64,000 bases of DNA, from the NCBI GenBank assembly GCA_963662275.1, contig OY759316.1:1504001-1568000 (forward strand), written 5' to 3'. Each line of letters starts with the position of its first letter. Position 1 is the first letter of the stretch. Both the position numbers and the translations under genes were made by a program. The notes under the pieces are model-generated. The model made no database searches and was not told the origin of the DNA. It saw only the letters and a program-made list of their open reading frames with translations. Source of the DNA: Candidatus Cloacimonadales bacterium (GTDB lineage Bacteria; Cloacimonadota; Cloacimonadia; Cloacimonadales; DAONDQ01). Positions 1 to 64,000 of this stretch are shown piece after piece.

Positions 1-594
1 TCGAATAAAATGCATATTGTCACCATGCAAAGCACTGATGGCATGCACAGGTACATCACAACAGATCTTTTTCACTTCCTCTAATTTCTCTTCCACATCA
101 TTGCATAGATCTGTTTTATTTAGGATGATAACAGCTTTCACACCGCTTTCCCAGATAAGGGAAAGATACCGTTCAATTTTTCGAAGATTGTAATCGAAGT
201 TTAATGATACAACAAGGAAGACAATATCGATGTTCACCGATAGAATCTGTTCATCGGAACTTCCCGCCTTTGTAAAATTGCGACCGTAGGTATTCTTCGC
301 CTTTCGGGAGAAGCAACTCTTTCTGGGAAGAATGGCAACGATACGATATGGATCTACGGGTTTCTTTCGTTCCACAGCAACCCAATCCCCTATAGCCGGG
401 AGGTCAGACCGGTTAAAAGCAGAATCGAACAGTTTTTGTGCAACTAGGGCAACATCTTCGCCCGTTTCCATAAGAATTCCATATCGGTTCTTCATCTCCT
501 GGCAAATACGTGCGGGAATACATTTTTTTTCTTTATAGGGCTGAAATGCTGCTTCCAGTTCAGTATTCCACCCTAGTTCATTTAATGGATACAT
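1..594 (-). CDS. rsgA: Ribosome small subunit-dependent GTPase A (N-terminal part; runs off window start)
   Basis: Manual translation from ATG 594 (RBS GGAGG): MYPLNELGW...LPAIGDWV...AILPRKSCFSRK...EQILSVNIDIVFLVVSLNFDYNLRKIERYL...IILNKTDL (G4 NKxD). Confidence 0.9.
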   Translation of the reverse strand, partial: MYPLNELGWNTELEAAFQPYKEKKCIPARICQEMKNRYGILMETGEDVALVAQKLFDSAFNRSDLPAIGDWVAVERKKPVDPYRIVAILPRKSCFSRKAKNTYGRNFTKAGSSDEQILSVNIDIVFLVVSLNFDYNLRKIERYLSLIWESGVKAVIILNKTDLCNDVEEKLEEVKKICCDVPVHAISALHGDNMHFIR

Positions 595-925
595 AAACGC
601 CTCCAGAGAGTTGACCACGAAACACACTGGCAGAAGGTTCCAGGTGTCAGGTTCCAGGTGTCAGTTTCATAGAAAGAAGATAGTGCAATCACAAAAAATA
701 TGATTATGTATGAATTCATATCCTCTCTCCTTTGACAAGTATTGTTTTTTTCAAGGGATAGTGTGCTATAGCTTGTGAAGTTTTGATCGTTATAAGTTTC
801 GTAAATATCGAAATCGTAATTCTTCGTAGGGATAAACCCAAGTGTTTATCCTCTGAAACTAATACCTGGTATCTAGTACCTAGCACCTTTTTCTTCATAC
901 ATCTTCCATTTTGGGCTGATAAAAT

Positions 926-1120
926 AAAAAGCTCAGAGGAACTCGTCCCCTGAGCTATACTCAGAAAAAACGGGAACGGTTCCAAGACCGATCCCGTATA
1001 AAAACTATCAATAACCGTACTCAGCCCGATATTATGGCTACGCAGCTTACATGACAAGGATCGGAATTAGTATAAATTGTCTCCTGTGAATTCATTTGAA
1101 TAAATCATGTTTTCCTCCTT
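926..1120 (-). promoter_or_regulatory. Leader-peptide attenuator upstream of rsgA
   Basis: RBS AAGGAGG, ORF 1108-1067 MIYSNEFTGDNLY*, then two hairpin+U-tract terminators (996-965, 956-926). Confidence 0.6.
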
Positions 1121-1699
1121 ATCATATTTAATAAGACAATAAATAGTGTGGATAGAATGGATGTCAAGAAGATATTGCAGAAGGGGCTAGAGACTAGAAT
1201 AGAGAAGTATAAAAAGACACTATAACTGCAATTCAGGACACAAAACTGCAAATCGGGATTTTCTTTGCTAATTCTGGCAGTTTATGGCGACTGACCCTCT
1301 TCGACAAAAGGGACGCCGTATACTGCAAACAAGTACACTATTTCTGCAAAAACGGTCACGAAAACTGCAGATTTGATTGTTATATTATTATTATCATGTT
1401 TGCCAATAGGATAGGAAATTGGCATAGCCTTCATTACTGTGCTTTAACTAGATAGCTGAACTAAATACAGTTGAGGTTAAAATAATTACAGAAATAAAAT
1501 ACAGGGATTTACTCTGAAGATTGTATTACTTTTTGTAGCCATGTCAATCTGATGACTTACACAGATTACATGACCCCCAATACGAGAATAGTAAAGAATA
1601 TGGATGTAAAGCACTTGCCGATTTATGATTTAGATATTCAAGGATTACCAGGCTTTACAAACCTCAATCAAGAATAACTGTAAGTAAAAGGAGGCAACA

Positions 1700-3172
1700 A
1701 TGACAAAACGCATAGTCAATGTCTTGCTGGGGGTAACATTATGTGTTTCTATTTCAGCTTTCTCCTATCCGATAGTTGACACAGGGGTTCACGCTTTTTA
1801 TAATAACAATGCCATAATAACCGCACCAGCGGAAGGCGCTGCTTTTTTTGGGCAGGATGCCACCTACCAGGGCAATGAAGCCTCTTATACAGACAATGGG
1901 AATGGCACCATAACGGATAACGTAACAGGATTAATGTGGCAAATGGACATGGGAGACAGAATCAGTTACAACAATGCAAAAACAAAGGCTGATACATTAA
2001 CTCTTGCCGGATATACTGATTGGCGGATGCCTACTATTAAGGAACTCTACTCCCTGATAAACTTTAATGGACAAGCCAACATGGAGAGTATCATCACACC
2101 CTATATAGATACAGACTACTTCATACAACCGGAAGGTTCGCCCCGTCCTATTGATGCCCAGACCTGGTCTCTGACCATATATCTCAGCCTGACAATGTAG
2201 GGTGATTCCACAGTGTTTGGGGTGAATTTCCTGGATGGGAGAATCAAAGGCTACAATCAGTATATTCCGGGAAGTAACAATACCAATCCGAATGTCAACC
2301 TCTTTGCCAGGATGGTACGTGGTGCCACAAATTATGGAGTTAACGATTTTGTTGATAATGGGGACGGCACCATTACTGATAACGCTACGGGACTGTTGTG
2401 GCAACAGGCGGATGATGGAGTTGCCCGTGATTGGCAAAATTCGCTGACTTACGCAGAAACCCTTGTTCTGGCTGGACATTCTGACTGGCGTCTGCCTAAT
2501 GCGAAGGAACTGCAAAGTATTGTGGATTATACAAGATGTCCCGATTTAACGCAATCTCCAGCCATTAACCCCATATTTTCTACTACCGGGATCAACGATC
2601 CTGATGGAAACCCGGGTCAGTATCCCTATTTCTGGACCAGCACGACTCATCTGGACGGCATCAATCCCTATGAAAAAGCTGTATATATAGCTTTTGGGGA
2701 AGCCCAGGGCAGACTGAGCAATGTGCTGTTAGATGTACACGGAGCAGGGGCTCAACGCAGCGATCCCAAGACAGGAAATCCTGAAGATTATCCCCAGTTT
2801 TTTGGTCCGCAGGGTGATGTGATATATGTCTTTAATTACACAAGATGTGTCAGAAACGGGGCAATTGTTGGAAATTATGACACAACTCAAAACCCTGAAG
2901 CTGTGTTATTTGTATCAGCCTACCCCAATCCTATACGCATGGCGGGAGAAGTGACTTTTGAAGCAAAACTAAAAGCAGATGAGACAGGGTCTATCACTAT
3001 TTACAATATCAAAGGACAACAAGTCAAATCCTTTGAAGTTAACGCTGCACATTCTAAACAAAGTTGGAACGGTACTGACGAAAATAACCACCAATGTTCG
3101 GTAGGTGTTTACGCATACAAGTTATCAGTCAATAATCGCCAAATAACAAAGAAATTGGTGATACTTAAGTAA
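1700..3172 (+). pseudogene. Secreted DUF1566 (Lcl) protein with C-terminal FlgD-like domain, interrupted by one in-frame TAG at 2198-2200
   Basis: ORFs 1700-2200 and 2213-3172 share a frame; DNGxGTITDxxTGLxW and DWRxPxxKEL motifs; YPNP...IYNIKGQ tail. Confidence 0.8.
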
Positions 3173-3304
3173 AATCAAATTGATATGAGATGCGGTAACA
3201 GTAATAATAACATTTAATAATGTGTTGATAGCTGGAGAGTTTATCCCTCCGAACAACGTACCCGTAAAGGGTACGGCTATTGATAAATAAAAGGAGTTTA
3301 AGAC

Positions 3305-4531
3305 ATGACAAGGCTTCACATATATCTTCACTGTGCAACATTGTTTGTTGCTGCTGGGATCCTTTTAGCAACAGGAGGATGTAACAATCCTGCAAGTAAT
3401 GATGTGGAAATGCAGATTATTCCTCGTGACCCGGCATATGCAGGATGCTATCCGGTAGTGAGCACCAGTCAAACAGCTTGTTGGGACAGTGCCGGCACCC
3501 TAATCACTCCTGTAGCAGGCGACGCATTTTTTGGACAAGATGCTCAGTATAATCATACAAATCCTATTTACACAAAAAGCAGCGATGGAAAGACAGTAAA
3601 AGACGAAGTAACCGGCTTAACATGGCAGCAAAGCTATAGCAGTGGAACTTATTATTGGGCAGCAACTCAAACTGTAGTGAACAATCTGAACAAGCAGGAA
3701 TATGGTGGCTACAGCGACTGGCGCCTTCCAACTATAAAAGAATTATACTCTTTATGGAATGCATCCGTTGGCTGGCCTTATATTGATACAAACTATTTTA
3801 CTATCAATTACAGCAGTGAGGAAGATCTGAGCCATGCCATTTTCTGGAGCAACGATAAATATTCCGGAGTATTGGGCAACATAAGCGGAGCGCCTGGCGC
3901 AGAACCTGGCGCAGAACTTGCCTTTGGTGTGAATTTTGGCACAGGACATATCAAAGCGTATAGTATCAGTGTCGGTCCAAAGCACTTAGTTCGATGCGTG
4001 AGGGGCAATCTTGCATACGGTGTAAATCTATTTCAGAATAATGGTGACGGAACTATTTCTGATTTGTCTACCGGTTTGATGTGGCAACAAACCGACAGTG
4101 GCTCGGGGATAGATTGGGAAAATGCACTGGCTTATGCTCAAACGCAGAATAGCGCAAATTATCTGGGACACAACGATTGGCGATTACCAAATTCCAAGGA
4201 ACTTCAAAGTCTGGTGGATTATACCCGTTCTCCAGGTGCAACAAACTCAGCCAATGTAGGAACGGCAATAAATCCCTTATTCAGTTGTACAGCCATTACA
4301 AACGATGGTGGAAAAGCTGACTATCCCTATTACTGGACAAGTACATCGGCCATTTCAATAGCAAATGGTTCTTATCCTTCTGCATGGTATGTGGCTTTTG
4401 GAAGAGCGGAAGATGGAAATGGTGAAGATCTTCATGGTGCCGGTGCAGTGCGTTTTGATGCTAAGGTATTGGGAAGCGGTGAAGGAGAAGAAAGAGTTTT
4501 AAATTATGTACGTCTTGTAAGAACCAATTGA
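3305..4531 (+). CDS. DUF1566 (Lcl) domain lipoprotein
   Basis: Lipobox-like ATGGC; two TGLxWQQ...DWRLPxxKEL repeats; paralogue of upstream gene. Confidence 0.85.
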   Translation: MTRLHIYLHCATLFVAAGILLATGGCNNPASNDVEMQIIPRDPAYAGCYPVVSTSQTACWDSAGTLITPVAGDAFFGQDAQYNHTNPIYTKSSDGKTVKDEVTGLTWQQSYSSGTYYWAATQTVVNNLNKQEYGGYSDWRLPTIKELYSLWNASVGWPYIDTNYFTINYSSEEDLSHAIFWSNDKYSGVLGNISGAPGAEPGAELAFGVNFGTGHIKAYSISVGPKHLVRCVRGNLAYGVNLFQNNGDGTISDLSTGLMWQQTDSGSGIDWENALAYAQTQNSANYLGHNDWRLPNSKELQSLVDYTRSPGATNSANVGTAINPLFSCTAITNDGGKADYPYYWTSTSAISIANGSYPSAWYVAFGRAEDGNGEDLHGAGAVRFDAKVLGSGEGEERVLNYVRLVRTN

Positions 4532-4663
4532 TTGATGCCTGGACTCGTAAATTCAAGTTGCTGCACAGCATTTAATATGTTCCAGTGGTACTTGTTGTAA
4601 TGGTTGAGCAGAAAGCGCAGTTAAAGTATCAACCTTCAATTCCGCTCTTCTCAGCCAATTTAA

Positions 4664-5794
4664 TTAATCCTTAAAGTATACTGCTACTTTCTTCAATTCC
4701 TTTGGAATATCAATATGTTGAGGGCATTTGGACACACATGCTCCGCAATTAACACATTTATCTGCACGTTCTTCCTCTTCTACAAACCACTGGTATTCGC
4801 GAGTGTGCCTTTCCTTATTACCGAACATATGTGCGTCCATATACACTCCAAAACAGTCAGGAATATTGACTTTATGCGGACATTGCATACAGTATCTGCA
4901 TCCTGTACAGGGAACGGGTATCTTATCCTGGTAGATTTTGCGTACTTTGTTGTAGATATTCAGTTCTTTATGGCTCAGTTCATTTGCCTGGCAAGTATCC
5001 GCAATCATGAGATTTTCGAGTAGCTGTTCAATCGTTGTCATTCCGCTGAGAAGCAAGGTGACTTCGGGCAAATTCCACACCCAGCGCAAAGCTCTATCCA
5101 CAGGCGTGCGAATTGAATCAGATTTATCCCATAATGCTTCGACTTCAGAAGGTAACTGATTGACTAGCTTCCCACCCCTAAGAGGTTCCATTACAATAAC
5201 ACCCATTCCTTTTGAGGCAGCATATTTTAGTCCCCGCAAACCAGCCTGGTAAGCAGTATCAAAGAAATTAAGCTGAATCTGGCAGAAATCCCATTGATAG
5301 ACATCAACCACTTTTTTGAAAACAGGATATTTATCATGAAATGAAAAACCTGCATGGCGAATCTTACCTTTCTTCTTCATTTTATCGAGAAAAGTGAAAA
5401 CATCATTCGCAAGCAAATTCGTTAAGAAGCCTGTATTCATTGAATGAAGCAAATAATAATCTATATAATCTGTCTGTAAATGCTCTAACTGCTGATCGAG
5501 ATAGGACTCCAGATCTTCCGGCTTCTGAATTAACCAACTGGGTAGTTTTGTGGCTATCCTTAGCTTGGAACGATCACATTCCCTGATGAACTTTCCCAGC
5601 AGCAACTCGCTTTCTCCACCATGGTAGGGCCAGGCAGTATCGAAGTAATTGACTCCATTCTGATAAGCATGGCGTAACATCTGAAGAGCCTTCTCTTCAT
5701 CGATTTTTTGTTCTGGAGTAGTTGGAAAACGCATACAGCCAAATCCGAGTATAGATAATTTATCCTCTTTGTGAGGCATTGTACGATATCGCAT
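4664..5794 (-). CDS. Aldo/keto reductase with C-terminal 4Fe-4S dicluster
   Basis: LGFGCMRFP, NYFDTAWPYH, VMEPLRGG, CTGCRYCMQCP and CVNCGACVSKCP. Confidence 0.92.
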   Translation of the reverse strand: MRYRTMPHKEDKLSILGFGCMRFPTTPEQKIDEEKALQMLRHAYQNGVNYFDTAWPYHGGESELLLGKFIRECDRSKLRIATKLPSWLIQKPEDLESYLDQQLEHLQTDYIDYYLLHSMNTGFLTNLLANDVFTFLDKMKKKGKIRHAGFSFHDKYPVFKKVVDVYQWDFCQIQLNFFDTAYQAGLRGLKYAASKGMGVIVMEPLRGGKLVNQLPSEVEALWDKSDSIRTPVDRALRWVWNLPEVTLLLSGMTTIEQLLENLMIADTCQANELSHKELNIYNKVRKIYQDKIPVPCTGCRYCMQCPHKVNIPDCFGVYMDAHMFGNKERHTREYQWFVEEEERADKCVNCGACVSKCPQHIDIPKELKKVAVYFKD

Positions 5795-5970
5795 GAGTAC
5801 CTCTTTATCTCACTAGTATAATTTTCTTATTATTGATTTCTGAACATGAGTAATTAATCTAATCAGGTCTTGAAAACCAAGAGTGATTACTTAATTATTT
5901 CCATATTCATTACAAGAATGAATACTCTCTATGCATTTTTTTTGGAGTTTCAATGAACAGCCTTAACATA

Positions 5971-6000
5971 AAAAAAGAGGCATCAGTTGATGCCTCTTTT
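5971..6000. terminator. Bidirectional intrinsic terminator
   Basis: aaaaaagaggcatca-gt-tgatgcctctttt hairpin after the 6015-8423 gene. Confidence 0.8.
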
Positions 6001-6014
6001 AACATCAATTTGAA

Positions 6015-8423
6015 TTATTTCATGAGAACGGCTTTCAGGAATGACTGCTGATTTCCAGCGGTCATATGAATGAGATAGATTCCGGAACCGCATTCCTGAC
6101 CATTACTATCAAAACAATCCCAAGATAATGTATGGTAACCTGTTCTTTTGAAGCCATTATTCAAAACACGTACTAATTGACCTTTTAAATTATAGATAGT
6201 GATCGTTGTTGTCACATCTTTTGTCAGGTTATAGCTTATGTTTGTGTAACCTGTAAATGGATTTGGATATACTAATTTGAGACCGGTTGTGTTAGCAATA
6301 GTAGGAGGTGGAGTTATTGATCCACCATCACCCACAACAGAAATGGATACTGGTCCGTTAAATCCTAAAGTACCATCGTTATCGACATTCTGTAACCAAT
6401 AGTAGTATATATTATCGGTAATAACATCCACGTCCTGGAAATTATATGTGTGGGTTTCTGCTGTATTTGTTGCCTGGATAAGACTGGAATTCACCTGAAT
6501 TGCGTTACTGAGGTTTACATCTGTCGAACGAAATACATTGTATCCACTTAAGGCAGTCTCTGATTGCGAAACCCATTGAAGACTAACAAATAATTCCTGT
6601 GTTAGATGAGCGTCAAAGGATGTCAATTCCACCGGCAATTCTTCTTCTATAATTGGTGAAAGTGTCCAGTATAATCCATTGTCACCAGGTGATGTGATCA
6701 CGGAGAGACCTGCAAGGACGACTGAACGTGTTGTTCCCAAGTCGTTCGTCGCTAAATCCATATAATATGTCCAAGGTGTAGGATCTGAGTTTAAATAGCC
6801 ACGATTCCAGCAACTAAGTAAGTCATCACTGTTTTCAGATTCATTATAGAATAATGTAATATCTACTGTACCGTCAACGCCACCCTGGGTTAACCAGGTT
6901 TCCGGTAAACTTATTCCATGACCGGCACCTAAATTGTTTGTTGTACCAGACCAGGTGGGCTGGAAACCGTATATGTAACTTGTCCCTGTAATCGCCATAT
7001 GATGCCTGGTCAGGGTAATCGTGTGATCGTTAAAGATCATTGTACCAGTAATGTATAAGTCTCTGGAGAGAGTTCTGTCTGCATGAATAGTAACACCTGC
7101 GGCATTGATGATAGTAAGATAAGCAGGTCCGTTCGAAGCTGGGAATTCCATACTATTCGTTAATTGCGCCGTTACACCTTTATATTCCAGAAATCCTAAG
7201 CTTCCAAAAGAAAGAATCTTTCCCGTACTGGAAGTCAGGTTTCCTTTGATGATCGAAAGAGTACCATTGATCGTACGATTTGCATGGAGATCTACGTTGG
7301 CACTGTTTTCAACGATCAGGCTATTGGGACCTGAAGATGAAGGGAATTCCATATCAGTGGAAGTCTGTAAAGAAGTTCCTGCATAATGAAGAATACCATC
7401 TTCTCCGAAAATGACGATTTTGCTTACCGTTGATGTGATGTTGCCGGCTTGAATCTTCAGTGTGCCATAAACAGTGGGTGTATCTTGAAGATTGATACCG
7501 CTAGAGTTATAAAGAGTAATATTCGATAATTCATGGGTAGTTGAATTAGTCACATGGTTAATTTCAGCACCTGTGATGATCCTGCCAACAGCCCCTTGAA
7601 GCTCGTATTGAAGCGTTGATCCGGTAGCATAAGAGAAATTATAAGCAGCATTACCTGTGGATAACAAGGCAGTTGTACTTAAGCGTTTTAAAGTCAATTT
7701 TCCACCGCTCTTGACGTTGACAGTGCCATTCAGACGTACACCCTGGATGGTCAGGTTACCATACAAATCGATTGTTGAACAATACGTTGTTGCCGTTGCA
7801 TTACGTAAACCGCATGTTCCCGTACAGATTAAGCTGGCTGCATTTGCTACATAGATCGTGCCAGTATTATCTGATCCCGTACCATCAATATAGAGGTTCT
7901 TTGGATCAGCAGGTCCACCAACTTGGAACGTACCGGATGTTACAATTAAATATCCAATTTCAATATCTGTATAAGTAGTACCAACTTGGCTTGTTGTTAA
8001 AGCAACTTCGCAAGTCCAATCACCATGCGATGCGCACCAGTTCAGTCCAAAAAGATAACGGGAGGCACCAACAAATTTCAGTCTTCCAGCACCACTTGTT
8101 GTGATGACGGGAGTGGTAAAACTGGTTGATGGTCCATTGACGACACCAGTGACTCTCAGGGTATAAATCGATATTGCGAGTCTGGTAGTAGGAGCGCTGA
8201 TACCGACCATAGTTAAATCATTACAGGATTCATTTTCCGTTAAGGTAACGGTGTGCCCATCAGAGATAATGGCATCATCACCAGCGATAGGGTAACCACC
8301 GCCGCCCCAGGTAGCTGCATTATTCCAATCGCCTGATCTTGTGCTTGTGTAAGTGGTGGAAAATAAGCTTAAACTGAATATTAGGAGTGTGAAAACAATA
8401 AAATAAAGCCTTAGATTTGCCAT
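6015..8423 (-). CDS. Secreted beta-rich protein with C-terminal FlgD/T9SS-A-like domain
   Basis: Signal peptide; SGDWNNAATW; internal repeats; LPVELTSF; YPNPF...IYNLKGQ...SGIY. Confidence 0.8.
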   Translation of the reverse strand: MANLRLYFIVFTLLIFSLSLFSTTYTSTRSGDWNNAATWGGGGYPIAGDDAIISDGHTVTLTENESCNDLTMVGISAPTTRLAISIYTLRVTGVVNGPSTSFTTPVITTSGAGRLKFVGASRYLFGLNWCASHGDWTCEVALTTSQVGTTYTDIEIGYLIVTSGTFQVGGPADPKNLYIDGTGSDNTGTIYVANAASLICTGTCGLRNATATTYCSTIDLYGNLTIQGVRLNGTVNVKSGGKLTLKRLSTTALLSTGNAAYNFSYATGSTLQYELQGAVGRIITGAEINHVTNSTTHELSNITLYNSSGINLQDTPTVYGTLKIQAGNITSTVSKIVIFGEDGILHYAGTSLQTSTDMEFPSSSGPNSLIVENSANVDLHANRTINGTLSIIKGNLTSSTGKILSFGSLGFLEYKGVTAQLTNSMEFPASNGPAYLTIINAAGVTIHADRTLSRDLYITGTMIFNDHTITLTRHHMAITGTSYIYGFQPTWSGTTNNLGAGHGISLPETWLTQGGVDGTVDITLFYNESENSDDLLSCWNRGYLNSDPTPWTYYMDLATNDLGTTRSVVLAGLSVITSPGDNGLYWTLSPIIEEELPVELTSFDAHLTQELFVSLQWVSQSETALSGYNVFRSTDVNLSNAIQVNSSLIQATNTAETHTYNFQDVDVITDNIYYYWLQNVDNDGTLGFNGPVSISVVGDGGSITPPPTIANTTGLKLVYPNPFTGYTNISYNLTKDVTTTITIYNLKGQLVRVLNNGFKRTGYHTLSWDCFDSNGQECGSGIYLIHMTAGNQQSFLKAVLMK

Positions 8424-8683
8424 TAAATCCTCCCATTTTTTAACTTAGTAAAAATATATACTATGTATATACGTCAACCTAACTCAAGTTATTGATATTA
8501 TGGAGTGGAAATTATGTCAAGAAATAATTTGGATTTTGGAATTATTTGGGAGTATATATTTAGACTATAAAACTGAAATAAAATGATATCTCTCTAAGTA
8601 AATTAATGCTCGGATTACGAATGGAAGATAAGCAGAGATTTTACGTCTCTATCTGAGTGTTGAAAGCATAGGAAATACGTATT

Positions 8684-8714
8684 AAAAAGGCTGCCGAATG
8701 AATTCCAGCAGCCT
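8684..8714 (-). terminator. Intrinsic terminator
   Basis: aaaaaggctgc...gcagcctt hairpin just past the stop of the endonuclease gene. Confidence 0.65.
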
Positions 8715-8741
8715 TATGTGACATTGAGTAAGAACTAATGA

Positions 8742-11693
8742 TTACTTCATCAGGATGATCTTCCTTGAGGATAGTGAATTCCCATCTTTCACCTGGACAA
8801 GATAAATACCACTCGGACAGGTTACATTCTTTGCATCAGTTCCATCCCAGGATAGATTATATTCACCCGCATTCTTCATACCTGTAGCCAATGTACGAAT
8901 GTGCTGTCCTTTCAGATTATAAATTTCAATCTTCACATCGGATGTTTTTGTGATCGAGAAGGGAATACTCACTGATTGATTGAAAGGATTTGGATACATA
9001 TTTTGTAAAACAAGATTCCCATTACTCGTGGGGGTTTGAGGAGTGTCAGGTGTACCTTTCCCTTTTAAGGTCAGGTTGAATGTTGGATAGAAACCGACTC
9101 GGGCTTCTTTTCCGCCACTGACATCAGTAATACCAAATACAAGGGTATGATCATCAGCCATCATATCAGTATTTCTGACTTTGATCGTAATTTCCTTTGG
9201 AGTTGAACATCCAGCCGGGAAAACAACTGTTTGTGGGACAAAGTTCTCAACTTCATTTGAATCCCCATCCCTGAAGATGATCTGGGCAATTGTGGGTTCA
9301 GTTGGGCTTGGATTTTCTATCGAAACATTCATTGTTACAGTACCGGTTTCCTTATCGAAGGCAGCACTTGCAGGACTGAATCCTAACACTGTATTAGTCG
9401 CTTTCGTTCCGTATACACTGGATACATATTCCGGGTGATCAATATACGGATTGCGATTTGTCAGGAAGGTCTTGATAGATGCATTACGATTAAATTCCCA
9501 GGTACTAACCGGATCAGCAGTATTCCAAGCGAGCATCGTGGGCAGCATATCCACACCGTCTATACTTAGGCTCATCTCGTAACGAGTGTTGAAATACAAC
9601 AATGCCCTAGCGCAATCACCTTTGTGTTGGGCTGATGGTTCAAACACAGTCTGTCCTGCTGCATTTGTTCCCCGTTTGCTGACATAGCCATTATATGAAG
9701 AATAGGTTGTTGTTTGAGTTGTTACTACACCATAGGGTATATTTCCCCTGGAAGAATTAACACCGGAGTTAGTAGGGAAAAGATGATGCAGATCCGCTGT
9801 CTTTTGATTCACTTCACTTGTGCCCATCCAGCTTTGGCAGAATGTATGCTCTGTATTTGGATCCGTACTGCCGGTATAGGTTGTTCCAACAGTATAATTC
9901 TGACCGATATACACACATTGAATAACATTTCCGGCTGTCAAATCGAGGGTTTGATACAGATACACTTTTGCTCCTGAATAACTTGAATATGTATTTGTAG
10001 AAATCAGATTATGTAAGCCTGTCTTTAATGCTGCACCGGTAAGACCTGCAACAGGAGTGTAATAACCATTGAATGGATCAGTGGCAGTGGTAGTCGCAGA
10101 AATAGTATTCGAGGAAGCACTCGTGCCGTAAGTGTTATAGGCTCGTACTCTGTAATAGTATATAGTAGAAGCACTTAATCCTGTCACTGATTTGGTTGTT
10201 GTTGTGACTACAAGATTATTGAAACCGGTGACGAAAGTACCGAATGAGTTACTTGTGGAGACATCCAGGTAATAACCTGTTGCACCTGTGGAAGCATTCC
10301 AGTTTGCCGTGAAACTGTTCAATGTAATCGAAGAGGCTGTTATCGCTACAGGTGCGGATGGTGCTGAACCGGCAGTACTGGTAGTAAAAGATAGATCAGT
10401 TCCATATGCAGTGCCAGCGCTGTTGGTTGCATAAGCTCTGACATGATAGAGCGTTGATGCAGTTAATCCTGTAATAGCGCTTGTGAATGTACCAGTACCA
10501 GTACCATTGGTTGTATGGTTTCCTGTTGCTACTGGATTTGCTGTCGTAGCCCAGCATACACCTTTTGCCGTGACAGAAGCTCCGCCATCAGCGGTAACAT
10601 TTCCTCCACTTGTGGCAGTTGTTGATGTGATTGCAGAGGGAGTAGTCGTTGAAACTGTCGGTATGACTGCTGCAGGGGTACTTGTAGTAAAAGACAGATC
10701 AGTTCCATAAGCAGTACCAGCGCTATTGGTCGCATAAGCTCTGACATGATAGAGCGTTGATGCAGTTAATCCTGTAATAGCACTTGTGAATGTACCAGTA
10801 CCAGTGCCGTTTGAAGTATGGCTTCCTGTTGCTACGGGATTTGCTGTTGTAGCCCAGCATACACCTTTTGCTGTGACAGAAGCTCCGCCATCAGCGGTAA
10901 CATTTCCTCCACTTGTTGCTATGGTTGTTGTTATTGCTGATGGAGTAGTAGTCGATACTGTCGGCACAGTAGCTGCAGCTCCTGCGGCAGTGATGGATAC
11001 ATTATCAATACCCAATCCTTGGGCATTTGTGGTTGTAGTACCGGATGTGACTGAATAATTCCAGGCAAGATATAGACTGCTTCCAGTTGCTAGTGTTGTC
11101 GTGAGTGTTTTACTCGTAACATTTGAAGTACTCCCGGGAGCAGTGGTGAAACCATTATTATCGGCATTGGCAGCAAAAGAAGTCAGGAAGTTTGCTCCCG
11201 CTGATGTCCATGTTGTTCCATTCGTTGAATAATACATTTGAATTGAATAACCAGCAGCATTTGAGCCATTCCGATATTTCTCAACACCATAAGAAATTGT
11301 GAAACTTGAAATAGAAGATGTTCCATTATTAGTTAATATCGTATATAGATTACCGCTAACTGTACCAGTTCCAGATGAAATCCAGCCTACAGCGCGATCT
11401 GTGGCAGTACTGGCAACACCGGCTCCATAATTGTAAATTCCGTTTCCAGCAGTGGAAGACATAGAATTTCCTGCTGATAGAGCTGTCGCTGTTAAAGCTG
11501 CAGAATATGTCCCCAATGTCCGAGCTGTAGTATTCTTATCTACCTTCCATCCGGTAGGTAAGGTTGCGGTAGCGCTTGTTCCAATGGTGAACCCTTCGGT
11601 TATGTTACCACCGGCACTTATGTTTATGGCTGAAAGGGTGGATATCGTAACCATAAAAATAAGAAGAATATAAACTAGATTCTTTTTCAACAC
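8742..11693 (-). CDS. Secreted endonuclease I-family nuclease with FN3 repeats and FlgD-like tail
   Basis: Likely GTG start 11693 with RBS GAGAGG; NTEHTFCQSW, DLHHLFPT, NSSRGN, KGDCARALLYFNTRY, NRNPYIDHPEY; YHVRAYATN FN3 units. Confidence 0.85.
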   Translation of the reverse strand: MLKKNLVYILLIFMVTISTLSAINISAGGNITEGFTIGTSATATLPTGWKVDKNTTARTLGTYSAALTATALSAGNSMSSTAGNGIYNYGAGVASTATDRAVGWISSGTGTVSGNLYTILTNNGTSSISSFTISYGVEKYRNGSNAAGYSIQMYYSTNGTTWTSAGANFLTSFAANADNNGFTTAPGSTSNVTSKTLTTTLATGSSLYLAWNYSVTSGTTTTNAQGLGIDNVSITAAGAAATVPTVSTTTPSAITTTIATSGGNVTADGGASVTAKGVCWATTANPVATGSHTSNGTGTGTFTSAITGLTASTLYHVRAYATNSAGTAYGTDLSFTTSTPAAVIPTVSTTTPSAITSTTATSGGNVTADGGASVTAKGVCWATTANPVATGNHTTNGTGTGTFTSAITGLTASTLYHVRAYATNSAGTAYGTDLSFTTSTAGSAPSAPVAITASSITLNSFTANWNASTGATGYYLDVSTSNSFGTFVTGFNNLVVTTTTKSVTGLSASTIYYYRVRAYNTYGTSASSNTISATTTATDPFNGYYTPVAGLTGAALKTGLHNLISTNTYSSYSGAKVYLYQTLDLTAGNVIQCVYIGQNYTVGTTYTGSTDPNTEHTFCQSWMGTSEVNQKTADLHHLFPTNSGVNSSRGNIPYGVVTTQTTTYSSYNGYVSKRGTNAAGQTVFEPSAQHKGDCARALLYFNTRYEMSLSIDGVDMLPTMLAWNTADPVSTWEFNRNASIKTFLTNRNPYIDHPEYVSSVYGTKATNTVLGFSPASAAFDKETGTVTMNVSIENPSPTEPTIAQIIFRDGDSNEVENFVPQTVVFPAGCSTPKEITIKVRNTDMMADDHTLVFGITDVSGGKEARVGFYPTFNLTLKGKGTPDTPQTPTSNGNLVLQNMYPNPFNQSVSIPFSITKTSDVKIEIYNLKGQHIRTLATGMKNAGEYNLSWDGTDAKNVTCPSGIYLVQVKDGNSLSSRKIILMK
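10381..10964. repeat. Tandem duplication (period 303 bp) encoding two near-identical FN3-like modules
   Basis: 10381-10661 matches 10684-10964. Confidence 0.85.
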
Positions 11694-12146
11694 ATTACAC
11701 CTCTCTTTTGATTTTTTTAGAATGTTCTGGTTTGACAAGTAACCACTTGAATCACATATGTTAATTGTGACATTTTGTGAAACCTTGCAAAAATAATGCA
11801 AGGATTTTATTTAGAAAAGATCATTTATTTTGTGTCTTGTGAATTTGATTAACCAAGAATCTGAAAGAAATCACGAATAAACCAGGAAAATTATGTAATT
11901 TCAAGATTGTTATATTTCGATTAACTTATTTATACATTTGTACATATCGTATCAATTCTCTCATCTGAATTGCACATGAAAACCAAAGCAGAGACGCCCA
12001 ACTTAAGCGTCTCTACACTGTGAACAATCCTTCATGACCACTAATTACTAGATAATATTCTATCAAAAAGGCAATTTACGAGATATCTCTTGACATATAG
12101 AAACATATTGTTTTAATCAAGACATATTTAGAGAAAGGAGTTTCTT

Positions 12147-13403
12147 ATGAAAAGATTTGGTAGTGTAATTTTAATCTGCTTATTACCACTTATATTAATC
12201 GGTATGAGTACAGATTGGATGAATCAGATTCGTACTCCAAACAATCCTTCAAATGTTGCTAATATCTTAAGTAAAATTGCGGATTTGAATGGCAGAGACA
12301 ATGCTCGTACCTGGATGCAATCGGAAGTCATTAATCAAAGTTGGACGACCGAATGGACAGGTACATTCCGGTCTGTATATACTTATAATAGTCAGGGTAA
12401 TATGGCAACAGTAACTTACTTTTTACCTGAAACCAATACTTCTGGATGGTCAACTTTCCAAAGAATTACTTATACTTATAATGAACAGAATTGGATGACG
12501 ATGGTATACTATGAATCGTTCTCTACTGGCAACTGGTTACCTCAATACCGCTTATTAGTGACATATACCGGTGAATTTTCTGCGGAGTCTGTTTCGCAAA
12601 ACTGGTCAACTGATACTAATTCCTGGACTGATACTTATAAGACTTTTATGACATACAATGCCTCTCATCAATTGGCCGAAAGCCTAATGCAATCCTACCA
12701 GGGAGAAAACCTGGTAAATGTGTCCAAGACAATTTATACCTATGAGAATGGGCATTATACAGAATTGTTAAGCCAGAGCTGGGTGAATTCTGTATGGGTT
12801 AACGGTGGAAGACAGCTTTTTACATATAATGGAAATGATGAAGTTTTGTATTATTATCAAGCTTGGACAAACGATGCTTGGCAAAACACAACAAAGAGAA
12901 CCACTAGTTATATTAGTCCCAGTCATCCAGAAGTTATTATCATTTATAATTGGGGTGCAGATATTACAGATTGGCAATTGTCTCAGCAATCACTCTATAT
13001 GTATGATGCAGATAATAACTATTCGATCATTTTGTCACAAAACTATACTGGTGGAACTTGGATCGATGCATCCAGGCAACTGTTTTCCTGGTCGAATATT
13101 ACAGGGAACGATGAGCAGATTTCTTCTGCTCCTGTAATGAGCTCTAGTAACTACCCCAATCCTTTTCACCAGGCTACATCGATTTGTTTTCAATTAAAAA
13201 AACAAGCGAGTGGGAATATTGAAATTTATAATATCAAAGGACAGAAAGTCAAAATAATTCCTTTCCAGTTTCAGTCAGGCAGTCATGAATTGAAATGGGA
13301 TGGTAGAGATGAGATGAATCGGGAAACTAGTTCCGGTATTTATTTGTATCATGTTAATGTCAATCATGTTCCTGTGATACGAAAAATGGTCAAGTTATTC
13401 TGA
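12147..13403 (+). CDS. Secreted repeat protein with FlgD-like tail
   Basis: Signal peptide; repeated W...YTY units; NYPNPF...IYNIKGQ...SSGIY. Confidence 0.8.
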   Translation: MKRFGSVILICLLPLILIGMSTDWMNQIRTPNNPSNVANILSKIADLNGRDNARTWMQSEVINQSWTTEWTGTFRSVYTYNSQGNMATVTYFLPETNTSGWSTFQRITYTYNEQNWMTMVYYESFSTGNWLPQYRLLVTYTGEFSAESVSQNWSTDTNSWTDTYKTFMTYNASHQLAESLMQSYQGENLVNVSKTIYTYENGHYTELLSQSWVNSVWVNGGRQLFTYNGNDEVLYYYQAWTNDAWQNTTKRTTSYISPSHPEVIIIYNWGADITDWQLSQQSLYMYDADNNYSIILSQNYTGGTWIDASRQLFSWSNITGNDEQISSAPVMSSSNYPNPFHQATSICFQLKKQASGNIEIYNIKGQKVKIIPFQFQSGSHELKWDGRDEMNRETSSGIYLYHVNVNHVPVIRKMVKLF

Positions 13404-13420
13404 TTTGTAATTCTAGCTAT

Positions 13421-13449
13421 AAAAGTGGGGGCATCATCCCCACTTTTTT
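13421..13449 (+). terminator. Intrinsic terminator
   Basis: aaaagtgggg-gcatcat-ccccactttttt. Confidence 0.8.
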
Positions 13450-13991
13450 ATTCGTAAATGTTTTAATCTCTATTTAATGACTCATAACTGACTTATCTGT
13501 TTATACTAATTTATCTTTGAAGATTCTATATCAAAATAGAATAAAATCCGTTTTATGGACCTCGTTAAGGGTTTATGGTGTTTAATGTTGAATAGCATTT
13601 GTGCAATGATAATTGCAACTATATTTGTATTTCTAGTTTCATTAAATTAGATTTAGTTAAATAAATCTTGACGGTCTATTTGTTTTTTTATAAATAAATA
13701 AAGAGTTTATAATGCTTTTTAAAGTGTATTTAAAGCTCTAGTTAATCTCAATCAAAAAAATAGTTCGTTTACTTCGAAAGTATAATGCATTAGATGCAGA
13801 TGAGATGGTAGCGCAATTTAACTTTACTAATCTGCAGTGAGTGATCAATTGTACAACATGCATATTCTTCAACTGGATGGAACAGATTGGCGAGTACTAC
13901 TAAAGGAAGCGACCAGTAGGAATTTACGATATATAAATCGTTTGTAAAATTTTCAGAGTAAAGTATCTGCAAATAGTGAGCTAGTAAAAAA

Positions 13992-16433
13992 GTGCGAATG
14001 GAGAGAAGAGTGAGTTCCAATATCAGAGGCAAACAATTATTCATAAGCTATTCAAGTTCAGACATAGATTTTGCCAATAATCTATGTCTGATTCTTGAAG
14101 AGAATGGAGTGAACTGCTGGATTGCTCCGCGTGATATTAGACCCGGTTGTTATTGGGATGAAGAAATTAGCTATGCTGCTGATGAATGTAGTGGGTTGGC
14201 ATTATTGTTAAGTGAGAATTCGAATAGATCAGATATTGTGGCGAAAGAAGTAGCATTATTTGCGAGCAGAGGGAAAGCTATATTTCCATTAAGAATTGAA
14301 CCAGTGATACTCTCTAAGAGACTTGAGTTACATTGCAGTTCTCTTCATTGGATTGATTTAAAGGAAGAAGAATTACCCCAATGTGCGATAATGTTAGTAG
14401 ATTCCATAAAACAAAAATTGTGCATTTCAGACAGTGTATCCAATCAGACTGTATCAAGTGGTCAGTATGTTCAATCATCATTACCATTCTCATCCAACCC
14501 GATAGGAAATATGATATCTAGTGAAATCTCGTATAGTAATGCAATTGCCAGATTAGGTATATGTCCTTTGACTTATCATCGAGAAGTACTGATACAAAAA
14601 GGACTAATTGCCTTGAGGAATGGGAAATTCCAAGGTATTTTATTACAGGGCTTACCTGGTTGTGGTAAAACAACCTTGATGGTAGAAATAGCACAGGAAG
14701 TGAAAAGCGATTTTGATATATTTATTAGCTTTCGCTTTAGCGGGCAGCGAGAGATAGATCCCTCTTTCTTCATTTATGAACTAAACAAATGCTTAAAATG
14801 CATAGGTCGTGAAATAGATACCGCAGGGATTCAAAAGGCAGATTTCAGGATTATTTTGCAGAACTTGGTATCCCGATTATCAGATCAAAAGGTATTGCTT
14901 TTGCTTGACTCAGTCGATATGGCACCACTTGGAGTCATCGACACATTACTTAGTGCGTTACCAGTTGCACCACATGTAAGAACAATAATGACAGCTCAAC
15001 TCAGAGTCACTGGAAAATTAGGAGCAACTGCCATAGATGTTCCTCAGTTATTAATTGAAGAGACTGAGGAATTAATCCATCTATTTTCTGATTTGACGGG
15101 TATAGAAATAGATGTGAGTGATTTTATTACAAAATTACCTAAATATGTTGTCTGTAATCCATCTGCTCTGATGGTTGTATTAAGGAATCTTATTGACATC
15201 CCCTTGGAATTTCTCTTACCTGATAATCTGCCTGAGGAATCGAGAGTCGCTTTTGAGATGAATAAGCATATAATAGAATCATTGACCAGCGAAGAAAAAG
15301 ATCTCTTATGTTTAATCGCATTTTTTGATGATGTGAAATTGATTTCGGTTCGAGAAGCGCTTTTAATTACATTTCCTATCAATTTTGGTCAATTAATCGG
15401 TAAGTTAGTAGATCGCTCACTTATCACACGTACTGGAGACAGTTTCTATGTAGCTTCAATTGTGTGGGATGGTCTTGTCGAGGTTTGTGGTGATCGTATT
15501 CAATCTATTGCCCAGAAATTAGCCACAGCGGTTGAATCTTCAACACAAAAAATTCAAAGATTGAACTCTGATGAGGCAGATAACTTAGCACTTCCTATAT
15601 GTGCAGTGATTCATAAACTTCATGAACTGAAAATGTGGGATTTACTGATAACTCTAACCTGTGAAAAATTCTTGGAAACCTTGAACATTAGAGGTTTTTG
15701 GAAAGAATACTGGTATATTTTGCGACTGTTATTCGATTCTTATCGAAGTTCTGGTAATTTATTAGCTGGAGCTGGGATTGGGTTTAGGATTCTCAGAAAA
15801 GCTTTCCAGATGAAGGATGAGGCACTTGGGAAAAAGATTCTTCAAGAACTTTCACAAGTAATACTGATTGAGGATTCGCTGAATTATGCTGAACTGTTGA
15901 GCCATACTGCTTTATATACTGAACGAAGTGTAAATCCGGAACAAGCTTTAAAAGAACTTGAGGAAAGCTGCAGAATTAGAGAAAAATTAGGAGATTCGAT
16001 AGGATTGGCAATCGTAAAAAAATTAATCGGGAATATCTACCTTAGAAAAGGTGAATTTACTAAAGCGAGCGAATATTACAAAGAATCGTTAGGACTCTTG
16101 GAAAAGTTACAGGATGAGTTCAAGCAATCTCTGGAAACCGAAACCAGCTTAGCATTGTGTGATTTGATGTCTGGTCATGTTGAAGTGGCAGAAAATAGGC
16201 TTCGTGAAGTCATCGAGATGTGTCACAGAACTGGTTATATGGCTGGTTTACCTCGGGCATATTATCATTTAGTATTGGTGATGAATCAACTTGGCCGATT
16301 TCTAGAGGGTGTTCATTACGCAGAGCTAGCGATTATCGAAGCGAAGAAAACTTTTTCGGATATTGCCATAGCTGCGAATCTGTTGCTATCTTTTTGTCAG
16401 CAAAAAATAGTACATGAAGGAGAAGAAAAATGA
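13992..16433 (+). CDS. TIR - STAND P-loop NTPase - TPR (NLR-like) protein; start possibly GTG 14010
   Basis: TIR LFISYSSSD...CWIAPRDI...SDIVAKEV; Walker A GLPGCGKT; Walker B VLLLLDSVD; NPSAL; wHTH-like LVDRSLI; TPR IGNIYLRKGEFTKASEYYKESL. Confidence 0.88.
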   Translation: MRMERRVSSNIRGKQLFISYSSSDIDFANNLCLILEENGVNCWIAPRDIRPGCYWDEEISYAADECSGLALLLSENSNRSDIVAKEVALFASRGKAIFPLRIEPVILSKRLELHCSSLHWIDLKEEELPQCAIMLVDSIKQKLCISDSVSNQTVSSGQYVQSSLPFSSNPIGNMISSEISYSNAIARLGICPLTYHREVLIQKGLIALRNGKFQGILLQGLPGCGKTTLMVEIAQEVKSDFDIFISFRFSGQREIDPSFFIYELNKCLKCIGREIDTAGIQKADFRIILQNLVSRLSDQKVLLLLDSVDMAPLGVIDTLLSALPVAPHVRTIMTAQLRVTGKLGATAIDVPQLLIEETEELIHLFSDLTGIEIDVSDFITKLPKYVVCNPSALMVVLRNLIDIPLEFLLPDNLPEESRVAFEMNKHIIESLTSEEKDLLCLIAFFDDVKLISVREALLITFPINFGQLIGKLVDRSLITRTGDSFYVASIVWDGLVEVCGDRIQSIAQKLATAVESSTQKIQRLNSDEADNLALPICAVIHKLHELKMWDLLITLTCEKFLETLNIRGFWKEYWYILRLLFDSYRSSGNLLAGAGIGFRILRKAFQMKDEALGKKILQELSQVILIEDSLNYAELLSHTALYTERSVNPEQALKELEESCRIREKLGDSIGLAIVKKLIGNIYLRKGEFTKASEYYKESLGLLEKLQDEFKQSLETETSLALCDLMSGHVEVAENRLREVIEMCHRTGYMAGLPRAYYHLVLVMNQLGRFLEGVHYAELAIIEAKKTFSDIAIAANLLLSFCQQKIVHEGEEK

Positions 16434-16690
16434 GTGAAACTTTAGATGATATCGCATTACGAAGGCTCATTACTGATGAGATGCAAAAAAGGGTATTAGA
16501 AGTGATAAGTTGTAACGGGTGGTTAAATTTGGATAGTAGATCAAACTATGAATCTATTCCAGAGTTTATTGCTTCAAACGGTCATGATATCAAAAAAGTA
16601 CAAATGATTTTTGAAGACATTTGGGTTCATTTTAACACTGAAGTTGTTTTACCACTATCAACCGAGATTGCTCCATATTTTTCTGGATAA
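16430..16690 (+). CDS. Unknown 86-aa protein, coupled to the TIR-STAND gene
   Basis: ATGA overlap and RBS AGGAG; no recognisable motif. Confidence 0.7.
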   Translation: MSETLDDIALRRLITDEMQKRVLEVISCNGWLNLDSRSNYESIPEFIASNGHDIKKVQMIFEDIWVHFNTEVVLPLSTEIAPYFSG

Positions 16691-16699
16691 TAAATCACA

Positions 16700-18628
16700 A
16701 TGAAGAATTTTGACAAGCTTACTAAATTGCTTATTCATGCAGGACTTAATAGTCCCTACTATGCCGATAAGATATCAATAAATCAAGATACTCCCCCTGA
16801 GGCTATAGAATCTTATCTAAATTCAATACCAATTCTTAATAAAAGAGATGTTAGACAAAAAAAGCACAGAATGCTGTCATCTATTGCTGATCTTTCTGAG
16901 ATTAAAAGACTACAAACTACAGGAACTACCGGTGAGCCTCTTGATATATTTGTTGATAAGTCATTTATCAATAATGAAAATCTTCTTTTCGGTAAGCATA
17001 TCACGCGATGTCTTAGAAATTCCGATTGGACTTCAAAAATAACCTATTACCTTCAGCTACATGCTAGTGCAACTTCAAATTGTATGCCTGCAATATGGAA
17101 TCCAAACAGCTACGTCGTGAAATGGAACCTTGCACGAGCCTGGCAAGCGACGGATAATCATTTCCTAGAGTACCTGGACAGAATCAATGATTGTGTTGTA
17201 ACTACAATGCCATCCGTAGCAGATTTATTATGCAGGAGAATTACTGAAGCAAAAGCGATTGGGCGAATAAAACCTTTACTTGTGATTTGTTCTGGTGAAT
17301 CACTCTCAGAAAAAGTAAGAGATAAGATTCAAAGTGCTTTTCAATGTCCTGTTACATCATTATATACAATGACAGAATCTGGAATAGCGGCTTTTGAAAT
17401 AGAAAATGGATTGTATGATGTGGAAAGTGATTCGGTATTTCTTGAAATATTAGATGAGAATGCAAAACGAGTTAATCCTGGTGTAGAAGGAAACATTATT
17501 GTGACCGTCCTGAATAATTTCATCATGCCATTAATCAGGTACCAAACTGGTGATAGAGGTAGTTGGACAGATAACGGGCTATTAAGAATCAGCGAAGGAA
17601 GAATTCCGTACCATTTGATAACAACTTCAGGTGGGACTGTCAATTCAGTAAGATTCGCAAAAATACTGGCATCTTTGAATGTCGAAAAGTATGCTTTTAG
17701 CCAGGATGAGTCGGGCGCTATCACTTTCTCCTATTTTTCGACTGATAACCAATTAGATTCTATGAGTTGCAATGTTATTCAGGCAGCAATTTTAGGTTCA
17801 ATTGGACCGGGTATGAAAGTAATATTTAAGAGGTTAACTGAACCGGAGAAAGTATCGGAATATGATAATCGAAAAGTATCATTAAATCAAATTTCTGTGA
17901 AGTCCGCTGAACAGATTGGACCAAATATTGAGGAAGTTTCGAGTTGGTTAAAGAGTGTTCTTAGTAATGAACCTCAAATATTTTCTGCTGTTCTGACCGG
18001 TTCTTTTTTAGATTTGACTGGTTCAACCCGATATAGTGATATTGACCTAGTTATTTTTGTAGAAGGGAATCCGATAGCTACTCGTTGGTTAATGCTTACA
18101 AAGAAGCTAAAAAAAAGAATTCCTTCAATTTCTGTACATATAGATACCCAGAAAGACTTACATAAACGCTCTCCCATGCTTGCATGTCGTTTGCTACGAG
18201 AACACAGTCAAGTTATAGGGTATCCCATCGAAGATGTTGTGCTATTGCCTGATACAAAACTCATCAAAGAACAAGGTGTTTATCGAAGCCAGGAAGTTCT
18301 TGGGCTTTTACAGTTACAACTGGCAAATGTTGAACAAGATAGATTGAATCCGATTCGTGAAGCATGGATTACACGGAAGTTCCTGATAGATATTTTTCGA
18401 TATAGATATATCCTCCAGGGAGAGCAAGAAACTTCTTTATCTTACATTGTTCAGAAAATGCAAAATGATCCTATCATCAATATTCAGGAACTCAAGTGCA
18501 TTGATAATATGCATCAAACTGCCTGCGAATATATTCCGCCACTCTCAGATTATGAACAAATTTCATCTTGGTATTATGTAGCATTAAAACTTATTAAAGA
18601 TGTTCAATGTGAAATTATGAATAATTGA
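16700..18628 (+). CDS. PaaK/CapK-like adenylate-forming (ANL) ligase fused to a Pol-beta-type nucleotidyltransferase and a helical C-domain
   Basis: QTTGTTGEP, CSGESL, LYTMTESG, MPLIRYQTGDRG; then VLTGSF...SDIDLVIFV. Confidence 0.82.
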   Translation: MKNFDKLTKLLIHAGLNSPYYADKISINQDTPPEAIESYLNSIPILNKRDVRQKKHRMLSSIADLSEIKRLQTTGTTGEPLDIFVDKSFINNENLLFGKHITRCLRNSDWTSKITYYLQLHASATSNCMPAIWNPNSYVVKWNLARAWQATDNHFLEYLDRINDCVVTTMPSVADLLCRRITEAKAIGRIKPLLVICSGESLSEKVRDKIQSAFQCPVTSLYTMTESGIAAFEIENGLYDVESDSVFLEILDENAKRVNPGVEGNIIVTVLNNFIMPLIRYQTGDRGSWTDNGLLRISEGRIPYHLITTSGGTVNSVRFAKILASLNVEKYAFSQDESGAITFSYFSTDNQLDSMSCNVIQAAILGSIGPGMKVIFKRLTEPEKVSEYDNRKVSLNQISVKSAEQIGPNIEEVSSWLKSVLSNEPQIFSAVLTGSFLDLTGSTRYSDIDLVIFVEGNPIATRWLMLTKKLKKRIPSISVHIDTQKDLHKRSPMLACRLLREHSQVIGYPIEDVVLLPDTKLIKEQGVYRSQEVLGLLQLQLANVEQDRLNPIREAWITRKFLIDIFRYRYILQGEQETSLSYIVQKMQNDPIINIQELKCIDNMHQTACEYIPPLSDYEQISSWYYVALKLIKDVQCEIMNN

Positions 18629-18805
18629 CTTTTTTGTTTTAAAAGAAGAAAAAAAATAAGATTATGATTAGCTACGAGTCTATGTTTAAATATAACTAAT
18701 CCATCCAAACTCATAATAATTCAAAAAGTGGCATAAATAAATGAGGAAACCACGGCAATAATATGCGAGAAAAACGCAAAAAGACATTTTTATTAATTCT
18801 GTAGA

Positions 18806-19028
18806 TAAGGGGGGCAGGAATAAGAGAGAAATGGTAATAGTTAAGAAGGTGTAGGCTGTGACGGCATGACGGCAATTTTAACAGTTTTTGAGAATAAGAG
18901 AAATTTTAAGAAGAAAAGGGAATTGTGCATAAATAAACGAGAAATTTAAGGGCTATTTACTGCATAAATAAACGAGAAATTTAAGGGCTATTTACTGCAT
19001 AAATAAACGAGAAATTTAAGGGCTATTT
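18806..19028 (+). repeat. Prophage left end: putative transposase-binding sites
   Basis: Terminal site GCAGGAATAAGAGAGAAAT at 18814, plus a 35-bp unit TGCATAAATAAACGAGAAATTTAAGGGCTATTTAC at 18926, 18961 and 18996. Confidence 0.85.
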
Positions 19029-19454
19029 TTGTGAAAGTACGATATACAAGACAATGGATAATACTATTATAATATCAAATTGAATCCACATAGTATCAGA
19101 AATACGATTTATAGCTTTGGTTTGTTGAGCATTCATATATAAAGCAAATTCACGATCGGTCATTTTACTAATGTCGGGAGCTTGGTATCCTGGAACTGTG
19201 ATGTTTTCAAGCTTGTTATCTCTACCTGCAGCAATTAACCCAGCTTTGACATCTACACCATTATCATCCAGGAGAGTAGCAACCTGGTTCTTATAAATCA
19301 CCACCATTCCCTTATCTGTATTAACAACAAAACTCCTGGCATCATTTGATTTGATGGTTCCTGTGATAATGCGTCCATCTGTGGTGGTAAAGACAAGAGC
19401 ATTGGATATAACAACGAATGTGAACAGGATAAAGATTGAAATAAGCTTCTTCAT
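19023..19454 (-). CDS. Exported/membrane-anchored protein co-transcribed with the repressor
   Basis: N-terminal signal peptide, C-terminal hydrophobic helix, 9 bp after the repressor stop. Confidence 0.7.
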   Translation of the reverse strand: MKKLISIFILFTFVVISNALVFTTTDGRIITGTIKSNDARSFVVNTDKGMVVIYKNQVATLLDDNGVDVKAGLIAAGRDNKLENITVPGYQAPDISKMTDREFALYMNAQQTKAINRISDTMWIQFDIIIVLSIVLYIVLSQK

Positions 19455-19463
19455 GATTTCCTC

Positions 19464-20135
19464 CTAATAGCGCCTAAAACAGAACATGAGAACACCGATA
19501 ATTTCGATGTCCCGGGTTTCTTCCCAATGAAATACAATGGGATCGTAGCATTGATTGATAGGGATCAGCAAAGTGGTTTCGCATTTATGGTTATAGATTA
19601 GTCTCTTCAAGGTAATACCACCATCCACCCGGAAGGCACAAATCTTATGGTCCAGAGCCAGCCTGTCAAAGTCACTATTGATGAGGATGATATCCCTATG
19701 CATAATCTCCGGTTCCATGCTGGACCCATGCACTCTAAAACAGATGATCTTATCTGGATGTGGGATCAATGACTTCTCCAGGGTAATGTGCATTAGGGGT
19801 TCCTGGTTGTTATATATTTCAATGGGCGGACCCGCGGCTATCTCCCCCACAACCGGAATACTAATAGTACGCGCGCGAGGGGATGGAAGATTTAAGATTG
19901 AAGATTGAATATCTTGGGGATCGGAAAGGAACATGGAGCCTTCCCCGGTGAGAAGCCAGTTGATATTGACGTTATAGACTTTTGACAGGGATTTAAGAAA
20001 ATCGGATTCAGGGGTTGTTTTATCATTAATATATCGACTGATAGCAGCTTGGGTATAGCCTAAAGCTTGCGAAAAATCAACTTGATTCAAATTATTTTCA
20101 AGACGTATCTTATTGATACGCTTACCAATGCACAT
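19464..20135 (-). CDS. Phage repressor, XRE HTH plus S24 (LexA/CI-like) peptidase
   Basis: LNQVDFSQALGYTQAAISRY, NWLLTGEG; IAAG cleavage site, GSSMEP, TLKRL. Confidence 0.92.
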   Translation of the reverse strand: MCIGKRINKIRLENNLNQVDFSQALGYTQAAISRYINDKTTPESDFLKSLSKVYNVNINWLLTGEGSMFLSDPQDIQSSILNLPSPRARTISIPVVGEIAAGPPIEIYNNQEPLMHITLEKSLIPHPDKIICFRVHGSSMEPEIMHRDIILINSDFDRLALDHKICAFRVDGGITLKRLIYNHKCETTLLIPINQCYDPIVFHWEETRDIEIIGVLMFCFRRY

Positions 20136-20150
20136 CTTTAACCCCTTTTT

Positions 20151-20200
20151 ATATACAGTTCAGTATATTTAATTATTGACATATATACTGAGCTGTATAA
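20151..20200. promoter_or_regulatory. Divergent immunity region with two operator-like quasi-palindromes flanking a -35 box
   Basis: ATATACAGTTCAGTATAT (20151-68) and ATATACTGAGCTGTATAA (20183-200) are inverted copies; TTGACA at 20176. Confidence 0.7.
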
Positions 20201-20254
20201 AGTCTGTCTTATGTATGACGTGAAGGCAGTAATAAGTCAAGGAAAATTTATAAA

Positions 20255-20512
20255 GTGAGGTTTACTATGGAGATAAAGAAAACGTACACACGAGAGCAAA
20301 TCAAGGCAGCAATGGCGTTGAAGCGATTAAACGTCTATAAATTGGCTGCTAAACTTCAATTAAGCAGCAGGCAGACCAACAGATTGATTTCCTGCAACAA
20401 CAATCAAGTATCTGAACGTAGTAATGATCAAATGATAGAGGCTCTACAGCCTCATTTGGAAGCGATCGCCAAATTAGAAGCTAAATTAGCTAAGAAGGAG
20501 AGAGTAGCATGA
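20255..20512 (+). CDS. Ner/Cro-like HTH regulator
   Basis: First early gene, divergent from the repressor; IKAAMALKRLNVYKLAAKLQLSSRQTNRLI. Confidence 0.7.
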   Translation: MRFTMEIKKTYTREQIKAAMALKRLNVYKLAAKLQLSSRQTNRLISCNNNQVSERSNDQMIEALQPHLEAIAKLEAKLAKKERVA

Positions 20513-21282
20513 TTCAGCGATATACTAATAAGCAATTGCAGGTTTCACTTGGGATCAGCAGACAGGCAGTGGATAAACGTGCTCTCAAGGAAGGCTGGAA
20601 GTCAGAAATCGTTTATGAACGTGGTACGCACAATAAATATTATTGGGTGGACCTGCAAAGCAACCAAAGCAACCAAAGCAACCAAAGCAACCAAAGCAAC
20701 CAAAGCAACCAAAGCAACCAAAGCAACCAAAGCAACCAAAGCAACCAAAGCAACCAAAGCAACCAAAGCAACCAAAGCAACCAAAGCAACCAAAGCAACC
20801 AAAGCAACCAAAGCAACCAAAGCAACCAAAGCAACCAAAGCAACCAAAGCAACCAAAGCAACCAAAGCAACCAGTTGACTCCCGAAGAGCGGGCGGAGCT
20901 AGATGCAATCAATGTTGTACTGCGTAAGAGGGTATGGTGGAAGCCATTTAAGAACGAAAAAGGACTATATCCATACCGATTGAATGATGGACCTGTGGTT
21001 TTGGCGACTTTTAGCACAATGGAATCGTTCAAAGACTATTTTGGACCCAATGACAAAGTAAAGTTTTTAGTCGATAATGAATATCAGGAAATCAAGATGA
21101 TCCGCTTTGATATGCCTGATATTATGGTGAGTTTAGAGCCGATGGATATGACCAACACCGAGGAACTGGAGACCTTCCTGGCTATCGGCTTGGAAAACTG
21201 TTTGATATGGATGGATGAGGAAGCAGGAAGCAACCTGAAGGATGCTACTACCGATGCTACAACCAAGAGGGAGGAATCATGA
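20509..21282 (+). CDS. Mu-type HTH protein with (QSN)24 tract
   Basis: LGISRQAVDKRALKEGW; coupled to neighbours by ATGA overlaps. Confidence 0.7.
   Translation: MIQRYTNKQLQVSLGISRQAVDKRALKEGWKSEIVYERGTHNKYYWVDLQSNQSNQSNQSNQSNQSNQSNQSNQSNQSNQSNQSNQSNQSNQSNQSNQSNQSNQSNQSNQSNQSNQSNQSNQLTPEERAELDAINVVLRKRVWWKPFKNEKGLYPYRLNDGPVVLATFSTMESFKDYFGPNDKVKFLVDNEYQEIKMIRFDMPDIMVSLEPMDMTNTEELETFLAIGLENCLIWMDEEAGSNLKDATTDATTKREES
20656..20871 (+). repeat. Perfect 9-bp tandem repeat (CAAAGCAAC)x24
   Basis: 216 bp, read directly. Confidence 0.97.
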
Positions 21283-22058
21283 TTTATAGCTTAATTGGTT
21301 GGATTTTAGCGGTCATCTTCTTTTGTCGGATGATCTGGAGCGAGATGCACTTTTGCAAGCGTTATGATCAGATGATCCTGGGTCGTGAAATCGACAAGCG
21401 GAAGTATGAAGCTGATCTGAAAGGGAAAGAAACGGAGATGGCAGAGATTAGAACGCATCTTTTCAACGCAGAAAGAATGCTGGATGATTTCCGGGCGGGG
21501 ATTACGTACCAGGTACCGGAGTTCATGAAAGAAGATGTTAACCACGGAACAGTCGAAAGCAGAGCAGAGGAAATATCTGATGATGAGCCAATAGGAGTTG
21601 ATGAAGGGTGTGAGGTATTTCACATCAGTCCCAAGAATCCATTACCACGTGGGCATGAATTAGAAAGAGCTTATGAAAAACCTACATATGAAGAATTAGG
21701 TGATATCAACATATATGGGATTTCTGGAAAGTTACTTATGTTCATCGAAGCGCACGAGGAAACAGCACTGGAATTGATTGATCAGTATTCTATCACTCTC
21801 GAGAGATCTGAATGGTTTGAAATAGACAGCAGTCTGCAGACCGACATCATCCATAAGATACTATTTGCAACGGCTGCGACATCCACACACGAAGCACCAC
21901 ACCTGATGACTATATCATTACCAATCCATGAATGGAGACAAATCAAAGACGAACTGAATATAAAAAATCCGCTCAGTCCGCAGGATACGCACATTACGCA
22001 GAGTCCGCAGACTATTGACCCGTCATTAGATACAATGCATATAGAAGCACAGGCTTAA
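21279..22058 (+). CDS. Hypothetical early protein with N-terminal membrane anchor
   Basis: RBS GGAGG, hydrophobic N-terminus, 259 aa. Confidence 0.6.
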   Translation: MIYSLIGWILAVIFFCRMIWSEMHFCKRYDQMILGREIDKRKYEADLKGKETEMAEIRTHLFNAERMLDDFRAGITYQVPEFMKEDVNHGTVESRAEEISDDEPIGVDEGCEVFHISPKNPLPRGHELERAYEKPTYEELGDINIYGISGKLLMFIEAHEETALELIDQYSITLERSEWFEIDSSLQTDIIHKILFATAATSTHEAPHLMTISLPIHEWRQIKDELNIKNPLSPQDTHITQSPQTIDPSLDTMHIEAQA

Positions 22059-22163
22059 GGCTTATGGCTGCCCTCTCTTCAGTAGGATCGGCATCCTACT
22101 CCACACTGAGGGCAGAGATAAGATTTAAGAGTGAAGAATTAAGAGATAAGAATTGGAGAGAAG

Positions 22164-23135
22164 ATGATGCAAACTGAATATGGAGTTTCGATATTAGCTG
22201 ACAGCATGCAATATATGCAGACCATTGAAGATAATAGCATAGATTGTATTATGACAGATCCTCCATATGGCATATTAGGTAAAGACAACCTTATAGAAAC
22301 CAATATAGATACTGACGTATTCTTCAAATATGCATATCGGATTCTAAAAGATGATACATTTATAGCTTTCTTTGGGCAATATCCGACTCTACCAAGATGG
22401 ACTCGATCGGCGGAAGATGCAGGATTTAAATACGTTGATCATATAGCCTGGATAAAGCGTATTCCCAGCGGTGGAATACAGCCTTTATCGAGAGCACATG
22501 AAAGCTTTATGATATATAAGAAAGGGAAACCAAGCTATATTAAGACTAAAGGTAAATATGAAGATGTGAAAGTCCCTGGTGTAATGTTTGATACAGTTAC
22601 CCTTGAAGGTATTTCACGTTATATTGATAGCTTGTGGAGAAAGAAACAAGGAATTTCAACAGAAATACGCAGAGGTAGTGAAAAGACAAATTGGCATAGC
22701 ATAATAAACAGTTGTCCATCTTCGGATAGATGTCCAAGAGAATGTAATTATACTAATGTATGGTCATTTTTGAGTCATAATCAGCAAAATAGAGGTTCAA
22801 AGAATTCGAAGAAGTTAAAAGGCTTTGGGCATCCAACGATAAAACCAATACAATTTTTAGAAAGAGCTATTTGCTTATTATCAAAACCAGGTGATACAAT
22901 CCTAGATCCCTTTTCGGGTACCGGAACTACAGCAATAGCATGTATAAAAAACGAGCGCAATTATATAAATATCGAGATCATTCAAGAGTTTCACGAACTG
23001 AGTTTAGAACGCATAATTGATGAAATAGCAATAAAAAACGAACAATTTGATTTTAAAGGCTACGTTACCTCCACATCAGAACTCCAGGAAGGGGGAGAAG
23101 TCGACAGCTCCCCCGCTATTTTTACGGAAAATTGA
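22164..23135 (+). CDS. N6A/N4C DNA methyltransferase (beta class)
   Basis: TDPPY ... HPTIKP ... LDPFSGTGTT. Confidence 0.92.
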   Translation: MMQTEYGVSILADSMQYMQTIEDNSIDCIMTDPPYGILGKDNLIETNIDTDVFFKYAYRILKDDTFIAFFGQYPTLPRWTRSAEDAGFKYVDHIAWIKRIPSGGIQPLSRAHESFMIYKKGKPSYIKTKGKYEDVKVPGVMFDTVTLEGISRYIDSLWRKKQGISTEIRRGSEKTNWHSIINSCPSSDRCPRECNYTNVWSFLSHNQQNRGSKNSKKLKGFGHPTIKPIQFLERAICLLSKPGDTILDPFSGTGTTAIACIKNERNYINIEIIQEFHELSLERIIDEIAIKNEQFDFKGYVTSTSELQEGGEVDSSPAIFTEN

Positions 23136-23157
23136 TGTGGAATAAAAGGAAATTCTG

Positions 23158-23451
23158 ATGATAGTTTCACAAGTAATTAAAGAGCGGATAACCCTATATG
23201 TCTTGAAAAGTACGACATGGGAAGATGCTCCCCTGCAAGTTGAAATCAAAGGGAATGTGTCAGAACTGACTAAGCTGAGAAATATGATCGACTGTGCTAT
23301 CAGCTATGTTGCCGGCAAAACCAACGGCTTTGATGAAGATGATATTGATACACTGCACTTTACCGTGGAAGCCTATTCAGATGATAAGAAGCTGCGTGAG
23401 AAAATTGATAAAGGACCATCGCCAGAGAATCCTTTTGGATGTGGAAAATGA
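23158..23451 (+). CDS. Hypothetical early protein
   Basis: 97-aa ORF with ATGA overlap into the transposase. Confidence 0.55.
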   Translation: MIVSQVIKERITLYVLKSTTWEDAPLQVEIKGNVSELTKLRNMIDCAISYVAGKTNGFDEDDIDTLHFTVEAYSDDKKLREKIDKGPSPENPFGCGK

Positions 23452-25793
23452 GCTGGCTCAGTGTAAAAGACTTTGCTGCTATGATGGGGATATCCCGCCA
23501 GGCGGTGCTGAAAGGAATTGCGAAAGAGAAATATACGACCAGGGAAGTAACTGGTAGAAATCAGCATGGTGTTAGTTATGAGATACTGCATGAAAAAGAG
23601 AGAAAAAGCGACAACCAAATCATAGAAGCGACAACCGACAACCGACAACCGACAACCAAAAGCGACAACCAACAGGTTGGAATCGGCGTTATGAGCGGAG
23701 AAGGCAGCGACAACCTGGCAGAAGGGAATAGGGAGAAGGGAGTAGGGAATAGTTCGGAACAGATAGACCCCCCTACCCCCCTTGCCAAGGGGGGATTATC
23801 TGATTTACCCGCTGACACTTCGACTGCGCTCAGTGCAAGCGTGGGCGCTACAGACGGTAAGCTAAAGCATACCACTGCCGAAACGAGGCTACTTGAGAAG
23901 GAACAGAAGCTATTTGACGCTCATGAGACGGTGGAAAAGGAAAGGGCGTGGAGTCGGAAAGAGATCGTGGAGATCTACCGGAATGAACGTCTGGATGTGA
24001 AGTTTGAGGGCGTGAGCCTTGCAGCTATCGATGATCTTTTCCAAAAAGCGCTGGATAATGGTGAAATCTGCAAAAAGCAAATGCTGATCCTGGGCGTTCA
24101 GGTTCTTTCATTGAAAACTATCAAAAAATGGGATAAAAAGCTGAGAGATGGCAAAGATGCAAAATATCCGTTGTGCCTGATCGATCAGAAGAAGAATAAG
24201 AGCGGACGGAAGCCTTTGGAAGTATCTCCTGAGCTGAAAAGAGATATAGAATTGATGGCACTTTCCACACATGGGCTGGACGGTTCCACAATTTTCAGGG
24301 CTATTCAGAGTAAGGCAGATGCAGGTTTATATGTAAATCCCTATCAGCCCAGGACTGTGCTTCTGAAAGTTCAGGAATATCGCAATGACAGATACCTGGC
24401 TAATATGGCAGCCGGTGCCAAGAAGTTCAAAAATGGTTCAAAACCGCACATTTGGCGCAAAGCAGATGCCTATCCCCGTGATATTTGGGAAAGTGATGGT
24501 CACCGGTTCAATGCGTTCGTACAATCGCCGTTCTGGTTTCACAATAATCAGAGTTTCAGGCTTCTAGTGAGACCAATGGTCATTATGTTTCTTGATAGGT
24601 GTACCGGATTGATCGCTGCTCATCGCGTTTTTATTAGTGAGAACTTTCATATTGTTAAGACTACCTTTGCTGATGGTGTGAGCAAATGGGGCGTTCCCAA
24701 AGTTGTCATGACAGACAAGGGCGGCGGATACGATAATATCTATACACGTCCGGGATATTATGCCGGACAGAAACGAGTCAATGAGACCGTAAAACGTGCA
24801 CGTGAACTATTTGATAACGGCTATCCGGGGTTCTTCCAGAGTTACGGAGTGGATAGACAGATCATCTGCATCCCAGGGAACCCGGAATCAAAGTCGATTG
24901 AACCGATTTGGAAGCATGTATTCAGTGAATTTGAAAAGAGTCTTTGGGCATATACCGGAGGCTGCATCGATGAACGCCCGGAATACATGCAAATGACAGC
25001 TAAGGCACTGTTTAAGAAATACGGCGATCATATTCCTACCTGGGAGACGTTCTGCGGTCTTGTGGATGCCTGGGTAAATGAATGGAACAATAAGACGCGT
25101 CCTTCGCTCGTGAGCGCTAACGGCAAGATGTTTTCACCTGCAGAGATGTATCGTGAATTCATGGCAATGGATGAAGTGATCATCCCATCTTATGAACAAA
25201 TCATCAGATTATCCTACTTTCCAGTGAAGCGCGTGATCCAGCGTGACGGTATCGAACTGAACGGACTGATCTACCGGCATCCTCAATTTGCCAGCTACCA
25301 GGGCTATCAGATGGAAGTGGAATACGATGAAAACGATATCTACCAGATCTACGTAGCAACCATGAAAGGTGAGAAGTGGGCTTCCAGCGCTAAGCTGATG
25401 ATACCAGGTAGCCTGATCGATCAGGAACAATCTTCATTAGCAATCGCTTCAAGGGCACATTATATGAAGGAAATGGAAGCTGCCTACCTGCAGAGACGGG
25501 AAGCTCACCAACGTAATGAAGCTGAATATCAGAAGTACTTAGCAGGGAGACCGTCTGAAGGCGGTGCTACGCTAAACGAGATCGTACATGATCAAAGCAT
25601 TATCCAGGATGATATCAAGCTAATTGGGATAAGTGATCATATTCGGACGCAACGGCAACCTAAAGGATGCCACCACCGGGATGGCAGGGATCTGGCAGAG
25701 GTGCAGCCGGAGTGGAATGCCCTCGTGGAAGAAGCAATTGCAGAAGGGAACAGGGAACAGGGAACAGGGAACAGGGAACAGGGAACAGCTTAG
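23448..25793 (+). CDS. MuA-like DDE transposase
   Basis: N-terminal HTH (GISRQAV); WESDGH, VMTDKGGGY, NPESKSIE; Mu-like C-terminal domain; followed by an AAA ATPase. Confidence 0.92.
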   Translation: MSWLSVKDFAAMMGISRQAVLKGIAKEKYTTREVTGRNQHGVSYEILHEKERKSDNQIIEATTDNRQPTTKSDNQQVGIGVMSGEGSDNLAEGNREKGVGNSSEQIDPPTPLAKGGLSDLPADTSTALSASVGATDGKLKHTTAETRLLEKEQKLFDAHETVEKERAWSRKEIVEIYRNERLDVKFEGVSLAAIDDLFQKALDNGEICKKQMLILGVQVLSLKTIKKWDKKLRDGKDAKYPLCLIDQKKNKSGRKPLEVSPELKRDIELMALSTHGLDGSTIFRAIQSKADAGLYVNPYQPRTVLLKVQEYRNDRYLANMAAGAKKFKNGSKPHIWRKADAYPRDIWESDGHRFNAFVQSPFWFHNNQSFRLLVRPMVIMFLDRCTGLIAAHRVFISENFHIVKTTFADGVSKWGVPKVVMTDKGGGYDNIYTRPGYYAGQKRVNETVKRARELFDNGYPGFFQSYGVDRQIICIPGNPESKSIEPIWKHVFSEFEKSLWAYTGGCIDERPEYMQMTAKALFKKYGDHIPTWETFCGLVDAWVNEWNNKTRPSLVSANGKMFSPAEMYREFMAMDEVIIPSYEQIIRLSYFPVKRVIQRDGIELNGLIYRHPQFASYQGYQMEVEYDENDIYQIYVATMKGEKWASSAKLMIPGSLIDQEQSSLAIASRAHYMKEMEAAYLQRREAHQRNEAEYQKYLAGRPSEGGATLNEIVHDQSIIQDDIKLIGISDHIRTQRQPKGCHHRDGRDLAEVQPEWNALVEEAIAEGNREQGTGNREQGTA
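25746..25787 (+). repeat. (GGGAACA)x6 at the 3' end of the transposase
   Basis: Six perfect heptamers just before stop TAG 25791. Confidence 0.95.
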
Positions 25794-25929
25794 AACCGGA
25801 ACAGACACCCGAACAGATAGAAGATCAGAGACTTAAAGAAATGCTCAATACCGGTATGAAAAACCGGGGACTGTGAAGTTCGAAGTGCGAAGTTCGAAGT
25901 AGCAGAATAGAAAAAGTTTAGGAGGAAAT

Positions 25930-26658
25930 GTGAAAGAAAATCAAATGATCCAAACTACTAACGTGGAAAAAATCCTTGATGTGCTTGAAGAAGGCAGGAA
26001 TCGACCGAAGCATGAAGAACCTGGATTCATTGTTGTGTATGGTCCTAAGGGTACCGGTAAATCCAGGGCTTTTCATACCCTGGCAATCAAAAACAACTGC
26101 ATCTACATTCGCTTATCTGCCAAAGACACAGCCCGGAGCTTTGCACAGAAGCTTCATCATCTTTTGGAATACTATGACAGCAACAAGAAGGTACCTGAGC
26201 TTGATACAACTGACGTCCCGAGTCATGGGGTAAGTATTACCATGGTTGACCGCTGCGTGAGGTATCTTGCCAAGCATCCTGATATGGAAATCTACATCGA
26301 TGAGTTTGACTATGCTTTGGAAGCAAGCAAGCACGATATATTAGATACTATCAGGGATCTCATAGACCGAACCATGGCGCTGTTTGTGTGTGTGGGGATG
26401 GATAAAGTACTTGAGCTTCTTGAAAAGCGTTCCAGGGCACTTTTTGACCGCATGATGGCAAGCCGTGAACTTTCACCATGGACTGAAGCAGATACAATCA
26501 AAGTAGCGAAAGGGATCTCTTCAGCAACCATGACAGACTCTTTAGCCAGAGAAATCCACATGAATAAGAATGCCAAAGGCGGATCTGCCAGACAGGTGAT
26601 TCACCAGGTAAGCGCTTATGAAGCAACTTACAAAGCAGCACAGGAACATAAATCATGA
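25930..26658 (+). CDS. MuB-like AAA ATPase
   Basis: GPKGTGKS, IYIDEFD, IRDLID, VCVGM, LFDRM. Confidence 0.9.
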   Translation: MKENQMIQTTNVEKILDVLEEGRNRPKHEEPGFIVVYGPKGTGKSRAFHTLAIKNNCIYIRLSAKDTARSFAQKLHHLLEYYDSNKKVPELDTTDVPSHGVSITMVDRCVRYLAKHPDMEIYIDEFDYALEASKHDILDTIRDLIDRTMALFVCVGMDKVLELLEKRSRALFDRMMASRELSPWTEADTIKVAKGISSATMTDSLAREIHMNKNAKGGSARQVIHQVSAYEATYKAAQEHKS

Positions 26659-27227
26659 ATTCGGTAAGCAGCAGCCAGGCAATTCGAAACTACATTGAAA
26701 TGTGCCAAGTGAGTACATTCAGCGCTGTAATGGTGAGCGAATACCTTAATATTCCACTGCGAACGGTACGTAACCGGTTAAGTGAGTTATGCTCTGAAGG
26801 GTTAATCATGCTGACTACTGGAAAGAACCAGGGACAGTCTCTGTATGCAAAGGCAGACCCTAGCTTACAGGTGTCAGAGCAGACAGCAGAGAAGATCAGA
26901 GAGCTGGCAGAGCAGAACCCGGGAATGACACAGACGGCTATTGCTAAGAAGTTGGGAATGTCCAGACAGGCTGTGTGCGCTGGATTCAAGCAGTTGGGGA
27001 TTGAGGTGTATAAGGGGATGAAGTGGGAATACAAGCATTCAATAGGACAGACCATCTATGGATATGTATATCATGAATATGCTACGCGAAATCAGATCCA
27101 TCAGAATGCTAACTTAGGAATATCATACCAGGAACTTGGTATTTATCTAAGTTTTATGGTTAAGAAGGGCTTAATTTTATTCGAAAACTCAAAATATCAT
27201 ACGAATTATAGAACAAACAATGAATAA
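26655..27227 (+). CDS. Multi-HTH DNA-binding protein
   Basis: LNIPLRTVRNRL and MTQTAIAKKLGMSRQAV. Confidence 0.7.
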   Translation: MNSVSSSQAIRNYIEMCQVSTFSAVMVSEYLNIPLRTVRNRLSELCSEGLIMLTTGKNQGQSLYAKADPSLQVSEQTAEKIRELAEQNPGMTQTAIAKKLGMSRQAVCAGFKQLGIEVYKGMKWEYKHSIGQTIYGYVYHEYATRNQIHQNANLGISYQELGIYLSFMVKKGLILFENSKYHTNYRTNNE

Positions 27228-27238
27228 TTGGAGAGAAG

Positions 27239-27577
27239 ATGATTCTATTCAAAAAAGAGTTCATAGATGCCATTGTTAAAGGTGAAAAAACAACAACTGT
27301 TAGAAAAAATAACCGTAGATTGCAGGGCGTTCACATGATCAAGGTTGGTTTTCTCAAAAAAGATGAAAGGGGTTATGTGAAAATAACCGATTGGAACCCT
27401 ATAATGCTTTATCAGATTACTCTTGAAATGGCAAAAGCAGATGGCTTCAGCACGATAGATGAATGTAAGAAAGCTATCTGTAAAATGTTGAAAATTAAAC
27501 ACAATACAATTTCAGACTTCTATTGGGTTTCGTTATATACTTTTCAATATATCGGGGTGGAAAATGCCAAAAGCTGA
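27239..27577 (+). CDS. ASCH domain protein
   Basis: ILFKKEFIDAIVKGEKTTTVRK ... AKADGF. Confidence 0.85.
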   Translation: MILFKKEFIDAIVKGEKTTTVRKNNRRLQGVHMIKVGFLKKDERGYVKITDWNPIMLYQITLEMAKADGFSTIDECKKAICKMLKIKHNTISDFYWVSLYTFQYIGVENAKS

Positions 27578-27989
27578 ATATGATGAACAGGGGCTCAAGT
27601 TTTGGAGTTTGTTATCTGAAGCTGGATGGACTGAAGAACGGATTGAGGCTCTGATCTGGAAAAGATACAAATGCAGCCATTGGATGGCTTGCAATGAAAG
27701 TCAGAGAAAGGGACTCATGGCTACGGCGCAGAGCTATGCGAAGAAAGCGAACAGCGTACAGCGTACAGGGAACAGGGCAGAGCAGAAAAAAGCAGCTGAA
27801 GCAAAAATGAAGATGCTTAGACAGAATATCATGGCTATTGTGTCAGCTAATGGATTAGATCGTGATTGGCTGCATAGCTGTATGGTTTCCTGGGGTTTTG
27901 GTGATTCACTGCGGAAGTTAGGATATAAGCAACTCTGGCAGGTGAAATCATCAGTGCTTGAGTGCTTTAAAGGGAGAAAAAGAGTATGA
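27564..27989 (+). CDS. Hypothetical, possibly GemA/DUF1018-like
   Basis: Position in the Mu semi-essential region; duplicated short helical unit. Confidence 0.45.
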   Translation: MPKAEYDEQGLKFWSLLSEAGWTEERIEALIWKRYKCSHWMACNESQRKGLMATAQSYAKKANSVQRTGNRAEQKKAAEAKMKMLRQNIMAIVSANGLDRDWLHSCMVSWGFGDSLRKLGYKQLWQVKSSVLECFKGRKRV

Positions 27990-29224
27990 GCGAAGTGATG
28001 ACGTGGGGAGATCTCTTTGCTGGAGGTGGCGGTGCTACTTGCGGGGCACTTGGAGTGAAGAATACTCAGGTATTGTGGGCACTGAATCACAGTGCCTCAG
28101 CCATTGCTACACATGCAGCTAATCACCCGGAAACAGTTCATTATCAGGCTGACATCAGATTCCAGGATGAACACGATCTGGCAGAAGTGGATGGAATCTG
28201 GATGTCTTCCGAGTGTACCAACTTTACTAAAGCGAAAGGTGGGAAAACACGTGATCTTGGAAGTTATAGTCTTCCCTGGGAGCTGTTGAGATTTGCTAAA
28301 CAGTGTAATCCATCAGTTATCATTGTGGAAAATGTTAAAGAATTTTTAAATTGGGGTGAATGGAAAGATGAGCATAAAGTCATTCATGATCGGGGAGTAA
28401 CATACAATAAATGGGTTCGCAAGCTAAGACGCATGGGATATTCAAATTATCAATATCAATTACTAAATGCTGCTGACTTTGGAGCCTACACGTCCAGAAT
28501 TCGCTATTTTGGCATCTTTACAAAGAAAGGGCATAAAATACAGTTTCCGAAGCCAACACATCATAAAACAGGTGCAAACGGTCTTTTAACGTGGATGCCA
28601 TGCAAAGATAAAATTAATCTGAATGATATAGGGAAAAGCATTTGGGAAATGGATTTATGTCCTAATACCATCACCCGGATAGAAGCCGGGCTTAAGAAGT
28701 TTGGAGGCGATCCTTTTATATTGAAGTATTACGGGTCTAAAGGCTGTGATAACAGTTCTTCACTCAATGAGCCATTAGGTACACTCATGACAAAAAGTCA
28801 TCATGTAGTTATTCAATTCCTGGTCAAATATGGCTATCACAATCCAAAGCATCCTGAACTAAATGCTGAAAGTCTTGATCAGCCTATTTCAACACTGATA
28901 ACGACCGAAAGACAAGTCTTGATCACTCAATTTTTAATGAGTTATTACTCTTCACCAAGACCTCAACATATGTGCCATTCATTAAATTCACCAGTGCCAA
29001 CATTAATGACCACTGACAGACATGCCATTATTACTCAAAACGGCTATGATATATACTATCGATTTATTTCAGTCCAGGAAGCCAAAGAGCTGCAAGGGTT
29101 TCCAGCGGAGTATATATTAGAAGGCTCTAAAACACAACAATTAAAACAAATAGGTAATGCGGTTGTGCCACTCATAGCAAAACTGCTCATTGAACACAAC
29201 TACTTGGAGGTGAAAGTTGCCTAA
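27986..29224 (+). CDS. C5-cytosine DNA methyltransferase
   Basis: DLFAGGGG, SSECTNF, VENV, RIRYF, ELQGFP, QIGNAV. Confidence 0.92.
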   Translation: MSEVMTWGDLFAGGGGATCGALGVKNTQVLWALNHSASAIATHAANHPETVHYQADIRFQDEHDLAEVDGIWMSSECTNFTKAKGGKTRDLGSYSLPWELLRFAKQCNPSVIIVENVKEFLNWGEWKDEHKVIHDRGVTYNKWVRKLRRMGYSNYQYQLLNAADFGAYTSRIRYFGIFTKKGHKIQFPKPTHHKTGANGLLTWMPCKDKINLNDIGKSIWEMDLCPNTITRIEAGLKKFGGDPFILKYYGSKGCDNSSSLNEPLGTLMTKSHHVVIQFLVKYGYHNPKHPELNAESLDQPISTLITTERQVLITQFLMSYYSSPRPQHMCHSLNSPVPTLMTTDRHAIITQNGYDIYYRFISVQEAKELQGFPAEYILEGSKTQQLKQIGNAVVPLIAKLLIEHNYLEVKVA

Positions 29225-29456
29225 TCAATATACAAGCCAACCAACATACACAGACAAGCTGGAGAAGCTTGGATATCAGACACTTCAGAAGAATCTATCA
29301 TGGATCAATGAGAAAGGTGATATTGTGAGACTGCGCCAGGCTAAGGACGCAAAGCAATATCCGTTTTCATTCAATAGTACTGTTAAATTACAATCAATCG
29401 AAGAACTTATTAACCACGAAACACACGAAACAAACGAAAAGGAGAGGACGTTATGA
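29217..29456 (+). CDS. Small hypothetical early protein
   Basis: RBS GGAGGT, tight packing. Confidence 0.5.
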   Translation: MPNQYTSQPTYTDKLEKLGYQTLQKNLSWINEKGDIVRLRQAKDAKQYPFSFNSTVKLQSIEELINHETHETNEKERTL

Positions 29457-29629
29457 CTATTAAGGAGCTATCTGAGAAATACGGTGAGGATAAGCACTTA
29501 TATCTAATTGATGAAGATGCTCCGTATGGATTTAGAGTTGTTGAACCTGAAATGATAGCAACCGGATCTATAAAAGCAAGTTATCCAGATAAATCAACGA
29601 AAGTAATCGATATGGTGCTGATAGGTTAG
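29453..29629 (+). CDS. Small hypothetical early protein (58 aa, not in ORF track)
   Basis: RBS GAGGA, ATGA overlap, MTIKELSEKYGEDKHLYLID... Confidence 0.55.
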   Translation: MTIKELSEKYGEDKHLYLIDEDAPYGFRVVEPEMIATGSIKASYPDKSTKVIDMVLIG

Positions 29630-29636
29630 GTAAAAG

Positions 29637-29825
29637 ATGAAAGATAAAAAAGATGAGCTTATGATTACGATTACTTTTAATGGCAAGACTTCCGGTCCAA
29701 TATCAAACACGGAGTTCGTGAAGCGGTGTAATGCTATAACTCGAGAAAGCAAAAGGATTGTCAGAAAACGCAATAAATTAAAACAGCAGGATAGGCGTCC
29801 TGCTCAACAAGGAGAAAAACCATGA
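29637..29825 (+). CDS. Small hypothetical early protein
   Basis: Tight packing, ATGA overlap with the next gene. Confidence 0.5.
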   Translation: MKDKKDELMITITFNGKTSGPISNTEFVKRCNAITRESKRIVRKRNKLKQQDRRPAQQGEKP

Positions 29826-30469
29826 GCAAAGAAAAGAAACCGATTAATGACAGCGCTACAAAGCAACCCAAGGAAAAGAAGGTCGAGTACTGGGTAGATC
29901 CCCAGGGAAACAAAGTCAACGTGAAATACATCAGCAAACACGTTAAAGAGAGAACAGTACTGGTGCAAAACATCATGGCAGATGCTCAAAAGATACGTCA
30001 GATCATGAGCAATTTCAAAGAAGCGGTTAAAATGAGAGTAGAAAGCTTCCTGGAAGATACTGCAGGTGAATATGGTGAAAACTGGAAGGGAAATGCAATC
30101 CTAATGAATTTCAGTGAAAACCAGCGCATATCCATCAAAATCAACAGGGTAATGAACTTCGATGAAAGACTGATGATCGCAAAGCAGAAGCTTGACCGCT
30201 GCCTGGTGAACTGGACCAAGGAAGGTCGTAAGGAAATAGCGCAACTGGTTGGTCAGGCATTCGATGTAGATAAGAAAGGCAACATTAACAGGTCAAAGAT
30301 CATCAGCCTGTTTAAAATCGAATCCAACGATAGCGAATGGAAGGAAGGAATACAACTGATTAAAGACAGCATGGTTGAAGAAACAATGAAGGAATATATC
30401 ATGTTCCAGTACAGAAACGAGGAAAACGGCAACTGGGATAACGTGATATTGGATTTTGCCAGGCTGTAA
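29822..30469 (+). CDS. DUF3164 family protein of Mu-like phages
   Basis: YWVDPQG, KGNAILMNF, FDERLMIAKQKLD, AFDVDKKGNIN, W..I.LDFA. Confidence 0.85.
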   Translation: MSKEKKPINDSATKQPKEKKVEYWVDPQGNKVNVKYISKHVKERTVLVQNIMADAQKIRQIMSNFKEAVKMRVESFLEDTAGEYGENWKGNAILMNFSENQRISIKINRVMNFDERLMIAKQKLDRCLVNWTKEGRKEIAQLVGQAFDVDKKGNINRSKIISLFKIESNDSEWKEGIQLIKDSMVEETMKEYIMFQYRNEENGNWDNVILDFARL

Positions 30470-30482
30470 GTTAGGAGTTGAG

Positions 30483-30728
30483 ATGTATCAACCACAAACT
30501 GATCTGTTTGGTAACGAAATATCACCAAAACGGAAGACCAGGGAAAAGCTGGAAGCTGAGTATGGTATCAGTATCAGGCAGGTGGCACGTCCTTTTATGG
30601 CAGGTGATTCGTATGTTATACGGGATTATGTTTATTATGAACAAGGATCAAATAAGGCGAGTGTTCCTTTTTCGAACCTGATCCTTCTTGAAATGGCTCT
30701 CAAAGAATCCAGAGGGATAGTAGATTGA
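30483..30728 (+). CDS. Small hypothetical protein
   Basis: RBS AGGAG; MYQPQTDLFGNE. Confidence 0.6.
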   Translation: MYQPQTDLFGNEISPKRKTREKLEAEYGISIRQVARPFMAGDSYVIRDYVYYEQGSNKASVPFSNLILLEMALKESRGIVD

Positions 30729-30885
30729 TCTCACTGAGTTCTTACGTAACCCCCACCCGGTACGGTGGGGGCTGGCAAGCACTAAGTCAGAAGAAACTGA
30801 ATAAATTCAGCTGTACACGTTATAAATAACGCGTTACAAGCTGTGATCTTTGATACGTTTATAGTGTGGCTTTCAGGAAATTTAT

Positions 30886-31070
30886 TGACAGAATAAATCC
30901 CTTGTAGTTGTTTCGCAACATCAAAACATCCAAGGGGTTTAACCCTGCCTGAGGGTTTTGTCGTATATATACGGTAAAATCAATATAGGTTAAATACCTG
31001 AGACTCTCTGACCAGTGATGGCAGGGGCGCACCCTTGGATGCGTTGATAAGTCTCAGGTTTATTTTTATC
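30886..31070 (+). promoter_or_regulatory. Structured leader of the antirepressor gene
   Basis: TTGACA at 30886; three perfect inverted-repeat pairs of 10, 7 and 10 bp; U-rich tail. Confidence 0.6.
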
Positions 31071-31090
31071 AAAAAAATCAAGGAGGTAGC

Positions 31091-31729
31091 ATGAGCCAAT
31101 TCATGCAGATCAATGGACAGCAGTTGCCGGTTCACGAAATAAAAGGGCAGCGGGTGATTACGATTCACCAGATCGCACAACTTCACCAGGTAAACGAAAA
31201 GAATGTTACAACTAACTTCGCAAACAACAAACGTCACTTCGTTGAAGGAAAAGACTTCTTCAAAACAGTTCAAAAAGCTCCCACCAAAAATTCTTTGGTG
31301 GAACGTGAAAGGCTGTATTTTACTGAGTCCGGTTATCTGATGCTGACGAAATCGATGAAAGATGATCTCTCCTGGGCACTGATGCGGGAGCTGGTGAACT
31401 GCTATTTTAAAGTGGCAGCGTATGAACAGCTTCTTGACTTCCTGCCTGTGGAGTTTAAACAGATGGTGTATTATCGGGCTTTGGGTCTGACACAGCCGGA
31501 AACAGCGAAACTGCTGGATGTGAGCCGGTCACAATTACAGATCATGGAAGGCAAGCTGGAAACACTGGGGTATGTGGCACCGAATCAGAATGGGAAACGC
31601 AAATGGGTACTTCCCTCAACTCTCCCGGAGAAGAAGAATCAAACTCTCCCGGCTAAAGCCACCCTCCCTTTATCCAAAGGGAGGAATAAGACCGGAGGGG
31701 AGCATGGAAAAGCTAAGAACGCTAATTGA
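31091..31729 (+). CDS. ORF6N-domain antirepressor-like DNA-binding protein
   Basis: EIKGQRVITIHQIAQLHQV, NFANNKRHFVEGKDFF, FTESGYLMLTKSMKDDLSW. Confidence 0.85.
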   Translation: MSQFMQINGQQLPVHEIKGQRVITIHQIAQLHQVNEKNVTTNFANNKRHFVEGKDFFKTVQKAPTKNSLVERERLYFTESGYLMLTKSMKDDLSWALMRELVNCYFKVAAYEQLLDFLPVEFKQMVYYRALGLTQPETAKLLDVSRSQLQIMEGKLETLGYVAPNQNGKRKWVLPSTLPEKKNQTLPAKATLPLSKGRNKTGGEHGKAKNAN

Positions 31730-31859
31730 TGATATGATGCTGATCAACTCAGCAATCGCAGAACTGGCAGACTGCTCAAAAAACGAGAATGCACTATTTG
31801 TGCTTACCCAGGATATGGATAGGAAATTGAAAGAAGCCTGGGAAGTGGCAGTGAATTAG
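31704..31859 (+). CDS. Small hypothetical protein
   Basis: RBS GGAGGG; MEKLRTLIDDMMLINSAIAELAD... Confidence 0.5.
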   Translation: MEKLRTLIDDMMLINSAIAELADCSKNENALFVLTQDMDRKLKEAWEVAVN

Positions 31860-31924
31860 AAGAACAGAGAATCAAACGCCCCCTTAATCCCCCTCTTTAT
31901 CCAAAGAGGGGGAGAACGGACCTG

Positions 31925-31951
31925 AAGGCAGCTTAACGGCTGCCTTTTTTA
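31925..31951 (+). terminator. Intrinsic terminator
   Basis: aaggcagc-ttaacg-gctgcctttttt. Confidence 0.8.
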
Positions 31952-32011
31952 TTATACTGAAGGCTGCATAAAGAAAGAAGATGGATCCCCGATCAGGTCG
32001 AGGATGACAAT

Positions 32012-32224
32012 ATGATTAGCAGAGAGGTAAAAATGAAAAAAGAGCATAGCCGTTTGAAAACAGCGTTCCGGTGTATTGTACCAGGCTGCCAACAGAAAGA
32101 TGACTGCAGTTGGAATCGGAAACGGCTGTGCGCCCTGCGTTATTACTATCTGCTTGAAATATTGGAACGTAAACAACGCAATGCTGAGATTGAAAAAGTT
32201 CTTGGAAAAGAATGGAAAATGTAA
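32012..32224 (+). CDS. Small Cys-containing hypothetical protein
   Basis: CIVPGC...C...C; RBS AGAGGT before MKKEH. Confidence 0.5.
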   Translation: MISREVKMKKEHSRLKTAFRCIVPGCQQKDDCSWNRKRLCALRYYYLLEILERKQRNAEIEKVLGKEWKM

Positions 32225-32293
32225 GATGGAAGATGGAAGAATGGCAGAGCAGACAGCAGGATCGGCGTCCTACTCTACGAAAACGGAGGATAA

Positions 32294-32545
32294 ATGACAG
32301 ATAGGTGTAAACGTGATGCAGAAATTAAGAAGATGGTGCAGGTCTACCTGGATATGAATTACAACCGGAAAGAAGCGTTTGCCATTGTAGGGAAGAAGTT
32401 TTATTTAAGTGAGACCAGGATTAGGGATATAATATACAGGAAGGAAGGACAGAAGGCGAGAAGGGAAGAAGCAGGAGAATCAAACGCCCCCTTAATCCCC
32501 CTCTTTATCCAAAGAGGGGGAGACCAGAAGGGAAATAAAAGTTGA
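32294..32545 (+). CDS. Mor/C-like transcriptional activator candidate
   Basis: RDAEIKK...KKFYLSETRIRDIIY HTH at the end of the early region. Confidence 0.65.
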   Translation: MTDRCKRDAEIKKMVQVYLDMNYNRKEAFAIVGKKFYLSETRIRDIIYRKEGQKARREEAGESNAPLIPLFIQRGGDQKGNKS

Positions 32546-32574
32546 CAAGGAAAGCGCACTGATTATTATGTTTA

Positions 32575-32682
32575 TGTGAAGCATTCGTGGCAAGTATCTG
32601 CGATGACGGATGTGAACGATGCGAGGGAGATATTTCCCTTTGCTCACTTTTAGAAACACCGTGAGTAATCACGGTGTTTTTT
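32575..32682 (+). ncRNA. Putative ~105-nt structured small RNA with its own promoter and terminator
   Basis: TTGACA 32542 / TATTAT 32564; internal stems; terminator AAACACCGTGA-GTAA-TCACGGTGTTTTTT. Confidence 0.5.
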
Positions 32683-34794
32683 GTTTGCCCAGAATGTTTT
32701 CTGCGCCGATGGACTGGAAGAAGTCCTGACACCTAATCAGCGGGAAGTCAACTCGAGGTCAAGGGCGTTGCCGGCAACGGCAGGGTCTGAAGTAAGACGC
32801 AGAGGGAATATGGAACATAGCGCAAGTGAACTGATGTTGGTTTGTAGAGTGGGTAACCTTTCAAAAAGTGGGAAAGCCCGAAAGCTGGATATCTCTACAG
32901 ATTATGACAGATGGCTTCATATTCAGGCAGGAGAACTTAACTGGGGAAGCCTGTTATTGTCTACTTAAGGTAGTCGTTTCGATCAAGTTGAAAGATAAGT
33001 GAGAAGCCAAGCGATAGCAGGTGGCAGATGATTCCGTAGTAGTGACAAACCTTTTGCCTATGAAAGCTGGTGACAGTCTGGAGGATAAAACAAAAGGGAC
33101 AGCATTCACGGTAATGCTGAGGGCTGTATCTCAAAAGGATACAGTTCATGCGAAGGGATGAAGATAATCCAAAGGGATGATTTGAAATGTGGAAAGTAAT
33201 CGATGAAAAGTGAGAAACGAAGGAAGAAGCTGAAATGCTTCGAGGCTCGGTTTGACAGTGGTGACGAACTTCCTTTCAACCCCGACCGCACGAGACTGAT
33301 TAGTCAGGCAAAGCTCAAAAGCAGCAGTTCTGTCATATTGCTATATGCTAAAGAAGGCAGGACACCCTGATGAAGAGACATTCATCCTCGATGAACACCG
33401 CAAAACGAATCACAATGAGACAGGAAATGTCATGAGAAAATACTACAGCTTAATCGACAAGGTGTACTCCCTGCCCAATTTGTATGCTTCCTTTACTTCG
33501 GTGAAACGGAATAAAGGTGCATCAGGCATTGATGGGCAGAGTATAGAAAACTTTGACGAACAACTGGCAGTGAACATCAACCAACTTCACGACGAACTAA
33601 TGGCAGGTACTTACGAGCCATCACCTGTAAGGCGGTTAGAGATACCCAAACCCAATGGCAAAATGAGACCGCTTGGCATTCCAACGGTAAGAGACAGAGT
33701 AGTGCAGCAGGCAATCCTGAATATCATACAACCGATATTTGAGCCTGACTTCCATCCGTCCAGTTATGGTTACAGACCGCATCGGTCTTGCCAACATGCC
33801 GTAGCGAAAGCTCAGCGTTTTCTTACAGCGTACAATTTGGGTTATGCTGTGAATATGGACTTATCCAAGTGTTTTGACACCTTAGACCACGAACTGATAT
33901 TGAGCCGTCTGAACAGGAAAATCAGTGATGGTACATTGCTGAGATTAATCAGCCGTTTTCTCAAATCAGGAGTAATGGTCGATGGGGATTTCAAAGCTAC
34001 TGAGATAGGCAGTCCGCAAGGTGGAGTAATCTCACCCTTATTGATGAATATCTATCTGGATGAGTTCGACCAGAGGATGAAACAGCGGAACATCAGGATA
34101 GTACGTTATGCTGATGACATCCTGATATTTGCTCCGACCAGGAAAAAGGCAGAGCAATATCAAAGGATCGCGACAGCGATACTTGAAGAACTTCGCTTGC
34201 AAGTCAATCTGGAAAAGACTCATATCAGCAGTGTCGAAACAGGAATCAGCTATCTGGGATTTTTCATCAAAGGAAGCCGTGTCTGCATCGACAAGGAGCG
34301 TTTGAAACGTTTCAAGGATAAGATACGTAAGCTTACTCCCCGCAACAGTGGCATCCCAATATCCATGACGATAGGAAGCCTGAATCCTGTACTAAGGGGA
34401 TGGGGTAACTATTTCAAAGTTGCGAGTTGTAAAAGCATCTTTGCGAGCCTGATGGAATGGATACGAAGGAGGCTTCGAATGAAGAAGATGCGTGAATGGA
34501 AGAGCTGGAAAGCATTCCATAAAGCAATGCGCAGACAAGGCTTCAAGGGAGAATGCCCAAAACTATCTATGACCAGATGGCGTAACGCTCAGAGCTTCCA
34601 CTTATGCTTTGCCTTGCCGAACAAGTGGTTTGAAGAAATGAAGTTGTTTGATTTGACATCACTTCAGACAAGTGTTTTATTTAATTACTACGAGTAATTA
34701 CAAGGATTATCAGGAGCCGTGTACGAGACCCGTACGCACGGTTCTGTGAGAGGGATGATGCTGGAATTAATTAGCCAGCATCACCCTACTCGAT
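32683..34794 (+). mobile_element. Group II intron, class C (IIC)
   Basis: 5' GTTTGCCCAG directly after a terminator hairpin; short D5 GAGCCGTGTACGAGACCCGTACGCACGGTTC; D6 ending CCCTACTCGAT. Confidence 0.9.
33432..34697 (+). CDS. ltrA: Group II intron reverse transcriptase/maturase (no endonuclease domain)
   Basis: GASGIDG, RPLGIPTVRDR, SYGYRP, PQGGVISP, RYADD, LNPVLRGWGNYF. Confidence 0.95.
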   Translation: MRKYYSLIDKVYSLPNLYASFTSVKRNKGASGIDGQSIENFDEQLAVNINQLHDELMAGTYEPSPVRRLEIPKPNGKMRPLGIPTVRDRVVQQAILNIIQPIFEPDFHPSSYGYRPHRSCQHAVAKAQRFLTAYNLGYAVNMDLSKCFDTLDHELILSRLNRKISDGTLLRLISRFLKSGVMVDGDFKATEIGSPQGGVISPLLMNIYLDEFDQRMKQRNIRIVRYADDILIFAPTRKKAEQYQRIATAILEELRLQVNLEKTHISSVETGISYLGFFIKGSRVCIDKERLKRFKDKIRKLTPRNSGIPISMTIGSLNPVLRGWGNYFKVASCKSIFASLMEWIRRRLRMKKMREWKSWKAFHKAMRRQGFKGECPKLSMTRWRNAQSFHLCFALPNKWFEEMKLFDLTSLQTSVLFNYYE

Positions 34795-36310
34795 TATAAT
34801 ACTGCAGGGTGCCTTTTCTAAAGTTATTGACGTTATTTGATGTTATGATGTCAAAATATTCATAAGTTTTTCCATTAAACTCGAATAGCAAGACAATGCT
34901 CTTATCTATCTGTTTCAGCATGGCGAGTCTGTCCTTTCCATCCTTCACATAGCTCCAGATTTCATCCGGCTCATTAATAACATCCATCATGTAATTCAGA
35001 TACTTAAAACGATGGCGTAATGTTGTTACATCATAATTGTCAAATTTATCCAGAACTCCACTACGAGGATTAATGGAAATGAAGGCATTAGTGAGAATAG
35101 GATGTTCTCCTTCATTTGCTGTCAGGATATCTTCATACATCTTCTTTAAATCAATCTTAGGCACATCATCCGTGTCTATTTTCTTGGCAGCAGATACATT
35201 ACCACCATACTCAGTAAATTTATTAAGCTCAGCTTCCTTCCAAGTGATTGGTTCAGACCTTTCAAAAGGCATAAGTTTCTTTGTATCGGAGGGGTTGTTT
35301 TTCCAGTCTTCAGCTACAGGTACCTTCTCCGGCGGTTTGCTGTAATTGGGATCGGCAAGGGCTTCATCTTCTGTGAGCTGTTCGACACCACAACGGCAAT
35401 TCCAGCCATTAGGAGGATAATACTCATCCCAGAACGGATCATCCACAGACAGGACAATGCCGTTGAGTTCAGCATGTTCATCACGCGTACGCTCATCCAT
35501 GACAGCCACATAGCGGAGATAAGGAAACATGTCCTTGGTCTCCTGGATGTTCTGCCACTCACCGGCAAGATACGCGCTATTCATGGCAGTATCGAAGTTG
35601 GTACGCAAGTGATAAGGGTTCTCCGGTTCAAACCCTTTGAGCTGGATAGCATCACGCCAATCGGCAAAGGTACCGCCATTCTTCAGCACGGTTTCAAATT
35701 CAGAGCGGAGCATATCCATCATCTCTTGAGAGGCAACATGAGCGACTTCAAAACACTGATTTGAGAAAGCTGAGACTGCTGCAGTGTTCTCCAGGTTCCA
35801 GTCGAAAGAAATTAGGGAGGAGGCGTAGTCGGAATCGGCAGAGCAAGAGACCCCCCTACCCCCCTTCTCAAGGGGGGACGCAGAGCAGGTGGTGCGTACC
35901 GGCTGCTTAGTTGAGAAGCGAACTCTCCCGCCTGAAGGCACGTGAAAAGACTTACCCGCTGAAGTGGGTGCTACTTTACGTCCGTATTGATATCCCTTCA
36001 TGTAGGCGGTAAAAACGACACGTGTGAGCGTTTTCCCATACATTAAGGCGATATCGGTAGGATAAGGTATTTCGTCGGGAGATTCGCACTTTTGGAGCTT
36101 CTTCCGATATGCTTCGATTACCGGCTTCATTTCTTTGACGGCTTTGTTGGTGTTGATGCGGGATTCCAAAGAATTGGGAAAGAAAGAAGAATCAAACTCT
36201 CCCTTAATCCCTCCCTTCATCTGAGGGAGGGAGACCAGAGAAGAGGTGGAAACGCATTGGGTGCGCTGGGAATGTTTACCCGCTGAAGTGGGTGCTACGA
36301 TGGTTTTCAT
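34781..36310 (-). CDS. MuF (gp30-like) minor head protein with C-terminal PBECR-like RNase domain
   Basis: YVAVMDERTRDEHAEL, DDPFW...PPNGWNCRC; C-terminal RFKYL...EPDEIW...RKGTLQY. Confidence 0.85.
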   Translation of the reverse strand: MKTIVAPTSAGKHSQRTQCVSTSSLVSLPQMKGGIKGEFDSSFFPNSLESRINTNKAVKEMKPVIEAYRKKLQKCESPDEIPYPTDIALMYGKTLTRVVFTAYMKGYQYGRKVAPTSAGKSFHVPSGGRVRFSTKQPVRTTCSASPLEKGGRGVSCSADSDYASSLISFDWNLENTAAVSAFSNQCFEVAHVASQEMMDMLRSEFETVLKNGGTFADWRDAIQLKGFEPENPYHLRTNFDTAMNSAYLAGEWQNIQETKDMFPYLRYVAVMDERTRDEHAELNGIVLSVDDPFWDEYYPPNGWNCRCGVEQLTEDEALADPNYSKPPEKVPVAEDWKNNPSDTKKLMPFERSEPITWKEAELNKFTEYGGNVSAAKKIDTDDVPKIDLKKMYEDILTANEGEHPILTNAFISINPRSGVLDKFDNYDVTTLRHRFKYLNYMMDVINEPDEIWSYVKDGKDRLAMLKQIDKSIVLLFEFNGKTYEYFDIITSNNVNNFRKGTLQYYNRVG

Positions 36311-37539
36311 TTTGTTTCACCCGGACGGGCACGTTCATAGGTTGTATAGAAGTAATCCTCATCAAGTTTGACATTCAGGTCACGGGTAAGGATGACATCC
36401 GTTTGAGCACGCTTCAAGTTGATATCCGCTTTTTCCAGGGGAGAAGGTTCATCTTCAATCGGAATTGTGACCTCTACCCGGTTAGTATTGAAATTGATAT
36501 TATTGAGCCGGGTATATAGATTAGAACATAGGAGTTCCGCATCACGAGCATCACCGGCAAGAATGTCCTTTCTGACAGCATCATGTACATTACCCAGGGC
36601 AAATGAACCTTTATCGCCTACTCCAGTTGTGAGAGTCTGACCAAGTATTCTGGTTGTGACGGCATCCTTACAGAAGTTACATAGGTTCTTATAGAGATCG
36701 CTGCTGGCTGAGGTAGCACTATGCTGAATGAATTCCATAGCCATGTTTTCACTGATCATAGCAGCCAAATCTCCACCGGCATTGGTCAGCATATTCCAGA
36801 GTTCAGATTTTTCAGATGCAGTGGCACCAGGCTTATATTTACCAACCCTGAGCGGTTTGCCAAAGATCTCTGTGAATGATGCCCAGTTCTCCAGTGCAAA
36901 ACTGAAAAAGACATAGTACTTTAGCAGACTCTTGAGGATACTCTTTTTGCTATAAAGCTGAATGAATTGCAGGGGTGGAAGGTTCTGAAGTACTTCATCC
37001 TTGAAAAGCTGTAGGGATTTGCCGCTTGTGGTAGGTACATTTTTACCCGCTGAAGTGGGTGCTACGACGCGGAGGTCAAGGTTTTCATAATCAGCAAAGC
37101 CATTGATGGTATAGAGATTATCCTCCATAGCATATTCAATTTGCCGGAAACAATAACCACGCATTTTGAAGTCAATCACGAGATCCACAATTTCAGGATA
37201 TAAGCGGTTGGAAAGATCTGTGAAGAACTTAACCTGCTGCTCCGAAAGTTCGCTTGAACTAATTACAGGCCACTTCGATTTGAGTGCTTCAGCGCGGGTT
37301 TCGATGCGCCCTGATACGTTATCATCCTCTTCGATGAGCAACGAATAGAGCTGATCTAAAAGCAAGAGACGACCGTCATACCGAAACATCTGCTTTGCAG
37401 AGATGATCTGACCGGGCGTGATGCTTTGCAAATTGAAGCGATAAGTTGTATCATCGATAGAAACCAGGGTGACGGAGGGAGACTTACCCGCTGAAGTGGG
37501 TGCTACCTTGGCAGGAAAGAGGCGATCTAAGATATTCAT
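36307..37539 (-). CDS. Portal protein, Mu gp29/DUF935
   Basis: WASFTEIFGKPLRVGKY, ILGQTLTT, GSFALGNVHDAVRKDILAGDA. Confidence 0.92.
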   Translation of the reverse strand: MNILDRLFPAKVAPTSAGKSPSVTLVSIDDTTYRFNLQSITPGQIISAKQMFRYDGRLLLLDQLYSLLIEEDDNVSGRIETRAEALKSKWPVISSSELSEQQVKFFTDLSNRLYPEIVDLVIDFKMRGYCFRQIEYAMEDNLYTINGFADYENLDLRVVAPTSAGKNVPTTSGKSLQLFKDEVLQNLPPLQFIQLYSKKSILKSLLKYYVFFSFALENWASFTEIFGKPLRVGKYKPGATASEKSELWNMLTNAGGDLAAMISENMAMEFIQHSATSASSDLYKNLCNFCKDAVTTRILGQTLTTGVGDKGSFALGNVHDAVRKDILAGDARDAELLCSNLYTRLNNINFNTNRVEVTIPIEDEPSPLEKADINLKRAQTDVILTRDLNVKLDEDYFYTTYERARPGETK

Positions 37540-37663
37540 GGGAACTCCTTTATTAATTAAAAATTAAAAATTAAGATTTAAGAATTGGCAGAGCAGAGCA
37601 TAGCCGGATGAATCCTGCGTTCCGAATAGCAGAAGCAACCTAAAGGATGCCACTACCGTTACG

Positions 37664-39178
37664 TTAGTGCATGGCATGGAAGGAATTTGATTCACGGGGT
37701 TGCCCTTGGTATGATGTGTCCATTGTAGTTGTGGCAAAAAGATCAACGGCTTTCGCAGTGCCATCAGGACCATCTTTCATGGGATGATCAGGATAACCCG
37801 TGAGCTGTTCTTCGAGATAAAGGATATCATGGTCTTTGTCGGAATAAAAGAAAATATAGCCTCTTTGGAAAAACGGTTCTAAAAGATCAATACGTAATGC
37901 TTTATCAATCTTATTTTCGACTCCGAAAACAGGAATGCTATATTTGTATTCTTCGGCAAACTTAGGTAACAAAGACCATAGATATTGCTGAAGAGTAATT
38001 TCCATATACATCCGCGCCTGGGGGTATTTCTTGTGTCGTGCATACATTTCATGAATCATGTCATCTAACGATGCCTGGCGCAACCAAAGTTCCAGAAGAT
38101 AATAGCATCCCTCATAAAACCCCCATGTGGCTACATACTTGCTGTCACCAGTAGCGGTTTGCGAAGGATCCACATAAGTAATAATACGAGAGCATTTAGA
38201 GATATCAAACTCATAGCGGTTATAGTATTTAAACCAGGAAGACTTAAATTTCAAACCATCCTGGACAGGATTCATCTGATAATGACGTTCGAAGGCAGCA
38301 GTTGTAATTGTAGTCTTGATTTCATGTAATCGTTCAAGAGGGAAACCCTCAGGCCAGAGAGATTCTTCACCGCCTGAAGGCAGCGCTACAATCGCTTTAA
38401 ATAACCAAAAACAGATTTTGTCATTTTCAGGTTCGGCTTCACAACGATCATGAAACATAGCAAACGCAGACGTTTTATGTGTGAGATTACCAAGCCAGAG
38501 GATAATGCCACCTTCCGGGCCAAAAGCACCAAAGGCTTCTTCTGTGACATATTGAAGTTTTTCACGACCAATCTTAGGGTTTCTGGCTTTATGATCTTCA
38601 AAGTCATCAAAGAGAATCCTGGTCGGACGCTTTGACCTGAATATTTTACCTCTGATTGGCTGACCATAGCCTATAGCCAGGAAACGACAACCATCTTTGG
38701 TTGTAAACTTCTCATCCGATCCCTGACCTTCCCCAACCTGCTGACCAAAATCATATATAAGATTCTGATTATACATGAATTCATAGCGGATAGCAGCGTT
38801 ACGTTCCGATGCAACCAACTCATTTAGAGAGCATATGATCTGAAACTTATGGTCACCATTGATGGCTCTCCAAATAGAATCAATCACGGCGATATCAACT
38901 GTTTTTCCAAATCCGCGAGGACCGGCAATAGCATTGATAGTATTGTGATAATTCGTTATGTTATGGATATCCCTGTGAAATTTACCGGAAGGGATTGTAG
39001 CATAATGAGGGAAATAAGTTTCTTTGAAGAAAATGAAGTCATAACGATCTTTATTCTTACGTTCCAGCTTCTTTTCAGCAGTGTCATTCGGGAAAGCAAA
39101 GTTCTGACTCTTGATATCATCAATCATCTGCTCTATGCGTTTATCGTATTCTTTACGCGTCATTTTAGACATGATCAA
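37664..39178 (-). CDS. Terminase large subunit
   Basis: GPRGFGKT, ILFDDFED, YVDPS, DGPDG. Confidence 0.9.
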   Translation of the reverse strand: MIMSKMTRKEYDKRIEQMIDDIKSQNFAFPNDTAEKKLERKNKDRYDFIFFKETYFPHYATIPSGKFHRDIHNITNYHNTINAIAGPRGFGKTVDIAVIDSIWRAINGDHKFQIICSLNELVASERNAAIRYEFMYNQNLIYDFGQQVGEGQGSDEKFTTKDGCRFLAIGYGQPIRGKIFRSKRPTRILFDDFEDHKARNPKIGREKLQYVTEEAFGAFGPEGGIILWLGNLTHKTSAFAMFHDRCEAEPENDKICFWLFKAIVALPSGGEESLWPEGFPLERLHEIKTTITTAAFERHYQMNPVQDGLKFKSSWFKYYNRYEFDISKCSRIITYVDPSQTATGDSKYVATWGFYEGCYYLLELWLRQASLDDMIHEMYARHKKYPQARMYMEITLQQYLWSLLPKFAEEYKYSIPVFGVENKIDKALRIDLLEPFFQRGYIFFYSDKDHDILYLEEQLTGYPDHPMKDGPDGTAKAVDLFATTTMDTSYQGQPRESNSFHAMH

Positions 39179-39612
39179 TCCTTTGTGAAGAGTTCGCGGA
39201 GATGATTTGAGATATCAGGCAGGATGAGCGTCCACTTGTCGATAAGCACCTGGTCCCGTGTTTTCATTATGAAGGAAGTGATTGCCTTTAAGAATGCGTA
39301 CATGCTCGACAGCAACACCTTTTCAGGACGGAGACGGTCAACGATCTTCTGGAGCTTGGAAAGGGCATCAGCATTGTTAATAAGAGTATCATTATCAGTG
39401 AACTCTTTGATCTTGGCAAGCAGCTTCTGTTCAAGGGTTACAGATAATTCAACACTGCCTGTGATACACTTATCATCCCACTTATCCTGTTTTTTCCACT
39501 TGTAGAGATTAGAGAGAGCCTTGCCGGTTAGCTCAGCAATTTCATTGATGGACTTACCCTCGACAACATAAAGCTGCATACATTGGGCACGGAGAGGATT
39601 GTTTTTAGCCAT
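39175..39612 (-). CDS. Terminase small subunit-like HTH protein
   Basis: GKSINEIAELTGKALSNLYKWKKQDKW; overlaps terL. Confidence 0.75.
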   Translation of the reverse strand: MAKNNPLRAQCMQLYVVEGKSINEIAELTGKALSNLYKWKKQDKWDDKCITGSVELSVTLEQKLLAKIKEFTDNDTLINNADALSKLQKIVDRLRPEKVLLSSMYAFLKAITSFIMKTRDQVLIDKWTLILPDISNHLRELFTKD

Positions 39613-39725
39613 AGTTACTCCTTATTTATAAGTTCGAAGTACGAAGTACGAAGTTCGAAAGGCAGAGCAGAAGCAGACAACGTACGGGGTGCATTGTGCC
39701 ACCTCACGGGGTGAGGCGTTCCGGT

Positions 39726-40223
39726 TCATTTTTGCCTCGTGAGATATGCCCAAACACGTTTGTTGAGGGCATTGACTTCATCAGGGAAAAGAAGCATATA
39801 GGGACGTGCAGGGATTGTTACTGATTTTTTAAGTACATATAAAGCAATTGGTTCACCGCCTTCCACTTTCTGAAAGATAACACCTTTAGCTATGAAGGTG
39901 TTTGTGAAGTCTCGAGGTTTACGCACCCGTGCTTCAGGAGTGAGTGGTATTGCCAGATACTTTCCTTTGGATGGCGTGATGATACCACCCTCATGATGAA
40001 TCTTCGCATACTTCAGATTCGTGCCGACAATGACCTGATTGCCCTGTACCACATAATGGATAGAGTCTTTTAATGTACCAATACCTACAAGTGTAGTGCC
40101 TTTTCTGCCTCGTTTATCTGTTGTTGGCTTCACCTGGTTTGTTGCCATCCGCTTTTTGATTATGTCACGAACGGTAATGCCGACCAAAGTGAGCAGTTCA
40201 GAGGTTACAACAGGAAAACTCAT
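39726..40223 (-). CDS. Virion morphogenesis protein (Mu gpG / P2 S-like)
   Basis: GTLKDSI, VGTNLKYAKIHHEGG, IPARPYM. Confidence 0.88.
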   Translation of the reverse strand: MSFPVVTSELLTLVGITVRDIIKKRMATNQVKPTTDKRGRKGTTLVGIGTLKDSIHYVVQGNQVIVGTNLKYAKIHHEGGIITPSKGKYLAIPLTPEARVRKPRDFTNTFIAKGVIFQKVEGGEPIALYVLKKSVTIPARPYMLLFPDEVNALNKRVWAYLTRQK

Positions 40224-40289
40224 AGGAAGTCCGAAGTACGAAGTTCGAAGTACGAAGGCAGAGCAGAGCAGAACCGCCTGAATTCGGCG

Positions 40290-40706
40290 CTACACATCGG
40301 AACCTACTGTACCACCGGAGGGGTTGAAATACCGTGGTGAGGCTTGCCAGGATAGATCAGCAGTGACATCCGATTCTGCAACTGTAACACCAAGTTTGAG
40401 CGATCCCTTTTGAATCTCCGTGAGCAGCTTGAGAGCACCTTCATATTCCTTGCGGATGTGTTCAGGTATATCCGAAGCCTGTTTGCGAGTCCAGAGCGTG
40501 TACCGGCATAAGGTATAGCAGATGCTTTCAATGACGGCATTAGCAGCTTCCAAAGGCAAGGGCACTGCGACACTGATGAAATCATCGATATACTTGGACT
40601 TGTTGGTAATAATGGCAGTTACATCAGCGTCAGCCATACCCATAACCAACTGCGTGTAACGGTCTTCCCCGATGTCTGCCTTGAGTTGAGCAATTGTAAT
40701 ATACAT
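40290..40706 (-). CDS. Mu gp36/DUF1320-like head-tail adaptor
   Basis: Start MYITIAQL; YIDDFI; YEGALKLLTEIQKGSLKL. Confidence 0.85.
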   Translation of the reverse strand: MYITIAQLKADIGEDRYTQLVMGMADADVTAIITNKSKYIDDFISVAVPLPLEAANAVIESICYTLCRYTLWTRKQASDIPEHIRKEYEGALKLLTEIQKGSLKLGVTVAESDVTADLSWQASPRYFNPSGGTVGSDV

Positions 40707-40707
40707 T

Positions 40708-41106
40708 CTACACCACCAAACTGAAGCTAAGAGAATAAATATTGAAACCAGGCACAATGCCCAAACGATCGAAGTCTTCAAAGAACAGACGACCGACATA
40801 GTTCGAATCCAAATCAAGCAGGGGCGTGTCATGAAGTGTGTCAAAAAGAGCATCGATCAGCTCATACATGCTGTTGTTTTCATTACCCTTCATATGACTA
40901 GTGAGGATGAAAAGATTGATGTAGATGGTTGGTTTTGAGTGAGTTTCCTCCGCTTTGACACCTCTTTTGACTTCAATATAGACAGCAGGCGGATTGATGA
41001 TAAAGTTAACCAGGTCTTCCAACTGACCTTCATAATATTCCACCATCACAAATAACAGCGAATCCATTAAACGTTTTTGGATGCCTTCAGCAATTTGAAT
41101 GAGCAT
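40708..41106 (-). CDS. Mu gp37-like neck/tail-completion protein
   Basis: YEGQLE, PPAVYI, MYELID; adjacent to gp36. Confidence 0.7.
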   Translation of the reverse strand: MLIQIAEGIQKRLMDSLLFVMVEYYEGQLEDLVNFIINPPAVYIEVKRGVKAEETHSKPTIYINLFILTSHMKGNENNSMYELIDALFDTLHDTPLLDLDSNYVGRLFFEDFDRLGIVPGFNIYSLSFSLVV

Positions 41107-41275
41107 TGAATCTCCTTTGTAATGCAACCTAAAGGATGCTACTACCAGTGGCTACGTTAGCAGATAATCAGATAAACGCAGGAATTTTGTAGTAAGTTAC
41201 TACAAAATAATAGGAGAATACGGGTTGTAGGGTGCAGGTTGTAGGTTGTAGATCAGAAAAGTGAAGAGGGATAAA

Positions 41276-42247
41276 ATGAAGTTACCAATATTCATAGTTT
41301 GCAGTATTGAACTGGCAGAGATACCAACAGAGATTCATGTTGCACCTTTGGGAAAGTACAAAGGGCATCCGCAAGGTGAATTTGAAGTAACCCCAGCCGA
41401 TATTGAGACAATGATCAGGAATTTCAAATCATTGAAAAATGATGTTGTGATCGATTACGAACATCAGACGCTCAATTCCTCGGATAATGGCAGACCCGCA
41501 CCTGCAGCAGGTTGGGTAAAAGATATGCAAGCCCGTGATAATGGTTTATGGGGGACAACCCTGGAATGGACAAAAAACGCACAGGATGCCATAGCCAATA
41601 AAGAATACAAATATTTAAGTCCTGTTTTTATGCTTCATGCACCCGATCCCAAGACCGGAAAAGATATGGGGTTCTACCTGCATTCCGTTGCATTAACCAA
41701 TACACCCTTTTTCAGAGGCGATTTAGAAGCCTTATGGAATTCAATACAAATAACTGATAATCAACAACAGGAGGAATCCAACGTGAACTTAGAACAAGCA
41801 TTAGCCGAGATTGCCAGACTCAAAAGAGAATTGGCAACCTTACAGGCAAAAGACACAGACTCCACCGGCAAAATCAAAGCACTTGAAGCTCAGATTCAAA
41901 CTCTGCAAGCCAAGGTTGATGAAGTGACAGTGGCAGCCAAAGAGACAGAAGCAGAGACAGTCGTAGCCAAGGCTATCGAAGATAAGAAGCTGCTGCCTGC
42001 TCAAAAAGAATGGGCAAAGAAACTCTGTATGAGTGACCGCCCGGCATTCGATTCGTTCATGACAACCATGAGCCCTGTGGACATCACAAAAGGTGTTCAT
42101 ATCGAAGGCAAAGACAACCCAGGTGGCTTGACTTTTGCAAAGTTGATGGAAGATCCTGATGCAATGGAAAAGTGCAAGAAGGAAACACCTGAGCTTTTCG
42201 CAAAGCTTCACCAGGCACACGTTGCCAACCCAACCGGAGGTAAATAA
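41276..42247 (+). CDS. Mu gpI-like prohead protease/scaffold
   Basis: IDYEHQ, PAPAAGW, EWT, EYKYLSPVF, VALTNTP. Confidence 0.93.
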   Translation: MKLPIFIVCSIELAEIPTEIHVAPLGKYKGHPQGEFEVTPADIETMIRNFKSLKNDVVIDYEHQTLNSSDNGRPAPAAGWVKDMQARDNGLWGTTLEWTKNAQDAIANKEYKYLSPVFMLHAPDPKTGKDMGFYLHSVALTNTPFFRGDLEALWNSIQITDNQQQEESNVNLEQALAEIARLKRELATLQAKDTDSTGKIKALEAQIQTLQAKVDEVTVAAKETEAETVVAKAIEDKKLLPAQKEWAKKLCMSDRPAFDSFMTTMSPVDITKGVHIEGKDNPGGLTFAKLMEDPDAMEKCKKETPELFAKLHQAHVANPTGGK

Positions 42248-43122
42248 TGGCTGGATTCATTCCCGAATTGTGGACTGCTGAGTCCCTTAACCGTTTGGTT
42301 AGACAGGTCAAAGAGAAGATTCATTTACGCGCAACCGTAAAGGACTTTTCCAACTTTGCGAATCATGCAAAAGCAGACACAATCAATATTCCTGTTTTAG
42401 CTGATGGCACTGTTGTGGCACTTCCGATCACGGAAGGCAGAGCTAACTTTCTTGATACCAAAGGTACCGGTGTGGCACTGGTGTTAGATAAGGAATACGG
42501 TTACCCGTTCCAGGTCAGCAGCATTGACCAGGCACAAGCATCCGTAGCCTTACGTCAGGAATATACTGAAGCAGCTGCTGAAGCTCATCTCGATGGTGAA
42601 GATGAAGCAATCTTCAAAGCAATCGTTGATTCCTGCGACGGACATGCCGGGCATTATGCCACCGTTGAAGGTGGGGTGATCACAGTTCAGACGTTCCTCG
42701 ATGCACGTAAAGCTTTGAACGCTGCAGGAGCTCCCAAAAAGGGTCGAACCTTCGTCGTCTGTGCAGCCCACGAACGCAGTCTGTATGATATTGAAGAACT
42801 CAAAGACTTCAATAAGATCGGTCCAAACCAGGCTGTCAGAGAAGGATACATCGGCAAAGCATTCGGTTTTGACATCGTGATGCTGAATTCGACTCCTCAG
42901 CTTGCAGCCGGGGACACTGAATTCAACCTTTGGACAAATCCCGCGGTTGATGTGTCTGTGTTCTACCAGACCTTTGCTATGGGATTCGGAAGCTGGTGCG
43001 ACTTCGACGCCATGGAACAGGCAGATGCCGGGTTACCGGGCTGGCTGATCAACATCTACAAGAAGTACGGTTTGAAAGAACTGAAGCCTACTTTTGCATA
43101 CGCAGTGAAGACTGCAGCTTAA
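42247..43122 (+). CDS. Major capsid protein
   Basis: Follows the protease; FIPELW, DTINIP, GYIGKAFGFDI, YGLKEL. Confidence 0.8.
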   Translation: MAGFIPELWTAESLNRLVRQVKEKIHLRATVKDFSNFANHAKADTINIPVLADGTVVALPITEGRANFLDTKGTGVALVLDKEYGYPFQVSSIDQAQASVALRQEYTEAAAEAHLDGEDEAIFKAIVDSCDGHAGHYATVEGGVITVQTFLDARKALNAAGAPKKGRTFVVCAAHERSLYDIEELKDFNKIGPNQAVREGYIGKAFGFDIVMLNSTPQLAAGDTEFNLWTNPAVDVSVFYQTFAMGFGSWCDFDAMEQADAGLPGWLINIYKKYGLKELKPTFAYAVKTAA

Positions 43123-43212
43123 GCAGAAGGTGCCAGGTCACAGGTAACAGGTGACAGGGCAGAGAATATAATGAGACGCCCGTGTTGGGCGTCTCTACAA
43201 CAAGAGGTAAAA

Positions 43213-43593
43213 ATGAAGAAACTTATACTTATCCTGATGATCACGATGATCCTTGCTTTTACGATTGGAATAGCTGAGGCACGTCCTCTGTTGCCGCGTG
43301 ATGCGAATGGGACTGCAATGCAGTTTCATAAGACTTTCACGGTGGAAAGAGATAGCTGCAATGCCGTGACAATACACAAAGCAACCGTTCCAACCAATGC
43401 CGTTGAAGCTATTCTATGGGTAAAGACAGCCCCCATATTTATATGTCCTGACAGCACTGCAACACTTTTAAATTATGCGGAGATACCTGCTGGCATGGTG
43501 GTGCGAATACCTGTAACCAATATGACCAAGTTTTATTACAGATCGGTGACCGCAACTGCCTCAATTTTGAATATCATTTGGTGTAAGGACTAG
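43213..43593 (+). CDS. Small signal-peptide-bearing late protein
   Basis: MKKLILILMITMILAFTIGIAEA; RBS GAGGT. Confidence 0.65.
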   Translation: MKKLILILMITMILAFTIGIAEARPLLPRDANGTAMQFHKTFTVERDSCNAVTIHKATVPTNAVEAILWVKTAPIFICPDSTATLLNYAEIPAGMVVRIPVTNMTKFYYRSVTATASILNIIWCKD

Positions 43594-43669
43594 GCAAAAT
43601 CCGTTTTGCAATTTAAAATTAAGAATTAAGAATTAAGAATTGCAGAGCGGAAAAAGCCAAGGATAAATA

Positions 43670-43999
43670 ATGACAGCACAAGCAAGCCAGATAATGCTCT
43701 ATATCGTATCTACTCTCCTAGCCCTGGTGATTAGCATAGGCGGCGCATATGTGCGCCGTCTGTGTGTTCAACTGGATGAACAAAAGAAAGCTATAGCCGA
43801 TGGAGAAGTTAAGGCTGTAGCCTTGGAATTGAAGGTTAACAGCATATCTGAGCACTGCAATGCTTGCTCTAAAAATCTCTTAAATGAAGATTCAATTAGA
43901 ACAATAATGCGTGAAGAACTAACCAACGCATTTAACACATTCGAGCTGACGCTGATCAATGATGGGCGTATGGCTCCCAAAAAGAATAAACCAGTGTAG
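43670..43999 (+). CDS. Single-TM coiled-coil protein (possibly lysis-related)
   Basis: N-terminal TM helix, then heptad pattern and CxxC. Confidence 0.55.
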   Translation: MTAQASQIMLYIVSTLLALVISIGGAYVRRLCVQLDEQKKAIADGEVKAVALELKVNSISEHCNACSKNLLNEDSIRTIMREELTNAFNTFELTLINDGRMAPKKNKPV

Positions 44000-44007
44000 G
44001 AGAAGAT

Positions 44008-44265
44008 ATGAAAGATAAGAAAACAGGGAACAGGGAACAGGGAACAGCAGCAGAACAGATTGCTGCTTTCATTGCATATATCGAAGCTAACAATTACCAT
44101 TGCGGTAATGATTACCTGGTTGATACACCAGAATATAAGGCATTGAAGGGAAGCAACCTGAAGGATGCCACCACCGAAAGTAAAAGCAACCTGAAGGATG
44201 CAACTACCGAGGATAAAAGCAACCTGAAGGATGCTGCTACCAAAGAGAAAGGAGAGAAGCAATGA
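44008..44265 (+). CDS. Small protein largely built from repeat elements
   Basis: RBS AGGAG; TGNREQG and three SNLKDA(T/A)T. Confidence 0.45.
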   Translation: MKDKKTGNREQGTAAEQIAAFIAYIEANNYHCGNDYLVDTPEYKALKGSNLKDATTESKSNLKDATTEDKSNLKDAATKEKGEKQ

Positions 44266-44702
44266 TGAAAATAACAATCCTGATCATGATAGTAATCATG
44301 ATCTTCCTGATGCCGGTAATGCTTTGTGCTATGAATCTGCATGACGCAGGAAATCAGATGATCAGCGTTTTAACACCGATTATTCTTTTGGCGATGATTC
44401 CAGTTGTAGGGCGTTTCTTCAAGAAAATCGGCATAGATATTGGTAATGACCAGATTTCCACCATCCTTACAACGATCATTAATATACTGGTTAATCTTGA
44501 TTTGAAAAACCCGAAAATGTCTTCTGCTGATAAGAAGCTGATGGCTGTTAAAATGGTGAAAGAAGCACTACCACAAGCTTCGATAGATGCACTTCGCGCT
44601 AAATATGGAAGCGTTGAAACTGCAGTGCAGGCAGCGTTCGAAAAAAGCAGCCTGAATAAACAACTGAAGGTGGTTGGATCTGTAACCTCCTCTCCAAAAT
44701 AA
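44262..44702 (+). CDS. Holin-like membrane protein
   Basis: Two hydrophobic segments; ADKKLMAV..V / VETAVQAA holin-like tail. Confidence 0.6.
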   Translation: MMKITILIMIVIMIFLMPVMLCAMNLHDAGNQMISVLTPIILLAMIPVVGRFFKKIGIDIGNDQISTILTTIINILVNLDLKNPKMSSADKKLMAVKMVKEALPQASIDALRAKYGSVETAVQAAFEKSSLNKQLKVVGSVTSSPK

Positions 44703-44785
44703 CAGATAGCAAGAACGGCGTCTTGCTTTACCGAAAGAAGAATAGCAAGAACGGCGTCTTGCTTTACAAACAATAAGGACGTAAC

Positions 44786-45226
44786 ATGAAATTTTTCGAT
44801 AAAATCTACTACAGAGCTGCAGGCACCCCATTCACCACTATAGCCCAAAGCGGACTAGCCGGTGCCGGATTCATTTTGCTTGTCGGTGCTATTGCAGATA
44901 AGACAAAAAACGGCATGGAACCTGATGCAAAAAGTGAAATGGGAGACGGCTCCCAATACACGGAAAGTGTGAAGTGTAGCCCGGAGATTGTCGTGAAGAA
45001 CTTCACTGCTGCCAACTATGCAACAATTCTAGCAGCTTTCGTCAATACACATGTAGATGTTCTATTCATGGACAGCGCACAGCCAGCCCTCTGCAGTGTA
45101 GCCTGGAATACGGTTCTGTATCCAGCTATTGATGTGAGCGGTGAAGCACAGATCAAGCTTGCCGGCGAAAAGAAAACCGGCGTAGGCGCTACTGCGTTGC
45201 CATTCGGATTCACGGCGATCACGTAA
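44786..45226 (+). CDS. Putative tail tube protein
   Basis: Size, composition and position; followed by a hairpin at 45243-45266. Confidence 0.45.
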   Translation: MKFFDKIYYRAAGTPFTTIAQSGLAGAGFILLVGAIADKTKNGMEPDAKSEMGDGSQYTESVKCSPEIVVKNFTAANYATILAAFVNTHVDVLFMDSAQPALCSVAWNTVLYPAIDVSGEAQIKLAGEKKTGVGATALPFGFTAIT

Positions 45227-45289
45227 GGCATTATAGACTATAAAGGGCGGTCCTGTGGCTGCCCTTCTGTGTAAAAAAGAGGAGCTTCA

Positions 45290-46000
45290 ATGCAATTTTA
45301 TAATACATATATTCGGCTTGCCGGGACAAAATTTGTGGCATGGACAGATGATCCAACAGAGCCATTGCACCTTTTCGACAAGCTTGAGCTAGGAATGCAA
45401 AATCCTAAAATAGCATTAGAACCAGTCTGGACACCACTTAGTGACGGTTCATCACGAACTGATGCAGTCAAAAGGAGCATTGACTGCGGGACGCTGAGAG
45501 TAACAAAGACGGAATATGACTATTTGCGCACCACATTTCACAATCAATTATGCGATTTCATATTAATGGATAATAATTCCAAAGTTCCGTTTATTCCCGT
45601 TCTTTTCAATGTGAGAGTGGCAATCAGTCATATTGTAACTTCAAAAGAAGCTGAAATAATCAAAATTACCGGTACTGCAACATCCGGCATAGATGCAGCG
45701 CAATCCTTTTATGTCATGACATTCAGCGAACGAACAACCATATCTGGAACTGTATTTGCCACTGACGGCGTAACTCCAGTCGTGGGTGCTCAAGTAATAG
45801 GTGTAATGGGAGGTGTGGAAGCAGGATGCGTCACAGACAAGGACGGCAATTACTTCTTTACTGTAAATAGTTTTGAACCCACTATTATTCTTGAATGCGA
45901 AAAGACCGGAGGCTGGGTCTGGGGAACAATAACCAGGACAGATATACCACAATATACAGAGGTTCAAATCGATATAATAGCCAGTACCGACGGGAGCTAA
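45290..46000 (+). CDS. Tail-related protein with a carboxypeptidase-regulatory-like beta domain
   Basis: TISGTVFATDGVTPVVGAQV...TDKDGNYFF. Confidence 0.55.
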   Translation: MQFYNTYIRLAGTKFVAWTDDPTEPLHLFDKLELGMQNPKIALEPVWTPLSDGSSRTDAVKRSIDCGTLRVTKTEYDYLRTTFHNQLCDFILMDNNSKVPFIPVLFNVRVAISHIVTSKEAEIIKITGTATSGIDAAQSFYVMTFSERTTISGTVFATDGVTPVVGAQVIGVMGGVEAGCVTDKDGNYFFTVNSFEPTIILECEKTGGWVWGTITRTDIPQYTEVQIDIIASTDGS

Positions 46001-46001
46001 C

Positions 46002-46565
46002 ATGGATAAAAGACAAGCAATGAGAGATTGGCTTCTCAATCCACAATTAACATCTGCAGTGGCAGCAGTGATCAAAAAGTACGGTATCGACAACTTCGGT
46101 GCCAAGGCTGTTATCCCTGATGGTGGCTGGAGTCCTGAAATATTAGCCAACGGCTTTGTGACCTATTCCAATTATTTCAAGGTAGATCTATCGATGATGC
46201 TGGCTCAGGGCATTGCAGAATGTCACTTTGGCTGCAATCCAGCCGCTTCCAAATCCAGACGCACGTTCAATATCTTCAACGTAGGCAATACCGATTCCGG
46301 AGCTGAAGAAGTGCAGAATGGATGGGTAGATGGAATCCGGAGATATGCACGAGTCATGGCAAGTGAATACAACTACCACGATGATCCTGAAGGCTGGGTA
46401 ATGATGGAGAGCATGGTCTCTCATAAGTTCACACGTCCGAGAGGTGGAGTGTATTCCACCACGAAAGATTATGAAAAGCTGGTGAGCGTATTGGCGATGA
46501 AGATAAGGAAACTACTCACCCCCAACCCCTCTCTTGTACCAAAAGAGGGGAGTAAAAACGCCTAA
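46002..46565 (+). CDS. Endolysin, glucosaminidase/lysozyme-like fold
   Basis: MLAQGIAECHFG, NIFNVGNTD, YST..DY. Confidence 0.7.
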   Translation: MDKRQAMRDWLLNPQLTSAVAAVIKKYGIDNFGAKAVIPDGGWSPEILANGFVTYSNYFKVDLSMMLAQGIAECHFGCNPAASKSRRTFNIFNVGNTDSGAEEVQNGWVDGIRRYARVMASEYNYHDDPEGWVMMESMVSHKFTRPRGGVYSTTKDYEKLVSVLAMKIRKLLTPNPSLVPKEGSKNA

Positions 46566-46576
46566 AGTCGAGTAAA

Positions 46577-46918
46577 ATGCTATACAATATTGTTGAGAGC
46601 TTGACTGCTAAGATCGGAACCCGCTTCCAAACAGAAGTTGGTGCCAGCTTGGAAGTTCAAGCTCCCAACAGCTCTGGGATTTGGAATGAATCTCAATATG
46701 AGATTAATCCTAAAATTATTAATTATGGGATGATATCGAAGTCAATATATATGCGATGGAGTCCAAGTAAGTATGTAAAAATATATAACATGAAGCTGTC
46801 TGAACCGCAGATGATAGCTGCCACAAAGCGCACAGGCGGTAGAACAATAACTTTAAACAGCCCGCTCCCGGGAGCAATAATTGTGGTTACAACAGACGGG
46901 ACAGATCCTGTAATTTAA
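46577..46918 (+). CDS. Hypothetical protein ending in the N-half of an Fn3-associated (chitobiase C-terminal) domain
   Basis: TITLNSPLPGAIIVVTTDGTDP*. Confidence 0.6.
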   Translation: MLYNIVESLTAKIGTRFQTEVGASLEVQAPNSSGIWNESQYEINPKIINYGMISKSIYMRWSPSKYVKIYNMKLSEPQMIAATKRTGGRTITLNSPLPGAIIVVTTDGTDPVI

Positions 46919-46936
46919 AACGCTTAGGAGAGATAA

Positions 46937-48154
46937 ATGGCTGATGAGATAATTGGGCAAACACCTAAAGAAAGATTTGATGATGAAACAGATTGTTACA
47001 AGGCAGGTTCCACTTCAAATCCATTAAACCCAGTAAAAGGCAATTTTTTATCTTTCCTGGAAAACCCTGACGAAACGGATAAAAATAAATCTGTAGTTAC
47101 GACAACACAAATTGATCTAATTTCTGATGTCATTAAAGAGCTGTGCGGATTAACACTCTCTGAAATACTGCCTTATTCAGGTTCAGGGACAGAACTTGAC
47201 CCTTATCTTATAGATACTCCACACAAATTGGATATGGTAAGGAATAATCTCTCCGCTTTTTACAAACAAACAGCCAATATCTCTCTTTCTAAATATTTTA
47301 GCTGGAACCCTATTGGAGATTTAGCACATCCTTTTCGAGGTAATTATGATGGTAATGGTTATGCAATCAGCGATCTGACATGCAATGAAGTTTCCTACAG
47401 CGGATTATTCGGCTGTTTGAACGGTGCCTCATTAACAGATATAGTCATAACAGAGGCAGTTATATCCACATCTGCAATCAATGAGGGTGAAGAGAGTGAC
47501 TGTGGAGTATTAGCTGCTGTTATTGCAGGTACAACGGGAAGTACTATTACAGGATGCAGAGCGGAAGGTACATTATCTGCTATTTTGCGGGGTGGCGGTC
47601 TAATAGGCAATATCCAGGATGGAAACACTATTATCTCTTTATCTTCTGCAGATGTATCTGTAACTATTCAATCCGGCAGCGGATTGGGTGGCGGGTTTGT
47701 GGCGACAACGATAGCAACAATATCAGAATCCAAATCAACCGGTAACGTGTCAGGAGGATCCGGATCTACAATCGGTGGATTTGCAGGGAATGCATTATCG
47801 GGTGCAATTGCAAACTGTTATACTACCGGCAACGTTACAGGGACAGGAGATGCTTCCGGCGGTTTCCTGGGGACATCTGAAGCGGGCTTAATTACTAACT
47901 GTTATGCTACCGGTGCAGTTTCCAATAATGCCACAGCACACTTTGGCTTTTGTGCGCTGGCAGAGTATAATGATTTCACTGGCAGTTTTTTTGACGTAAC
48001 AACAACAGGACAGACAGAAACGCCCAATGCAGGTGCAATAGGATATATCACGGCAACGATGAAAACGCCGGCTATATATAGCGATGCGGAGTGGGATGCA
48101 GATGTCTGGCTTTTAGAAAATAATCAATATCCTGTTCTGAAATGGGAAGCATAA
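46937..48154 (+). CDS. GLUG-motif beta-helix protein (possible receptor-binding/surface protein)
   Basis: GSGTELDPYLI, WNPIG..PFRGNYDGNG, repeated GGxxG / NCYxTG.V. Confidence 0.8.
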   Translation: MADEIIGQTPKERFDDETDCYKAGSTSNPLNPVKGNFLSFLENPDETDKNKSVVTTTQIDLISDVIKELCGLTLSEILPYSGSGTELDPYLIDTPHKLDMVRNNLSAFYKQTANISLSKYFSWNPIGDLAHPFRGNYDGNGYAISDLTCNEVSYSGLFGCLNGASLTDIVITEAVISTSAINEGEESDCGVLAAVIAGTTGSTITGCRAEGTLSAILRGGGLIGNIQDGNTIISLSSADVSVTIQSGSGLGGGFVATTIATISESKSTGNVSGGSGSTIGGFAGNALSGAIANCYTTGNVTGTGDASGGFLGTSEAGLITNCYATGAVSNNATAHFGFCALAEYNDFTGSFFDVTTTGQTETPNAGAIGYITATMKTPAIYSDAEWDADVWLLENNQYPVLKWEA

Positions 48155-49189
48155 ATGGAAACAAATACGGCAATAATCAGTTTAATGGATGGCATAAATA
48201 CTGATAATATGCTGGGCTATATTCAACAGATGGTGGATTTTGGCTCTAGATACGCACATCCTGACACGGTTGGCATTGATAATGTGGAACCAGCCTTAAT
48301 TGCATTATTTCAATCCTTTGGCTATGAAAACGCCTATAAATGGTATGCTGAAAACCTGGCATTTTCTCCTATGAATGGCTTTGGAAATATTATAGCCTAC
48401 ATTACCGGCTGTAAATATCCTGAAGAACAAATAATAATAGGAGCACATTGGGATTCATTCAGTAGTACCCCTTATACTGATGCTCCGGGAGCAACCGATA
48501 ACGCATCAGGATGTGGTGTAGTACTGGAAATAGCCAGAGCAATCAAAGCAAGCAATTTAGCTCCAGAAAGGACAATAAAATTCATACTTTGGGCAAATGA
48601 AGAAGTTGGGAGGCCGGGGTCATATAATTACGTTGATATTGCAAAAAAAAATGGGGATAATATAGTATTATATATTAACGCAGATATGGTTGGGATAAAA
48701 AGAGACCCAGCACTTAACCTGCCTGACGTAAGCTATACACATAGATACGGCATTGATATTGACAAAAACCTTCGAATTATCAATACCTTCAGCAAATATG
48801 TACCGGAACTAAATGTGATAAAATATATGGATGAACCATATCCTCCAGATAATCCAATTCCTCAATATTACCCTCTCGAAAGTGACAATGTACCTTTTGA
48901 CGACATGCTGTACGACAACATAAACTTCTGCACGTTAGGGTTTCATCCGTATATACCAGAATATACATGGTCTCACACCCCAAACGATACATTGGATAAA
49001 ATAGACCCGATCAATCTGAAAAAGTGTGCAAATGCATGTATGTCGGTACTTGCTGAATTTGCAGGAATGTCTATACTGCGAGGAAGTCAGATAACGCTTA
49101 CACTGACAGAAACAACAACGGTAAAGGCTAGAGCGTTTAAGACCGGCTATGCAGATAGTGATATTATTGAAAAGACTTATGTAATATAA
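48155..49189 (+). CDS. M28 family zinc peptidase ending in the C-half of an Fn3-associated domain
   Basis: GAHWDS, GATDNASG, NEEVG, NADMVG, HTPNDT; tail TTTVKARAFKTGYADSDI. Confidence 0.88.
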   Translation: METNTAIISLMDGINTDNMLGYIQQMVDFGSRYAHPDTVGIDNVEPALIALFQSFGYENAYKWYAENLAFSPMNGFGNIIAYITGCKYPEEQIIIGAHWDSFSSTPYTDAPGATDNASGCGVVLEIARAIKASNLAPERTIKFILWANEEVGRPGSYNYVDIAKKNGDNIVLYINADMVGIKRDPALNLPDVSYTHRYGIDIDKNLRIINTFSKYVPELNVIKYMDEPYPPDNPIPQYYPLESDNVPFDDMLYDNINFCTLGFHPYIPEYTWSHTPNDTLDKIDPINLKKCANACMSVLAEFAGMSILRGSQITLTLTETTTVKARAFKTGYADSDIIEKTYVI

Positions 49190-49198
49190 GGAGATTGA

Positions 49199-49513
49199 GT
49201 GAAAGACATCAATATGTATTCAGGTGATTCCGTTCTAGTGGAAGTGACTATATTAGATTCGAATCAACGTCCTTATGATCTGGCAGGCAACGAGATTGAT
49301 GAATTGAACATGATTGTAGGTCTGACTGCGGGTACACTGACCTTTTCCGGGACTATCATAGATGGAAATAAGGTGCAATTTGGAATACCATCAGAGGTCA
49401 TCACTGAAATTGGTGATATACCCTACCAGATCGTGATATCATCCACCACTAACGCACTGAAGTTCACAGTGGCAGATGGATATCTGAAAGTGAAAGAAGT
49501 CATAACAATTTAG
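49199..49513 (+). CDS. BppU-N-like baseplate/tail domain protein
   Basis: GDSVLVEVTILD...PYDL...YQIVI...G.L.V. Confidence 0.55.
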   Translation: MKDINMYSGDSVLVEVTILDSNQRPYDLAGNEIDELNMIVGLTAGTLTFSGTIIDGNKVQFGIPSEVITEIGDIPYQIVISSTTNALKFTVADGYLKVKEVITI

Positions 49514-49525
49514 TTAGGAGAGAAG

Positions 49526-50049
49526 ATGAAGATTTACAACACATTAAAGACCGATAAGGCAGTATGGGCTATCCTGCGTGAAATGAAGCTCAATGAGATC
49601 AACCTTGGTGATATTATGATGGGGATTAAAGACGGTATCCTGAATATTCCGTTCAGCCTGATCCTGGATAAAATTCACCAGGAAAACAAACTTGAACTGC
49701 TGCTTTCCACCATTACCCGGAGCGAAACTTATATCGATGCAGATGGTAAATCCATTGCCTGGGATGAATGCGAACGAGATGAATACATTCGGATACTGAC
49801 AGCTTTTTTTACGCCTATGCTGCCGATGTTAATCGAGCTAATGCAGTTTTCAATGGCTCAGATAGTGAAACAGACAGCAGCGGAATAGATGATGATGCAC
49901 CCTTCTTCTATCATATCTCTTACAATCTGCAAAAGATTGGTATCATGAATCACGATATCAGCATGGAAGAAGCAAACTACTATATCCTTTGGCATAATGA
50001 AGAAATACGGATTGCGAACGCAATAGCTAAGGCGGAGATGAATGGCTGA
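49526..50049 (+). CDS. Tail assembly chaperone G (49526-49888) with -1 frameshift extension GT to 50049
   Basis: Slippery T TTT TTT at 49804-49810; -1 frame open to TGA 50047-49, overlapping the tape measure start. Confidence 0.75.
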
Positions 50050-52741
50050 TCAGTATGTCCTTTCGCTTAAGATTGATTTGAGTCAATTTCAGCAAATGCT
50101 GGAAAAGGCAAAAGCCGGACTTAAGGGTATCCCTAATATTGTATCGACAAAAATTGAAACAGATTCCAAACAGGCAACAACATCTATGAGTATGTTTGCC
50201 CAAACCATCACTGATCCAATCATCGGTATTAAAGCTTTGAGAGATGCTGATATTCAGCTTTCAGTTGAGCAAAAACAACAGATCAAGAACTTCCTGGCTG
50301 TTAATAATCTGGCAGGTGCTCAAAAGGTTGTATTGGATGAAGTAGCCAGAAAGACCAACCAGATTGGCAGCGAAGTCAAACAATCTAATACTGCTTTCAG
50401 CGGTTTAACCAAATCCTTACTAACGGCAGGGGCTGCTTATTTTGGAATTCAAGCAGTTATTGGTACGGTTGTTGGTCAGTTTAAGCGAGCCTATACGGAA
50501 GCCAGAGAAGCAGATAGAGCAATGAGACAAATGGAAGGTGCCATTAGAGCTAATGGTGGTGCTGCTGAATTGAGTGCTAGAACATTATCCCGTTTCAATA
50601 GTGAACTTGAACTCATGTCGGGATATGATGCAGATCAACTGACAAACCAAATGACAAAGCTGCTTCTTACTTTCCAAAACGTGAAAGGCGACAACTTCAA
50701 ACGTGCACAGACTGATATTGTAGACATGGCTGTAGCCCTTTCCAAAGCAACTGGTACTGAGGTAGATTTTGAAAGCGCAACCCGGCAAGTTGGCATTGCT
50801 TTAGAAGATCCAATCAACGGTTTATTACGTTTGCGGAAGAATGGGATCATCTTCTCAGACTCACAGAAAGAGCAAATCATAAACTTCATGGCTGTGAATG
50901 ATTTGGCAGGCGCACAGGGTGTGATTCTACAAGGATTAGAAGAAAAGTTCAAAGGGCAGGCTGCCAATATGGTAGAACCCACAAAGCAGTTAAAGACTGC
51001 CTGGGATAACATATTAGAGTCATTCGGCAGGAATATAATCGTACCAATGGTTGATGATGCCAGTAATTCAGTGTTGGCTTTTCTGGGTGTTGTGAAAGAA
51101 TTGAAGGGTCAGATTGTTGATAATTTAACAGCTTTCGAGGCTGCTAAGAAAACAAATCAAATTAAGATCGACGGTGCAAATCAACTCATAGCCTTATATG
51201 GTCAAATGAAGAACTTAGGTGATTCAGATAAAGCAAGAGTAGCTGAATTAATTGCCGACCGGGATAAGCTAATCGTGCTTCAAGGTGAACTGAATAGATT
51301 GTACCAGGCTGAACTTACTGTGCGTAATAAACCGGTTGCCAAAGAAGATACTGCTGAAGCGAAAGCAGCCAGGGAAGCAGCGACAAAAGCAGCTCAAGAC
51401 TGGAAAGACCAGCAGGAGCAGATATATATTGAATTGGGTGCTGACATCGATGCGCAGGTACAAAAGAACTTTGATGCTGAAGAAAAAGAATACCAAGACA
51501 AAGTTGCCGCTGATCAGGCGAGACGTGCTGAAGTATTAAAGAACATAGCGGGCTATTATGGTGAAGTTCAATTCCAGGATGCATCTTATTACAACTGGAA
51601 AACAACACAGATCAATACTGAAGTGAAAGCAATGGGGCTTTCCACTGAGCAGCAAAAAAAACTGATCCAGGAACGGATTGATAAGCTAAACCAGGAGAAA
51701 CAAGCTTGGGAGTCCATGCCTATGAATGCTATAATAGCCAAATATCACGAAATAGAGGCTACTATGGCAGATTCTAAGACCATTGGGGTTCAGAGCTGGG
51801 CAGGAATCAGAGACGGTTTACAGGCAACGTATGACGCACTAAAACCATATTCCGACAAAATACACGGTGTGATGGCGGAGCTGCTGCAAAAGATTCATAT
51901 TGCCCAAATGAATGCCGGAAAGAAAAAGAGCTGGTTTTGGGGTACGATCATGGGCTATGATCCTGATGATCCAAAGGACAGACAAAAGATCAATGCCATG
52001 GAACAGACGTTTTCCACCATAGGTAACATGGCAAGTTCTATTGCCCAAATGGGAATACAGCAAACCGAAGACAAAAAGTCAAAAGAACTGGCTGCACTTG
52101 ATGAACGGGCTAAGAGAGAGAATTTAACCGAAGAAGAAGTCTTAAAAAATAAAAAAGAAATCAATAAACGAGCTGAAGCTGAAGAACGCAAATATAAAAA
52201 TATTCAAAAAGCTATGTCTCTTGCAACCGCCTTCATTAACGTAGCTGTAGGTGTGACAAAAGCGCTGACACTTGGGCCTATACTTGGACCTATTCTAGCA
52301 GCGATTATTACGGTTATGGGCGCAGTACAAATAGGGATGATAGCCGCTCAAAAGTTTGCAGGCGGTGGAAGAATAACCGGACCAGGCGGACCTAAAGACG
52401 ACAAGATTCCAATAATGGCAAGTAATGGGGAATATATCGTTAATGCCGAAGCTGTTAAAAAATATGGTGTTGGCTTTTTAGATGCTCTCAACTTCGGGCT
52501 TTCCATGCCTGTAATACCTAGAGTCAGTCATGCATCCGTAAGTGCAGCATCTAATAATGATGCACTTCTAAAAGAAATATCGAATGGGGTGGCTATCCTT
52601 AATCTAAACCTGGTACGGAAAGAGATGTCACCTGAAATACAGATCACCAATAATGGCTCAGATGTGCAGACGACCGTTAGGAAGCTAGAAAAGGCAAAAG
52701 CACAAATGACCCGGAATAATGGGACATTGGAATATGTTTAA
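50042..52741 (+). CDS. Tail tape measure protein
   Basis: 899 aa helical; GIALEDPINGLLRLRKNGIIFS; FAGGG.ITGPGGPKDDKIP...SNGEYIVNA. Confidence 0.9.
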   Translation: MADQYVLSLKIDLSQFQQMLEKAKAGLKGIPNIVSTKIETDSKQATTSMSMFAQTITDPIIGIKALRDADIQLSVEQKQQIKNFLAVNNLAGAQKVVLDEVARKTNQIGSEVKQSNTAFSGLTKSLLTAGAAYFGIQAVIGTVVGQFKRAYTEAREADRAMRQMEGAIRANGGAAELSARTLSRFNSELELMSGYDADQLTNQMTKLLLTFQNVKGDNFKRAQTDIVDMAVALSKATGTEVDFESATRQVGIALEDPINGLLRLRKNGIIFSDSQKEQIINFMAVNDLAGAQGVILQGLEEKFKGQAANMVEPTKQLKTAWDNILESFGRNIIVPMVDDASNSVLAFLGVVKELKGQIVDNLTAFEAAKKTNQIKIDGANQLIALYGQMKNLGDSDKARVAELIADRDKLIVLQGELNRLYQAELTVRNKPVAKEDTAEAKAAREAATKAAQDWKDQQEQIYIELGADIDAQVQKNFDAEEKEYQDKVAADQARRAEVLKNIAGYYGEVQFQDASYYNWKTTQINTEVKAMGLSTEQQKKLIQERIDKLNQEKQAWESMPMNAIIAKYHEIEATMADSKTIGVQSWAGIRDGLQATYDALKPYSDKIHGVMAELLQKIHIAQMNAGKKKSWFWGTIMGYDPDDPKDRQKINAMEQTFSTIGNMASSIAQMGIQQTEDKKSKELAALDERAKRENLTEEEVLKNKKEINKRAEAEERKYKNIQKAMSLATAFINVAVGVTKALTLGPILGPILAAIITVMGAVQIGMIAAQKFAGGGRITGPGGPKDDKIPIMASNGEYIVNAEAVKKYGVGFLDALNFGLSMPVIPRVSHASVSAASNNDALLKEISNGVAILNLNLVRKEMSPEIQITNNGSDVQTTVRKLEKAKAQMTRNNGTLEYV

Positions 52742-53957
52742 AATCCTATTAAATACCACCGACATCAGTAACTACGTATTGGATTTTGGTGAAACACCCA
52801 TAAGCTTAACAACCTATGACAATATTATTGAAGTACCATCGGGATCTATGACTGTACTTGACCAGGACATTACGTATGCTGTTGGAGACGTCATTCAAAT
52901 ACAATCGGGGGCGATAACACCAGTAACATTTGCAAGATTTGTGATTAAAAATATTGAAACAGATATTGGAACTACACGAAAGATTTTAACAATAGAAGAT
53001 GCTATATCACTGATGGCAGATCATAAAGTGATGGATCTGACTAATACTGACTTTTATAACGCTATCTTAGCAAGTCCATCTGAAGATTATGTTGGAGCTG
53101 TATGCCAGCGCTTTTACAACAGCTATGATCATGCCCCCTATAGACGCAATTTCGTGACCCTAACTCATGTCCTGAAAGTATGCCTAATGAAAGCCGGGGT
53201 TATTCCTCTTCTTGCGAATATTGATGTAAGCGCATATTATGGCAATTTACCTTCAGGATTCTTATATTATTATGATGGAAATTCATACGATCTATATTAT
53301 GATCATCTTGCATTCCATCCAGGACAGCTACAACTAATAGGACGTACTAATCAAGATGATTATGCGTACAATAGTGCCACACTACTGCAGATATTTCTTT
53401 TTATTATGCAGGTTTTTAATGCTGAATATATTTATAGTGGAAACACAATTATAATTAGACCTAGAGTGGGTTTATCTTTCATTTCAGACGATCATGTATA
53501 TGGATTGAAATCTACAGATTACGTTAATGCCTTCGATTTTTACCAAAGTACCTTAATGTACTGGAATACAAACGGGGTAGGAGGATTTGATGTGTATGAA
53601 CCAAGTGAAGATATATATGGAACTGAAAATAATCAAACTGCTTATTCTCCTTCAGCGCCGCCATCCTCGATAAAGCCTAAATTACGCGTCAATTCAATGC
53701 TAAAACACGCCATAGTTCATAGACGAGGCTATATAGATCCTTATTTTTATATTGAGGAAATGGATTATGTTAGTCCTTCATATCATTTTATCGACCATTA
53801 TACGGATATTTTGCTTAGCCGATTCCCTGCTTTGCCCAATACTTGTGACACGCTTACAACTGATTTTACTCCTAGTCTAAGCAAGGATGCCACAAATAGG
53901 ATACTACTGGAGCATACCGTTAATTTTAATTATAAACGTTCAACAATTACGTACTAG
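52734..53957 (+). CDS. Putative tail hub/baseplate protein
   Basis: Immediately after the tape measure; 407 aa. Confidence 0.55.
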   Translation: MFKILLNTTDISNYVLDFGETPISLTTYDNIIEVPSGSMTVLDQDITYAVGDVIQIQSGAITPVTFARFVIKNIETDIGTTRKILTIEDAISLMADHKVMDLTNTDFYNAILASPSEDYVGAVCQRFYNSYDHAPYRRNFVTLTHVLKVCLMKAGVIPLLANIDVSAYYGNLPSGFLYYYDGNSYDLYYDHLAFHPGQLQLIGRTNQDDYAYNSATLLQIFLFIMQVFNAEYIYSGNTIIIRPRVGLSFISDDHVYGLKSTDYVNAFDFYQSTLMYWNTNGVGGFDVYEPSEDIYGTENNQTAYSPSAPPSSIKPKLRVNSMLKHAIVHRRGYIDPYFYIEEMDYVSPSYHFIDHYTDILLSRFPALPNTCDTLTTDFTPSLSKDATNRILLEHTVNFNYKRSTITY

Positions 53958-53965
53958 GAGCTAGT

Positions 53966-54403
53966 ATGAGCTGTATTGTACCTGTAATAAAAATTCCTTA
54001 TATCTTATGTCCAGTTACTGAATATGATTACACACTATCGAATTCATCGATTGAAGATAACTATATACATGATCACGAAGTAGTAAAAAGTATAATTAAT
54101 GGGCATAAGAGCATCATATCTAATGGTAACTTCTATGAAGGTACGATCATAGTCCGTGGCGTTGGGAATAGTTTGTTAGGCGATTATCAGGATTTGCAAG
54201 GCAATGTAGTCCGTTTATGGCCATATGGTACTGGTGTTGTTACTACCGGTAAGTACTATCCTTACGTTGATGTCATAATATCCGAAGTATTACCCTTTCA
54301 CGACCAACAGCAACATTGGCGCGACGCCGTACTAATTAGCTTTGTGAGCCAAGATCCATATACTCCTGCATTAGCAACTGATGATGGACTTCCCCAAGAA
54401 TAA
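53966..54403 (+). CDS. Putative tail protein, last prophage gene
   Basis: RBS AGGAG; position. Confidence 0.5.
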   Translation: MSCIVPVIKIPYILCPVTEYDYTLSNSSIEDNYIHDHEVVKSIINGHKSIISNGNFYEGTIIVRGVGNSLLGDYQDLQGNVVRLWPYGTGVVTTGKYYPYVDVIISEVLPFHDQQQHWRDAVLISFVSQDPYTPALATDDGLPQE

Positions 54404-54409
54404 ATAGCA

Positions 54410-54527
54410 ATTCAAAACACTGCATAAATAAGTGAGAAAAGATGTGCATTAATACGAGAGAATTTTAATGAAAATATCATTTCTCGTTTATTTTTGCGTA
54501 ATTTCTCGTTTATTTTTGCAAGATATA
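54410..54527. repeat. Prophage right end: putative transposase-binding sites
   Basis: Two inverted copies ATTTCTCGTTTATTTTTGC (54479-97, 54501-19) plus two degenerate direct copies at 54422 and 54446. Confidence 0.85.
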
Positions 54528-54635
54528 GTAGATTTAGAAATAATCCTTTCTTTGCATGTAACAAATAAGACAAATAATGCTTGACAACCTATTAGCTATT
54601 TAATTATTTACTTAAATATATAAAGGAGCTTCATT

Positions 54636-54923
54636 ATGGCACATGAGAGTTTGTTTAAAGCTTTGGCTGATCCCAATCGCCGGAAGATCATCCGTTTGCT
54701 GCGAAAACATGATACTATGAATGCGGGTGAGATCGCTGAGCAGTTTAACATATCTAAACCTGCGATTAGTGATCATTTGCGTATATTGAAGGATGCCAAC
54801 CTGATATTTGCTGAAAAGCAAGGGCAGTTCATTATGTATCAGCTAAATACATCAATTCTTGAGGAACTGGCAGAATATTTGATCGATTTCGTGAAAATCG
54901 GTAAAGAAGTGGAGGAACAATGA
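54636..54923 (+). CDS. sdpR: ArsR-family autorepressor, SdpR-like
   Basis: FKALADPNRRKII, AGEIAEQFNISKPAISDHL, KQGQFIMY.LNTS. Confidence 0.85.
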   Translation: MAHESLFKALADPNRRKIIRLLRKHDTMNAGEIAEQFNISKPAISDHLRILKDANLIFAEKQGQFIMYQLNTSILEELAEYLIDFVKIGKEVEEQ

Positions 54924-55600
54924 ATGCTAAAAAGTACTACATGATCAGTATCATCATCTTAATATTACAATTATTTGCAGCATTATGGATAGGTCATTTC
55001 CTCAAGCAGGATGCCAAGATACCTGTTCATTGGAATATTCATAACCAGATCGATGGTTATACAAATAAAACACAGGGTATATTCTTATTTTGGGGTATCA
55101 ATGTTGCCCTGTTCCTGCTCATGGCTTTCTTTCGCAAGTTCAGTCCTGTATATCAGCGAGATAGGGAGAATAGCAACAATGCCATCCCACTATTAACGAT
55201 GGGATTAATATTCTTTTTTGCGCTTATTCATCTCTATTCCCTAATGCTGGCGAAGAATCCGAATTGGGCATCGAATGTCCAGGTACTATTTCTACTAATG
55301 GGTTTTTTATTTATGTTCATAGGAAATGTGATGCCCAAGCTTTCCCGTAATTACTTTGCCGGCGTAAAAACCCCCTGGACGTACTATTCAGATGAAATAT
55401 GGCGTAAAACATCAAGAGTTAGCGGATACTGTTTTTTCTTATTGGGATTTGTCTTCATTGTGGGTGGTGCCTTCAATATAACAGGGACATTAATGACAAC
55501 CATGTTAGTAACAATGCTTGTTATCACAGTATTTGTTCCCACGGTGTATTCATTTCTACTGTATTTGAAGGTGAAAAAAGGCAATGAATCTAACCAGTGA
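54920..55600 (+). CDS. sdpI: SdpI/DUF1648 membrane protein
   Basis: IPVHWNI..QIDG, IGNVMPK..RNYFAGVKTPWT...W.KT.R. Confidence 0.85.
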   Translation: MNAKKYYMISIIILILQLFAALWIGHFLKQDAKIPVHWNIHNQIDGYTNKTQGIFLFWGINVALFLLMAFFRKFSPVYQRDRENSNNAIPLLTMGLIFFFALIHLYSLMLAKNPNWASNVQVLFLLMGFLFMFIGNVMPKLSRNYFAGVKTPWTYYSDEIWRKTSRVSGYCFFLLGFVFIVGGAFNITGTLMTTMLVTMLVITVFVPTVYSFLLYLKVKKGNESNQ

Positions 55601-55691
55601 CTCTATATATAAGAAACTTCGTTCTCCAAAGTGTATACCGGAATGAATCCAAGTTTAAAACAAACTACAACCTGTCTCAAACCAATGTCAG

Positions 55692-55746
55692 GAAACAGGA
55701 ATGAAACTGGTATGAAACAGGAATCAAACTGGTATCAAACTGGTAG
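55692..55746 (+). repeat. Degenerate 11-bp tandem repeat (SAAACWGGWAT) x5
   Basis: gaaacaggaat gaaactggtat gaaacaggaat caaactggtat caaactggtag. Confidence 0.7.
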
Positions 55747-56134
55747 TAATTAAGGGCAAAGATGTGCAAATGATATATGTTGCCCCGTCTAACTTAATTT
55801 TTTTAGCGAGTTTCTCTGTCCAGAGCGGAAAAAGATGATATTTGATAATAAAAAACTGATAATAAGTATACTTCAAAATCAAAACTGCTCAGTTAATCTT
55901 CAATAAGCATTTTGCTAAGGAATGAGTGTAAATGCTCTAACTCTTTAATTGATTATAGGTTGTTTAGAAGATAAATGGAGGAATATCTTTTTCGATGTAG
56001 GTATATAAATAAATTGATTGTATAAATGGTAAGAAAAATCTATTGACTTAATTGTTTATAGTTTATAGAATCTCAGAATAATTATGAATGAATGAAATTC
56101 CTTGTTTTTACATCTGTTTTATTTTGAGGTAATC

Positions 56135-56848
56135 ATGAGTAATTTGTGCAAGAATTGCGGATTTGAAACATCAGATAAATATTGTGCTCATTGCAGTCAA
56201 TCCACAGAAATAAAGCGAATCAGCGGGTCTAATTTTTTTCAAGAGTTTTTATTCAATAACTTCACTTTCCATAAAGGATTGCCATTCACAATAAAATCAC
56301 TTATTCTTCATCCTAAACAAGTGATTGAAGACTACCTTTCTGGAAAGAGAGTACAATATACCGGAGCGGTTCATTTTTTTTTATTTTACCTCATTTTAGA
56401 TGGACTATTCATACTCTTGCTAAAATCATTAGGAATACAGCAAGAGAGTTTTGATGCAGAATCCGGCTCTGCGATAATTGATCTTAGTAGTTGGATGAAG
56501 AGCTTTCAGATTCTTACTATTGCTTTATCTTCCTTCTCAACTTTCATCATCTATCGAAAAAAGAAATACAATCTCTCAGAACATTTGGTTATTAATTTTT
56601 ATATCTGGGGAATCTGCTGTTTTCTTTACGATTTGTTCCGAGTAGTAACTCTCTACAAATTGGAGAAGATTGATTCATACATTTTAAGTGCGCTTTTCAT
56701 TACCTATTTCATAAGGACATTCTATGATAAGAAAATCAGGATAATAGATTATTTCAAAGGCTTTTTATGCTTATTTTTGTTTAGAATTACCAGCGGAGGT
56801 ATGGAGCAACTGATCGTGATCATATACAACTTAGACCTGTTCAAATAA
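56135..56848 (+). CDS. DUF3667 zinc-ribbon membrane protein
   Basis: CKNC...YCAHCSQ, YLSGKR..Y, YNLSEH. Confidence 0.85.
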   Translation: MSNLCKNCGFETSDKYCAHCSQSTEIKRISGSNFFQEFLFNNFTFHKGLPFTIKSLILHPKQVIEDYLSGKRVQYTGAVHFFLFYLILDGLFILLLKSLGIQQESFDAESGSAIIDLSSWMKSFQILTIALSSFSTFIIYRKKKYNLSEHLVINFYIWGICCFLYDLFRVVTLYKLEKIDSYILSALFITYFIRTFYDKKIRIIDYFKGFLCLFLFRITSGGMEQLIVIIYNLDLFK

Positions 56849-56906
56849 CAGGCTGATAAAGGATGTCAATGATGATTCTGTATGTAAATTCTCAAATGAG
56901 GTAATA

Positions 56907-57620
56907 ATGGAAAATACTTGTAAGAATTGCGGCATTGAAGTAACGAGCCATTACTGCCCTAATTGTGGTCAGCGCACAAAGACGAAGCGGATTGACGGTT
57001 CTTTTTTGCTCCAGGAATTCATACTGAATAATTTTACTTTCCACAATGGATTGCTCTATACTATGAAATCGCTGATCCTATATCCTAAACAGGTAGTTGA
57101 GAACTACCTGGCTGGGAAAAGAGCAAGATACACGGGAGCAGTACAATTTTTTCTATTTATCATTATTTTTAGAGCAATCCTATCACTTATAATTGGGGAG
57201 CACGTACTTGATAATCGTGTAAAAGAACTGAATAATTTATTTAATGTCAAAATCGAAATTCAGAGAAACCTAAAGAGTATGTATATCATTTTTGCATCTC
57301 AATCTTCAATAGGGACTTACCTGGTTTATCGAAATAAGAAATACAATCTCTCTGAACATATTATCATTAATTTTTACATTATAGGGATGTGTTTTTTTAT
57401 TAGATTAGTAATCAATTTAGTCACATTTTATAAAATCGAAACGTATGTTCAATATATGTTGCCAATTCTTATTATTTCATATTACATCAGAATATTCTAT
57501 AGTGAGAGAATCAGGATTAAGGACGTTTTTAAAGGTATATGGTGTTTTCTTTTGATTTATTGCACAAGCATTGCATTTCTATTGTTATATATATTTGGAT
57601 TGCTTAAAGGAAATATGTAA
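56907..57620 (+). CDS. DUF3667 membrane protein (tandem paralogue)
   Basis: CKNC...YCPNCGQ, YLAGKR..Y, YNLSEH. Confidence 0.85.
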   Translation: MENTCKNCGIEVTSHYCPNCGQRTKTKRIDGSFLLQEFILNNFTFHNGLLYTMKSLILYPKQVVENYLAGKRARYTGAVQFFLFIIIFRAILSLIIGEHVLDNRVKELNNLFNVKIEIQRNLKSMYIIFASQSSIGTYLVYRNKKYNLSEHIIINFYIIGMCFFIRLVINLVTFYKIETYVQYMLPILIISYYIRIFYSERIRIKDVFKGIWCFLLIYCTSIAFLLLYIFGLLKGNM

Positions 57621-57797
57621 TTCCTGCAATTTGTTGAAAAAACATTGTTGTACCTAAGTTCTCTACATTGATGCAGTATAAAACTAGAATTATAATCATT
57701 TTCTGATATTTCTCTTTTCAAAATCCAGTTTGATTATTTGCTTGACGTTAGATAGTATATTTCTTCTTGTTTCCAAATCTACAAACAGGGGAAGAGA

Positions 57798-59093
57798 ATG
57801 CAGAAACGTCGTAAGACTAAGAAAAAGATAAACAGAAATAAAAACCATGGAATGCGGAATCTTATCATTTTATTGATAATCGCAATAGGATTATCGTTTC
57901 TGGTATTTTACTTAAGTACCCCTGGGAAATTAACACCTGAACAGAAACAAAAAACCATAGCCAAACATGAAAAAAAACACAAGAAAGCTATCAAACAAAA
58001 AACAAAAAAAGAAAACAAAAACGAAACGATCCAGGTAAGTAAAAAACCGGAACCAATCCAACCGAAACCGGAGACTGTAGCGACAGCCAAACAGGAAGAT
58101 ATGATCAAAGCAGCAATTTATCACGCGGCTGCCAAAATGGATGTCAGTACTGCTAAAATTCGCAGTAAGCAAAAGCCTGATGCATTATATATAACGATTC
58201 CTTTAGATCGGGAACTTGTAGATCTTACTTTTGCTAATATGATCATCAAGGGTGATGTCATTGCTGCTGGTGGAGCATTTACTTCCGGTAAGGAAGATAA
58301 CAAGCATAATACCCAGATATTGATCTTTAAAAATCCACAAACAGGCTCATTGTACAATGTTGAACTATATTATGATAAAATCTTAACTATCAAACCTAAA
58401 AGTAAACAACTAGCAGTTATCGTTGATGATTTAGGGAATTATCACGGCTCTCTGCTTCAAGATTTTGTAAAGACTAATCCGGCTGTGACCTTTGCGGTTA
58501 TGCCTGATTCCAAATATGCAAAGGAGTCATTAGCGGCAGCAAAGTCACAAGGACATGAGTGTATCATTCATATTCCCATGGAACCATTGGATTATCCAAA
58601 GAATAATCCTGGGAAAAATGCAATTTATGTGCAGTTATCTCAAAAGGAAATAGAAAAAAGAATGGAAGATTATATCCACCAACTACCCGGTTGTGTTGGA
58701 GCAAATAATCATATGGGTAGTTTTGCAAGTTCTGATCTTGCGGCGATGCAATCAGTAATGAGTGTATTGAAAAGGAATAATTTCTATTTTGTAGATAGTC
58801 GTACCACAAGTGAATCTGTGGCATTTAATGTAGCACAGAAAAGTCTTGTTCCTGCGTATAAAAGAGATTTATTCATCGATGAACCTAATCTTTCAGAAGA
58901 TAATCTTCGAAAACAGCTATCGATTCTTCAGAATTTACGAAGCAGCCAGGATTATGCGATTGTGATCATTCATTGCCATACAAGACAACATCTAGATTAT
59001 TTAAATCGTTTTATTCGTTCAATTCCTGCCTTAGGTTATGAATTAGTTCCTGTTTCAAAATTACAGTCGCGTCGTTTACCCCAGATTCTCTAG
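57798..59093 (+). CDS. Divergent polysaccharide deacetylase (YibQ family)
   Basis: AVIVDDLG, HIPMEP, GANNHMGS, FVDSRT, RDLFID. Confidence 0.9.
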   Translation: MQKRRKTKKKINRNKNHGMRNLIILLIIAIGLSFLVFYLSTPGKLTPEQKQKTIAKHEKKHKKAIKQKTKKENKNETIQVSKKPEPIQPKPETVATAKQEDMIKAAIYHAAAKMDVSTAKIRSKQKPDALYITIPLDRELVDLTFANMIIKGDVIAAGGAFTSGKEDNKHNTQILIFKNPQTGSLYNVELYYDKILTIKPKSKQLAVIVDDLGNYHGSLLQDFVKTNPAVTFAVMPDSKYAKESLAAAKSQGHECIIHIPMEPLDYPKNNPGKNAIYVQLSQKEIEKRMEDYIHQLPGCVGANNHMGSFASSDLAAMQSVMSVLKRNNFYFVDSRTTSESVAFNVAQKSLVPAYKRDLFIDEPNLSEDNLRKQLSILQNLRSSQDYAIVIIHCHTRQHLDYLNRFIRSIPALGYELVPVSKLQSRRLPQIL

Positions 59094-59101
59094 GAGACAT
59101 A

Positions 59102-59911
59102 ATGAGTTTTTTTCATGCTATCTTGCTTGGCATATTGCAGGGATTTACTGAGTTCTTACCTGTAAGCAGTTCAGGACATCTAGTATTAGCCCAGCATTTT
59201 CTTCATTTAGATACTGCCGCGAACCTTACTTTCGATATTATGGTTCATTTTGGTTCTTTATTGGCGGTTATCATCTATTTTTGGAAGGATATTTACTATC
59301 TTATCATTTCATTATTCCATTGGTCTGGTAGTTCATCTAAGCATTCCAGCAATCATTGGTTCCTTTTATATTTACTGGTAGCCACAATCATCACCGGAAT
59401 CATAGGTTTTGCATTCAAAGATTTCTTTGAAAAACAATTTGGAAATCCTTATGTCGTATCTTGTATGCTCATTATTACTGGTATTATCATATTCCTTTCT
59501 GATCTGGTACCTTCATCCCAACGCAGAATTGAACAGATGGGTTTCTTTCGTTCTTTATTAATTGGATTTGGTCAAGCGATTGCTATCATACCCGGAATAT
59601 CGAGATCAGGTACAACCATTGCTGTATCCTTGTTTTCAGGAATACGTCGTGAGGATGCTGCTCGCTTTTCATTTCTGTTATCTATACCTGCCATTCTCGG
59701 GGCAAGTCTTTCTGATTACAAGAATATTTTAAATCTTGATCCAAGTCTTATTGGCAGCTATATCGGTGGAGTGATCGCTGCATTTATTTCAGGATATATA
59801 GTGATAGCTTTCTTACTGGAGATCATCCGTAAAAAAAGACTTCGTTATTTCTCCTTTTATTGCTGGGCAATTGCCATAGTATCAATGCTCTTATTGGCAA
59901 ATGGTTATTAA
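59102..59911 (+). CDS. uppP: Undecaprenyl-diphosphate phosphatase
   Basis: QGFTEFLPVSSSGHL, PGISRSG, AARFSFLLSIPA. Confidence 0.96.
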   Translation: MSFFHAILLGILQGFTEFLPVSSSGHLVLAQHFLHLDTAANLTFDIMVHFGSLLAVIIYFWKDIYYLIISLFHWSGSSSKHSSNHWFLLYLLVATIITGIIGFAFKDFFEKQFGNPYVVSCMLIITGIIIFLSDLVPSSQRRIEQMGFFRSLLIGFGQAIAIIPGISRSGTTIAVSLFSGIRREDAARFSFLLSIPAILGASLSDYKNILNLDPSLIGSYIGGVIAAFISGYIVIAFLLEIIRKKRLRYFSFYCWAIAIVSMLLLANGY

Positions 59912-59914
59912 TGA

Positions 59915-60952
59915 ATGAAAACGAAAGTAACAGAAATCTCAGCACAGGAATTTTTAGCGAGTTTTAATCCAAATGTTACTCCTGCACCGATCTACTCTCT
60001 TATCGGCAGTGACATGTTCTATATGGGGAAAGTACTTCAACTGCTCATTTCGAATTTTGTTGCAGCGAATAGCCGTGACTTTGATTTCATCCAATATTAC
60101 GGAGATGAGATTAAGAACGATTCCTATCTGGAACAACTGGATATGCTTCCATTCATAGCAAACAGACGAGTTGTTATTCTTCGTGATATTGATACAATTC
60201 GGGCTGAATACCTTGTAAAATTGCCTGCTTATTTAAAGAATCCCTCTCCTGAAGTCATCCTCATACTGACTGCTGAAAAGATTGATTTACGAACGACCTT
60301 GGGTAAGGAAATCGATCTAAATTCTATGCGGATCATCTGCAAAGAACCACGTTATGATAGTGATATAGAAAAATGGTTAAATGCAGAACTGGGAAAACGA
60401 AATATCAAAATGGAGACATCAGCAAAGGTGTTTTTCAAAGATACTGTACAAATGGATTATTGTGCGGCTATGAATGAATTTGAGAAGATCGTTCTTTTTA
60501 CAAATGGTGCTAAGAATGGTATTAAACTGCAGGATGTGAGAAGCGCTTTAGGTGTAGCACGGAGCAATACAATATATGAATTACAGGATTCATTAGGTGC
60601 CAGGAATTGCGTGGAAGCTCTAACTATGCTGGAAAACATGCTGCAAAACGATGCGGAACCGATCTATATCATTTATATGCTGACAAGTTATTATCAGCAG
60701 CTATGGAAGATTTTGCTTCATATGCGTAATATGAGTCCCTCAGAAATTAAGCAAAGATATATGAACGATATCAACTTCTATTTTCGGGATAAAATGCTGC
60801 TGAATGCTCGTAATTATACTATTCCTCAAATCAGGAAGATTTTTGATTTGCTGCTGCAGGCTGATACAGATCTGAAATCTATTTCGGTTTCGAAGAATGT
60901 GATCATGGATCTTTTGTTCTATAAAATATGTCGCCCAGACACCAGGAGGTAA
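59915..60952 (+). CDS. holA: DNA polymerase III delta subunit
   Basis: PIY.L.G, LPFIANRRVV, NEFEKI, ADTDLKS. Confidence 0.88.
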   Translation: MKTKVTEISAQEFLASFNPNVTPAPIYSLIGSDMFYMGKVLQLLISNFVAANSRDFDFIQYYGDEIKNDSYLEQLDMLPFIANRRVVILRDIDTIRAEYLVKLPAYLKNPSPEVILILTAEKIDLRTTLGKEIDLNSMRIICKEPRYDSDIEKWLNAELGKRNIKMETSAKVFFKDTVQMDYCAAMNEFEKIVLFTNGAKNGIKLQDVRSALGVARSNTIYELQDSLGARNCVEALTMLENMLQNDAEPIYIIYMLTSYYQQLWKILLHMRNMSPSEIKQRYMNDINFYFRDKMLLNARNYTIPQIRKIFDLLLQADTDLKSISVSKNVIMDLLFYKICRPDTRR

Positions 60953-60953
60953 G

Positions 60954-62444
60954 ATGAGTTGGCAGGAACGTTCTTGTGGTATTTTGTTACATCCGACTTC
61001 ATTACCATCCCAGTATGGTATTGGAGACTTGGGTCCGCAAGCATATCAATTTGTGGATTTACTTGTTGAAGCAAAACAGAAATGCTGGCAGATACTGCCC
61101 TTGAATTATCCGGGTGCGGGTAATTCACCATATAGTCCCTTATCAGCGTTTGCTGGTAACCCTTGGCTTATCAGTCCTGATCTTCTCAAAGAAATAGGTT
61201 TGGTTACCCAGGAAGAGCTTCAAAATCTAAGGGAAGAAGTTTCATCTCATATCGTTTATGAGAATGTGGAAAAGAATAAACAGCAATTATTGAATCTAGC
61301 TTGTTCCAGGTTAAGTGAAAGCGATATGCTAAAAGATGAAATTGAACAATTCAAAGAGCATAATGCTTATTGGTTAACTCCTTTTTTGCATTACCTTTTG
61401 ACCAGGCAAAGAAGTTCTATAACTGCCTGGAATAAATGGACAGGTGAAGAAGTCGATAAAAATTCTGAGTCATACAAAACGGCTTTTGAAACGGAAATGC
61501 TGATTCAATTTCTCTTTCAGTATCAATGGCAAAATCTCAAGAATTATGCCAATCAGAAAGGTATCAGGATTATTGGAGATTTACCCATCTATGTTTCTTT
61601 TGATTGTGCTGATGTATACAACAACAGGCATTTATTCCAGATGGATGAAAATGGTATATCATCTTTTGTTGCAGGCGTACCACCGGATATCTTTACCGAA
61701 GATGGTCAGCTCTGGGGGAATCCTCTCTATAATTGGGAAACCCTAAAGAATGACAATTATAGCTGGTGGTTTCAAAGGATTCGACATCTTTTTGAACAAG
61801 TCGATATTCTGCGTATCGATCATTTCATAGGCTTTATCCGCTATTGGGCGGTTCCTGTTGGTGAAACAACGGCTCGTAATGGCTCATGGAGAGAAGGTCC
61901 GGTAGAAGATTTCTTCACTACTTTACGCGCACAATTGGGAGAGCTGCCAATCATTGCTGAAGACCTTGGTGTTGTAACTCCAAGAGTTACGGAAGTGAAA
62001 GATAAATTCGGATTTCCAGGTATGATCATATTACAGTTTTCTTTTGGTGAAAAATCAGATTCTCCTGAAAAATATCCGGTAAACAGCGTTGTCTATACCG
62101 GGACACATGATAATGTGCCCGTCCTGGGTTGGTATCGCGATGCCCTGGTTAAACATCCTAATGATTTGCAGCGGATGAATGAATATTTAGCAAAATCAGG
62201 CTTGCGGTTTAAATATGAAATTCGTGAAGATAATGTTGGTTACGATTTTATGGAAATGGCTTATGCTGCTCCCAACTTCCTCACGATTCTGCCTATGCAG
62301 GATGTGCTTGGACTTGGGGATGAAGCGATCATGAATATACCCGGAACAGCACATGGAAATTGGGAATGGCGCATGACTAACTTAGCTGATTTTGCATCTA
62401 AAATTCCCATGTTAAATGAATTAGTTGGAAAATATCACCGGTAG
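60954..62444 (+). CDS. malQ: 4-alpha-glucanotransferase
   Basis: GILLHPTSLP, GVPPD, GQLWGNP, RIDHF, AEDLG, YTGTHDN, MNIPG. Confidence 0.96.
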   Translation: MSWQERSCGILLHPTSLPSQYGIGDLGPQAYQFVDLLVEAKQKCWQILPLNYPGAGNSPYSPLSAFAGNPWLISPDLLKEIGLVTQEELQNLREEVSSHIVYENVEKNKQQLLNLACSRLSESDMLKDEIEQFKEHNAYWLTPFLHYLLTRQRSSITAWNKWTGEEVDKNSESYKTAFETEMLIQFLFQYQWQNLKNYANQKGIRIIGDLPIYVSFDCADVYNNRHLFQMDENGISSFVAGVPPDIFTEDGQLWGNPLYNWETLKNDNYSWWFQRIRHLFEQVDILRIDHFIGFIRYWAVPVGETTARNGSWREGPVEDFFTTLRAQLGELPIIAEDLGVVTPRVTEVKDKFGFPGMIILQFSFGEKSDSPEKYPVNSVVYTGTHDNVPVLGWYRDALVKHPNDLQRMNEYLAKSGLRFKYEIREDNVGYDFMEMAYAAPNFLTILPMQDVLGLGDEAIMNIPGTAHGNWEWRMTNLADFASKIPMLNELVGKYHR

Positions 62445-62479
62445 ACTATCTTGTATGTAATATATAAGTTGGAGAATTA

Positions 62480-63091
62480 ATGAAAATACTCATTGTTTTT
62501 TACTCATTCTATGGACATACATACAAAATGGCTAAAGCGGAAGCGGAAGGAGCTACTGAAGTTAATGGTGTGGAAGTGATTATGCGTCGTGTTCCTGAAA
62601 TCCTATCCGATGAAATTCTTAAGAAAGCCGGTGCAGCAACAGCTCAGAAGGTATTTGCACATATTCCGATTTGTACTCTGGATGATTTAGAACAGGCAGA
62701 TGCTGTAATTTTTGGTACACCAACCCGCTTTGGAAATATGGTTGGTCAGATGAGGATGTTCTTGGACTCTACGGGATCACTTTGGGCTAAGGGAGCGTTG
62801 GTCGGTAAAATCGGCAGTGTTTTCACCAGCTCAGCGACACAGCATGGGGGACAGGAGTCAACCATTCTTTCCTTTCATTTGACTCTTCTGCATCAAGGAA
62901 TGCTGATAGCTGGTTTACCTTATACATTTGAAGGTCAATCAAGATTGGATGAGATTACAGGTTGCTCGCCATACGGAGCATCAACGATTGCAGGTAATAA
63001 AACGAATCGCGATCCTTCTGAAAATGAATTAGCTGGAGCACGTTTCCAGGGAAAGTATATAGCCCAGTTGACAAAGAAATTACGAGGATAG
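62480..63091 (+). CDS. wrbA: NAD(P)H:quinone oxidoreductase WrbA
   Basis: YSFYGHT, GTPTRFGNM, TQHGGQEST, SPYGA. Confidence 0.96.
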   Translation: MKILIVFYSFYGHTYKMAKAEAEGATEVNGVEVIMRRVPEILSDEILKKAGAATAQKVFAHIPICTLDDLEQADAVIFGTPTRFGNMVGQMRMFLDSTGSLWAKGALVGKIGSVFTSSATQHGGQESTILSFHLTLLHQGMLIAGLPYTFEGQSRLDEITGCSPYGASTIAGNKTNRDPSENELAGARFQGKYIAQLTKKLRG

Positions 63092-63100
63092 GGATGAAGA

Positions 63101-63226
63101 AGGTGCTAGGTGTTAGGTGCTAGGTGTTAGGTGTTAGGTGTTAGGTGTTAGGTGTTAGGTGTTAGGTGTTAGGTGTTAGGTGTTAGGTGTTAGGTGTTAG
63201 GTGCTAGGTGTTAGGTGTTAGGTGCT
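63101..63226 (+). repeat. Intergenic heptamer array (AGGTGYT)x18
   Basis: 126 bp between convergent wrbA and udg. Confidence 0.95.
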
Positions 63227-63344
63227 AGATCCAGAGAAGAGAAGAACAGAGAGGGATAAGAGAGTGAATTCTCCGAGTGATTTGATTAACCAAATCGTAT
63301 CGAGGAGACTACTAAAAATAGAATGTATTAGATATAGGGAAAGA

Positions 63345-63995
63345 TTAATTCAATGATGGTTCGTCTTTGACAAGATCATAGGCGATTTTCAGCTTTTTTA
63401 AATCTTCCCAGGCGAATTTTTTCCACTCAGGATTCCTTAATAAAGCGGAAGGATGATACGTTACAAAAGTTGGGATTTTTTGGAATTCACGAATTTCAGA
63501 TCGGAACTGTGCTAAGGTCAGTTCTTGTTTTAAAAGAGTGGTGGCAGCTACTTTGCCAAGGATTAATAGAAGTCGAGGTCTGATCACAGACATCTGTTCC
63601 ATTAAAAAGGGATAACATGCTTCACTTTCTTCTTTAAGAGGATCTCTGTTGTTGGGCGGACGACATTTTACAATGTTGCATATATAAACTTCAGATCGTT
63701 TGATCTGAATCGCTTCCAGCATTCGATTGAGCAATTCACCGGCTGGTCCTACAAATGGTCTGCCTAGTAGATTCTCCTGCTCGCCTGGTCCTTCACCAAT
63801 GATCATAAGTTTTGAATGAGGGTCTCCTTCACCATAGACCAAATGCAGTCTTCCTGCTGAAAGACCGCAACGTGTACAATTTTCATATTGTGCTTCCAAT
63901 TCTGTTAGTAATCGGGTTGGAGAATTGCGATAGATTTCATCAACTCCCGATAACTGGAGCATTTCAATAAATTGCTGAAGGGATTTTGTATCCAT
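63345..63995 (-). CDS. Uracil-DNA glycosylase, family 4
   Basis: CTRC, GEGPG, PFVGPAG, NIVKCRPP, TYHPSALL. Confidence 0.93.
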   Translation of the reverse strand: MDTKSLQQFIEMLQLSGVDEIYRNSPTRLLTELEAQYENCTRCGLSAGRLHLVYGEGDPHSKLMIIGEGPGEQENLLGRPFVGPAGELLNRMLEAIQIKRSEVYICNIVKCRPPNNRDPLKEESEACYPFLMEQMSVIRPRLLLILGKVAATTLLKQELTLAQFRSEIREFQKIPTFVTYHPSALLRNPEWKKFAWEDLKKLKIAYDLVKDEPSLN

Positions 63996-64000
63996 TGTTT

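Follow-up and report, generated by a model that had tools for sequence, protein, structure and literature searches.

A TIR-STAND-TPR gene, a gene for a small helical protein and a gene for a two-site ATP-using enzyme (hereafter g1, g2 and g3) form a unit that recurs, not a chance grouping of neighbours. The trio lies in the 64,000-nucleotide stretch of DNA that we analysed (the window), and its recurrence in distant bacteria, with swapped STAND partners, is newly established here. On balance, we favour the view that it represents an undescribed STAND/NLR-like conflict system, probably anti-phage, with the small protein and the enzyme as its conserved core. The observations behind this proposal are the gene order, the domains and folds, the conserved active sites, the swapped STAND N-termini and clades, the gene fusions and the patchy distribution; from them we infer an immune role, a direction of signalling, a substrate and the nature of a mark.

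The ORF listing gives three coupled genes at 13992-18628, all on the plus strand (Table 1). By their coordinates the stop of g1 runs 4 nt into the start of g2 (ATGA) and 9 nt separate g2 from g3, exactly as in the first-pass annotation of this DNA; the largest antisense ORF in the interval encodes 127 aa. An alternative call of g1 (P0156) is 807 aa long, so that its start is uncertain by six codons. A terminator upstream of the trio had also been proposed, and we found the hairpin: it follows a gene for a T9SS-sorted protein (12147-13403), ends that host gene and marks the left edge of the cassette's intergenic/promoter region. The genes of the left flank encode T9SS-sorted proteins (Por_Secre_tail), and the window flanks also hold an aldo-keto reductase and housekeeping genes. 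To the right lies a Mu-like prophage with an HTH+S24 repressor, a DNA methylase and a Mu-transpos_C protein; inverted copies of its end motif are present at 54479-54528. About 290 bp separate the trio from this prophage, and we rejected the idea that the trio is prophage cargo. No multi-system defence island was found among the window's flanking genes. The description of the locus as an AT-rich island holds in direction, GC being 0.32-0.38 over 13-19 kb, but the contrast with the host flank (0.36-0.46) and the prophage (0.40-0.48) is only mild.

Table 1. Positions of the cassette genes, their domains and adjoining features in the window
Feature	Position	Strand	Details
Terminator-like hairpin	13421..13447	+	11-bp stem, 5 GC pairs, T-tail; called strong
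g1, TIR-STAND(NB-ARC-type)-TPR protein	13992..16433	+	813 aa, GTG start
g1 TIR domain	14040..14366	+	residues 17-125; Pfam TIR_2 E 6.5e-18; PADLOC SAVED_TIR E 1e-9
g1 STAND NTPase core	14616..15089	+	residues 209-366; NB-ARC E 1.7e-7; Walker A GxxxxGKT, Walker B D306
g1 best-scoring TPR stretch	16023..16220	+	residues 678-743; TPR_12 E 6.8e-10
g2, helical protein	16430..16690	+	86 aa, ATG start
g3, fusion of PaaK-type ANL ligase and AadA-like nucleotidyltransferase	16700..18628	+	642 aa, ATG start
g3 ANL (PaaK-family) module with small C-terminal subdomain	16700..17875	+	residues 1-392
g3 nucleotidyltransferase and helical domain	17915..18616	+	residues 406-639; ANT(3'')(9)/AAD(9)-like fold
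Prophage left end, as placed here	18921..19016	.	three direct copies of Mu-like end motif; outside the cassette
S24 repressor	19464-20135		Mu-like prophage
Mu-transpos_C transposase	23439-25793		Mu-like prophage

The trio recurs. Patterns derived from the ANL module fetched 159 loci, of which three (L083, L084 and L085) carry the nucleotidyltransferase (NTase) tail; a fourth, L004, is truncated by the end of its contig, the tail being on another, and genome searches added G437, G660 and G1675. The pairs L004/L178 and L167/L172 were each counted once because their members are 85% and 78% identical, respectively. A search for conserved co-occurrence found g2 beside g3 in all eight loci and a STAND NTPase adjoining in seven, equivalent to five of six lineages; the independent lineages with a visible STAND thus number five, and some 45 further g3 relatives stand outside these neighbourhood counts. 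In L004, L083, L085 and L178 the fusion gene is preceded by a gene for a STAND-TPR protein homologous to g1; in L084 the gene directly upstream of g2 is IS200-like and not a STAND. It had been considered that relatives of the enzyme might sit mainly in capsule or metabolic clusters. Instead, full-length g3 relatives adjoin STAND genes.

The g3 family is rare and patchy, and its distribution fits horizontal spread. Within the window's own phylum one genome among 232 has the NTase tail. An actinomycete class sample of 401 genomes gave two real matches, and two further samples gave hits in 2/56 and 2/401 genomes; two other 401-genome samples gave 0/401 and no real matches. No phage or viral-contig copies were found. 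The actinomycete loci are flanked by genes for an inositol monophosphatase, PhoX, PKS proteins and an alpha/beta hydrolase, and neither these flanks nor the window contain defence genes near the cassette or any other guilt by association. In the neighbourhood of L178, a GH18-like ORF was read by eye.

The first gene encodes a STAND protein with intact Walker A and B motifs. Residues G220, G225, K226 and T227 of Walker A and D306 of Walker B are invariant in six aligned STANDs, which together with the domain matches bears out the Walker motifs and TPRs first read from the letters. The best-scoring TPR stretch falls in the C-terminal helical-repeat region, a putative sensor. As for the TIR domain with a catalytic glutamate, the domain itself is well matched and the motif SDIVAKE is present at residues 80-86, but the catalytic role of Glu86 is only presumed, from the TIR motif S-x-W-C-x-x-E. 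It aligns with a glutamate of P0132, the second TIR-bearing relative (27% identity across 777 aa); the match of the g1 TIR to solved TIRs (best E 0.019) is too weak to confirm the assignment.

The N-terminus of the STAND is exchangeable. It is a TIR in the window and in P0132, a DUF7379/Abhydrolase_6/PGAP1-like domain in L085, and hydrophobic segments in L004, L178, L167 and L172, so TIR is merely one of at least three N-terminal modules. The STAND itself can also be swapped. That of G437 and G660 has no relationship to the g1 clade apart from the P-loop (BLASTP E 0.64), matches AAA_16, NACHT and nSTAND_NTPase4, and is divergently transcribed; g2-g3 is retained. The pair is thus kept with STANDs of two unrelated clades, which makes g2-g3 a STAND-partnering module. 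Varied effector modules on a conserved chassis are typical of conflict systems, a theme described in PMC7159879 and PMC8195603.

The N-terminal part of g3 is a PaaK-type ligase. An AMP-binding domain is matched at 131-268 (E 2.8e-8), and the structural model (pLDDT 90.9, pTM 0.89) matches ClxA (Foldseek, 9s45_D, E 4.7e-20), PaaK1 (2y27, E 3.9e-18) and 4r1l_A (VIA, Z 23.1, 336 aligned). The NCBIfam DVU_1553-family ligase model matches at E 3.3e-29, albeit at 102 bits against a cut-off of 300. The motifs that had been described as intact are all present (TTGTTGEP 73-80, SGE 198-200, YTMTESG 222-228 and PLIRYQTGD 277-285) and A3, A5, A7 and A8 are conserved, but A10 is not: across 51 sequences T73, G75, G78, P80, Y222, E226, G228, Y281, D285 and R301 are invariant or at least 90% conserved, and no A10 lysine is conserved in the C-terminal loop of the ligase. 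K321, present in 50 of the 51, is the sole conserved lysine in residues 300-410. Since the usual A10 catalytic lysine is not conserved, the adenylation chemistry of this ligase may be atypical.

The C-terminal part has, in its model, a two-domain O-nucleotidyltransferase fold of the AadA/ANT(3'')(9)-like type. Structure comparison bears out the earlier reading of a Pol-beta NTase with a helical tail and narrows it to the ANT(3'')(9)/AAD(9)-like type (VIA against 7uy4_B, Z 14.8, rmsd 3.5, 212/257 aligned; against 6sxj_A, Z 13.9, 206/250 aligned). ANT(3'')(9)/AAD(9) enzymes are the only non-ANL chains among the structural matches listed for g3. At the sequence level the Pol-beta match (417-501, E 9.2e-5) scores 23 bits, under Pfam's cut-off of 26.9, and a profile of the tail finds nothing among PDB sequences at E<=1. 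The translation contains GS at 434-435 and DID at 447-449, and G434, S435, D447, D449, R497, E501, R567 and E610 are invariant in the 51 sequences. Judged by residue conservation, both g3 active sites are under selection.

The small protein belongs to no family that a domain search could assign (best E 0.088). It has a signature loop, small-small-G-H-D-L, that caps the last long helix; G51 is invariant and F46, H52, D53 and L57 nearly so. The suggestion that g2 is a carrier finds no echo here: it is not recognizable as a carrier protein, and PP-binding matched none of 35 members. Among Ser, Thr, Tyr, Lys and Cys, none is conserved in the loop to provide an obvious acceptor. The g2 frame of G437 is interrupted.

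Fusions join g2 to both of its partners. P0132, listed in RefSeq as a TIR-domain protein (Saccharopolyspora shandongensis), has a TIR-STAND-TPR build with a complete long-form g2 domain at its C-terminus (820-959, E 1.3e-41); this is a single sequence on one contig. In P0037 and P0161 (783 aa), g2 (4-119, E 3.4e-29) is N-terminal to g3. This form is in the minority among the near-identical relatives compared, with two fused sequences (three contigs) against three unfused 649-aa proteins with a separate 132-aa g2, and as g2 and g3 overlap, a frameshift could produce the 783-aa fusion.

How might the trio work? Abortive-infection anti-phage immunity is the most likely role. The STAND NTPase would be both switch and executioner, held off by its helical-repeat C-terminus until a cue arrives; the cue would trigger ATP-dependent oligomerization and activate the N-terminal module, in the window a TIR (presumably an NADase) and in relatives an alpha/beta-hydrolase or a hydrophobic membrane segment. 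The small protein could serve as a physical adaptor joining the sensor end of the STAND to g3. The enzyme would spend ATP at two sites, one PaaK-type and carboxylate-adenylating, the other an AadA-like O-nucleotidyltransferase, to write or make the activating cue. That cue would most likely be an acyl or AMP group attached covalently, as a mark, to g2 or to the STAND; a small acyl- or nucleotidyl-conjugated ligand made by g3 is the less likely form.

The signal could run the other way, as the first-pass annotation suggested. The STAND-TPR protein would sense a phage protein and activate g3, the true effector, with g2 as scaffold; g3 would then make a toxic or signalling acyl- or nucleotidyl-conjugate, such as an acyl-adenylate analogue poisonous to an aminoacyl-tRNA synthetase or a comparable enzyme. 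The strict conservation of both g3 active sites is compatible with this, as are g2-g3 being the invariant part of the system and the use of small molecules by the nearest structural relatives of g3: ClxA (aryl acid adenylate), PaaK and ANT(3'')(9) (spectinomycin). However, g3 as effector is hard to explain because the STAND already bears an effector-type N-terminus of its own, variably TIR, hydrolase or membrane segment, and the cassette has no receptor or second effector gene. We consider this reading unlikely.

Still less do we expect a role outside immunity, in which a MalT/AfsR-like STAND ATPase and a metabolite- or antibiotic-modifying enzyme would form a regulatory/developmental or small-molecule module. 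The frequency in actinomycetes would then reflect secondary metabolism. The STANDs do match AfsR (E 2.2e-6) and the MalT-type TPR region (window E 0.0072, L004 E 5.8e-7) weakly, antibiotic-modifying enzymes share the fold of the NTase, type I PKS genes adjoin the G660 locus, and the lack of nearby defence genes fits too. Yet every STAND lacks a DNA-binding output domain, the TIR and PGAP1-like N-termini are effector-type rather than regulator-type, the orthologous G437 locus lacks the PKS neighbour, and the flanking genes, which vary from lineage to lineage, give no conserved pathway context.

We give little credence to two independent co-travelling units, a self-sufficient Avs-like TIR-STAND-TPR protein and an unrelated toxin-antitoxin-like or resistance pair g2-g3: many STAND defence proteins do function as single genes, the G437/G660 STAND is on the opposite strand and L084 lacks a STAND directly upstream of g2, but the genes stay adjacent in five lineages, with STANDs of two clades and with at least three N-terminal modules, g1 overlaps g2 in the window, and P0132 fuses g2 to the STAND.

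The trio matches no named system, as had been supposed. PADLOC returned domain-level matches only, and full-text literature searches with term look-ups found no description in main texts. The nearest single proteins are the STAND defence proteins of the Avs/AVAST and bNACHT type, which are described as mostly acting alone and binding phage proteins directly. They share with g1 an N-terminal effector that varies and can be a TIR, a STAND with intact Walker A/B, a C-terminal repeat sensor and a patchy distribution; g1 matched none of the Avs or NLR models of PADLOC. Unlike them, the window STAND is tied to two conserved genes, one a two-site ATP-using enzyme, and g2-g3 has STAND partners from another, unrelated clade as well.

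Three comparisons concern the NTase. In CBASS with Cap2, an E1/E2-like adenylating enzyme conjugates the CD-NTase, so that a Pol-beta-superfamily NTase and an adenylate-forming activation step are combined in one immune operon, as in the trio. Here, however, the activating enzyme is an ANL rather than an E1, the output is a STAND, and the cassette has no CBASS effector or cyclic-nucleotide receptor. PADLOC cyclase models match the g3 tail weakly and partially (417-483, E 2.2e-4), and its fold is ANT(3'')(9)/AAD(9)-like. MNT-HEPN modules are AMPylating antitoxin/toxin pairs that resemble the trio in joining a minimal Pol-beta NTase to a helical partner, with a toxic activity controlled by nucleotidylylation; by contrast, g2 lacks the HEPN RxxxxH motif, the g3 NTase has its own helical domain and an ANL, and the toxic module is on the STAND. 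ANT(3'')(9)/AadA and AAD(9) (7uy4, 6sxj) share the two-domain fold and GS...DxD metal site with the g3 tail at 12-14% identity; the tail differs in being fused to a ligase within a STAND cassette, and there is no sign that its substrate is an aminoglycoside.

The ligase shares its full N-/C-subdomain fold with the PaaK-family proteins ClxA, NatL2, AjiA1, PaaK1 and BT_0428 (9s45, 6tm4, 6wuq, 2y27, 4r1m; Foldseek E down to 4.7e-20, VIA Z 21.9-23.1). It is only 16-21% identical to such ligases, falls far under every NCBIfam equivalog cut-off, and unlike them has a family-specific invariant K141-W142-N143. The trio is also akin to the multi-gene NTP-dependent conflict systems described by Kaur, Burroughs, Iyer and Aravind (eLife 2020, PMC7159879). 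The terms PaaK, adenylat-, acyl- and MNT do not occur in the main text of that paper. As described there, these systems encode STAND-type NTPases in the same operons as accessory enzymes and small, fast-diverging proteins, vary their effector domains and are enriched in actinomycetes, as is seen with the trio. Their accessory modules are vWA-MoxR, FtsH, Ubl-ligase and peptidase; that of the trio is an ANL-AadA-like fusion.

Three genes of the window form a compact cassette: g1 encodes a protein with TIR, STAND and TPR regions, g2 a small protein, and g3 a PaaK-type ligase fused to a nucleotidyltransferase (hereafter called the tail). The first-pass annotation had proposed this trio as an undescribed immunity system, and every motif that it quoted is present in the window translations. 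The genes are as tightly coupled as was claimed: g1 and g2 share an ATGA overlap, and g2 and g3 are spaced by 9 nt. No antisense ORF longer than 127 aa lies within 13992-18628. On balance we think it probable that the STAND protein would act as both switch and executioner (the window TIR presumably being an NADase), that g2 would be a physical adaptor linking the sensor end of the STAND protein to g3, and that g3 would spend ATP on writing or making the cue. The immune role, the direction of signalling and the substrate of g3 are, in this account, what we infer.

Positions of the cassette and of neighbouring features in the window
Feature	Position	Strand	Description
Lcl-domain genes	1700-4531	+	three consecutive genes
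Endonuclease I protein	8742-11801	-	1019 aa
Left flanking gene	12147-13403		T9SS sorting domain
Terminator-like hairpin	13421-13447		left of g1
g1	13992-16433	same as g2, g3	ORF of 813 aa
g2	16430-16690	same as g1, g3	ORF of 86 aa
g3	16700-18628	same as g1, g2	ORF of 642 aa
21-29-nt motif, direct copies	18921-19016		three copies
Prophage repressor	19464-20135		HTH+S24
Ser-Asn-Gln repeat ORF	20509-21282	+	257 aa, prophage early region
Prophage transposase	23439-25793		Mu-transpos_C
26-nt hairpin, first copy	31888-31913		within prophage
26-nt hairpin, second copy	32496-32521		within prophage
21-29-nt motif, inverted copies	54479-54528		two copies

To the left of the cassette a strong terminator-like hairpin bears out the host terminator proposed there, and the flank consists of genes for T9SS-sorted proteins. 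The proposed AT-rich island fared less well: GC content is low (0.32-0.38 over 13-19 kb), but only mildly so. The right flank is a Mu-like prophage, which includes a DNA methylase gene. A 21-29-nt motif occurs there in direct copies and, ~35.5 kb away, in inverted copies (86-95% complementary); these repeats are probably the transposase-binding ends of a ~35.6-kb prophage. Read in this way, they place the prophage at about 18.92-54.53 kb with the trio ~290 bp outside, and the idea that the trio is prophage cargo is therefore rejected. The remaining flanks of the window carry housekeeping genes, so the trio does not sit within a multi-system defence island, and no further defence genes were found in the neighbourhoods of the examined loci. 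Rfam returned nothing at E<=0.1 for 13300-19100, and a promoter scan did no better than shuffled sequence (22 found, 25.6 expected).

The window holds other features of its own. The left flanking gene has no orthologue in G100, a genome of the same genus, where its T9SS sorting domain alone was matched. That domain (the C-terminal ~100 residues) matches 136 open frames in G100, indicating that T9SS cargo proteins are very numerous in the genus. A T9SS-sorted protein with Endonuclease I (E 1.7e-40), fibronectin-III repeats and a Por secretion tail is, as predicted from its domains, a large secreted or surface nuclease. Each of the three Lcl-domain genes encodes that domain at the C-terminus (E 5.5e-17 to 1.4e-51), and one also has a T9SS sorting tail; together they are a tandem paralogue array of predicted secreted proteins. 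Within the prophage, one ORF encodes a long run of perfect Ser-Asn-Gln repeats; the run is a 9-nt DNA tandem repeat across which all frames on both strands are open. Two identical, self-complementary, GC-rich hairpins 582 nt apart may serve as terminators or make up a regulatory element present twice.

The fusion enzyme g3 is the best resolved of the three proteins. Pfam places an AMP-binding domain at residues 131-268 (E 2.8e-8) and, below threshold, a Pol-beta nucleotidyltransferase at 417-501 (E 9.2e-5). The N-terminal 290 residues are nearest to DVU_1553-family and PaaK-type ligases in NCBIfam, with no curated cut-off reached (bits obtained/required: DVU_1553 102/300, PaaK 31.5/646, F390 synthetase 26.8/459, FlxY 58/520). 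An AlphaFold model built from 51 sequences (pLDDT 90.9, pTM 0.89) shows residues 1-392 as a complete two-subdomain PaaK-family ANL fold. Foldseek matches this part to ClxA (9s45_D, E 4.7e-20) and PaaK1 (E 3.9e-18), likewise to BT_0428, AjiA1 and NatL2, and VIA aligns 336 residues with 4r1l_A (Z 23.1). Residues 406-639 are modelled as the whole two-domain aminoglycoside O-adenylyltransferase fold, a Pol-beta nucleotidyltransferase followed by a C-terminal helical domain. VIA aligns it with ANT(3'')(9) (7uy4_B, Z 14.8, rmsd 3.5, 212/257 aligned) and AAD(9) (6sxj_A, Z 13.9, 206/250 aligned), with 12-14% identity in the structural alignments. The fold of the tail is seen by structure alone, its profile matching no PDB sequence at E<=1. 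Its neighbours in the ESM Atlas are stand-alone ~250-aa NTP_transf_2 'hypothetical proteins' (score 0.97).

Both active sites of g3 are under selection, to judge from the residues conserved in them. Positions of ANL motifs A3 (TTGTTGEP), A5, A7 and A8 (T73/G75/G78/P80, Y222/T223/E226/G228, Y281/G284/D285 and R301) are either invariant or kept in at least 90% of the 51 fusion sequences, and K141-W142-N143 is invariant and specific to the family. The description of the ANL motifs as intact holds for these four; it may not extend to A10, the catalytic lysine of ANL enzymes, which we would expect towards the C-terminal end of the small subdomain. The sole conserved Lys of residues 300-410 is K321 (50/51) in helix 316-325, others being below 40%, and the 380-410 loop is variable with low pLDDT. 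By its sequence, the ligase may be atypical. In the tail, G434, S435, D447, D449, R497, E501, R567 and E610 are invariant in all 51 fusion proteins, the first four constituting the retained hG[GS]...DxD metal-binding signature. The PADLOC model Cyclase PDLC00776 matches g3 at E 2.2e-4 over just residues 417-483 (model positions 33-102 of 287); no CD-NTase is among the 50 structural matches listed for g3, and the cassette has no CBASS effector gene. We consider it unlikely that g3, with its two conserved catalytic sites, is itself an effector acting downstream of the STAND protein; candidate killing domains are found on the STAND proteins themselves.

The small protein g2 has nothing significant in Pfam. 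When 1.84 billion representatives were run in full through HMMER, 42 proteins came up at E<=1e-3, and ~35 of these are small (53-184 aa); multi-stretch matches to long proteins, such as the Hsp20 repeat protein P0116, look spurious and were set aside. The family has short (~66-86 aa) and long (130-184 aa) forms with a common C-terminal core in which G51 is invariant and F46, H52, D53 and L57 are near-invariant. The predicted structure is helical and of moderate confidence (pLDDT 66.7, pTM 0.44), with the G-H-D loop capping the last long helix. The best VIA match (Z 6.9) is at the noise level for small helical proteins, and the nearest ESM Atlas clusters, auto-named 'immunity protein', score 0.87, under the 0.9 lead threshold. 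The suggestion that g2 is a carrier protein had to be abandoned at the sequence level: PF00550 (PP-binding) matches 0 of 35 members even at E<=10. By analogy with GGHSL, the position of the phosphopantetheine Ser is presumably taken by Asp53, and g2 has no obvious acceptor residue. A predicted g2-g3 complex (score 0.00, mark 0.32) has no bearing either way on binding.

The adaptor role that we favour for g2 is supported by two kinds of fusion, each known from few sequences. P0132, annotated in RefSeq as a 'TIR domain-containing protein' and belonging to Saccharopolyspora shandongensis, is related to g1 (27% identity over 777 aa, E 5e-63) and has a complete g2 of the long form at its residues 820-959 (E 1.3e-41). 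In P0037 and P0161 (783 aa), g2 at 4-119 (E 3.4e-29) precedes g3. The 90% cluster of these two proteins also includes three unfused 649-aa proteins with a separate 132-aa g2, so the fused form is in the minority and might have arisen by frameshift. In one actinomycete locus (L167, G437:C3, ~8206-8801) the g2 gene is itself split over two frames: the N-terminal part runs in the first, and the G-H-D...LPK end follows in the second after an in-frame TGA at 8688-8690. The split is due to a frameshift or to faulty assembly, and P0147 (176 aa) is a close relative that is intact.

The putative switch, g1, combines TIR_2 (17-125, E 6.5e-18), NB-ARC (209-366, E 1.7e-7; NACHT and AAA_16 sub-threshold) and TPR_12 (678-743, E 6.8e-10), the last a C-terminal repeat region of sensor type. 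Its P-loop core is intact, the Walker A/B residues G220, G225, K226, T227 and D306 being invariant in all six STAND proteins aligned. E86 aligns with a Glu of P0132 and, we assume, suits the S-x-W-C-x-x-E spacing of the catalytic TIR Glu in the alpha-C region. Against solved structures in the PDB the TIR domain had no match at E<=0.01; the weak ones at E<=10 (E>=0.019) are to non-catalytic TIRs or end before E86. Word-indexed searches for the g1 clade were swamped by generic TPR proteins (four matches, then one, the query) and carry no information on clade size or on additional N-terminal domains.

Related loci pair g2 and g3 with differently armed STAND proteins. The TIR N-terminus of the window protein is shared by P0132; that of L085 is DUF7379/Abhydrolase_6/PGAP1-like; and those of L004 and L178 (85% identical, one lineage) and of L167 and L172 (78% identical, one lineage) are hydrophobic (19-residue Kyte-Doolittle means up to 1.98-2.67), a segment absent from g1 and L085 in the same scan. 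TPR_12 is also present in the STAND proteins of L004, L085 and P0132. The window, L085, L083 (a STAND-TPR protein whose N-terminus lies beyond the contig) and the L004/L178 lineage are colinear. The STAND gene of L167/L172 is divergently transcribed. Its product represents a second clade (genomes G437 and G660): BLAST finds no likeness to the g1 clade outside the P-loop (E 0.64), and the protein matches AAA_16, NACHT and nSTAND_NTPase4 and has no detected TPR. L084 has g2 and g3 preceded by an IS200-like gene and then the contig end, with no STAND gene visible. That gene, at 79-534 (+) just 5' of the small gene, encodes 151 aa resembling by eye an IS200/IS605-type Y1 transposase, and occupies the position of the STAND gene in other loci.

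The distribution of the trio is rare and patchy, consistent with horizontal transfer. A word-indexed search with g3 gave 113 proteins at E<=1e-3, of which 52 (P0002-P0053; E<=6.8e-49, 28-40% identity, mostly 613-661 aa) are of the fusion type and the others ordinary ~450-aa PaaK-like ligases. Scans of genome and metagenome collections with generic ANL-core patterns kept 159 loci: three (L083, L084, L085) have the tail, 155 are ordinary PaaK-like ligases lacking it, and L004 (Streptosporangium violaceochromogenes) is truncated by a contig end with its tail on another contig. Genome scans with a profile of the tail only gave real matches in 2/401 of the sample around G437 (actinomycete class), 2/56 around G660 and 2/401 around G1675. 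The same profile found 1 of 232 genomes of the window's phylum, namely the window's own. In phylum samples it found none of 401 around G668 and, in 401 around G672, four weak partial matches to small nucleotidyltransferases (E 1.3e-5 to 7.8e-4, frames of 135-268 aa) with no fusion. Of 258 pattern matches in viral contigs, none is a relative.

Swapping of the STAND N-terminus among TIR, lipase-like hydrolase and membrane segments, together with the sporadic distribution, is the signature of a conflict system. A non-immune role for the cassette, as a regulatory or small-molecule module, is quite unlikely. Two independent units hitch-hiking together is a very unlikely explanation, L084 notwithstanding, with g2 adjoining g3 in 8/8 loci and a STAND gene adjacent in 7/8 (5/6 lineages), a recurrence that upholds the trio as a unit. 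The pair is kept with at least two STAND clades, which makes g2-g3 the conserved core.

If g3 does write the cue, it may do so on g2, a specific version of the reading we favour that we regard as speculative and rather improbable. Here g3 would load acyl or AMP onto the invariant G-H-D loop of g2, the acceptor being the His, or the Asp carboxylate activated by the ANL site, and the STAND sensor domain would monitor whether g2 is marked. A phage that inhibited g3, depleted its substrate or supplied a new one would change the marking, and changed marking would free the STAND protein to oligomerize and kill through its TIR, hydrolase or membrane segment.

The usual view is that bacterial NLR-like STAND proteins mostly detect phage proteins directly, each as a single polypeptide. 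That STAND proteins of two unrelated clades are tied to a small putative adaptor and an enzyme with two conserved ATP-using sites suggests instead a cue that an enzyme produces or maintains. If so, NLR-type immunity would gain a new input mechanism, and ANL adenylate-forming enzymes and AadA-like nucleotidyltransferases an immune role not found in the literature searched. If g2 is marked covalently, the 'second messenger' read by the NLR-like receptor would in effect be carried on a protein and written by an enzyme, and it could be moved from one STAND clade to another, unrelated one. The AadA-like fold is also a hint that some antibiotic-modifying enzymes, or their relatives, have uses outside resistance. 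If the cue is indeed enzymatic, the compact trio would also offer clear mutational handles: TIR E86, Walker A K226, ANL E226/D285, nucleotidyltransferase D447/D449, and g2 H52/D53.

The trio has no named-system match in the defence database searched, an outcome that the first-pass annotation had set down as favouring novelty: PADLOC v2.0.0 gives domain-level matches only, the best for g1 being SAVED_TIR (1e-9), mad8 (2e-4) and TPR (3e-4), with no Avs/NLR model at E<=0.1. In main texts, we found nothing tying an ANL/PaaK enzyme or AadA-like nucleotidyltransferase to a STAND/NLR or anti-phage operon; supplements may list such neighbourhoods. The main text of PMC7159879 does not mention PaaK, adenylat-, acyl- or MNT; that of PMC8195603 does not mention luciferase, AMP-ligase, acyl-CoA, adenylyl or PaaK; that of a STAND survey preprint (10.64898/2026.01.04.697583) does not mention PaaK, ligase, nucleotidyltransferase, AMP-binding or operon; and the main texts of defence-discovery preprints likewise lack such terms. 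Swapped effector N-termini on a STAND chassis are a conflict-system theme in passages of PMC7159879 and PMC8195603.

We assign the trio to the STAND/NLR-like conflict systems, as a variant not described in the main-text literature searched. Like Avs/bNACHT STAND proteins, g1 has a P-loop core, a TPR-type C-terminus and a variable effector-type N-terminus. The ligase of g3 resembles the PaaK subfamily in fold and in A3/A5/A7/A8, and differs from the named equivalogs in score; the tail resembles ANT(3'')(9)/AAD(9) in fold and metal signature, but without detectable sequence homology. What distinguishes the trio from other STAND conflict systems is its obligatory partner pair, g2-g3.
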